DNA from: Macrostomum lignano | Taxonomy: Eukaryota | DNA length: 63,255 nt | NCBI GenBank assembly: GCA_002269645.1 | Contig: NIVC01001602.1 | Location: 1-63,255 of the forward strand | Reading direction: 5' to 3' | In this document: positions 1-63,255 of the stretch, one piece after another | Layout: the number at the start of each line of letters is the position of its first letter | How positions within the stretch are numbered: the first letter of the stretch is position 1 | Made by a program: the position numbers and the translations under genes | Notes under the pieces: model-generated | What the model was told of the DNA's origin: nothing | Seen by the model: only the letters and a program-made list of their open reading frames with translations | Database searches by the model: none

Positions 1-12120: not shown

Positions 12121-14048
12121 GAGGCACGACCTGTGAGGCTTCTTTCTTTAAGAACTAACTGACTTGCTAACTTACTAACACTAAGCACGCACTGTTTTAC
12201 GTTGCCTAGCAAATTTATACATGTACTGTACGGGGCTGTCAATGATTTCCTCCATTTTTGACTATTTAAATCTAACTGCCGGAAAAAATATGATGCTAAT
12301 TTTTTTCATATTGTAATAAAGTAATTACTAACTACGCGAAACATATTACTTATCAGAGTGTACCGATAGAACTTTGTACCAAATATGTATTTTTTCAGTT
12401 TAAAGTTTGCACTGGACAGTTTTTAAATTTAAGAAGAGGACAGTCAGATAAGTTAGAAGAGAATAAAGTTGCAAGTTCATGAATTTATAAGCTCAAAAAC
12501 TTTACTGCTATCCACAGTTTAAAAACTGAGGCCCCTAAAAAACCGAGATAAAAATTATAAAATAAAGTATGTTGGATCTGAAATTAAATATTAAATAAAA
12601 GCAACTGTGTGCTGCACTGCTATTAACTAGCAAACAAGCTTAACCACAGATAGCAAAACACTAAAAGTTATAGTGCAGGGTATACACTCCTACCTTAAAT
12701 TTACATCTAGAAACGATAAGCTCGAGAGACGTCACTGAAGCAGGCGGATATAACTAACTAGAACACTTGGCTATTGTCAAAACGACCGAGGCAACGAATT
12801 TGATTGTGCGCTCCTCCTGCACTGTAGAGTGCTGTCAGTAACGCCCACGTAACACCAAGTAAAGAATAAATGCACGCACATTTTTCTTGGAATAGCCCAA
12901 TAAGCACATAAAATCCGTCCCTTTGCACCAAGCCTGCCAGAGTATAAAACTTTGCTTGGATAATTTAAGCTAAAGAACGTTTACATTTTACGCTCGTACC
13001 CTTGCACACTACTGCTGCTTTTATCTACGAAATCTTGCCAAGCAGCAGGCTGAAGCAGCGCAATTAATACGTACAGCATAGAACGGCTCTTTTTTACAAG
13101 TTTCGCAAGGTATAGTTTACTGTTTCTCTTCTGTGACTGCTTTGTAAAAACTCAAATATAGAATAGGCTCGGATAGAAAGCTGAGCATAGGATTCTAAAT
13201 GAAATTGAGTTACTTTGATTTATTTAATTTATTTATTAAATATTTCATAAGCTATCCTGTTATCACTAGCAACGATAAACTTCCTCAAAATTAATTAAAG
13301 AATAGCTCTCCTTTGCCTAAATCTACTATAAACTGTCAATATAATTAATTATACAATAAGTGTTAAATCCTTAATCATTCAGTTTGTCACAATTGAAAGA
13401 TGTCGGCCATCGTAGCATTTGAATTTACGCCCATAATAAGCACTATGGCGCAGTTTTAAGCTGTGGTTTACCTATTTTCTTTTAAAATTCTTATACTTTT
13501 GTGACATTGTCACCAATACTACCACTTGCAACACTGCTAAATTTGGTAAATAATTTCCATGGCGTCTTTGAGAAGTCTTGATGGGTCGCTAAACCATGTG
13601 ATAGGGTCTTCTGAACAAATTAATAGCGCAGTTTAGAGAATATGCAGCTTTGGCCGTCACTTTGATTCAATGATTTTCTGTAGGAATTTAGTTAAAAGTT
13701 AAAAAAACTTTATTTGCGTGACTGTTTCCTTTACGCTGCAGTAGCTCGTAATGGCCGCCACGGATTATGTTAGGCTAAAATAATGACATTATGTACAATG
13801 ACGTTGCATGATATGCATGATATACATACACGTGATTCATGTGCATTCGATTGCAAGTCTAAGTCTTCCGAAACCTAAAATAGGCATAAGTGCTAGTATT
13901 TTCGACACATAAAACAGTTTAAAACTATTCGTACGATGATCAACCAACGTTTCAAACATTTTTTTATTTCAGAACCGAGCGAGCGGCTGACTTTTTCTCA
14001 TAACTCAATTCTTAAAGTGCACGAAAGAGTTGTAGCTGTCATCTGTAT

Positions 14049-15632
14049 ATGATGCAACAGTCTGACGGCAGTTTTTCCTGTTCTGACATTACAGAGATAT
14101 CAAATATTCATCCCATCCAGCATTCCCACGGTATATTTCGCTGCGAAGTGCTTCGAGAAGCCACAAACGGTGGCAGTCATTCTGCAATGAAGTCCTTTGC
14201 TAAGAGCAGAAAAAATGACGAAAGAGATCTTGCAGAACTGCAAAGAAACAGAGATGCATTTAGGCGCGAGTACGAACTTCTAGCAAGCTTCAAGGATGCG
14301 AACTCCAACACGGCGCATCCCCACATTGTTTCGGTCACTGCCTACTTTGAGGTGTATCTCGATTACGGACCGTTGTTTTTGATGGAGCTTGCCGAATGCA
14401 GCCTGTTTGACGTCCTGAAAGACGAAGTAGCCTATCAAACTGATGATGCCGAAGGCAAATACTCTTTTAGCCACTGCATCAGCTTTCTGTTTCAAATTTC
14501 TACAGCACTAAAATACTTGCACGGAGGAATTCGCTTCAACAATGAGGTAAAGCCGGTCATTCACAGAGACCTGAAAAGTTGCAATGTATTGCTGTTTAAC
14601 CAGGGCAGACTATGCAAGCTTTGCGACTTTGACATCAGCAGACCGGTAGAAAATATCATGACTGGAGGCGTCGGAACTCCCGGCTGGAGAGCACCGGAGC
14701 TGATGCCGCACAGTTCCGACAGACGGCTGGCATACACCGTCGCAGCCGACTGCTTCTCGTTCGGTGCACTCTGTCTGGAAGCGCTGTTCCGCGAAATACC
14801 AGATAAAATAGGAAAACCTTATTGTCCTACAGATTATCAAAGTGCTGACAGTATTATCTACTTCTGCGAGCGTACAAGATTGGTGGCACGTCTGAATGAC
14901 TCGAAGTTCAAAGATTCTGCCGCCTTCGGCCTCCAAATGCCGGTAATCAAAGATTTGCTATCGGGTTTGCTTGACGATGAGCCCGATAAGAGAATCACAG
15001 CCAGTCAAGCATTTGAAACTCTGAGGAGTCTCGCTCCTCAAAGCGTCTCTCCTCTATACGGACCAGAGATTCCCCACACCTCAATCGGAGTTGGACAACG
15101 CGAGGTTAGTGAACCCATCGTTCTGGAGTCCACCGTTGAACATCCGCGCATCAGCACCAGTGAACCGAACGAGTTCGTTTCCGTATTCTACACAGTTAAG
15201 CAAGCCAATTCAAATGCTGAATTTAACGATAATGACAAGAAAAGAATTCAAAAAGTGATGGAAGTGATGATCGAGACACTGAACACTCTTGCTAGCCCAA
15301 CTGAAACGCCTTGCACCGCAAACTTCTGCATCTGCTTAACCACAGCCGATCTAGCCAATTTGATTCTAGAAATCAAAATAAAACAAAGCAACAAAAACGA
15401 AGTATCGGTGCTTGAGTGGTGTCAGAATAACGAGAAAAAATGTTCTGAGCAGTTCAGTAAATTTTTTTCAGAAGATCCAATCGTTAAGCTGCAAGATCTG
15501 GTATTCGGCATGAGGATTCCCAATCAGTTTATGCCCGACGCCGATGTCGAAAGAGAAGACACGCCTGCGCCGTCGATTACGTCAAGAGCTTGCGCATTTC
15601 TAAGAGAATGCTTGTGCGCTCATGTGAGTTAG
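14049..15632 (+). CDS. Single-coding-exon protein kinase (TKL/MAP3K-like) with unknown C-terminal domain, 527 aa
   Basis: HPHIV, FLMELA, IHRDLKSCNVLL, KLCDFD, GTPGWRAPE, ADCFSFG and PDKR motifs. An upstream in-frame stop supports the ATG. A possible 5' UTR intron spans 13110-13972. Confidence 0.92.
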   Translation: MMQQSDGSFSCSDITEISNIHPIQHSHGIFRCEVLREATNGGSHSAMKSFAKSRKNDERDLAELQRNRDAFRREYELLASFKDANSNTAHPHIVSVTAYFEVYLDYGPLFLMELAECSLFDVLKDEVAYQTDDAEGKYSFSHCISFLFQISTALKYLHGGIRFNNEVKPVIHRDLKSCNVLLFNQGRLCKLCDFDISRPVENIMTGGVGTPGWRAPELMPHSSDRRLAYTVAADCFSFGALCLEALFREIPDKIGKPYCPTDYQSADSIIYFCERTRLVARLNDSKFKDSAAFGLQMPVIKDLLSGLLDDEPDKRITASQAFETLRSLAPQSVSPLYGPEIPHTSIGVGQREVSEPIVLESTVEHPRISTSEPNEFVSVFYTVKQANSNAEFNDNDKKRIQKVMEVMIETLNTLASPTETPCTANFCICLTTADLANLILEIKIKQSNKNEVSVLEWCQNNEKKCSEQFSKFFSEDPIVKLQDLVFGMRIPNQFMPDADVEREDTPAPSITSRACAFLRECLCAHVS

Positions 15633-16089
15633 TATACGAGCGCAGATAACATTCTGTTCGTTACGGATATGTTCTGATTACGGATTCCCTACAATATTTG
15701 AAGAGCTACTTCGTATATCTTGTGGAAGTGGCTAGCTATTTGAGTTTAACTTTAAAAAGTTTGCTAATATGCTAATATTTTTCGTAATATTTGTTGATAC
15801 TTATTTGTATTTGTATTTCTTATTATGAATAAGAAACTAACATAATTTTCCTATCAAAAAGCTTTATGAATATCAATAGAGCTATAAGAACGGCACAACA
15901 TATCAAAAGATGAACACTGGGTCTGCCTCCTATCGAAGGCAATAACAATTTTTGTGCTGAAAAATGAAAACTTCTTATCTCCGTAGTGTATTTTGCCTTC
16001 AAATTAGTGCCTTCAAAACTTTTACCCATGAAACATGAGTGTCGCATCCTGTATATACGCCTTGCTTTCGTTTTCCTTGTTTTGCAGAT

Positions 16090-17290
16090 AGGAAATTTTA
16101 AAGCACACGGATACTTTAATACTTCTGTGCTACCGACAGTTGTACACGCTTACAATCGTGGTTGCATAATTTTGCGTCCAAGACGATGATGAATATAGTA
16201 CTACTATTTGCTCTTTCAATCGTTATAGTATATTTGATTGTTTAAAGGTATGTAAGCAGGCTCTCTCTCTCTGACCTAAAATGTTATCCGTGTGGACTTT
16301 TTGCCTGACTATTGACAGAGGAATTGATGCCTACTATAATTACCTATAAAACTGCCCTCTGTAAATATTAATTATTTTTCTCTAATGTGCATTACCTTTT
16401 TTATCAGTTTATTCAGTATGCGGAGTGATTCCACAATCTCGAATCCTTTTTCGGACTAAATAATAGAAGATGGAGATAAAATTTCAACTTTAGCCTCTAG
16501 AATGGAATTAAATACTGCGGCTGAGAATGAGAATAGCTTACTTGGAGTATATATCAATTTTGAGTAATTTTACTTTGGCAAAGAAACTTACGCGTTAACT
16601 CGTGAGAGCTACAATTTTTTACTGCTTCATCATCTGACTTGAAGATGAAACAATAGCACGACGTCACGGGGCTACGTCGACTGCTTCTTACAAGCTAGAT
16701 CACGCCTCAGTAGGCCAAGTGGAAAAGCTATAGGCAATTGAATGCGTGTAGAGTGTTAAATGCTTAGTAAAGACAGGCCACAGAAGAAAGAGAGAAAGAA
16801 AGACTTGAAGACTAGATACGAGCGTAATATGGGAGAGAGTTATACTCCTCTTCTCCCTCCTCATCTCCTTAAAGAGCAGGAAAATTCCAGCAGCAATTCC
16901 CAATATTGATTTTTCCCTAGCATTTCCAAGCCTTGGCAAAGTCCTCAAATAAAGGCATTATGATGGGAGCCAAGAAAGTTGCAATTTTTACTCAGTTTTT
17001 CTACTACTGCAAAAGGGCTTGTTGCAGCAATCGACTTTACTAACTTTTGCCAATTTCTCTTAACTAACTAGCAGTAGAACTACATGTAGAGGGTAAAGTA
17101 TCTGATTGCCCACTTGACTAGCGAGAACAAAACCACTCCATAGTAGACAATTAAGAAAGTTTAAAAGTCTGGACAAAAGGCTGGCAGTATCACGTTTTTG
17201 TCGGCATAACTATTTTTCTGATAGATTCGCTCTTTAAAAACGACAGAGTTACGATCTGAGGTGGCTAAGCTAGGTTTAGAAAAGTAAAGA
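16090..17290 (+). repeat. ~1.1-kb non-coding block, copy A of four (others ~29965-30720, ~41368-42485, ~61700-62730)
   Basis: Shared colinear motifs, e.g. gcggagtgattcc..aatctcgaatc, ctctagaatggaa, ggggctacgtcgactgcttc, aaggcattatgatggg. Confidence 0.85.
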
Positions 17291-18989
17291 TGGAAGCAGA
17301 ATGCCTTCTTTTAGAAATTTATTTCTAGAAACTTCTGCTCTAACTCTATCTGCGTCTATCTATTAGACATAGTGGAAACTACTGCCAGAAGTATGGGCCA
17401 GGTAGGGAGGAGGGAAAGGCAAGGAAGGCAAGGAGAGACAATGGCGAGTGGCTGTCCTAGCAACCATGCAGCAAAATATTTTACACCCACACGGAATTCC
17501 TTCAAAAATGAGAAGTAGAAAACAACTTTGAGCATCCTACTGAGAGCCCGGAAAGATATTTGCAAGATTGCGTTAAAAATTCCCAATGGAGTCAATAATT
17601 TTCGGCTTGTTAATGCTTCTGGTCTGTTGCTGTATTTTCTGGGATGCTGCTCAAGGTAAGCCAATTGATTTGCATATTAGTGGATTCTGCATTATCTACA
17701 TGCATGTGAGAAAATACAGATAAAAGATGAGAGAGTAGAGGTGAGAGATTAAATTAGAGAAGAGTAGAGAGAGAGAAGCAGGAGATGGAGGAGATGAGAA
17801 GAGAGGAGATTGTTATTCTGAAGCAGGGAGATAAGGAGAGAGAGATGAGAAGAGTGACAAACATGCAAATACTCTGACCGGCCAGGATTGCAGGATTGCA
17901 ATTCTGAAGTTTCAAAGGAAGGGCTCGACGGTCTGGATAGCCAGAGGCTTACCGGTCTGCATGCGGCCCTCGGGCCAGAGTTTGCCGACCCCTACAGTCT
18001 AAGTGAACATTCGCGCTGTCAGTGACTCATAGCCCGCACAGCTGGTGCAGGCGGTGCTGCTAATAGGCTTCCTGCCTGCAAGGAGAGGCAGTGACCAGGA
18101 GATTGCATATGTGCAGCTCTTTAACGCCCTACAATCGCTTTGCAGGATCCTGCAATCCTGCTCGCTACACGCAGCACAATGGTGTCCTTACGATCAACTC
18201 CGGAGTCAGCAGCCAAGTCAGTAACATCTCTGGAGTGGAATCCCTGCAGGGTTGCCTGACTCTGTGCCGGATGAGGGACTGCGTTGCTCTCGAGTACCGA
18301 CCGAGCAGCTGTCTTTGCCGGCTGGTAACCCAGCCGGCGTCCTTTCACCCAAGTGGAAGTAGCGAATCAAAAGTTCTGGGATCGGAGGCCGGCACTGTCG
18401 TCTTGAGGCTGGACAGTTTTCGCGATTTCAATGTCACTCACTTTATTTTTAACCGTGAGTACCATTGCGTCTAAAAAGTTACGATTGTGTGCATAATTAA
18501 AACTCGTCTTTCTATTCAAAGTGACAGCAGCATATTGTATGGTATCCGTTTACGCACAGCAGGTTGGATAGTAACAGAACGTGTATTTCGAAATGTGACT
18601 CGTAAGAATTGCAGAAAAATGATTTAATTATGCTTTGCAAGGCACTGGCGAGATAGGCAGTCTCATAACCTGGAGCATTTGAAGTAACAAGTAGTTGCTA
18701 GTGTAGATGGTTGTGCAATTGATTTAATTAGATTGGGGATGAAGTTCTTAACTGATTGCTAACTTTGAACTTCTGTGTACTAAACCATGAATGCTAAATT
18801 CTGTGGCCACGACTTGAAAGAAATCTAAGATAGGTATTCATTATTGTTCCTATAGTGAATTTTTAGTTTAAAAATCAGACATGAGCCAACAAACCTAATT
18901 TACAGCTTTGTAGCGTCCATTGTGCATACGCTCGTAGATCCAAAAAAGCAAACGATTGCTCCCTCCAGGGAAAGGACCTCAGGACGGAA

Positions 18990-19185
18990 TAGGGTCTATA
19001 GAAGAGGGTCTGAGAATGGGTATAGAGAAAGGTTCTAGAGAATGGGTCTAGACAAGAGAGTCTAGAGGAAGGGTTTACACAGAATTGGTCTACAGAAAGG
19101 GTCTAGAGAATGGGTCTAGAGAATGGGTCTAGAGAATGGGTCTAGAGAATGGGTCTAGAGAATGGGTCTAGAGAATGGGTCTACA
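18990..19185. repeat. 13-bp minisatellite (GGTCTAGAGAATG)n
   Basis: Perfect copies at ~19098-19180, degenerate copies upstream. Confidence 0.9.
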
Positions 19186-19719
19186 GTCGCATTGAACAAG
19201 AAAATATGCATCTCACATGCATTTATTATCGAAAAGTTTTGATCGGGCATATCTTTGTTTAAAGACTTGCTAAAGCATTGGGGAGAGGGCAATGCAGACA
19301 GTATCTGACCGAGTATCTATAATATGCGCTGCAGGAAAAAACATTGCGGGCAAACCTCGGCATGAAAAATTCGGGGGGTGGCAATTCACTCACGGGAAAA
19401 ATGCACTGCGGGCAAATCTCAACAGGCAATGTGTCTGCGTTTGATGTTTTGGCCAGAGACATTATAGTTAATCATTCAGACGGCTTGCAGCCTGTCGCCA
19501 GATTTACAAACTGGTCTATGAAACGAAATTCCATCGCACCTGTACGCTCGTAACTTTTAATTGTAGTAGCTGGTACCAATTTAAATGAAGAAAAACCAAA
19601 TACGATGCAAAAATTATAGCTGTTTAGCCCTAATGTTTCGAAAATAATTTTCGTGGACAATTTAATTCAATACAAACAATATGAAACAGAATAATTTTTG
19701 GTAATGTATTTCGTTTGGA

Positions 19720-22700
19720 AAACTGTAGCCACCATAAACTGTAGCCACCATAAAATGTAGCCACCATAAACTGTAGCCACTATAAACTGTAGCCACCATA
19801 AACTGTAGCCACCATAAACTGTAGCCACCATAAACTGTAGCCACCATAAACTGTGGCCAACATAAGTTGTAGCCACCATAAACTGTAGCCACCATAAACT
19901 GTAGCCACCATAAACTGTAGCCACCATAAACTGTAGCCACCATAACTGCAGCCACCATAAGCTGTAGCCACCATAAACTGTAGCCACCATAATCTGTGGC
20001 CACCATAAGCTGTAGCCACCATAAACTGTAGCCACCATAACTGTAGCCACCATAACTGTAGCCACCATAAGCTGTAGCCACCATAAACTGTAGCCACCAT
20101 AAACTGTGGCCACCATAAACTGTAGCCACCATAAACTGTAGCCACCATAAACTGTGGCCAACATAAGTTGTAGCCACCATAAACTGTAGCCACCATAAAC
20201 TGTAGCCACCATAAACTGTAGCCACCATAACTGTAGCCACCATAAGCTGTAGCCACCATAAACTGTAGCCACCATAAACTGTGGCCACCATAAGCTGTAG
20301 CCACCATAAACTGTAGCCACCATAACTGTAGCCACCATAACTGTAGCCACCATAACTGTAGCCACCATAAACTGTAGCCACCATAAACTGTAGCCACCAT
20401 AAACTGTAGCCACCATAAACTGTAGCCACCATAAACTGTAGCCACCATAAACTGTAGCCACCATAAACTGTAGCCACCATAAACTGTAGCCACCATAAAC
20501 TGTAGCCACCATAAACTGTAGTCACCATAAACTGTAGCCACCATAAACTGTAGCCACCATAAACTGTAGCCACCATAAACTGTAGCCACCATAAACTGTA
20601 GCCACCATAAACTGTAGCCACCATAAACTGTAGCCACCATAACTGTAGCCACCATAACTGTAGCCACCATAACTGTAGCCACCATAACTGTAGCCACCAT
20701 AAACTGTGGCCACCATAAACTGTAGCCACCATAAACTGTAGCCACCATAAACTGTAGCCACCATAAACTGTAGCCACCATAAACTGTAGCCACCATAAAC
20801 TGTAGCCACCATAAACTGTGGCCACCATAAACTGTAGCCACCATAAACTGTAGCCACTATAAACTGTAGCCACCATAAACTGTAGCCACCATAAACTGTA
20901 GCCACCATAAACTGTGGCCAACATAAGTTGTAGCCACCATAAACTGTAGCCACCATAAACTGTAGCCACCATAAACTGTAGCCACCATAAACTGTGGCCA
21001 CCATAAACTGTAGCCACCATAAACTGTAGCCACCATAAACTGTAGCCACCATAAACTGTAGCCACCATAAGCTGTAGCCACCATAAACTGTAGCCACCAT
21101 AAACTGTAGCCACCATAACTGTAGCCACCATAACTGTAGCCACCATAAACTGTAGCCACCATAAACTGTAGCCACCATAAACTGTAGCCACCATAAACTG
21201 TAGCCACCATAAACTGTAGCCACCATAAACTGTAGCCACCATAAACTGTAGCCACCATAAACTGTAGCCACCATAAACTGTAGCCACCATAAACTGTAGT
21301 CACCATAAACTGTAGCCACCATAAACTGTAGCCACCATAAACTGTAGCCACCATAAACTGTAGCCACCATAAACTGTAGCCACCATAAACTGTAGCCACC
21401 ATAAACTGTAGCCACCATAACTGTAGCCACCATAACTGTAGCCACCATAACTGTAGCCACCAAAACTGTAGCCACCATAAACTGTGGCCACCATAAACTG
21501 TAGCCACCATAAACTGTAGCCACCATAAACTGTAGCCACCATAAACTGTAGCCACCATAAACTGTAGCCACCATAAACTGTAGCCACCATAAACTGTGGC
21601 CACCATAAACTGTAGCCACCATAAACTGTAGCCACTATAAACTGTAGCCACCATAAACTGTAGCCACCATAAACTGTAGCCACCATAAACTGTGGCCAAC
21701 ATAAGTTGTAGCCACCATAAACTGTAGCCACCATAAACTGTAGCCACCATAAACTGTAGCCACCATAAACTGTAGCCACCATAAACTGTAGCCACCATAA
21801 ACTGTAGCCACCATAAACTGTAGCCACCATAAACTGTAGCCACCATAAGCTGTAGCCACCATAAACTGTAGCCACCATAAACTGTAGCCACCATAAACTG
21901 TAGCCACCATAAACTGTAGCCACCATAAGCTGTAGCCACCATAAACTGTAGCCACCATAAACTGTAGCCACCATAACTGTAGCCACCATAACTGTAGCCA
22001 CCATAAACTGTAGCCACCATAAACTGTAGCCACCATAAACTGTAGCCACCATAAACTGTAGCCACCATAAACTGTAGCCACCATAAACTGTAGCCACCAT
22101 AAACTGTAGCCACCATAAACTGTAGCCACCATAAACTGTAGCCACCATAAACTGTAGTCACCATAAACTGTAGCCACCATAAACTGTAGCCACCATAAAC
22201 TGTAGCCACCATAAACTGTAGCCATCATAAACTGTAGCCACCATAAACTGTAGCCACCATAAACTGTAGCCACCATAACTGTAGCCACCATAACTGTAGC
22301 CACCATAACTGTAGCCACCAAAACTGTAGCCACCATAAACTGTGGCCACCATAAACTGTAGCCACCATAAACTGTAGCCACCATAAACTGTAGCCACCAT
22401 AAACTGTAGCCACCATAAACTGTAGCCACCATAAACTGTAGCCACCATAAACTGTGGCCACCATAAACTGTAGCCACCATAAACTGTAGCCACTATAAAC
22501 TGTAGCCACCATAAACTGTAGCCACCATAAACTGTAGCCACCATAAACTGTGGCCAACATAAGTTGTAGCCACCATAAACTGTAGCCACCATAAACTGTA
22601 GCCACCATAAACTGTAGCCACCATAAACTGTAGCCACCATAAACTGTAGCCACCATAAACTGTAGCCACCATAAACTGTAGCCACCATAAACTGTAGCCA

Positions 22701-23568
22701 CCATAAGCTGTAGCCACCATAAACTGTAGCCACCATAAACTGTAGCCACCATAAGCTGTAGCCACCATAAACTGTAGCCACCATAAACTGTAGCCACCAT
22801 AAACTGTAGCCACCATAAACTGTAGCCACCATAAACTGTAGCCACCATAAACTGTAGCCACTATAAACTGTAGCCACCATAAACTGTAGCCACCATAAAC
22901 TGTAGCCACCATAAACTGTAGCCACCATAAACTGTAGCCACCATAAACTGTGGCCACCATAAACTGTAGCCACCATAAACTGTAGCCACTATAAACTGTA
23001 GCCACCATAAACTGTAGCCACCATAAACTGTAGCCACCATAAACTGTGGCCAACATAAGTTGTAGCCACCATAAACTGTAGCCACCATAAACTGTAGCCA
23101 CCATAAACTGTAGCCACCATAAACTGTAGCCACCATAAACTGTAGCCACCATAAACTGTAGCCACCATAAACTGTAGCCACCATAAACTGTAGCCACCAT
23201 AAGCTGTAGCCACCATAAACTGTAGCCACCATAAACTGTAGCCACCATAAACTGTAGCCACCATAAACTGTAGCCACCATAAACTGTAGCCACCATAAAC
23301 TGTAGCCACCATAAACTGTAGCCACCATAAACTGTAGCCACCATAAACTGTAGCCACTATAAACTGTAGCCACCATAAACTGTAGCCACCATAAACTGTA
23401 GCCACCATAAACTGTGGCCAACATAAGTTGTAGCCACCATAAACTGTAGCCACCATAACTGTAGCCACCATAAACTGTAGCCACCATAAACTGTAGTCAC
23501 CATAAACTGTAGCCACCATAAACTGTAGCCACCATAAACTGTAGCCACCATAAACTGTAGCTACCATT
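19720..23568. repeat. 16-bp satellite (GCCACCATAAACTGTA)n, ~240 units, with 15-bp and point variants; intronic
   Basis: Direct inspection; explains all the MVATVYGGYSLWWLQF ORFs. Confidence 0.98.
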
Positions 23569-26500
23569 AGCCAGTACAGCGTCCTTTCTCTTCAGTCCTC
23601 CATGGGCAGATTTCTTACTCGTATTTATGCTCTAGTTTCTGTGCAACATCGGTAGACGAAATTGTATTGATCGAAAAAATCTAAACGCAGACACCAACGC
23701 CGGCAAGTACGGCTCCATCCAGAAGATGGTGATCAGCGCTAGTGGCTGCTACCGCATCGAGATCGCCGGCGCCAGAGGCGGAAACAGCCCTTCAAATCAG
23801 GGTGGAAAAGGTGCTCTCTTGGCAGGCACTGTCAGCCTGACAGCCGGCGTCGAGCTGTCAATTGCAGTCGGACAGGCTGGGATTCAACCCAGATCAAACT
23901 GTGGAAAATGCAGCGGCGGCGGCGGTGGAGGCAGTTTCGTTTACGTGACATCAACCAATTAGCTGCTGATGGCGGCTGGTGGTGGTGGTGGTGCTGGCTT
24001 CAGGCTAGATGGTAAGTACGCCCGTAAGAGTTTATGGAATGAATGTGATACCTATTCCATGCTAGTTCCTCTATTTTTCAATTTGCACATTTTTTAACAT
24101 GCGAGTATTGGAACTGCAAACATTCGTAAAACTCAGAGTAAGTCCAGTCCTTTTACAATATCGTTGTAAAGAGGCTGAGAGGAACGCAAAGAGAACGTTT
24201 TTGTGCAATTATTCATTTCTAGTTTATATTACTTCTTAGTTAAAACCAATAAAACCGATAAATATTTTTGAAGATTTGATTAAATCGTTTTTATGAAAAT
24301 CAGTCGAGCCATTTTTTTCTGAAATCAATCACGTACTCATACCTACCTGCCTAGATAGATAGAGACAACTCATTTTTAGTAGAGTGAAAATACTAAATAC
24401 TCGTAATTTTTTGCGAATCACTCAACGACTAATTGCAGGACATCCAGGCGAGGCTGGGCGGAATGGTTCTGACTCGACTGGCGAAAGCAACGTAAGGCTG
24501 GATATTCTGGGTAGTGTTTTATTTTCCCTTTCCCTTGAAACTCCCTACTAAATCGAAGTAGGCTAAAAGAGTTTGCGTACTCTAATTTTATTGATTTTGA
24601 ATTGAAAGGAGGGTTTTCAGACAATGAATGGCCCACAGTTCTTTTAAGTTTTGTCTTAGATGCTAAAGTGTGCTTAGGCTAGATTATACGACAGATATTT
24701 CTTCTTTGAGGACATTACGATTCTAGATGTTGATATGCCAACCGGAAATTTTAGTTACTTGACCTCTGCTCTCTTGGAGGCTTTGTTCTTCATTCTTTGC
24801 CCGAATAAGCCACATTGACGCTCCTCTAGGACTTTGATTACTTCTGCCAGTAGTTTGCGTCTTTATCTGTACACCGAATCGGCGACGTACTGGTAATCTG
24901 CTAGCTTCATCAACATCGGTATTTTCGAGGACTGTCCAAAAGTCAGGGTCACATGATCAGCCTGAATACCTGGATACTATCTTTTGAGCAGACTATAAAA
25001 GATTCAGTCTAATTCCAAATGCACATAACTAAGTGTCGATGTCATCAACAACTTATTGGTTCAATTTAATAACTGCTTGGATTTCGATTCCACGGTCCCA
25101 AGTTCTAGTAAAAAATGTGTTCCATGTGCCCTCAGAGGCCTGTATGATTATAAATGTACAAGTTCTGAGGGATTATACATAATTTCTGTTTCTATATATT
25201 TAATTTATTCAGCATCATCTAAGAGGACTGGGAGGCATCAATGGACAGCCGGGTAGTAACGATCCTAGTTCTACGCAAGGCAACGTTAATCACGGAGGTT
25301 GCGGTGCGGGCTGGCTCGGCAGAGCTTCGAAGCCCAGGCGACGCACACTCGATGGGGAGCGAGGAGGCAGTCTGGCCGAGGGCTGGGTTGGCGGCAGTGC
25401 TGGAGAAACAGCCAAGCTGACGGTGGCTTCGGCGGTGGAGGTGGTGCTGGCTATGGACAGTCGACGGATTTTTACGCAGCCGCTGGAGCTGGTGGCGGCT
25501 ACAGCGGAGGCGGTGCCGGCTGCTATGGCAACCATTGCGGCGGAGGCGGCGGTTCATTCTGCAGCGGAACCGGTTGTGTGGCCACTACAGGTGGCAACAC
25601 GGACAGCGAGCATGGCTACGTGGTGATGCGTCTTGTCGATTCGTTTGGAGCTACGTGTCCCTAAGTGAGCTTTTCGAGGGTCATTCGCAGAGTTCCGTAA
25701 AAACCACAGATACTATAAAAACTTAACGGACTATTCAGAATATCTGCGCATAAGCTACTTTTAATGGAGCAGAGTGCTCTGAGTGCAGATTAAAGTGTAG
25801 AGTATAGGCTTGATGATGATAGGCAAGCATGCATATATACTCAACAACGTTGAAAACCGCCATCCTAGAGCGACTGACTTCAACTCGTTAAACTCCAACG
25901 ACGCATGAAGGTTTCCCAACTCTTGCTTCGGTGTACTGGGTCTGGGGTGGCGACTTTCAATGTTGCTGAGTACATAATATCACATTTAGATTCAGTATGT
26001 ATAGCTGATGTAATGGGTACTACAAAAACTGTGTGTGATAAAGAAGTTAAATTTAACTGTGAGAGTTAAATATGCAATGCTGTACACTTGCGACTCGTAT
26101 AAATTTCGCTGGAGGCCGATTCAGGGCTCAAAAAATGCTAGCGAAATTAAAATTTCTCAGTTTTTAACAAAAACTTCACAATATCTCGCCTTTTGGACTT
26201 TCGAAAATTTCAAATGAAGCAAGATGTTGTTCTAGGTGTATTCTGCCAGGAGAAACTTTTCCCTGGCTTTAATTCTAAACTCCTCCTAATATTTAGCTAC
26301 ATACACTCAGCAACATGTTTCCACCCCGAAACCAGTGTTCAACAAGTCGCAGCTTCAATTCAACTTCTGTCATAACTCTCCACTCTCTCCTCACCACTTT
26401 AAGCTGAGGCTTTATGGCGCAGGGTGCATCACCCCCAATTGAGACGAAAACCGCGTTGTGTGGTGTAAATTGCGTCACTTGGGGCTGAAATCTGGTTTCA

Positions 26501-27301
26501 AGGTGGAAACTTTAACATTTTTCTGAGTGTACATCAGATGCTTGACACATCTTTTTTTACAAAAAAATTTTTATTTTAAAATGAGAGCTAGCCTAGACTA
26601 AGAACAATGTGTATTTCGTTTTCTGAGTGAATCAATTTCAAAATAGATGGGTACTACCAATACTATCCTTTTTATTTTTAAACATGATGGTAATTTACTA
26701 ACGAGCTATTGTTTAGTTTCGTCCTTATTTGTTACTCAAATTATCTCCTTACAAAAGTTTTAATCCTTCTGTTTTCTTACAGTAAAAATAACTTTTTTTT
26801 CTACCAAACTTAGACACTGTCAAAGAACTGTAGCATGCTTGCTTATTTTACATTCTAATATTCCATAAAATTACTTAATTTAACATTCCTTGCTTTTCCA
26901 GTAAGCTTCTATTGAATTCTGATACCTCGTATATTAGCTAATGTAAAGTCGAATTACTGACTAACTAGCTTCTTGTCCAGTAATTTTCAATGCAAAGTCC
27001 CAGTCGAGTAATTTTGTTTGTACTAAACAAGAGTATATACTTCGCCATTTGCTATGATGCAATAGATTTCTAGTGAAATTTGCGGAAGAAAACGATACTA
27101 TAAATATACGGTACCTACCGAGACCAGACTACTTAAGTTAGAAACGTAATTTATTACTCAATTAATTGAGTAAAAATACACCAAAAAGCACCGGCTTGGA
27201 CTCAATTAACTTCAATAAATAGCCCCTACTTTACTCTTAGTATTTATTTATTCATATTATTATTATTTAATTGTTGTCGAATGTTGTAGAATAGGGCACG
27301 C

Positions 27302-27790
27302 ATGCACAAGCACCTTCACCGCTGGATCATGTGCATGGTCTCTCATCGTACTGCCACCTCGCACCTCCTGGGACACTCCCGCTCTCCTACACCGGACAAC
27401 CCGGTTCAGAATTTCGGCTATGCGGACGATGTTACCGCCACTGTGGCTGGACCATCACCTGCGGTCCCCAGGGACCTCCTTCAAGCCTTCATCCACCGTG
27501 CCGAGCGGTTCTCTGAGTAAAAAACCGTGGCTATCATGTCCACTAGCCCAGCCACTGAAACTGGATGATTGAATCGCTCTCCCTCTATCGCAAACCCGTT
27601 GTCGTGGAAAACAAATCAGATGTCTGGGCGTAAACCTCGACCACAGGTTGACAGGGCCTCACCCCAGTCGCCTCTGGTGGATTTACACTGCCATTGTGAG
27701 ACCGGCCATCTCCTTCGCCGGCTTCATTTGGAACAGAGCCCTAGAGGTGAAAAGGGTGAGCAAAATGGGCGGCAACGCCTCCTCGCTGCA
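27302..27790 (+). mobile_element. Degenerate non-LTR retrotransposon RT fragment (R1/LOA/I-like)
   Basis: GYADDV and WIYTAIVRPAISF..IW motifs across frameshifts. Confidence 0.75.
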
Positions 27791-28079
27791 TCTGGATGCA
27801 CGGAGCCCCCTGCAGCTAAGTCAAGTAAGAGCGGCAGATTTCCGGCAGACGGCTGGCATACATGTACACCGTAGCAGCCGACAGCTTCTCGTTCGGTGCT
27901 TCCTGGTGGTTAACATGCAGAAAACTGTCCTGCTGTGCGTGCCAGATGACATCGAGGCTGTGATTTTGTGCCGGGGCGCTGATGGACAGGCGACAGAGCT
28001 TCCGCGTTGTCAGCAGTTCGTCCATCCCGACGGTCTGGTTCTGGCGGTGATGATTTGCGCGTCCGCGACGCCGCGGGCT

Positions 28080-28345
28080 TGCTTTTCGCTCTGTGAGGGC
28101 AGTGCTGCAATCCGCGGCCCTATCTAACCCTATGTTTGAGACAATCCTGCTGTACAACGCCGAAACCTGGACGCTGACAGAGTCGATCGAGCGACAAATT
28201 GACGCGGCGCATGCTGGCCTGCTTCACGATCGCGGCTACGAGCAAGTAACTAATGCAGCTTTGTATCGCCGCGCCGGCTTTGGTCCATCCAAGCGACCTG
28301 TTGCGCCTTCGGCGACTCCAGCTGGCAGGCCACATCATCCGCGCC
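28080..28345 (+). mobile_element. RTE-like LINE 3' fragment inside the kinase pseudogene
   Basis: FETILLYNAETWTLTESIERQIDAAHAGLL...VTNAALY. Confidence 0.75.
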
Positions 28346-28781
28346 GAGTCGAATTGTACTGAGTCGTACTGCCGTACTGAATCGTACTGAGAGTTGAAGA
28401 GCGCAAAGTTAGTGAACCCATCGTTCTGGAATCCAGCATTGAACTTCCGCGCATTAGCACCAGCGAGCCGAACGAGTTCTTTTCCGTATTCTACACAGTT
28501 AAGAAAGCCAATTAAAATGCTGAACTTAACAATGGTGGGCTGTATAGTAGGTAACGGAGTGAAATACTGGCCAAACACGAGTGCGCGTTACGCGCTGACT
28601 TCGTGCAGCAAGGACCATTGTATTGCTTCATCGCGGTGCCCCTATGTACAATGATGATAAAATAAGGATTTAAAGGTGATGGAAGTGATGATTGAGACAC
28701 TGAACACTCTTGCTAGCCCAACTGAAACGCCCTGCACCGCAAACTTCTGCATCTGCTTAACTACAACCCATCCAGCCAATT

Positions 28782-29855
28782 CGAGTTGAAGTACTTATGG
28801 TTTTCTCGGGGTGGCCTGGTAGGTCTTTGAATCCCACCGCTGCCACCAGTGAAGTACAAGCTATTTGCTTCTCGGATTAGGCCCTTGCGGATTACCTTAA
28901 ACTCGGCCTCTTCTTCTTGGGAATTTCTCTCAACTCTCAGTAGCGTAGGTAGTGCTGCCACCAGTTCCTTCAGGTCTCGGCCCTCGATGAGGTGAGCCTC
29001 CCGTCGGAACGAAATAAACAAGTCAACGAACTCAGCACAGCGTGCAGATTTGCAGATTAATGAACAAGGCGTCCTGATCAGCAGATCCCCGCCGGGCTCA
29101 GGGGTGGCTGGGAAGGCAGTGTTAGCCTCCCTTAGGCTTGGGCTTTAGTGGGATCTCAGTCAGACCAGTACAAACGGATTCAGTACGCAAAGGGCACTTA
29201 GTTAGACACTGACGCACACGGGATCTTAGTGAATTCTCCGCAGATAAGAAGCCTTTCCTTGACGGAAACAAGGGAGAGGGGTCCTATTTATAACGGGGAA
29301 GCACCCACGCACAAGACCTCGTGACCTCGTTCTATTTTTAGACTGACGTCACTTAAGAGTCTCGGGCAGGGTACAAGCGTGCGGAAGACCTCGTGACTCG
29401 TTCTATTTTTAGAACTGACGTCACTTGAGGGTCTCCCGGCAGAGTGCACATGGCTGTGACTCAGTTGCTATTTTTAGCAACATGAGTCACTCCTCTCCTT
29501 AGAGAAGGGAGGGGTCCGAAAGCATGTGACTCTCTCGGTAAACAGGGCCAACAAGTGCAGTAAACATGTTTACTGCACTTTAGGACTCAAAGAACAGAGG
29601 ATCTGTCATGTGACTCGCTCACATGACAGGGGAAACAAAGACCGAGCGAAACAGAGACAGCCCACAGCAGAGAAGCTGAGGGCTGAGAAACAAGGGGCAA
29701 AACGGGCAAAACGAGGGAAGGGAGCAGCAACAGACAGACAAAAGGAGGGAGGCGGGAAGCTGACTAGCGGCAGACAGCAACCCAGGGCGAGGGCGAGGGC
29801 AAGGGCGACTGCTGACAAAGTGGGACGCCTAACATCAACTAGCGGATCACTACAG
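28782..29855 (-). mobile_element. Unclassified ~1.07-kb insertion (LTR/promoter-like part plus ORF fragment) splitting the kinase pseudogene
   Basis: Kinase homology stops at ccaatt (28781) and resumes at tctagaaatc (29856). The insert has tandem CRE/AP-1-like motifs and a minus-strand ORF fragment. Confidence 0.55.
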
Positions 29856-30739
29856 TCTAGAAATCAAATTGAAAACAAAGCTACAGAAACGAAGTATCAG
29901 TGCTTAAGTGGTGTCGCAATAACGAGAAAATTATATTTTATAGAACTTTGCTTTTTATAAATTTGATTGCACACGGTCACTTTGATACAACTGTGCAGCA
30001 ACAGTTGTACACGCTTAGGATCGTGGTTTGCATATTTTTGCGTCCAAGATATAGCAATATTTGCTATTTCACTCGTATTAGTAGTATATTTGATTGTTAA
30101 AGGTCTGTAAGCAGGCCCTTTCTGTGAATCAAAATTTTATCCGAGTGGACTATTTAGCACTCAGTAAGAATTAACCATTTTTTCTCCAATATGCATTACC
30201 TTTATATCTATTTAATCAGCACGTGGAGTGATTCCGGAATCTCGAATCCCTTTTTTGGACTAAACAATAGAAGACCGAGATAAAAAGCCAAATTTAGCCT
30301 CTAGAATGGAAATCATTTTACTGTGGCAAAAAATTTACGTGCTGACACATGAGAGCAACAATTTTTTACTGTTTTGTCATTTGACTTGAAGGTAAAACAA
30401 TGGTGAGACGTCAGGGGCTACGTCGACTGCTTCTTAAAACATGCCTCAGTAAGCCAAGTGGAAAAAGCTATAGGCAAGTGAATGCATGCAAACAAGTGTA
30501 ATGCTTAGTAAAGACAGGCCAACGACAGGAAGAAAGACTTGAAGAGTGACGAAGCTTGAGTAAAAAAAACAGAAAGCAGAGAACAGTAAAAAGATAGATA
30601 GAATGGGAGAGTAGGACTCTTCATTTCCCTGAAGCAACCAATATTAATTTTTAATAAATTTCTAAAAGAGTTTTCAAGGCTACCGGTTAAAGTCCTAAGC
30701 TAAAGGCATTATGATGGCAGCTACGAGCGTAATTAAGAA

Positions 30740-30827
30740 AACTGCAATGTTTTACTTGCATGCGGCCCGCACACCCCAAGCCAGTTGTCAATGCGGCCCG
30801 CTGCCAGTAGAAGGTTGGGGACCCCTG
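30740..30827. mobile_element. hAT (Charlie/Ac-like) MITE end; related remnants at ~17930-17995 and ~31480-31590
   Basis: Ends GTTGGGGACCCCTG with GCGGCCC subterminal motifs, as in CAGGGG-type hAT TIRs. Confidence 0.5.
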
Positions 30828-31204
30828 TTCTGAGCCATTCCACTGCCAATTAAAATTACTGCCAGTCAGAAGTCTTTTCAAGCAGAGAGTTTTGAGAAGC
30901 TGGCAACCCATCCCAATGCTTAAGCCTACATTCATGGAAAAATTACAGCCGCATCATGTAACTATTGTGAGGCGAGGCGTCTCCACACTGCCAGAAAACC
31001 TTGCTGAGGATTGGGCCAGGTAAGGAGGGCGGCCGGCACCTCACAAGGAAAACAAAGGGAGACAATGGCGAGTGGCTGCCCTAGCAACCAGCAAAATGTT
31101 TTACACCCAGCAGAATTTCTTCAAAAATGAAAAGTAGAAGGTAACTTTAGGCATCCTACTAAAAGCCCGGAAAGATCTTTGCAAGATCGCGTTAAAAAAT
31201 TCTA

Positions 31205-34200
31205 ATGGAGTCAATAATTTTCGGCTTGTTTATGCTGCTAGTCTGTTGCTGTTTTTGCTTCGATTCTGCCCAAGGTAAGCCAATTGATTTGCATTATCTA
31301 AGAGTCAGCAATTTTTTTACTCGTACCACGACGCCAGCTAAAAAATTCGGCTCTTAGCTGAGGGGTAGATGAGAGTGGAAGGCGAAAGATTAGATAAGAG
31401 AATAGAATGGGAGAGAAGAGGGTGGGGGAGAGAAGAGGAGAGAGAGGAGAGAGAGAAATGAGAAGAGACACAATTCACAAACCCTAAGCAGGCCGGATTG
31501 CTATTGTGAAGTTTCAAAGGGCCCGAGGGCCGGATAAAGAGGCTTTGTGAGCTGCATGTGGCCCGCGGACCCGAGTGTACTAGCCCCTGGGCCAAGTGAA
31601 TATTAGCGGTGTCAGTGACTTGGGCTGACCAGATAAGCATCAGTGCCAAGTCGTGCGGCGCATACATGTACAGCTGGTGCAGGCGGTGCTAATGTACACC
31701 ATCCCGTCATATATGTCTCTGTCAGTGGGGAGTAGGCGTCCTGCAAGGAGAGGCAGAGACCAGGAGATTGCATATGTGCAGCTCTTTAACGCTCTACAAT
31801 TGCTTTGCAGGATCCTGCAATCCTGCTCGCTACACGCAACACAATGGTGCCCTTACGATCAACTCCGGAGTCAGTAGCCAAGTCAGTAACATCTCTGGAG
31901 TGGAATCCCTGCAGGGTTGCCTGACTCTGTGCCGGATGAGGGACTGCGTTGCTCTCGAGTACCGACCGAGCAGCGGTCTTTGCCGGCCGGTGACTGTCTC
32001 AAAAGGATCCAGCGAGTCCAGAGTCCTGGGGACAGAGCCTGGCTCTGAAGTTTTCAAGCTGAAGAATTTTGACTCTGTGATTAATTCGATATTAAGCACC
32101 AACATCACTCTTCTCTTCACAAGTAAGCCTTGCTTTTCGTATTAAAAGCATTTTGTAACCATAGTTGAGTAAAAATTAATTTGAGAACACATTTCAGACA
32201 CCAGCACTGGTCAAAACGGCAGCATACAGCAGACAACAATAAACGTGACCGGCTGTTATCGCATTGAGATTGCTGGAGCCGAGGGTGGTAACAACACCGG
32301 CAGAAGTAAATATGGCGGTAGGGGAGCCCTGGTCGCTAGAAATGTCAGCCTGACGGCCGGCAGCGTGCTGTCCATTGTCGTTGGTCAGGCTGGTGGCCAC
32401 GCGATATCCGATTATGTTGGAGGTGGCGGCGGCGGTGGAAGTTTTGTGTACCGTGCATCGGACAGTGAGCCGCTCATGGCGGCTGGCGGTGGCGGCGGAG
32501 CCTCCAGGGACAACCATGGTTCGTTTACCTTTTCATTTTAAGTAGTTTTCTTTTCAATACGTACTAATCAGTAAGAATATTCCAAAATATCTTAATTCGA
32601 AGTATATAAACTTCAAGGCACAATTTTGACTTCACACTCAAAATCAGAACGCTTTAAAGTTAATTTTTAATGAAACATCTGCGCTTTCACAAATGAAAAA
32701 AAATCGTCAGCTTTTAAGTTAAATGAATTGCTATCTCGTACATGGTGAAAACCTCTCTCCAGAGTAGATCGGTGAAATAAATTTAATTTATATTTTGTTA
32801 ATTTTTTTGGTAGCTCGTAGTCTCTGCACGAGCCTAGTCCGTTATATTTATAGTGTTATGGCACCGGAACGCATAATGGTACTAAATAAACCTAAAGTTA
32901 TTTACATCCACTAAAAAAGGTTAAACACTTTTCTTCAGGACGCCCCGGTCAGGCTGGAAGAAACGGTTCAAACTCTTACGGCTCAAGCCAGGTAATTTTA
33001 TGACACTTTGTTTAGATAATGCTCGATAATAAAGACGTTTTGATGGCTACTAAACGCCTTTTAACAAAGCTCAAAACAAGCTTTTTCATTTAGTTGATCC
33101 CCATCTACTAAGTAGATTAGAAAAGGACAAAAAAAATAAATTTTAAAGCAGGATTCAATGTCATAACAACTAAAAATGTTAAAAAAATAGACCAGAAACA
33201 ATTCGAATAAACCGTATCAGGACCTGAGTTGCATCAAATCTTGACACACTTGTGAAATTCGTATAGTAGCTACTTACATGTAAATTTGGCTATAGTAAAA
33301 AACTATAGCGCATTCTAGTATACTATACTATACTCCTATACTATTCTACTATACTATTAGCGCATTCAACTATACTATTAAACTATATGCGCAGTCTACA
33401 CTATTTATGCATTTTAGTAGTTCTTAGTAGTAGAAATAAGGTTTTTGCATATCTAAAAGTGAATTATTAGTTTGCCTGGTAAGTATTAAAGACCATAGCT
33501 TGCTGGAGTTTTAGTTTCAGTTGTAGCTAGCTATAGTACCTATCGAGCTCTAGCTTGTATATTAATAATTTTGGCTCGACCAAATTAATTTATGATTAAA
33601 TTAATGATTAATTTTTTTGGCTCGACCGCTATAAATACTATAGAGAGAAGCTAAAATATTGAAACGTAAAATAGAAAATGCCACTACTATACTTTTAGCG
33701 TTTCTTGATATTTTTCTTATAGCTAGTAAAAATTGCAGAATATTGAATGTTACAATTAGTTATACCGATACATATGATCTACTATTAAAAAGAATATAGC
33801 TAAGGAAAATACGACAAAAATATTTACAAAACTATGAGTAATTTTTTACAACACACAAAAATTTATACAGCACTTTGAGATCGGCGTAGGAGGCATCAAT
33901 GGACAACCGGGCAGTAATGATCCGTCTAGTGCGGAGTCAAACGAAAATTACGGTGGCTGCGGCGCTGGCTGGAACGGTAGAGCAGCCGTTGCGACCAGTA
34001 ACGAAAATGGTGGCGGAGGTGGTAGCAGGTATGAAAATTGGATTGGCGGCTCCTCCAGCCAAGGCTCTTCCTACGGCTTGGGCGGCTTCGGTGGCGGCGG
34101 AGGAGCTGCTACGGGCGACGGTAGCCCAGCCGTAGGTACCGCTGGAGCTGGTGGCGGCTACAGTGGAGGCGGAGCTGGACTTGATGACGATCTTTCTGGC

Positions 34201-34323
34201 GGAGGCGGCGGCTCCTTCTGTGGCGGTAGCGGCTGCGTGGCCACCACTGGCGGCAACACGAACAGTACCCAAGGATTTGTTAGGATTATGTTTGATTTTG
34301 TTATCCCCTACACATGCGCTTGA
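31205..34323 (+). CDS. Secreted PAN/Apple-like + ALK/LTK-type glycine-rich domain protein, copy 2 (intact, ~402 aa)
   Basis: Exons 31205-31274, 31811-32122, 32198-32518, 32939-32991 and 33871-34323 total 1209 nt with consistent phases and no stops. Signal peptide MESIIFGLFMLLVCCCFCFDSAQ; CLTLC..RDCVALEY...C; motifs YRIEIAGAEGG, IVVGQAG, GGGGGSFV, PLMAAGGGGG, GGFGGGG, GGGYSGG, GGGGSF. Confidence 0.85.
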
Positions 34324-34769
34324 GGTCTAGAAATTAATCAGGGATATGGAGAGCATAGGGTGGCGGCCGAAAGTAACACTCATTACAGCTAAAGCAAAAT
34401 ATAATTTTTGTTTAGAAACTTATGCATCAAACCAAAGCCAGGGGAACCGGGAGCAAGATGACAGCGTCACGGGGAAATAATAATTGAGTCTCCGGGAAAT
34501 TAACGGGAAATTAACGGGGGATTAACTGGGGTGCCAGATTCTCAGGTAAAGAGACGGTTAAGAAGTAGGCATAGTACCTACGATCGTAGGTTATGCGAAG
34601 CCGATACCACTCGTATAACCAAAAATCCTACATATTAGGAATAATGTAGCAATATACTACACGAGGCCAACTCCTCCGTTGGCGGAGTGAGGGGATAGAA
34701 CTCCCATCGCCAGAATTTCATTCCCCGAAACCATCAGCTGAATCCAATGACACGAATCCCATCGTCCAA

Positions 34770-36440
34770 ATCCTCTCCAAATCCTATATTAACCTCCCAA
34801 AAACCATGTTGTTTTACCTGTGTGCAAAAATTGACTGCCTGCCATCGTCCAGACTGAGACTCTCGTCTGTCTCCTCTCTCCTCTTTGCTCTCTCATCTCT
34901 AATCTCTCCTATGTCCTCTCTGCTCTCTCATCTCTAATCTCTCCTATCTCCTCTCTGCTCTCATCTCCTCGCTTATCTATCATTTCTCATGTCTACTCTC
35001 TTATCTCTCCTCACTACTTTCTCCTCTCAACTTTTTCCTCTCTCCTCTTTTATCTCTTCTCTCTCCTCTCCTTTATCTCCTCTCTGCTCTCTCATCTCTC
35101 TACTTTCTCCCCTCTCCTCTCTCCCTTATCCTCTTGCTTCTCTCTCCTCTCTCTCCCCTCATCTCTACTAATTTATCTCTTCTCTCTCGTCTTTTGGCTC
35201 TACTCCCTCTGTCTCCTCTTTCTCCTCTCTTACCCCTCTCCTCTCTCCTCTCAATTCCTTCATCTCTTCTCTCGCCTTTATTCTCTTTTTTTCTTTTCTC
35301 TAATCTGTCCCTTTTAATTCTCTCTTTTCATGTTCTCTTTCATCTAATCTTTTATCTACTCTAGCCTTTTCTCTTTTCTCTATTCCCTTTCAATTTAACC
35401 ATTTCATCCTCTCCATGAAACAGCTATCATCAAAATCCTCTCCGTTAAACTGCAATCTAGCTTGTATCATCCTCCTTCAAGCTACAATCCATCGATTTAA
35501 AAAAATACTATCTCTATCAAATTTCAGTCAATCAAGACTATGAAACTGAAGTCTATAAAAATATGATTTTTACTTGTCTGGGTATACGTCAAAAAATCTT
35601 CCAAATCTTCCAAATCCTCCATAAAACCTCTGAAATATCATAGCATGTTTTCCCTGTTTACAAAAATTGACTGCCATCGTCCAGACTGAGACTCTCTCCT
35701 GTCGCCTCTCTCCTCTTTGCTCCTTTATCTAATCTCTTCTTTCTGCTTCCTGCTCTCCATCTCCTCTCTCATCTCTACTCTTACTTTCTTATCAATCACC
35801 TCCCATCTCTCATCTCTCCCCTCTATTTTCTCATCTCTATTCTCTCATCTTTCCCCTTTTGCTCTCTCATTTGTTTTTTCATCTCTCTCTTCTCTCCCTT
35901 CTCTTCTCGCTTCGCTCTCTCCCCTCTTCTCTCTATCTCTTCTCTCCTGTCTTCTCTCAATTCTCTCTATCTCTCCTCTTCTCTCTCATCTCTCATCTCT
36001 ACTCGCTTATCTATCGCCTCTCCTCTACCCTGTCCTCTCTCTCTCCTCTTTTTTCTCTCTCGTCTCTCCTCTCTGCTCTCAATTCTCATACTCCTATTTT
36101 CTCTCTTACCCTCTCCCTCTTCATCTCTCATCTTTCCCCTCTTCTCTCTACCGTCTCCTGTCTCATCTCTCCTCTCTCTTCTCTCTCCTCTGTACTATCT
36201 TATCCCTCCTCTCTCCTCCCATCTTTCCTCCCTCCTTTGCTCTCTCATTTTCCTCTCTCCCCTCCTTTCTTCCCTCTACTTTCTCTTCTCTTCGCTCTCC
36301 CTCTTCATCATTCCCGCCTCACTCCCCTCTTCTCTCCCCTCTGGCTCTGTCGTCTTTAATCTCTTATCTCTCATATCTACTGTCTTTCTATCATCTTTCT
36401 ATCCTCTCTTCTCCTTGAAATCTCTCTTCTCTTTACTCTC
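34770..36440. repeat. Two CT-rich low-complexity tracts (~34857-35390, ~35695-36440), each after a duplicated head sequence
   Basis: aaaaattgactgcc..atcgtccagactgagactctc at ~34826 and ~35663. Confidence 0.9.
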
Positions 36441-37777
36441 TTATCTGACGGACTGAAAGCGCCGATAATCAAACCAATTGAAATTTGTTACCCGCCTCCT
36501 CCATTACTGAATTTACTCAAATGATAGCTGGCCTGAATTTGTGTACTCAACCCCCCCCCCCCCAACTACAATCTTGGCAGAAATTTTAAAAGTATGGAAT
36601 CGTTTTTTCAATGCTGTGCTTTTTGTTTTCATATTTAAAGCAAATAACTTATATCCCCGAATTCAGCGTTGCAAGATCCTTCCAGCAATATAAGTCTCTC
36701 CTCTCAAAGTTAAAAAAAAGGAACAGTTAACGTCTGAACTTCCCGGTTCAAAGCATTAAGTATCGAGTGTACATTCACCTGCCTGCTGTTTATTCATTGA
36801 ATTTCACTGCCCAGCTAATATACAGACAGGCTGCCTTTTGAAAGGCGCCGATAGTAAAACCAATTGAATCTCGACACAGTCCTATCTATCTGTTTACAAT
36901 GTACATTGCTATGTACACTCAGCCCAAACCAACCCTCCGTTCTGGAGGGAAGCATTAAATTTAACTGAACCCCCAACACGCGGGGGTTTTATTAGCATTG
37001 AACCCAGAACACGCATCAACCACCCCTCCAATACACAGCGACCTGCGGGGGGAGGTTGGGGTGGTTGTTTTTACAATAATGCCACTGGAGAGGCAAAGTG
37101 GCCAAAGAAGGTTAAGAAAACAGCTTTTTGCTTTTTTAACGGACTTGACTTTTAATTTTTCAACATTAAAATAGCCTATTTGTTGCGTAGGAAAATTCTG
37201 AATTGATATATGTACGTCCCGCATTTGAGTTGCCAGCCGTCTAGGAGGAGATACGCGTTAAACCCGGCCGGTCGATCGATCCACTCAGCTTTAGATATAA
37301 GATATATATTATTATTCTAGATATCAGTGGCTGCAACATGTTTTATTCGATCATATCTTTACTAAAGCCACAGAAATGTAGGATTTTTTTCTTCTTTTAT
37401 CATTGTTTTTTAGAAAGCTAAAAATTTGAAAACGTTTTTTGATAATCTACGTAGTTTCCACTAGTCGGTAGGGTGAATATGTGACGCACCGAAATGATAG
37501 GCGACAAAAATGTTTAAGCAACGCCATGCAATTTAAAGCCATTGAATTTCCTCATTGAATTATTGAGTACCAGTTTGCCACTGCTGTTTGACTAAATTGC
37601 TTTATAAGATAGATGTCCCCCTATAGATTTCCCTTTTTGATATATACATTCACTATAACATGGTATTTCGGTATCTAATTATACCATTAATCTATATCTA
37701 CCGTATCAATTTTGTAATATCAGACTATAAGACTAAGAGCTAATTGTTCAATAACTTTTCCTGCGTTATCTGTAATA

Positions 37778-38150
37778 ATGTTTACATATGTACCTACGTT
37801 TACCTATCTACTCATGTTCACCTATTTACTCATGTTTACCTATGTAAGATTTACCTATGTTTGCCTATTACCTCAAGTTTGCCTGTTTAGTCAAGTTTGC
37901 CTATTTACTCATTTTTACCTATATGTACATAGGGTTACCTACGTACAATTTTTTAAATGTTTGCCTAAAATGTTTTGCCTACTTATGTAGTTATGTTTGC
38001 CTATCTACTCATGTTTGCCTTTTTACTCATCCAACTACACTAAATGTTCACCTACGTACCTATGTTCACCTATTTACTCATGTTTGCCTATTTACTCACG
38101 TTCGCCTATTTAGTCACGTTTGCCTATTTAGTCATGTTTACCTAGGTTTA
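37778..38150. repeat. Degenerate ~20-bp minisatellite (TGTTTGCCTATTTACTCA-like)
   Basis: Recurrent tgtttgcctattta / tgttcacctattta motifs. Confidence 0.8.
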
Positions 38151-39789
38151 CTTTATACGTACTTATGCGTTCCTTATGTCAAGACCATAACGTCACGCTT
38201 GTAACTCTTGCACACTTGCCTGCATATACATATGCTATATAGTCAGTTTGCCCAACGCAGATGTTTTTTCTCTTCGATGTTGCTGAAAATATACGAAAGA
38301 ATTCTCTATTTCTTTTTTATTATCCTACAGAAAGTGCATTTCGATCTCGCCTCTTTCCCAATCTGAGGAACAACAACTTCCTATGGTAATTTATCGGTGT
38401 AGGACTGAGAACCATCCAGTTCTTCTCAGTTGTCATTGTTCTCAGTCCTGCTACAGTTGGACGAATTTAAGCTAACATTTTAACTGATCAAAAATTAAGC
38501 AATTCAAAAAAATTTAAAATAACAAAACCGTATACAACAGGAAGTTTAGCACAGTAAAAAATAGAAGCATCTTGTAAGCGCCTAGCGTCAAGTATAGTGG
38601 CCGTAAATATCACTCAAAAGTATTTCAACAGTGTTGGCGTCACTATTGATGCTAAGTCTAATTTTCTTTGCCGGTTTAGCACTCACTAGGTCGCTTTGTT
38701 TCATAGCTTCAACAAAGCGTTCAGGCTCGGTTTAAATAGACGCGGACTTGATGGCTGACTACCTTATTGAAGAGCATGAGATATTTTAACATAATCTTGT
38801 GCGTCAAACTGAATATATCGCTCAATAGCTGTCGAAGAGTGTCCTATAACACGAGCGATGTCCCCTCTAGCAAAGCCAGCACGATCGTACCCTCTTACGA
38901 TGTAGGGTACTTGCGCCAGTCTTGCTTAGCTAGAGACTGTTGAGTGTACTATTTAACTATTATCTGGAATTTCTCAAATTTTCTTCGACAGAGGGATGGG
39001 CTGAATCAATCCAAAATAGTGTGTTTATTATGTCTAAGAGTGTTTTTGTGTCTTTTAGTGTCACTGCCTCTGTCTAAAGCTGATGGCGAGAACTTCGTTC
39101 TGGAAGACGGTGGAGCAGGTGCCGGTGTGTTGGGAGAAGGTCGCCACAGTTCTCCCTCCAGACACGATGCAGTAGCCGTCGCCAGAGGCGGAGTTAATTT
39201 GGGACCCATCACTGAAGCAGTGGATTTCATGGGGTTTCCAGTTGTCTTTTGATTCATGACGTGGTGGTTTTGAATTTGAGCGGAGGGCAGAGCATGGACG
39301 GGATTCCGTCCGAGAGGGTCAGCAGGCCTCTCGCTGCTTCCAGCTATCGCAGGCTGAGGTCACCGAGCGGCCGGGCTAAATGTCTTTAGACGACAGGTGT
39401 GTCAATAAATTCAGGAGCAGGTCTCAGAATTTTAGTGCTTTCAAAGATACCGTAAAAGCCTTCTCTTTTATCTGGATTCAGTACATGAGTTAGGTTAGAT
39501 TCAGAGCTATAAAGTGCGTCAAAGCATCCGCATGATTTGTAAAACATTTATGTAAAGTTACGGACTATACTCATCCATTGATAGCTCTTTACGAGCTATA
39601 AAGTGCGTCAAAGCATCCACACAATTTGCAAGATAAATAATTTCTTGCGTTCTCTTCCAAAAAGTTATTCGATTAACTTCGAACAAAGTCGGTTGCTTCT
39701 TTAACAATCAAAAGTAACTGTAGCTTAGAATCGAATACGGGGATTAAGTAATTTTATCCTCAATTGAACATACTACTCGTGTTTTGCTG

Positions 39790-41233
39790 TCAGCCAGTGG
39801 TAAAAACTCTTTACTCGTACGTTTAACATGAATGAGTAAATCAATAGTAAAACAATTGGTTATTATCATGTATTGGTCATGTATTTGCCTGATGCTGTGC
39901 CGGGTGAAAGGCTGCGTTGCGGTGGTGTTCCAGAAGAGCAGCAAACTCTGCCGGCTGCTGCTGACGGTACCAGAGGTGTCTGGGTGCGTCGGCAGTAACC
40001 CGACGAGACGTTTGAGAACCGAGGCTCAATCGATAGTGCTCAAGATTGAAACCTTGATGAATTAATGGGCCTGGACACTAAAATCAACGTGAGACGCTTC
40101 GTCACGAGTGAGACTTATTGTCAATGCTCTCTCGATTTAGTCGAGACTAACAGACTTGAAGTTTCAATATACCCGTTTTTGCAAAACAATATAAAATCGA
40201 AAGAAACGATTTCTGCGGAGACGAAACGCAGCAACATAAGCTCACTTATGAAAATATATTTTTACACAGTTCCTGATGAAAATTCGCCAGCACAGAAGAT
40301 TCCGCTGTTGTCGCCACTTGTGAAGGTGCAGGTGAAGTCTCTCAATATTTGCGAGTGACGCAAATTAGGCAGCTTCGTGTACTGGGCATCGGACAATGGT
40401 CTGCTGATGGCTGCTGGCGGAGGCGGAGGCGCATCTTACCATGGTATCAGTACGATAGTGAGAGTTGTCGATTGATTTTTATTAACAACTTGACAATATG
40501 CATCAAATGCAGATATAGTTTATTCCGCATCGTCAACTATGACTCACTTTTTAGGACAGTCAGGTGAGGCGGGAAATAACGCAACGGGATCTGTCGGTAC
40601 CGAAGATGTAAGTCGGTGCGATTTAGAAAGTTTTTCTTTTCATGAAGCGTTTAGACTTCGTAGGTAAAATTTTATAAGCCCTAACTTTAAAAATCACCAA
40701 AACGTTACTACTCTAAGTAGTAGCACTTCTAAGCATACAACTCAATTTCGCTCAGTGAAACAGCAATACTTTAGATTTAAATGGTTTCAGCCGAATCAGA
40801 TGGGCATGGGAGGCGCCAACGGACAACCGCGCAGCAACGACCAGAGCACTGCGGCTTCCGAAAGAAACCCTAGCCTGGTGGCTGCGGAGCCGGTTGGCTT
40901 GGCAAGCCCGCCGCCGCCCGCGCAAGCATCTCGTACAGAGACTGAGGCGGCAGTCGCGCCGACGGCTGGGTCGGTGGCAGCGCTGGAAAAGGCAGCCCAG
41001 CTGACGGCGGCTTCGGCGGTGGTGGAGGCGGAGGCGCGGCTGCCATAAAAGAAGCGGCAGGAGCCTGCGAAGGCTGCAGCGGCGGCAAAGCCGGGACTCA
41101 CAGCAGTTACACCGGAGGCGGCGGCGGCTCTTTCTGCGGCGGCAGCGGCTGCGTGGCCACCACGGGTGGCAACACGGGCAGCGAGCACGGCTTCGTGATG
41201 CTGCGACTGTCGGTCGACGGCTCCTGCAAGTAG
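39790..41233 (+). pseudogene. PAN + glycine-rich protein, copy 3 (disrupted)
   Basis: Degenerate PAN exon (CLMLCRVKGCVAVVFQKSSKLCRL), truncated exon ending GSFVYW..LLMAAGGGGG at ~40443, 53-nt micro-exon 40555-40607, and last exon 40791-41233 with a frameshift at ~40872 and TGA at 40943-40945. Confidence 0.8.
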
Positions 41234-42759
41234 TAACTCTAACGGTCACTTTTGCAGCAAAAAGTGATTATCTTACATGTATGCGGAAAATATCGAACTC
41301 TGGTTACGGTCTTTGAGTAGCGGTTTGAACAACCCTTGTATAAAAATTTTACATTATAACAGACGGGACATTTTAAAGCACACGATTACTTTAACACACC
41401 TGTGCAGCAACAGTTGCAGTACGCCCTTACGATCATGGTTTGCATAATTTTTCCTCCAAGACGATAAATACGAGGTATAGTACTATTTGCCATTCACTCT
41501 TAGAAGTAGTATACTTGATTGTTTAAAGATATGTGAACAGGCCCTTTCTGACTCGAAATGTTATACGTACACTCGTATGGACTATTGGCAGATGAATCGA
41601 TAGACATACACATGTATCAGCCTACTATAATTACCTATAAAACTGCACTTCGTTAGTATTGATTTTTCGCTAATGTTCATTACAATTTTATATGTTTAAT
41701 CAGCATGCGGAGCGATTTCAGAATCTCGAATCTCTTTATTGGACTAAACAATATAAAATAAAGATAAAAAGTCTAATTTAGCTTCTAGAATGGAAATCAT
41801 AATATTGTGTTAAAGAAATTTACGCGTTGAATCATAACAGTTACAATTCTCTTCGCCTCATGATCTGACTAGAAGGTAAAACAACAGTGAGATATCAGGG
41901 GGCTACCGCTTCTTGCTTCTTTGAATCGGGGCCTAAGTAAGTCAAGTGGAAAAGCTATTGACAAGCAAATACATGTAACAAGCACAATGCTTGGTAGAGA
42001 CAGGCCAAAGACACGAAGAAAGACGTAGAATGACAGAGCCTCGGAGACCAGTGAAAAAATAGATAATATGGGAGAGAGTTAGACTTCTCATCTCCCCAAA
42101 CAGCAGGAAAATTTCAGATGCAACCAATATTGATTTTCCTAAATTGGAAACTCATTTCCCAATTTCAATGGGATCCAAGAAAACTGAATTTTTTTACTTA
42201 GCTTTTCTACTAATGCAAAGAGGGTTTGTTGCAGCAAGTAACTTTACTTTACCCATACTAACTTGGGCCAGCTTTTCTTAACCATTCATAGCAGTAAAAC
42301 TAAATGTAGAAGTAAAGTATCTGATTGCCCACTTGACTAGCGAGATCAAAATCCCTTTATAGTAGATAATTAAGAAAGTTTAACATAAGCTGACACAATC
42401 ACGTTTTTGTTGGTATAACTACTTTCCGGATAGATTCACTCTTTAAAAAACGACATAATTACGATCTTGCGTGGCTAAGTAAGGTTTATCATATTATATA
42501 CCTTACATAGATAGATAAAAGCGACTTATTTTAGCATAGTGGGACTAAGAAATAAGAGTTTCGAATCATTTAACGACTAATTGCAGGAAATCCAGGCGAG
42601 GTTGGAAGAAACGGCTCTGACTCGACTGGCACAAGCAGCGTAAGACCAGAAATATTGAGTAGTGTTTTCTTTCCGCTTTCCCTTGAAATTTCCCTTTGCG
42701 TACTCCTATTTTATTGATTTTGAATTGAAGGTTGGATTTTCAGACAATAAATGGCACAC

Positions 42760-44629
42760 AAACCAGCCCATTGATGCTTACTTGCTTTTCTACCAGCCTG
42801 GTCTTGACTGCGTCCAGCCGCTTGCCAAGCGAGTCAGCATTCTCAGCAAATACAAGGACGTCATCTTGGTAGATGAGGATGCCTTTTAAGTCCGCCAGGA
42901 TGTTCTCCATCGCCCTTTGAAATATGAACGAGGCATTCTTCATGCCCATTTGCAATCGCTTGACGCGATAGAGTCCGCGGGATGTGTTTATTGTTGAAAG
43001 CTCTTGCGCATCCTCGTCAAGAGCGATCTGCCAATACGCTGATCGCAGATCCACTTTGGCAAATTTCTTAGCATTTTTCAGTTTTGCAAAAAGGTGCTCA
43101 GTGGAAGGAATAGGATAAGACTCGGACTTAATCTTTGCATTTACATGCACCTTGTAATCAGCGCACATTCTGAGCGAACCATCGGACTTTTTCACCCATA
43201 CCACGGGAGACGAATTACTTACCGGCCCTTCCACAGGCTCGATAACACCCAGCTGCTGCAGCTTGTCCAGCTCAGCATTGATCTGCTCCTCCATGGCTAG
43301 TGGGATAGGACGAGCGCGGCAGAACTGGGGCTTGGCCCCCTCAACAAGCTCCATGTGAGCTTTAACGCCCTTGATTGTTGGCAGGGGCTCCACTTTAGGC
43401 GGTTCCGGAACCGCGGATGCGTGGAAGAGGGCATCAGAATCTAGCAAGTCTCTCCTCAAAAAGCCGAATGGTTTTGAGGATGAAACAACCATAAGCTCTA
43501 CCGGGTGCAGGCGTTTACGCAGCTCGAAAACCGCTACAAGCTTTCCCAGCGTCTTCAGGCTGTGCCCATCGTACGCTTCTAGCCGCCGATTGCACTTTTC
43601 CAGCTTCGGCTGATTCAAGTCGTCCCATATCTTCGATGACAGCACAGAGACGGAGGCACCAGTGTCCACCTGCATGGGGATCTTGACTCCATCGAGTAGC
43701 ATGGTCTCGGAGGCCTCTGAAATAGCGTGTATTTGGCCCGCAGCAGAAAGATGGAGAAGATCGGGGCAATCAGAGTTCGAATCGTTGAACGTGGCCTCTG
43801 CATGATGAATATCTTTACCCGATGAAACTCTGGAGCGGCACACCGAGGCGAAATGGTTGCGCTTGTTACATTTTGTGCATGTCTTTCCGTAGGCAGGGCA
43901 CATACCTGCGATGTGAGATCTGCCACATTACTTGCAATCGAGGATCTTACGAGCCTGAGTGTTCACAGCGTTCGGTGGATGATCGGCCTTGGCAAAATGC
44001 ACAACTCCTTCGACTCCGCCGCCGCCGACTTTCTCTGTAGTCGGTGGCATTCCGGATGTCTCGTTACGCTCCACGAATTTTGCGACCTGCTCCAGGTTCC
44101 GGACGTGATCGACGATGTCCGAGATTGACAACTCCTTAGCCGTGTCCTGCATCGTGCCGAGCACACGCCGTTGATGATCCACGTTACACATCCCCGCCAA
44201 TAGTGCCAGCCGTACCATTTCTTCCTCCGGGCTTTGGCAATCCTTCAGTTTATCAAACTTGCAATGGGCCGCCGCCTTCCTCAGGCAAGAAAGAAAATCT
44301 GCGATAGATTCGTCTTTGCTCTGACGGAGGGCAAATAATTTCGTCCGTTCAGCCACCACCAGACGCTTCTTGGGCTGCAGGTAGGCAGTGATCGCAGTCT
44401 CCAGCTCTTGGAACGAAACATTCTCAATTTCAGTTGGAGCCACCAGGTGCGTAATCTTCTCAAGGCTGGCTAGTCCACAGGAGGCCACAAAGTTGTCTGC
44501 GATGGTTTTCGATTCCGCCGAATCCACCCACTTCTTAGCGCGGGCCAGAGCCTTGAATGCTTTCAGCCATGTCAGTGCTCGCTCAGCGTTGCTCAGGTCC
44601 AGGTTGCCAAGATGCAACGCCATTGTCAT
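42760..44629 (-). mobile_element. Truncated Ty3/gypsy LTR retrotransposon: gag, zinc knuckles, protease, partial RT
   Basis: Gag-like ORF 43928-44629; CTKCNKRNHFASVC; QVDTGASVS; RMCADYK, KVDLRSAYWQI and YQDDVLV. One in-frame TAA at 43928-43930; truncated within RT. Confidence 0.92.
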
Positions 44630-44772
44630 GATGGCTACTTATATGGAGCACAAGGCTATTTACTTTTCAGCCAATGAGAGTTTAGGGGCATGGTCGTGCT
44701 TGTGGCCAAGCCAAATCGAGCGCTTGTATTTTTGAATTGAAAGAAGGCATACACACTGAAGATGGTATTGAT

Positions 44773-45083
44773 CATGGAGGAAAGAATAGAATGGAGTGCT
44801 AATCTGAGCAAGTTATTTTTGTCTCGCTAGATCTTCACTTTTAACATCCTTTTCCCCCCGTTCCTTCCTATTGGCTCGTGACTGCCATAGACAAAGTATT
44901 TTTAGTCTCGTTTTCGTTTTCGTTCCCCTCTGAAAGGTCTGTCCCAGCATAGTACGAGCTCGTATCAGAATATGCTTTCAGCCAATAGGAAGGAACGGGG
45001 GGAAAGGGATGTTTAAAGCGAAAATCGAGCGAGATAAAAATAACTGGCTCAGATTAGCACTCCATTCTATTCTTTCCTCCATG
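44773..45083. mobile_element. 311-bp hAT-type MITE
   Basis: ~105-bp inverted arms beginning CATGGAGGAAAGAATAGAATGGAGTGC; perfect 8-bp TSD GTATTGAT at 44765-44772 and 45084-45091. Confidence 0.88.
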
Positions 45084-45257
45084 GTATTGATATATCGCTT
45101 TTGACGCTCTAGATAAGACTTTAGACATTCAAAATAAGACTGCATAGGATCGCACCCTCTGGTAAATAAAACAGATAACGCCACAAGATAATTTGCGAAT
45201 CTTGTCAGATTCACTACCGATTTCCTTGTTTGAGTTGCGAAACTGGTGAAACCACCA

Positions 45258-45745
45258 GATTCGTCACCAGGTAATTTTTTGTTTTCTTGTTTGACTGTTA
45301 TCTGGTGAGTTATCTGAATTTCACCAGATAACATGGCCCGAATCTTGCTTAGAAATCAGATTACATGACAAGATTCGCCACCAGATAATTTTTTGTTTTC
45401 TTGTTTGACTGTTATCTGGTGAGTTATCTGAATTTCACCAGATAACATGGCGCGAATCTTGTTTGAAAATCAGATTACATGACAAGATTCGCCACCAGAT
45501 AATTCTCTGTTTTCTTGTTTGATTGAATCTTGTTTGAATCGGAATTTCACAGGATAACATGGTGCGAATCTTGTTTGAAAATCAGATAACAGTACATGAT
45601 TCGCCACCAGGTAATTTTTTGTTTTCTTGTTTGATTGAATCTTGTTTGAATCGGAATTTCACAGGATAACATGGCGCGAATCTTGTTTGAAAATCAGATA
45701 ACAGTACAAGATTCGCCACCAGATATTTCTATGGTATCTGGTTTG
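45258..45745. repeat. Left subterminal tandem repeat, ~112-114-bp units x ~4.5
   Basis: gattcgccaccag starts at 45258, 45372, 45486, 45598 and 45710. Confidence 0.9.
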
Positions 45746-46304
45746 ACTGAATCTTGTTTGAATCGGATTTTCGCCCGATTTTTAATTTATTATTTCCTGA
45801 TGAAGGCCCGAATCAGTTTTTTGGCACGGAACAGCACTTTTTTCCCGGAAAAAGGTCCAGAAATATGATCTGGTAGTATTTTGGGAAAAGGAAACTGTTC
45901 CGGTTGGATTTTCCGTCAAGTTTTCACCCAGAACTCTACTGAATTCTGGGTGTAGACCCGAATTTCAGTAGGATTCCAGATGAAAATGCTCCGGGTGAGA
46001 TTTCGAGACTTCAGTCGGAATTCCCCAGTGATCCGGAAAAATCATCCAGATCAGCTCCCCTTGAGCCGAAGTTCAGCCAAGTACCAGGCGGTGATGATCC
46101 GGAAAAATTTTAGGACCAGTGGGAATCAGTCGGGCATCCATTACAAGTACCATGGGGATTTTGAGAGGAAGCCTCCGATGGAAAACCGCTGAATACAGAC
46201 CCCAGCAAATGGTTATCCCATCAGGCAATCCCTGGCATCCGTTTGGTCAGCGGCGCTAATTCCTCTTAAGAAGCGAGGGGTAATGAAACCTCGCCCTAAT
46301 GAGA

Positions 46305-48200
46305 CAACTGATCTGCTTTACGGCGGCACTGTAGCGTCCGTAATGTGAGGCTGTGCCCATCCTCCGTACAGGTGACAATTGAAAAATTGTTGCGCCCTGA
46401 TTGTGTGCGAGAGGTTTGACTACCACTGGCATGTAGTCTATCAAAGCTGCTTAGTGTGTCAACCGGCTGAATGATTCTATCGTCATATTTGACGCTTAGA
46501 AGCATAGTCAGCCAACCATATTGTTTGGCACAGCTGGGTGTCTAGACGGAGACTGTGGCATGGTTCCAAATAGCTCTATCTGGCCCAGTATGCAAAGCAA
46601 CTTTCCTATTAAGATAGACGCTAACCCGATTTTTGTCGGTGCATGCTCCATTGGTTTGTCTAAGGCGTTTGCAGTTGCACCAGCCGTGAGCAGATCAAGT
46701 CAAGCGAGTAGTCTATACAGACTACAACGGTCGGTAACCATATCTGTTGTGGCTCAAGGCAGCTTTGATAAGCTGACCTGCGACGGATAATCAATCCTCG
46801 CTTCTAGTGTGGCTCAAGGCAGCTTTGATAAGCTGACCTGCGACGGATAATCAATCCTCGCTTCTAGTGTGGCTCAAGGCAGCTTTGATAAGCTGACCTG
46901 CGACGGATAATCAATCCTCGCTTCTAGTGTGGCTCAAGGCAGCTTTGATAAGCTGACCTGCGAGGATAATCAATCCTCGCTTCTAGTGTGGCTCAAGGCA
47001 GCTTTGATAAGCTGACCTGCGACGGATAATCAATCCTCGCTTCTAGTGTGGCTCAAGGCAGCTTTGATAAGCTGACCTGCGACGGATAATCAATCCTCGC
47101 TTCTAGTGTGGCTCAAGGCAGCTTTGATAAGCTGACCTGCGAAGGATAATCAATCCTCGCTTCTAGTGTGGCTCAAGGCAGCTTTGATAAGCTGACCTGC
47201 GACGGATAATCAATCCTCGCTTCTAGTGTGGCTCAAGGCAGCTTTGATAAGCTGACCTGCGACGGATAATCAATCCTCGCTTCTAGTGTGGCTCAAGGCA
47301 GCTTTGATAAGCTGACCTGCGACGGATAATCAATCCTCGCTTCTAGTGTGGCTCAAGGCAGCGGCTAAGAGTAGTCACTTTTATTTGACTAGGCGGATCA
47401 ATCTTTAATCCGAGGGATAATAAAGCCTCGAAAGTGCAAGGTGAATTGATCTGCTTTACGGCGGCACTGTAGCGTCCGTAATGTGAGGCTGTGCCCATCC
47501 TCCGTACAGGTGACAATTGAAAAATTGTTGCGCCCTGATTGTTTGCGAGAGGTTTGACTACCACTGGCATGTAGTCTATCAAAGCTGCTTAGTGTGTCAA
47601 CCGGCTGAATGATTCTATCGTCATATTTGACGCTTAGAAGCATAGTCAGCCAACCATATTGTTTGGCACAGCTGGGTGTCTAGACGGAGACTGTGGCATG
47701 GTTCCAAATAGCTCTATCTGGCCCAGTATGCAAAGCAACTTTCCTATTAAGATAGACGCTAACCCGATTTTTGTCGGTGCATGCTCCATTGGTTTGTCTA
47801 AGGCGTTTGCAGTTGCACCAGCCGTGAGCAGATCAAGTCAAGCGAGTAGTCTATACAGACTACAACGGTCGGTAACCATATCTGTTGTGGCTCAAGGCAG
47901 CTTTGATAAGCTGACCTGCGACGGATAATCAATCCTCGCTTCTAGTGTGGCTCAAGGCAGCTTTGATAAGCTGACCTGCGACGGATAATCAATCCTCGCT
48001 TCTAGTGTGGCTCAAGGCAGCTTTGATAAGCTGACCTGCGACGGATAATCAATCCTCGCTTCTAGTGTGGCTCAAGGCAGCTTTGATAAGCTGACCTGCG
48101 AAGGATAATCAATCCTCGCTTCTAGTGTGGCTCAAGGCAGCTTTGATAAGCTGACCTGCGACGGATAATCAATCCTCGCTTCTAGTGTGGTTCAAGGCAG
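46305..48200. repeat. Duplicated ~445-bp block (46305-46750; 47445-47887), each followed by a 60-bp tandem array (46749-47360, ~10 units; 47887-48200, ~5 units)
   Basis: Unit GTGGCTCAAGGCAGCTTTGATAAGCTGACCTGCGACGGATAATCAATCCTCGCTTCTAGT; stops in all six frames. Confidence 0.95.
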
Positions 48201-48652
48201 CAGTCGGTAATCTTGTCTTGGTATTGTCGTACAGATCCTGTACAGCTGACATAAATAAATCTACGAATAGAAGTTTGTCTGTTTACGTGTTCTGCATTCA
48301 TTTCTTTCTTATCATTTTAAAATTGGTAGTTTCATTATACTAGCGCGTATATCAAAGGGTAACGGAGCGCATATCGTACTGATAACTACATATAGCTCAA
48401 CTTTAGTGTATAGGAAATTTTGTTAGTATATCAGAATACAAGCAAGCAATGAAGCATTTTTTCCCATTTTTAGTATCTTTGATGGTTCAGTGTATGGACG
48501 TTGGGCAGGAGACTAGTATACATATATTCGTACCTGTATGCAGCTAGTAATTTTAGCAAATGTTTATCATTAATTGCAGTTGGCAGAAATATTCACTGAG
48601 ATAGAACATGTACTTTAACACCGTGCGTTCAATTCGACGATACAATTAAAAA

Positions 48653-50753
48653 ATGTATGTTGCAATTTCAGACCTTGCATCATACTGCGAAATGCAAACC
48701 ACCATTGGTACAAACTGTGTCGACTACTCGGTCACGCAGCTGCGCGAACAGCTAATAACAATGATTCGTGTACCTCGGCCACAGCAATCATTTGAACAAA
48801 GGAATACTCGTAAAAGTTTGACAGAAATCAACAAAACGTGCCAAGCTGTCCGGCGCCAAACGCTTGTTGAGGCAGTCCAGAGCGTTGGCTGCGCTAGTGT
48901 GCGCGAATTCGTGAATGTGCACTGCAAAGGGCTGCTGCACGTCGACGGCAGCGACATCGTCGTCGATGAAGAGACGCCAGGAAATGCGGCATCAGCGAAA
49001 ACCACTTCCGGCCAGGTGGCAAAGCCGACTCATGGGCGGCGGCCGGCAGATCTGCCAGCCAACGCCCAGCGTCTCGGCCAATCTCGCGCACCTATCGCAG
49101 CTGCAGCAGCTCAGAACGACTGTCCTAGCAGGGGACCACCAAGAAATGCGGCATCAGCGCAAACACCTTCCGGCCAGGTGGCAAAGCCGACACATGGGCG
49201 GCGGCCGGCAGATCTGCCAGCCAACGCCCAGCGTCTCGGCCAATCTCGCGCACCTATCGCAGCTGCAGCAGCTCAGAACGACTGTCCTAGCAGGGGACCA
49301 CCAAGAAATGCGGCATCAGCGCAAACACCTTCCGGCCAGGTGGCAAAGCCGACACATGGGCGGCGGCCGGCAGATCTGCCAGCCAACGCCCAGCGTCGCG
49401 GCCAGTATTGCGCTCCTGTCGCAGCTGCATCCGTCGACCCTGCAGACGCTGCCGCCGTCGAATCGATTAGAAAAACTTTCGCTGAAATTATGGACGACGC
49501 ACGCGTAAGTAGAATTCGACTATTCATATACTGCTTGTAATGCCATAGCAATGCTACTGATAAACGCGCATACAATAATACCTTTGCAGATGATGTGTAT
49601 AGAGTCAATCGTCCGTATACTGTGCGCCATAGTGGACGCGGGAGATGAATGTGGCACGCCATTTGACACAGTTGAACGGCGGTTCTCAATGCTGACTAGC
49701 CAGCCATTAGCATATGCTATTCGCGGTGTCAGTACATCGATGGCCGACCGTGACATTAGCGGCTTCGTCGGCACGCACTGTGAGGACGTTTTTCGACTTT
49801 GTGTACAAAATCAACAATTAGTGTTTCAGCCGCTAAACCCACCAAATCGCCGCCTGACACTCGGAGAGCGTCATGCAAATGCCATCTCCGCAGGCAGGGA
49901 AGAGGCGCGCATACGCGCCGTACAATGCGGGTGCGATGCACTAACTGCAGTGTCAATTTTCGACTGGCCGGCCAATGTAGCACGTTTGGTGCAGCCTTTA
50001 ACCAATCATTTCATCAACGAGGGCCAGCAGATCTGCTTGGCCAAGTCAACAATGGTGTTGCACATAGAGAACGGACTACTAGCCCAGCGTCTTGCCGTGC
50101 TTGTATTGGGTCTGCATCAGACTCTAAACCATCGACACGGCACTTCTAACTTTGACGCGGCCCAGTATATGCTTCGGCATACGCTGAAAGCGTTTAAACT
50201 GCCTTCAAAATCAAAGCCTGCATACCACAGTATGCAGGACAGTGTCGATTGCGATGCACCGCTGTGCACGGCATCGCAGGCGCTGTTCATGGAGTTTGGG
50301 TATACTGAGCAGCTTGGCGGGCGTCAGGGAAACAGTGGCGGCGGTCGTCGCCGAATAACTGACGCACTGCTCGGCGACGCCTGCGCCAGACTGCTTAAAG
50401 CTGGGCCAAACGAGCTGAGGTGTCTGCAGCATATTGTATTATGCTACAGCATCATGACTGTGGTCGTAGAAGGCCATTATTTAAATTTTAATGCCGGCGA
50501 GCCCAGCGTTGAACTGTTAAAGTGCGCCGGCGACGAGGCGACGCGTCGCAGAGACGCTTTCGACAGCATGGGCCTACTGCCTGACAGGGTCAGCGTCCCG
50601 CGCCTGCTTGCCACTCGACATGCCGATGCCGCGTGTAGCACAGACAACCCGTCGATCGACGAGTTGCTGTGCTCCATACCGAAGGACTTTGGTCCAGAGT
50701 GTACGCACAGGGACGGCGATTGCCCGGTTCATGAACTAATTTGTGACTTGTGA
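48653..50753 (+). CDS. Transposon-borne spliced gene of unknown function, with 56-aa Ala/Pro-rich repeats
   Basis: ORFs 48653-49540 and 49551-50753 are joined by a phase-0 intron 49505-49588 (CGC|gtaagt...tttgcag|ATG). A probable acceptor at ~48671 suggests a further upstream exon. Confidence 0.65.
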
Positions 50754-50815
50754 AGCGTTGTGTCTATTTTTGTATAGTTCAGTCGGACAGTTTTTGTGCA
50801 TGTTGCGGCCCTGTA

Positions 50816-51330
50816 TACGAGGGTCAATCCGAAACTTTTTAGAATGGTATGGTTATAATGCTAATAACGAAACAAAGCAAAAAAGTCGTAGGGGGCCATG
50901 TCATTTGAGTAAGGTGGGTGGGTGGGAGACCAACTTGACTCCCTTTTGCTACGGAAGTCATAAGTCAACCGTGCTGAGAGATGCGACCATCTTCTTTCTG
51001 ACACTACGGGGCCTCTGCACATTGGTTGGATGGTCATCTCCGGAGAAGCACCATACTGTCGACTGACGGTTTGGCTCTGATCGTACTGGTACACCCAGGT
51101 CTCATCACCACTAACGATGTCAAAAACCTTCCTTGATACTCCTCAGGCGAATTCTCTTAACATTTTCCCACACCAGTCCTCCCTGGCCCGTCCCTGCTTC
51201 TGTGACAGCGAACGGGGCACCCATCGAGTGCACTGCTTCTGCAGTCCCAGGTGTTCGTGCAGGATAAAGTGCACCTGCCCCGATCCAAGGCCCAGTTCCG
51301 ACTGTAATTGGACGTATGTTATGTACCTGT
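50816..51330 (-). mobile_element. Degenerate mariner fragment nested in the CACTA element
   Basis: FDIVSGDETWVYQYD and HPPYSNDMAPYDFF (YSPDL-like) motifs; TACGAGGG TIR-like end at 50816. Confidence 0.8.
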
Positions 51331-52288
51331 TCTAGCTGTGAATTGTTATCGGTTGAAATTGAATACGCGTGCACAGAAACTGTCAGAACGGACTTCTGAA
51401 CAATCTAGAAGGGCAAATGTGGCCAGTCTGGTGTCTGTGCGGAGGCTGGCAGATCTGCCAGCCAAAGTACAGAGGTTTGGCCGTATTCGAATATCGGATG
51501 CCAAACCCGCGTACCCAAGTAACTAGTAAAGTATTTTTTCGTTTATTACTTACTTGTCAGTTCGGCATTTGATGCTTGCAGTTTCGTACCATTTTTTCAT
51601 TTATTAGTAACTGAGGACAGTGCAGTTGAGCGCCGTTGAGCGCCGTTACATCAGAGTGAAGATAAAAGCAGAGTGAATATAGCACCGTTTGGTAGCTATA
51701 GCAGCAGATGAACAATCTAGCAGGCCAAATCTGCCAGCCAACAAACGGAGAACATATCGAAACCTAAGTACTTTAATATGACATTATTACGCGTTACATT
51801 TGTGCAATTATGTTTTCTTTTAACTATTCGTATCCATCCTATCTCATTATTGACTTTTATGCATTTCCCAGTAAGCAAATTCCACCTCTTGTTACTTAAC
51901 TTGTTTTTTACGAAAACGTGTGCTTCCGTTTTATTACAGATCCCGATTGCATTGCCTTGCATTCATTTCATTGAACTATCTAGTCATGGTTTCTATTGCA
52001 AAAATTCAAGTGTCACCGTTCATCCGCCCATATGTTAGAACAATCGTATGTAGTAACAATCAGTATCACTAATCAATCAATCACAATCAATAATCAGTAG
52101 TATTAGCAGAAGTCATTGATCCCCTCATTTTAAGTAGGATACCGTAGTGATCTAGAATAGCTACCCACGTCTATATAGAGTTGACACATTCATCTAAACC
52201 TATTGCATACATGAATGTCATGTAGTTCCTCCGATTATTATTATTATACCGTTTCGTTACAGAACAGTCGAAATCTGACTTCTCCAGG

Positions 52289-55069
52289 ATGGACAAGGCC
52301 GGCACCTCAGCACAGTCTGCAGGGCCGGAACAGACGGACGAAACGCACAATGCAACGCACTATATGAGAAATTGGCGGCTTGGCATACGTAAAAGGGCCG
52401 CACCCGCATTGACTGGCCAGCAGAGAATGCAAGCATTACGGCAACGTCGATTACGCGACAAACGCGCGAATCTGGCAGATCTGCCATCAAACACTCTGGT
52501 CCCTAGCCTCAATGAGGAGGGCAGCGACGCATCCGACCAGAGCGACCCAGCCAGTCTCAACGAAGAGGGTAGCGACGCATCCGACCAGATCGACCCAGCC
52601 AGCCTCAATGAGGAGGGCAGCGACGCATCCGACCAGAGCGACCCAGCCAGTCTCAACGAAGAGGGTAGCGACGCATCCGACCAGATCGACCCAGCCAGCC
52701 TCAATGAGGAGGGCAGCGACGCATCCGACCAGAGCGATCCAGCCAGTTCGAGAGCTGATCCTATTTTCATAGACAGACCATTTCATAAAATAGCCGAAGC
52801 GGATGTGCTTCTAACGACAGGAGAAGCGGCCACATTAATTGCGGACTACTGCTCCAAGTGGAAAGCATGCAGAGAGCAGAAAAGAGAACTACTAGGTTTA
52901 TTACGCAAACTGATGCCTAGCGCTGATGTGCCGCGGTCGCCGCATGTACTTTCTGAGGTTGTGAAAGCTCGCTTTCGACAAGAATGCAGATCTGCATTAC
53001 CGACCTCAGAATGCTACACTGTGTGTGCGAAGTGTAGACAAAATCGACTCGGTCGAAACGCGCCGACGTGTTCAACTTGCGGTAGCGAAGAAGTTGCAAG
53101 CTTCTGGCTATGTGACGCAAAAGATCAACTTCGGCGCTGCATCCGACGCGGAATGCTGGAGACTGTTGTGTGGCCGGCTGATCAACCGTCAGACGACATG
53201 TTTAGACGTCAGTTACACTACGTCAACAGTGCACTGTACAGGGAGTTCCTAGCGTCGATTGAACCTCGACGTAGATGCGATCTGTCGTACACGCTATGTT
53301 CAGACGGATTTTCGTTGCGGAAAAGCAGTAACGTCGAGGTCTGTCCAGTGTACATGTCTGTAACAGAGGTGTACGAACGCATGAAGTATAAGTACGTGAT
53401 TGTATGCGGAGTCTGGGCTGGACACGTTAAATTGCATGCGGAAAGTTTCCTACCAATTGTTGTTCGTCTGTTGAACGATCTAAGGTTCCAAGGCGTCGAA
53501 TATGTAGACGGACACGGCGATAAGCAAATCCTTAGATTGCACCCTTTCCAGGCCATCTTCGATGCCCCAGCACGAGCGGATGCACTAGGTATGAAGCGAT
53601 TCAACGCGATATACGGATGCGAAAAATGTTATATTCGAACAAAAAAACAGCCGTTTGGATCCGGACGTATGTTTCCGCTCGAAATCACCAACGCTATGCT
53701 GAACGCCGCTGTCAGACGTGGGTGTACACAGACAGAGTTTCGGTGCGTCACCGACACTAACATGCTTGCCGATCGGCACGAATATGAAAGAGACAGAATG
53801 CGCGTGGCTCGTACTGACGACAAGACAGACACGCTTGGAGTGCGAGCCAAGTCTCCACTGAGTGAACTGGCCGGGTTCGACTACATTAGGGGTTGCCCGC
53901 CGTGTTATTTGCACCAAACCTGTGCTGGTCTGACCGGCTATCTGATGTACCAGTTGTTCCTAATACGACATCAAAAGCCAGACCAGACGTCGAGAAACCC
54001 CGATTTGTACCGACGGATTAGCCTGATTGATGAACGGCTCGCAAGAATTCGAGTGCCGCGTAGTGTTCAGAGACGCGGACCAAGGTCACTAAACCTATTG
54101 AAGAGGTATCGGGGCCACGATTTTGAAATGTGGATGTTAGCTTACGGTCCGATGGTACTGGAAGATTTCCTTGCATGCTATGATCACGGCAGGTACTATC
54201 AGCTACTGCTGGCTCTATCGTCCGCAATGTTCGCATTGTCATGCGTTGGTTCCTCGATCCGCGAGCTGACACATGTGCGAACGACATTATCGTACTTCCA
54301 TCGCCTACTCCCGATGATGTTCTCGAATCGGGCATTGACTTATAACGCTCATCAGGTATGCGTGCATACCCTGATGCACGCAGAGTTGGCAGGGCCAATA
54401 CACCAGTTATCAGCATCGCTGTTCGAGTCATTTCATTGTAGTATTCGTAAACGCATACGCGGTTCGCGAGCGACCGACGTAGAAATAGCGAACGTCATCC
54501 AAACTGAGCTATTAGTGGCACAATTGGCGGACAAGACAACTGAAGATCTTCAGTTGACTGACACGCCAGTAGCCAGACGCATGACAACGAAGAACATCAG
54601 GTGTGGCACAGTTTCACGACCTAGAAGATATGCTGGAAACCCGAGTAAATGGGAGCGAGTTACATTGCATGACGGCACAATGATCGATGTGTTCAGACAA
54701 TCTATGTCACAGAAAAGAGTTGTCTCCAGCTTTGTTGCCGTCTGGACTGACGCTGGTCGGTCAGCGATAGACTTTGGTCGCGTCTACGAATTGGAAGAGG
54801 ATGAGGATGTAGGCGATCTACATCTACTGATGCAACCGCTCCGTCTGGCCGCACCGATGGAGGATCCTCTATCAGTGCTCGTGGCCGTTCCGGTTGATGC
54901 GCCAAATCGAGGTTGCCGACTCATCCACGTCCGGAAGCTGGCTTGCGATCCCTTCGGTGACATTGGCGGCTATGTTATTCGTGTTCCTATCAAAATGATT
55001 GTGGGATCATGTGCTGTCAGCGACACGCATGTAGTAGCGCTGCCGCATGCGCAACTATCTTTTTCGTGA
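52289..55069 (+). CDS. CACTA/EnSpm transposase (tnp2/Transposase_21-like), 926 aa, intact
   Basis: TLCSDGFSLRKSS..VCPVYM, GVWAG, FDAPARA...FNAIYGCEKC, YLH..CAG, H..VH and SLFESF motifs of CMC transposases. Confidence 0.9.
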   Translation: MDKAGTSAQSAGPEQTDETHNATHYMRNWRLGIRKRAAPALTGQQRMQALRQRRLRDKRANLADLPSNTLVPSLNEEGSDASDQSDPASLNEEGSDASDQIDPASLNEEGSDASDQSDPASLNEEGSDASDQIDPASLNEEGSDASDQSDPASSRADPIFIDRPFHKIAEADVLLTTGEAATLIADYCSKWKACREQKRELLGLLRKLMPSADVPRSPHVLSEVVKARFRQECRSALPTSECYTVCAKCRQNRLGRNAPTCSTCGSEEVASFWLCDAKDQLRRCIRRGMLETVVWPADQPSDDMFRRQLHYVNSALYREFLASIEPRRRCDLSYTLCSDGFSLRKSSNVEVCPVYMSVTEVYERMKYKYVIVCGVWAGHVKLHAESFLPIVVRLLNDLRFQGVEYVDGHGDKQILRLHPFQAIFDAPARADALGMKRFNAIYGCEKCYIRTKKQPFGSGRMFPLEITNAMLNAAVRRGCTQTEFRCVTDTNMLADRHEYERDRMRVARTDDKTDTLGVRAKSPLSELAGFDYIRGCPPCYLHQTCAGLTGYLMYQLFLIRHQKPDQTSRNPDLYRRISLIDERLARIRVPRSVQRRGPRSLNLLKRYRGHDFEMWMLAYGPMVLEDFLACYDHGRYYQLLLALSSAMFALSCVGSSIRELTHVRTTLSYFHRLLPMMFSNRALTYNAHQVCVHTLMHAELAGPIHQLSASLFESFHCSIRKRIRGSRATDVEIANVIQTELLVAQLADKTTEDLQLTDTPVARRMTTKNIRCGTVSRPRRYAGNPSKWERVTLHDGTMIDVFRQSMSQKRVVSSFVAVWTDAGRSAIDFGRVYELEEDEDVGDLHLLMQPLRLAAPMEDPLSVLVAVPVDAPNRGCRLIHVRKLACDPFGDIGGYVIRVPIKMIVGSCAVSDTHVVALPHAQLSFS
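52505..52745 (+). repeat. 48-bp (16-aa SLNEEGSDASDQ[S/I]DPA) x5 coding repeat in the transposase N-terminus
   Basis: Two alternating nucleotide variants. Confidence 0.95.
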
Positions 55070-55834
55070 ATTTGCTCGGGCCTATACGCCTGTGTGCTCC
55101 TTGTACTGTCCAAGCCCATTGTAATGTATTGACGTTGCTTAATAAGTTCGCGGAAAAGACAATTTTAAGTAAGCTGTCACCTCAAACGTTTGTTTGCGTA
55201 TACCCCACAATTTGTACGAACTGATTAAGCAGTCTTTGTAACGTCAAGTATAGTACCGCTCATTGCTGAGATAAAATCTGTTCCACTGTATGTTGCCACC
55301 CTATTTATAAACGCCTTCAACTTTATCTATGAACGTTATAAGACTCATTCACGCAGGCATTAAATAAGGCGAAGGTTCACAAGTTTACACGATCTTTACA
55401 CCAATGGTCATTCGTTTATACACCAGTATACTTCCACAACCACTATGACGACAATGTGAATGAATCTTAATCACTTTAAATATGTATGAAATCTGCCGTT
55501 TTAATTTTTTCATTAAAATGAATCATAACGGACCTCGTATCATACACCAATCAGTAAATATGCGCAATTCACGCATTTTGCGTCCATCATTACACTATGT
55601 CTCGTGTTTCGTGATTGCAACGTTGCATCGAACCTAGCATGTAGTTCACCACATCGATTGGTTGGCCGTCCACTCTCCCTATAACGAAATTCCTTAGATC
55701 TAACTTTAGCGTGTACGTAAGATTTTGTGGAAATTAGGATCGTATCTTGAGAGCGTCCTTTTCTATTCTTAAACATTGTACAATGCGATATTTGAAGTAA
55801 ATATGCTGTTAAAAATCGTTTTCCAGTCGTCTGC

Positions 55835-57493
55835 TTGATTTGGAAAGTAATGGGCAAGAAGAACTGCGTTACTCACTTACAAGAGGACGAACATCCAGTG
55901 GATATAGACGCAGAACAAGCCGAAAAGCGACCGCGCAAGGGTGTACGACCAAACGACCAATCGACAGTCCCGAAAGCTTCGTCGGAAATTCAGTCGGAAA
56001 TATTCGATGGGTCCGACAGCGCGAGGTCAACAAAGAAGAAGAACCGCCAAAATAAAAGTGCAAGTGCAGAATGTGCCCCTGACGGAATGCGCGGTTACAA
56101 ATCTGCAGATTCGTCCGCGTGGGCGGTCATTTACGACAGCAACAACGACAGAGGTGCGATACTTAGCACCGATATTGTTGCTCTTGACGATCGTCATGAG
56201 CAACCCACTGTTGGTTGTCGCATTGTCGTCGTGACAGCCAAAACAAAGACTGCCTCGGCCGCAAGATATGGCGCCACTATATGGAGTGGACCCTACAGTA
56301 GCATTGCTGCTGCGCAACGCGTCGCATCCGCGTCGGGCCCGTTGCAAACTAATAGTGCGCCGAATCCTTGTGGTTCGTGTTGTGCACTAACCAACCAATT
56401 GCGCTCGCATGTTTCCATTGTGGACGAGCAACGTGCGTAACTATTGGTTTACTGCGTAATTTCAATATATTTGTATGTAATACGTAGTCAATAAATTATT
56501 CTATAAGAGCAACTCTATATATTTATCTGAACGCACTTCATCACAGGTGATCGCATTCGGGCTCTGGAAAATGAAATTGAAAATGAGAGGGAACGTTCGG
56601 CACATCTGGCGCAAAGTAACACACAGTTGTTGAACGAAGTTGATCAACTTCGCGCTCAACTGCATTCGCTTGAAGAACAAATGGCGCAGAACGGGAACAC
56701 TGACTCCAGTCGAGACGCCAAAATGCAGCAGGTTATGAGCGTGGTTGAGCGCCGGTGTGAGCGACTACTCAGTGCAGTACATGCTGCCAGATGCACAATC
56801 GGAGGCTCTGATAGTGTCGACGCAGAGTATGCCGATCGGCAAGACGAAACTGGTCCCATTTTAATCGATGACGAACCTCGAGAAGTTGGTATATATGCCC
56901 ACAGCCATTGGTCCACTGACCAGTCGGCGCAAATGAAGCAGACTATGGGTGCTGTGCAGGCTGCCGACGCTATTGTTTCAATGCGGCCACGTGAAGTCAA
57001 CCCAAGCGCATTGGTTCGCCTGTCAAACGACAACGGCTTTAGGAGAATACTAGTAGAGCCGAAAGACAAGCGCGAAATCGAGCAGCGAACGGAAGCCATT
57101 CATCAACTGGCATCGGCCGATCGGCCAGATGCAAAAAAATTGGCTACCGCTAATGGCTCATTTATACGAGCGGTCCTTCGCGCTTTATTCAGCGAGGACC
57201 AGTTTTTGCGGGAGACTTGCTCGGGTCGCGTCAAGGGTCAAGTAGGTGGCCAGCGATGTGACGACGGCAAGCTAGCCGTGGCTATGGCATACGCCAAGCA
57301 CGTTGGCGTAAACATAGACGAAAAGGAGTTTCGGCGTCAGCACTATCAGTGCCGCGAGACGGCCATAAAACGCAGGCAGACTCCGGAAGAAAAGGCTAAA
57401 AAATCCGACGCTGTTAAAAGATGGCGCGCCGCTAAGAAGACACAGCTGGCCGGCACAGCCGAGGAAGCCGTCGAGGGAGCCGCCGAACCTTAG
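55835..57493 (+). CDS. Transposon-borne coiled-coil + BEN-domain-like protein (two exons)
   Basis: Exons ~55835-56432 and 56547-57493 with a phase-1 intron (C|gtgcgt...cacag|GT). Heptad stretch DRIRALENEIENERE...; BEN-like FIRAVLRALFSEDQFLRETCSG...CDDGKL. Start codon uncertain. Confidence 0.65.
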
Positions 57494-58562
57494 GCTGACT
57501 GTCGGCGTTGAGTAGTTTTATAGGATAACGGATCATAACGGATTAATACTATAAATTGTTTTCGCACAATGAACTTACTGTTTTTGTTTGTTTTTTTACA
57601 CAGTACTTCGTCCCATAGCAGATCTGCTATTTTAATTCAGGACGATAATCGTTTGAAATTTCGTCCGGCATTTTGCCATTCATCTTTGTGTGCTTCATAT
57701 TTCAGTTTTCCAGTTTTTTTTCTGTTCAACGTTTACGGTTTACTGTTTCATGTTCAGTGCGACTTGCGATTTGAAGTAGGCGTGCACTTAGAAAGGCCAG
57801 ACACAACTTCTTGTCGCGAAAAATGATCCAGGAGTCCGTACTTATACGTGGGAATTCTAATTGCCCCAATGCACGTAATACTGTGTAACTCTATTATACC
57901 TTGGGAACTAGAACCATATTCGGTGCACCTACTTGACTTAATGAAGGCATGAGTTCTCTAAGAAAGTACGTAATGTTGTGTGACTCAGTATCTATTTTTA
58001 TAACACGAATTCATCTCCTACAGTACTAGGAGGGCCCTCGGGCACGTGTTTCCCCCGTAAACATGGATCAACGAGTGCAGCACGTACGTCAGTTTCATCT
58101 ACAACGTCCACATACGTTAACAGTACTAATAATATTCTAAAGTATTACTTATAACACATACAGCTTTTCCAATCTTTTTCCTAGCTGCTTTTTTAATGTC
58201 TTTATTGTCGTGCTTTTTGGCACCACTATAAATGAAAAATACTGAACATTTTTATTACGTCTTTTAAGTCATTTCATACGTACTGTCTTGCCGAGATTCC
58301 GAAAAAGTGGTAGTGCGAGTTCTAGGGGACGACCCGTTTTGATTTAAATCAATTGCTAGAGGTCTGGACTCTGTCCCAACAGACTTGTGTCTGGGTGCCG
58401 AGTTAGTTGTATTATATGCGGAGTTATGTTAAGTCAATGGTAATAACAAATACCCATGCAACGTCCTTTCAATCCTGTCTCCCATCTCATGATCGCTGGT
58501 GTCCGACGCTGTTTTCGGGCCACGCCGTCTCACCGAACAACCTCCACTTCTCTCTGTTACAG

Positions 58563-59036
58563 ATGTCCAGCGCTTCAAATCGCACGGTTGGTCCATTAAG
58601 CACGCTGCGACTGAGTACCGACGACGCAAAGTATGCGTTTTCGGAGTCCATATGGAATACACCTGCTTGGAGAAACGCCATCGGCGACATCGGGATCGAA
58701 TTGTGCACGAAGCTGTCAGAGTTCTGTACTGTCGGCCACATTCGCGACTCAACGAACAGGATTCCGATATTGTTGCTACTTATTCAACGAGTTACCGACC
58801 AGCAGATCTGCTCAGCGTCATCCTCGTCGGCTTTTACAATTGATGCATGCGACCCAACCGGGATGATTGGTTGCAGTGTCCAAGGCAGCGTACGCTCGCA
58901 GATTGGGCCGTTGCGTCGTGGCGATGTTATTCTGTTGCGCCGACCGACAATTTTTGCACCGCCCGGTCGTCCAGACAAACGCTCTGTCAATATTGTACCT
59001 AGTAACATCCTACACGTATATACGGGATGCACATAC
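58563..59036 (+). CDS. HROB: Transposon-borne HROB/MCM8IP (C17orf53/DUF4539)-like OB-fold exon
   Basis: IPILLLLIQ...DPTGMIGCSV...GDVILLRRPTIFAP...VNIVPSNILHVY parallels recalled human HROB VPxMAVMIK...DPTGEMQGTV...GSVLLLKQIGVFSP...LNVTPNNLVHIY. Acceptor tctctgttacag immediately precedes the ATG; donor GTACGT at 59037. Confidence 0.75.
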
Positions 59037-59115
59037 GTACGTATAACCTGTTTTACTTTTTATCGAACTAACTGACCTTAACGAAACCAGCCGCTATATA
59101 CAACTAATTCTGTAG

Positions 59116-59985
59116 ATTGTCGACTGCACGACACCTCGCTGTCCGCGTTGCCGTAGACAAGCATGCGGCGGCTGCAGCACGGGCAGCTACTTGCGTCAAG
59201 AGGTAGTACGACTGGAACTATTTCTGGCTGATTTGCCAGTGGAACCAGTAGGTCGTACCAGCGGAACTGCTGGCGTAGTTCCATCCTATATCGCTGCTCC
59301 CTGCGGCTCGCTAATGTCTGTCTGGTGGGCTGGCTTTAATACACCGCCGATCGGCGGCAATCAAGTAACATATTTCCCTCGCGCAGCCGGGATTTCGTGG
59401 ACGCAACTGCACGAGGACCCCATCGCAACGCAAGCGGATACTTCAGATGGCACGCCATTCACTTCGTCTCCAGTCTACGAGCAGTCGTTCAACGAAAGCC
59501 ACTTGTTTCCAGAGGGTGTCACTGCTTCGAACGACGCAGTTGATGACGCCGTTGGACGATCGTCCATCGCACTAGCGACATCTGCAACGCCAAGTCGGTT
59601 GGATATTACCGTTGGCACACGGGATTGCAAAGACAATCAGGTAAGAGCTGTTTCCAGTGCAGTCGGCATTTTGTGGACGCAACTGCACAACGAAGCCATC
59701 GCCGCGCAAGCCGGCGCATCAGATGGCACGACATTCACTTCGTCTCCGGTCTACGAGCAGCCGATCAACGAAAGCCAGTTGTTTCCGGATGACGACTATG
59801 CTACGAATGAAACTTCTATCGACACAGCTGACGCTACTTGTGAACGGTCGTATAATATGGCAATGCCTGTCGGCACACCGTCACTGTCTGTTAGAGCTAG
59901 ACAATCGAGAGTGTATGTACCTTACTGTGTTTTTTATAGCTGTGTATATGTCGGAGAAACTGTCATCCATCGCCATTCAATTTAA
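59116..59985 (+). CDS. Probable downstream exon(s) of the HROB-like gene: Cys cluster and a duplicated 41-aa motif
   Basis: Phase-0 acceptor ctaattctgtag at 59115; IVDCTTPRCPRCRRQACGGC; WTQLH...FTSSPVYEQ..NES.LFP twice. An internal donor at ~59641 is possible. Confidence 0.55.
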   Translation: MVDCTTPRCPRCRRQACGGCSTGSYLRQEVVRLELFLADLPVEPVGRTSGTAGVVPSYIAAPCGSLMSVWWAGFNTPPIGGNQVTYFPRAAGISWTQLHEDPIATQADTSDGTPFTSSPVYEQSFNESHLFPEGVTASNDAVDDAVGRSSIALATSATPSRLDITVGTRDCKDNQVRAVSSAVGILWTQLHNEAIAAQAGASDGTTFTSSPVYEQPINESQLFPDDDYATNETSIDTADATCERSYNMAMPVGTPSLSVRARQSRVYVPYCVFYSCVYVGETVIHRHSI

Positions 59986-60417
59986 CTTAATACTACAGAG
60001 TCGTTCCATTGCGCCGACATATAATGCAAGTCCCCGTCGGCGGTCTCATTAATCGCCGTCCGCGGGCGCGACCCGGTCTTTCAAACGTCTGGCTCACGCG
60101 TCGACTGCCGCCAGAGTCGCGTCCGAGTACAGCAGGTCCGAGCTCGCCAGCTGATACACCAGGTCGCAGCAGATCACCAATCCAGTAATATCAATTGGTA
60201 TCCACAGTATAAGTAGATCTACTTATAACTGGACTCCCGAAACTCAGACTTATGCCACACTGTTCTCCAGATGTTTTCGTTCATGTTGAGATGCCGTTTA
60301 GTTGACACCCCGCTGTTAAATAGATGCTTCTCACAACATCTTGAAGCACCAACTTTTTATACGCTTCTTTACTGCGAAATTTGATTGTCGGTGCCTTCTG
60401 CCTTTTATTATCATAAA

Positions 60418-60970
60418 TTACCCGACTGTTATCTGATCAGGAAATCTTGTTTGATGCCAGACAGGATAACAAACAAGATAACAAACAGCATAACACGATG
60501 TTTCCCTGCAGGATTCGCATGAATTACCCGACTGTTACCTGGTCAGCGAATCCTGTTTGCCAGACAGGATAACAAACAAGATAACAAACAGCATAACACG
60601 ATGTTTCCCTGCAGGATTCGCATGAATTACCCGACTGCTACCTGGTCAGCGAATCCTGTTTGCCAGACAGGATAACAAACAAGATAACAAACAGGATAAC
60701 ACGATGTTTCCCTGCAGGATTCGCATGAATTACCCGACTGTTACCTGGTCAGCGAATCCTGTTTGCCAGACAGGATAACAAACAAGATAACAAACAGGAT
60801 AACACGATGTTTCCCTGCAGGATTCGCATGAATTACCCGACTGTTACCTGGTCAACGAATCCTGTTTGCCAGACAGGATAACAAACAAGATAACAAACAG
60901 GATAACACGATGTTTCCCTGCAGGATTCGCATGAATTACCCGACTGTTATCTGGTCAGCAAATCCTTTTT
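60418..60970. repeat. Right subterminal tandem repeat, 103-bp units x ~5
   Basis: ttacccgactg starts at 60524, 60627, 60730, 60833 and 60936; degenerate first unit. Confidence 0.95.
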
Positions 60971-61334
60971 GAATCTTGTTTGAAACAAGGAAACGTAAGA
61001 TTTCGTCACGCAAACAAGATTCATACAAGATAACATTTTGCATAACCGGAATAGGGCATGTTATCTTGTTTGAGCGAATGTTATCTTGTGGTGTTATCTG
61101 GTTTATTTACCAGAGGGCAAGCAAGGCCAGGCTAGCCACGGCCAGAGCATGCCCAGTATTGGCTGCAGGAATGGCTTGGCCATAGACTAAAAAATGGAAT
61201 ATCAAAATGAGAATAAGACGCTCAATATGAGACTGAGTGTGAAAGCCTTCAGATATCGCTCTAACCCTCCGACCCTCAGCCAGCTCTCCTTCTTCACCCC
61301 TTGGGTTGCATCTGACCCCTTGGATTTCACTGTG

Positions 61335-61640
61335 ATGGCACCATCGATTCCTGCAGCAAACCGTCAGCGTCTGATCGACGCAGTAAACAATGGATCAACC
61401 ATCCTAGCTGCCGCTCAAATTCCCAAGATCAAGAGAGCGTCCGCCTTTAGGATCGCTGCGGAGTTCCGCCTCCATGGCAGAGTTGAATCCCTACCTCGTG
61501 GCGGTCGGAGAGAAGAAAATTGCAAGGCTGACAACGAGATGAGAGACTTCCTGACTGAGACGCTGGAGGAAAATCCCTTCCTCACACTCAAGGAAATGTC
61601 CTCACGTCTGGCTACGCAGTTTCCGGAAAAACCCACCGAC
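61335..61640 (+). mobile_element. Tc1/IS630-like transposase N-terminal HTH fragment
   Basis: RQRLIDAVNNG..ILAAA...RASAFRI...GRVESLPRGGRR...LEENPFLTLKEM pattern; no catalytic domain follows. Confidence 0.65.
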
Positions 61641-61740
61641 CAGGCCCACGGGGGGATCCATCCCCATATCCCCCCTTGCCTACGCCGCTGATAAGTACCA
61701 ATGTTACAGTAATATGTTTGATTGTTTAGAGGTAAGTAAG

Positions 61741-61745
<5 letters not shown>

Positions 61746-61804
<59 letters not shown>
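61746..61804. repeat. (CT)n microsatellite
   Basis: Direct inspection. Confidence 0.97.
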
Positions 61805-61809
<5 letters not shown>

Positions 61810-63255
61810 AAAATTTTATCCATGTGGACTCTTCATCGGACTATTGACAGATGGATTGATACAAACATGAGCCCACTATAATTTCATGTACCTGTAAAAC
61901 TGTACTCTGTAAATATTAAATGTTTTTCTCTGATATACATTACCTTTTTATCTGTTTATCAACATGCCGGGTGATTGCAGGATCTCGAATCATTTTCTTT
62001 GACTAAACAAAGAAGACGAAGATAAATTGTCAATTTTAGTCTCTAGAATAGAAATCATAATACTGTGTTAAATTTACGCGTTGACTCATGACAGATACAA
62101 TTCCTTTTGCTGCATCATCTGACTAGAAAATAAAACAATAGTGAGACGTCCGGGGGCTACGTCGACTGCTTCTTGCTTCTTTGAATCACGCCTTTTTAAA
62201 TCTGTTTAATCATCACGCGGAGTGATTCCAGAATATCGAATTCCTTTGTTTGACTAAACAATTGTCCAAAAAAGTCCTAGACTTAGACAATAGTCCTACA
62301 CTTGTACGCGTGAACTCATGAGAGGCGCAAAATATTCTACTGTTTCATGATCTGGATTGCAGGTAAAACAATGGTGAGAAGTCAGGAGGTTACGTTGACT
62401 GCTTCTTAGAACACCCTCAGTAAGCCAAGCAGAAAAAGCAGTAGGCAAGTAAATGCGTGTAGCGTGTATAATGCTTAGTAAGGACAAGCCAAGGACAGGA
62501 AGGAAGACTTGAAGAGCCTCGGAGACCAATAATATGGGAGAGAGCTAGAGTCCTCTTTTCCCTCCTCATTTCCCCCAAAATTCCAGAAGCAACCAATGTT
62601 GATTTTTTCCTAGCCCTTCCAAGGCTTGGCAAAGTCCTCAGATAAAGGCATTACGATGGGGGACAAGAAAAGTGCAACTTTTTAGAAAGTGCCTCTTTCT
62701 ACTAGTGCAGAGAGGGCTTGTTGCAGCAATTGGCTTTAAAAAAGAGAAGCATGAATACGAAGTTCAGCTGCCACAGTCAGAAAGAACAATTATTAAAAAA
62801 AGCCCTAATTTAATTGCAATGAACTTAGTTTAGTTTGATTTTAAAATCTGTGTAGGACTTCATAATGCCGATTTTAGGAATTTCAAACTTCTTGTTCGAT
62901 TCCGCCACATTAATTTGGTGGTGGTTAACGGGAAATTGACCGGGGTATTGTGCGATTCTCGCCTATGAGGACCAACCCGCAAGGTGCAGAGAGTGTAAAT
63001 GCCTGACACTCCTGAGTGCGTGCCCGCGTACAGTATTGGTGCGCTTGTAAATGCTGCCTCAGAACTGCCTCATCGCTGGTCTGTGGGACAATGTCTCCGA
63101 AGTTGCTGCGTCAATATTTTTATATTTTAGGACATTGTTTGATTACTTGCACTAATTAATACCGTGAGGGAAGGAGTAAACTTTGCTTAAACAGTTGGAA
63201 TTTTGCTAGAATTCCCATTTTGTTTCTACGAGTATGTTATTGAGTCATTAAATAT

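What the first reader, a model, noticed from the sequence alone, without database searches (positions are those of the whole stretch)
58563..59036. A CACTA transposon carries an HROB/MCM8IP-like OB-fold gene
Seen: an open, splice-bounded exon inside the TIRs with the ordered motifs DPTG..I.CSV, GDVILL, IFAP and VNIVPSNILHVY. Established: HROB is an ssDNA-binding OB-fold protein that stimulates the MCM8-MCM9 helicase during recombination-associated DNA synthesis. Inference: the element may have captured an HROB domain to steer repair of its excision breaks toward templated gap repair, which restores the donor copy and raises copy number. I know of no such transposon-HROB pairing, but I cannot search.
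Basis: partly seen in the sequence, partly recalled or inferred. Interest (0 to 1): 0.9.

Follow-up and report, generated by a model that had tools for sequence, protein, structure and literature searches.

The report
Flatworm DNA transposon carrying HROB-like gene
A 16-kb cut-and-paste DNA transposon of the flatworm Macrostomum lignano carries, next to its transposase, its own shortened and selectively conserved copy of the DNA-repair factor HROB, a pairing I could not find described, which suggests the element interferes with how the host repairs the gap left when it jumps.

Summary
Exon 58563-59036 encodes 158 aa with all the quoted motifs. It matches Pfam HROB (PF15072) above the curated cut-off (37.6 vs 30.8 bits) and aligns with the host's own HROB (28% identity, E 2e-9).

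It lies inside a 15,963-bp element (45155-61117) of Macrostomum lignano. At least 40 other copies fix both ends to the base, and 15 of 15 independent copies have a 2-bp target duplication. The termini read CCCTCTGG, not CACTA. This is the "CCC plus 2-bp TSD" animal branch of the CACTA/CMC superfamily described for Schistosoma SmTRC1. The transposase shows the motif order D, D, CxxC, Hx4H, E but no significant Transposase_21 hit.

The gene is not a one-off capture. Every long, older copy carries it in the same order. The OB module plus the first 185 nt of exon 2 has 2/446 fixed differences between lineages, against 83/1161 in the intron and flanks (p = 4e-10).

The four identical copies share flanking DNA, so they are one or two loci. 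The protein lacks HROB's N-terminal RPA- and MCM8-binding regions. Current literature says the OB fold binds MCM9, not DNA. The gap-repair mechanism is therefore plausible but untested, and a decoy role is a serious rival.

The parts
45153..45154 (.). Left copy of the 2-bp target-site duplication (CA)
   Evidence: CA|CCCTCTGG... and ...CCAGAGGG|CA. A 2-bp TSD of varying sequence is seen in 15 of 15 other copies.
45155..45191 (+). Left terminal inverted repeat, 5'-CCCTCTGGTAAATAAAACAGATAAC...
   Evidence: Inverted repeat I7, 37 nt, 95%. Similarity of the other copies starts at 45155 in most and within a few nt in the rest.
45257..45772 (+). Left subterminal tandem array (112 bp x 4.6)
   Evidence: Tandem Repeats Finder. 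Retained in the non-autonomous copies.
46748..48201 (+). Two internal arrays of a 60-bp tandem repeat (46748-47362 and 47886-48201)
   Evidence: The stretch 47305-47875 between them is kept in most non-autonomous copies.
48650..50753 (+). ORF A/B region of unknown function. ORF B runs 49590-50753 (387 aa). The upstream part holds 162-bp coding repeats.
   Evidence: No Pfam hit. Long matches in the genome lie only at the loci that hold the HROB-like gene; short N-terminal fragments occur at four further contigs.
52289..55069 (+). Transposase, 926 aa from ATG 52289 (open frame from 52226)
   Evidence: Motif order D360 (CSDGF), D446 (FDAPARAD), C465xxC468, H709x4H714, E734, read by eye on alignment A2. 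Weak DUF4218 hit, E 0.017-0.04. At least 100 related ORFs at 33-60% identity in the genome. 45% identical to the transposase of the marine metagenome element L051.
55850..57493 (+). ORF2, two exons (55850-56432 and 56547-57493), 509 aa, with a coiled-coil region; function unknown
   Evidence: Gene model. 27-29% identical homologues follow the transposase in L051. Fixed differences 2.6% against 6.9% in the intergenic DNA.
58563..59036 (+). HROB-like gene, exon 1 (158 aa): fast-evolving N-terminus, a helix at residues 35-52, and the OB module at residues 66-154
   Evidence: Pfam HROB, 37.6 bits. Host HROB alignment. OB part (58758-59036) shows 0.7% fixed differences. TTACAG acceptor directly before the ATG.
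59037..59115 (+). Intron (GT...TAG, 79 nt)
   Evidence: Phase-0 junction keeps the frame open. Fixed differences 11-12% plus a 5-nt indel, against 0-0.7% in the exon segments on either side.
59116..59985 (+). HROB-like gene, exon 2 (289 aa plus stop): conserved Cys-rich start (CTTPRCPRCRRQACGGC, 59125-59175), then a fast-evolving tail with two ~43-aa repeats
   Evidence: First 185 nt: 0/167 fixed differences. Remainder: 4.3%, with 24 non-synonymous against 5 synonymous changes. No Pfam hit. 59497-60290 is retained in non-autonomous copies.
60412..60971 (+). Right subterminal tandem array (103 bp x 5.4)
   Evidence: Present in other copies.
61081..61117 (-). Right terminal inverted repeat
   Evidence: Similarity of the other copies ends at 61117 in most and within a few nt in the rest.
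61118..61119 (.). Right copy of the 2-bp target-site duplication (CA)

Best explanation
SHOWN. The exon is the first of two exons of an accessory gene. The gene belongs to the autonomous master copy of a recently active DNA transposon family of Macrostomum lignano.
- Element: 15,963 bp, CCC termini, 2-bp TSD, subterminal repeat arrays, and a CMC-type DDE transposase plus a conserved ORF2.
- Product: about 447 aa, a minimal and highly divergent HROB paralogue. It keeps the structured helix+OB module of HROB, adds a conserved Cys-rich motif and ends in a fast-evolving tail. It lacks HROB's long N-terminal part.
- The gene is a stable component of the family, and its OB/Cys-rich core has been held constant in the transposing lineage while its intron and flanks diverged.

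INFERRED. In human HROB this OB module is the part that docks on MCM9. The transposon protein therefore most likely docks on the host MCM8-9 helicase and alters repair synthesis at the double-strand gap left by excision. My preferred version is that it favours long-tract copying from the sister or homologue, so that a 16-kb element is restored in full at the donor site instead of being lost or internally deleted.

Confidence. About 0.9 for the anatomy and about 0.8 for selective maintenance. About 0.5 that it acts through MCM8-9 at all, and about 0.3 for the specific pro-gap-repair direction. The overall figure is a compromise.
For: HROB identity:
- Pfam PF15072 above the gathering score, and the only family reported at E <= 1.
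- BLASTP to the host HROB, E 2e-9, covering the helix as well as the OB.

Transposon context:
- Ends fixed by >=40 copies.
- 2-bp TSD in 15 of 15 copies.
- CCC termini plus 2-bp TSD are the published hallmarks of animal CACTA-like TRC elements (PMC1636069).

Integral to the family:
- Colinear copies occur at C12, C3262, C3431/C1362/C230 and C104a/C104b/C2033, together with ORF B, transposase and ORF2.
- Non-autonomous copies keep the 3' half of exon 2.

Selection:
- Differences fixed between the window lineage and at least two other lineages: OB 2/279 and start of exon 2 0/167, against intron 9/74, upstream 41/517 and downstream 33/570. Fisher p = 4e-10.
- Reproduced with BLAST-based mapping, where ORF2b as a positive control gave 2.6%.
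- The frame is still open and still recognisable by Pfam at only 28% identity to the host gene.

Mechanism background:
- The OB fold of HROB binds MCM9 and is essential for helicase stimulation (PMC11055865).
- Loss of MCM8IP impairs long-tract gene conversion in particular (PMC7290032).
- Repairing the gap left by excision of a 14-kb P element needs processive synthesis, and aborted synthesis gives internal deletions (PMC8951532).
- Hundreds of internally deleted derivatives exist here.
Against: - There is no expression evidence.
- No relative of the protein was found outside this genome, so there is no cross-species dN/dS and no tree.
- Pairwise dN/dS between copies is about 1, because the comparison copies are dead.
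- Synonymous sites in the OB part are also little changed (1 non-synonymous and 1 synonymous fixed change). Nucleotide-level constraint or a local sequence exchange is therefore not fully excluded, though the divergent intron between the two conserved exon blocks argues against one exchange tract.
- The protein lacks the region that binds MCM8, and MBM mutants of human HROB cannot stimulate MCM8-9. It also lacks the N-terminal RPA-binding part. No FPGPAG-like motif, as found in the host protein, occurs anywhere in the element.
- A 45%-identical relative (L051) is complete without any such gene, so the gene is not needed for transposition as such.
- Structure prediction failed (pLDDT 41), so the OB fold is inferred from sequence only.
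- Presence of MCM8/MCM9 in M. lignano was not checked.
Confidence: 0.45

Rival explanations
1. Decoy or inhibitor. The OB-only protein occupies the HROB site on MCM9 without activating the helicase. It thereby dampens the host HROB-MCM8-9 pathway instead of recruiting it. Possible effects are changed repair-pathway choice at excision or insertion sites, or limited recombination between dispersed copies.
For: Both HROB contacts are needed to stimulate the helicase: the MCM8-binding region at residues 396-413 and the OB-MCM9 contact. The transposon protein keeps only the OB module, with 34 residues in front of it. No FPGPAG-like motif occurs in the element. A fast-evolving tail with 24 non-synonymous against 5 synonymous changes fits an antagonistic interface.
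Against: There is no obvious gain for a 16-kb element from shorter repair tracts, which would produce internally deleted copies. The conserved Cys-rich motif and the tail could replace the missing contacts. Nothing was tested directly.
Confidence: 0.2
2. The OB module has been repurposed for the element's own DNA transactions. It might bind single-stranded or hairpin intermediates, the subterminal repeats or the transposase, as a TnpA-like helper. The similarity to HROB would then reflect ancestry only, with no link to MCM8-9.
For: OB folds are versatile. The added CxxxxCxxCxxxxCxxC motif (59125-59175) is as conserved as the OB and is absent from the host HROB. CACTA-type elements classically need a second, DNA-binding protein (PMC1636069).
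Against: A conserved ORF2 already fills the position of the second protein and is shared with L051, which lacks the HROB-like gene. The HROB OB fold itself does not support DNA binding in human HROB. The residues shared with the host HROB include the LRR-T-F-P and N-I..N-I..V-Y strands, which is the stretch that holds the MCM9-contacting F553 in human HROB if my unverified alignment from memory is right.
Confidence: 0.2
3. Passive cargo. A host or foreign HROB fragment was transduplicated into the element, as in Pack-CACTA or Pack-MULE elements. It hitch-hikes without function, and the open frame in the youngest copy is luck.
For: It is lineage-specific: the related element L051 lacks it and no other transposase family in this genome carries an HROB hit. 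Only one or two loci hold an intact copy. Pairwise dN/dS is about 1. Most of exon 2 evolves almost neutrally.
Against: The OB and Cys-rich blocks are 10-fold or more less diverged than the intron between them and the flanks (p = 4e-10). The frame is open and matches Pfam despite only 28% identity to the host gene. The gene has its own intron and a good acceptor at the ATG. All long copies have it in the same position. Pack-type cargo is normally found in non-autonomous elements and stays close to the parent gene at the DNA level.
Confidence: 0.1

Closest known systems
Animal CACTA-like 'TRC' elements (SmTRC1 of Schistosoma mansoni; Aedes and Tribolium relatives), CACTA/EnSpm-Mirage-Chapaev (CMC) superfamily
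   Same: Termini begin with CCC and the TSD is 2 bp. There are internal tandem repeats and many internally deleted copies. A large transposase ORF is accompanied by further proteins. The host is also a flatworm (PMC1636069). The motif order D, D, C(2)C, H(3-4)H, E matches CMC (PMC12730594).
   Different: No significant Pfam Transposase_21 hit here, and motif I has C-P-V instead of W-P-V. The element is 16 kb against about 4.7 kb for SmTRC1. No TRC element is reported to carry a DNA-repair gene.
HROB / MCM8IP / C17orf53 (Pfam PF15072), the host's own copy being P0004 (576 aa, BOX15_Mlig028826g2)
   Same: The helix+OB module is homologous. It includes the conserved LRR.T.F.P and N-I..N-I..V-Y strands.
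   Different: Only 28% identity to the host gene. The N-terminal ~270 residues are missing, which hold the RPA-binding part and the MCM8-binding region; the host has KFPGPAGRLP there. It adds a Cys-rich motif and an unrelated repeat-bearing tail. An intron lies directly after the OB, where the host gene has none. It is carried by a mobile element in several copies.
RPA70-like OB-fold proteins encoded by some Helitrons (my own knowledge: Kapitonov and Jurka 2001; not checked here)
   Same: A eukaryotic DNA transposon carrying a host-derived OB-fold protein of DNA replication or repair as an accessory gene beside its transposase.
   Different: Helitrons are rolling-circle elements that generate ssDNA, and RPA is an ssDNA binder. 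Here a DDE cut-and-paste element carries the helicase-cofactor module of HROB, whose OB fold is a protein-protein module.
Pack-CACTA / Pack-MULE gene-fragment capture (PMC6379663, listed)
   Same: Host-gene-derived sequence lies between the TIRs of a CACTA-superfamily element.
   Different: Pack elements are non-autonomous and carry recent gene fragments that are usually not selected. Here the gene sits in the autonomous copy, is very divergent from the host gene and has a constrained core.
TET/JBP dioxygenase genes carried by fungal CMC/KDZ/Harbinger transposons (PMC12730594)
   Same: A lineage-specific accessory gene of host-pathway type that is stably linked to a transposase in CMC-clade elements and is thought to manipulate host handling of the element.
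   Different: A different pathway (DNA demethylation against recombination-associated synthesis), a different kingdom and a different protein family.

Membership tests
HROB (Pfam PF15072) | Significant match to the family profile above the curated gathering score | tested here: met
   37.6 bits against a cut-off of 30.8, E 2.1e-9, profile positions 2-83 of 85. The genome-wide six-frame scan gives the same result.
HROB (Pfam PF15072) | Homology to a bona fide HROB over the whole structured module (helix plus OB) | tested here: met
   BLASTP against the host HROB: E 2e-9, residues 35-153. 39 invariant columns in alignment A1.
HROB (Pfam PF15072) | OB-fold three-dimensional structure | tested here: inconclusive
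   AlphaFold2 with a 3-sequence alignment gave pLDDT 41. A helix followed by five or six strands was predicted, but the model is too poor for a fold search. No PDB sequence match.
HROB as functional MCM8-9 activator | MCM8-binding region upstream of the OB (human residues 396-413, or 362-440) | tested here: not met
   Only 34 residues precede the homologous module. No FPGPAG-like motif in any frame of the element. That this motif equals the MBM is from memory and unverified. The requirement for the region comes from PMC7290032.
HROB as functional MCM8-9 activator | N-terminal acidic RPA1-binding motifs | tested here: not met
   The N-terminal part is absent. Acidic stretches exist only in the C-terminal tail and are of unknown meaning.
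HROB as functional MCM8-9 activator | OB fold binds MCM9 (human F553 contacting MCM9 M45) | not testable with these tools
   F131 in IFAP aligns with the host LFSP phenylalanine. Its equivalence to human F553 is not verified. The feature is taken from PMC11055865.
CACTA/EnSpm (CMC superfamily) | Termini 5'-CACTA... | tested here: not met
   The termini are 5'-CCCTCTGG. 'CACTACAA' is absent from the window. CCC termini match the animal TRC subgroup.
CACTA/EnSpm (CMC superfamily) | Short 2-3 bp (2-5 bp for the wider clade) target-site duplication | tested here: met
   2-bp TSD of variable sequence in 15 of 15 independent copies and in the window copy.
CACTA/EnSpm (CMC superfamily) | Subterminal repeat arrays inside both ends | tested here: met
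   112-bp x 4.6 array at the left end and 103-bp x 5.4 array at the right end.
CACTA/EnSpm (CMC superfamily) | Transposase with Pfam Transposase_21 (PF02992) | tested here: not met
   No hit even at E <= 10. Only DUF4218 at E 0.017-0.04, below its cut-off.
CACTA/EnSpm (CMC superfamily) | [quoted passage not shown] | tested here: inconclusive
   D360, D446, C465xxC468, H709x4H714 and E734 are invariant between the window transposase and P0002. They were assigned by eye only. The AF2 model of the core is unusable (pLDDT 33).
Pack-type captured gene fragment | Non-autonomous carrier, with cargo close to the parent host gene at the DNA level and no coding constraint | tested here: not met
   The carrier encodes an intact transposase. 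The cargo is 28% identical at the protein level to the host gene. The core is constrained.

The most novel reading that the evidence does not exclude
A eukaryotic cut-and-paste transposon encodes its own homologous-recombination cofactor. This is a stripped-down HROB that docks on the host MCM8-9 helicase to drive long-tract, template-directed refilling of its excision gap. Conservative transposition would then become net copy gain, and a 16-kb element would be protected from decay into deletion derivatives.
Probability: 0.25. Interest if true: 0.85.

Novelty: new variant of a known kind. Interest (0 to 1): 0.66.

Why it matters
Cut-and-paste transposons increase in copy number only through how the host repairs the donor gap, or through the timing of excision relative to replication. 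Until now that step has been viewed as the host's choice.

A transposon-encoded and selectively maintained module of the HROB-MCM8-9 pathway would be the first sign that a DDE element manipulates recombination-associated DNA synthesis itself. It would also provide a natural minimal HROB (OB module only) for dissecting what the OB-MCM9 contact does on its own.

M. lignano is a transgenic, RNAi-amenable model with a recently active family: one intact master copy and hundreds of deletion derivatives. The idea is therefore directly testable.

If the protein is instead a decoy or has another role, it is still a new accessory-gene class for animal CACTA-like elements.

Tried and rejected
1. Pairwise dN/dS (Nei-Gojobori) between the window gene and eight decayed copies gave about 1 or was noisy, with very few substitutions in the OB part. 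I rejected it as uninformative because the comparison copies are dead. It was replaced by counting differences fixed between lineages, region by region.
2. AlphaFold2 of exon 1 (pLDDT 41) and of the transposase core (pLDDT 33) was too poor, so no fold search was run.
3. phmmer of the exon against 1.84 billion representative proteins returned only one low-complexity hit.
4. PDB sequence search returned nothing.
5. Word-based homologue searches found only M. lignano proteins: the host HROB, and two host gene models with exonised transposon fragments.
6. Metagenome scans and a viral scan for relatives of the HROB-like protein or the transposase returned nothing.
7. Exact look-up of the spliced product found it not on record.
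Context was inferred from coordinates.
9. My guess that ORF2 has a BEN-like domain got no Pfam support.
10. A literature check that FPGPAG is the MCM8-binding motif gave no hit, so it is kept only as a memory-based remark.
11. I considered that the four identical copies show recent transposition. I rejected this because they share flanking DNA, and C2423 is a further representation of the same locus.

Full report
**1. The observation**

Window 58563-59036 (+) is an open 158-codon stretch. It starts with ATG directly after a polypyrimidine tract and TTACAG, and it ends at a GT. It contains DPTGMIGCSV, GDVILL, IFAP and VNIVPSNILHVY in that order.

Against Pfam it hits one family only, PF15072 (HROB). 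The score is 37.6 bits against a curated cut-off of 30.8, E 2.1e-9, with residues 66-154 on profile positions 2-83 of 85.

**2. Host and host gene**

A six-frame scan of the window's genome (764 Mb, 5,269 contigs) with PF15072 finds a much stronger hit on contig C558. Near-identical copies lie on C1222 and C1204 (79-84 bits).

That gene is on record as a 576-aa Macrostomum lignano protein, BOX15_Mlig028826g2. Its contig length equals that of C558. The organism is therefore the free-living flatworm M. lignano, and it has an ordinary HROB with a long N-terminal part that includes KFPGPAGRLP.

The window protein aligns with the host protein at 28% identity over 132 aa (E 2e-9). The alignment starts at a helix (W36..A39..D42.G44..LC..LS) before the Pfam domain and runs to V152-Y153.

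The two genes differ in structure:
- In the host gene the OB fold and the C-terminus lie in one exon.
- In the window gene an intron follows the OB fold.

So this is a distant paralogue, not a recent copy of the host gene.

**3. The element**

A 37-nt inverted repeat (95%) lies at 45155-45191 and 61081-61117. I searched the genome with 176-231-nt probes spanning each end.
- At least 40 scored copies matched per end, out of about 280 candidates.
- Their similarity begins at 45155 in most copies and within 5 nt of it in all but one, and ends at 61117 in most and within a few nt in the rest.

I fetched 15 independent copies.
- Every one has CCCTCTGGTAAA...TTTACCAGAGGG flanked by a 2-bp direct repeat of varying sequence: CA, TG, CT, TA, AG, TT, AC, AT and others. 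The window copy has CA.
- Both ends carry subterminal tandem arrays, 112 bp x 4.6 and 103 bp x 5.4.
- Most copies are 1.8-8.5 kb deletion derivatives. They join roughly 47875 to 59497, so they still hold the 3' half of exon 2 of the HROB-like gene.

**4. Superfamily**

The termini are not CACTA, and CACTACAA does not occur in the window. The 947-codon frame 52226-55069 gives no Transposase_21 hit, only a sub-threshold DUF4218 match.

However, DeMarco et al. 2006 (PMC1636069) showed that animal CACTA-related "TRC" elements have termini beginning with CCC and 2-bp TSDs. Their examples were Schistosoma SmTRC1 and relatives in Aedes and Tribolium. That is exactly what is seen here.

The transposase also shows D360 (CSDGF), D446 (FDAPARAD), C465xxC468, H709x4H714 and E734 (LFESFH). 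All are invariant in a 43-45% identical relative. This order is the CMC signature as summarised in PMC12730594. I assigned these residues by eye, and an AlphaFold model of the core was unusable.

I therefore file the element under the CACTA/CMC superfamily, animal CCC type. Two classical criteria were tested and not met: the literal CACTA terminus and the Pfam Transposase_21 hit.

The genome holds at least 100 related transposase ORFs at 33-60% identity.

**5. Gene content**

All genes lie on the + strand:
- ORF B, 49590-50753
- transposase, 52289-55069
- ORF2, 55850-56432 plus 56547-57493, 509 aa
- the HROB-like gene, 58563-59036 plus 59116-59985, 447 aa

A complete related element on a Tara Oceans contig (L051) has TIR CCCGCTGAAAAAATCGTCCGG. 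Its transposase is 45% identical and it has ORF2 homologues at 27-29% identity. It has neither ORF B nor an HROB-like gene.

No other transposase family of this genome carries a PF15072 hit. The HROB-like gene is therefore a lineage-specific accessory gene and not part of the transposition core.

**6. How many copies carry it**

The exon is 100% identical on C1602 (the window), C4744, C872 and C5059. These are not independent insertions.
- All four share the DNA beyond the right TIR at 98-100%.
- C2423 repeats the left flank and left half of the element at 99.9%.
- C872 and C5059 align only from 51570 onward and carry a 38-bp deletion in the transposase.

So there are effectively one intact master locus and one truncated duplicate, each assembled more than once. 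Other insertion sites also appear twice with different internal lengths. That fits the haplotig- and duplicate-rich assembly of a recently duplicated genome; the recent duplication is my own knowledge.

Older, decayed copies exist at other loci:
- C12 holds the whole gene with frameshifts.
- C3262 has a 92% identical transposase 3.4 kb upstream, the same spacing as in the window.
- C3431, C1362 and C230 share the deletion 57107|58749.
- C104a, C104b and C2033 share the deletion 58772|59578.

ORF B's long matches lie at exactly this same set of loci; only short N-terminal fragments occur elsewhere. Every long copy of the family therefore has the gene in the same place.

**7. Selection**

Pairwise dN/dS against the dead copies is about 1 and has no power.

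I therefore counted sites where the window lineage differs from all other lineages, requiring coverage by at least two independent lineages. Such changes must have arisen in a transposing lineage and not during decay in place.

| Region | Fixed differences |
|---|---|
| upstream non-coding | 7.9% |
| exon 1, N-terminus | 3.6% |
| OB part | 0.7% (2/279) |
| intron | 12.2% (9/74) |
| first 185 nt of exon 2 | 0/167 |
| rest of exon 2 | 4.3% (24 non-synonymous, 5 synonymous) |
| downstream | 5.8% |

- The core (OB part plus start of exon 2) against non-coding DNA is 2/446 against 83/1161, Fisher p = 4e-10.
- A second mapping based on BLAST HSPs gives the same picture. ORF2b, used as a positive control, comes out at 2.6%.

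Two conserved exon blocks separated by a strongly diverged 79-nt intron support both the splice model and purifying selection. The selected part is the OB module plus the Cys-rich motif CTTPRCPRCRRQACGGC. The tail is nearly unconstrained.

Caveat: the counts are small, and synonymous sites are also quiet in the core. Cross-species data are needed.

**8. What the protein can and cannot do**

According to the literature:
- Residues 396-413 of human HROB/MCM8IP are required for MCM8-9 binding and stimulation.
- The first 215 residues bind RPA1.
- Loss of the protein impairs long-tract gene conversion in particular (PMC7290032).
- The OB fold does not support DNA binding. It binds MCM9 (F553 against MCM9 M45) and is essential for stimulation (PMC11055865).

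The transposon protein keeps only the helix+OB module, with 34 residues in front of it. No FPGPAG-like motif occurs anywhere in the element. The phenylalanine of IFAP aligns with that of the host LFSP. I believe this corresponds to human F553 but could not verify it.

The best inference is MCM9 docking.

Whether docking recruits and activates MCM8-9 at the excision gap, or blocks the host factor, cannot be decided here.
- I prefer recruitment, at about 0.3. A 16-kb element gains from long, processive repair synthesis, and aborted synthesis yields exactly the internally deleted derivatives that dominate this family.
- The decoy reading (0.2), a function unrelated to MCM8-9 (0.2) and passive cargo (0.1) remain open.

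**9. Novelty**

Full-text searches for HROB together with transposon returned 17 papers, and none of the 15 listed reports such a pairing. Related queries also returned no report.

The nearest analogues are:
- RPA-like genes of Helitrons (my own knowledge)
- TET/JBP genes in fungal CMC-clade transposons
- Pack-CACTA cargo

I rate this a new variant of a known kind: a DNA transposon with a host-pathway accessory gene. Interest is moderately high because the hypothesis is specific, testable in a tractable model, and bears on how cut-and-paste elements gain copies.

**10. Limits**

- No expression data.
- No relatives outside this genome.
- No usable structure models.

Noticed in passing
window 49584-49592, 52282-52291, 58557-58565 (also 55819-55852): The start codons of ORF B, the transposase and the HROB-like gene each sit 0-1 nt after a [T/C]TNCAG motif. 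ORF2 has TTCCAG 25 nt upstream of its ATG. This motif is reported as enriched at spliced-leader trans-splice acceptors in M. lignano (PMC8629364). The element's genes may therefore be expressed as an operon-like unit resolved by trans-splicing.
   Followed up: partly
G000 C2560/C2239, C38/C1521, C3026/C3025 (loci L033/L034, L038/L039, L049/L044-L045): Pairs of contigs carry the element at the same insertion site with identical flanks but different internal lengths: 3965 vs 6056, 2045 vs 1830 and 8558 vs 14402 bp. These are haplotigs or duplicated-genome copies that differ by tandem-array length or internal insertions and deletions.
   Followed up: partly
proteins P0006 and P0007 (M. lignano gene models); window-equivalent 59497-59900: Two database gene models contain a stretch 73-74% identical to the tail of the HROB-like protein. 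One of them is named 'Ragulator complex protein LAMTOR5'. The stretch starts exactly at the deletion breakpoint of the non-autonomous copies, so these look like exonised or mis-annotated transposon fragments in host genes.
   Followed up: partly
L051 (ENA ERZ976238, Tara Oceans marine metagenome contig, 10198 bp): This contig holds a complete related element from an unknown marine eukaryote. It has TIRs CCCGCTGAAAAAATCGTCCGG, CCGGA-rich subterminal repeats, a transposase 45% identical to the window's and ORF2 homologues. It has no ORF B and no HROB-like gene.
   Followed up: yes
window 59380-59510 and 59650-59780: The tail of the HROB-like protein contains two ~43-aa repeats, (G)I(S/L)WTQLH...SDGT.FTSSPVYEQ..NES.LFP, plus acidic stretches. 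The tail evolves fast, with 24 non-synonymous against 5 synonymous fixed changes.
   Followed up: partly
window 52505-52747: The N-terminal part of the transposase frame holds a 48/96-bp coding tandem repeat. It gives five acidic SLNEEGSDASDQ(S/I)DPA units.
   Followed up: no
window 48977-49429: A 162-bp tandem repeat (2.8 copies, 96%) lies inside ORF A, upstream of ORF B. It encodes a repeated 54-aa Pro/Ala/Gln-rich unit. There is no family match.
   Followed up: no
window 44773-45083: A 311-bp MITE-like element with 104-nt inverted arms lies directly left of the transposon. It has more than 100 copies at 86-96% identity in the genome.
   Followed up: partly
window 61118-61633: The DNA into which the element's right end abuts is itself a repeat. 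It has at least 70 matches in the genome, many with a 126-nt inverted arm nearby.
   Followed up: partly
window 42740-44638 (-): A retrotransposon fragment encoding aspartyl protease and reverse transcriptase (RVT_1, E 4e-21). About five related copies at 91-96% identity lie elsewhere in the genome.
   Followed up: partly
window 14016-15632 (+): A 538-codon open frame with a protein kinase domain (Pkinase, E 1e-29), presumably a host gene.
   Followed up: no
window 19662-23356: A stretch with long open frames in several overlapping frames of the minus strand. It has strong GC skew (-0.27 to -0.39) and AT skew, so it looks like a low-complexity or satellite-like repeat.
   Followed up: no
window 2388-4458: A large foldback-like structure. 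Nested inverted repeats have arms of up to 318 nt at 98% complementarity, about 1.1-2 kb apart.
   Followed up: no
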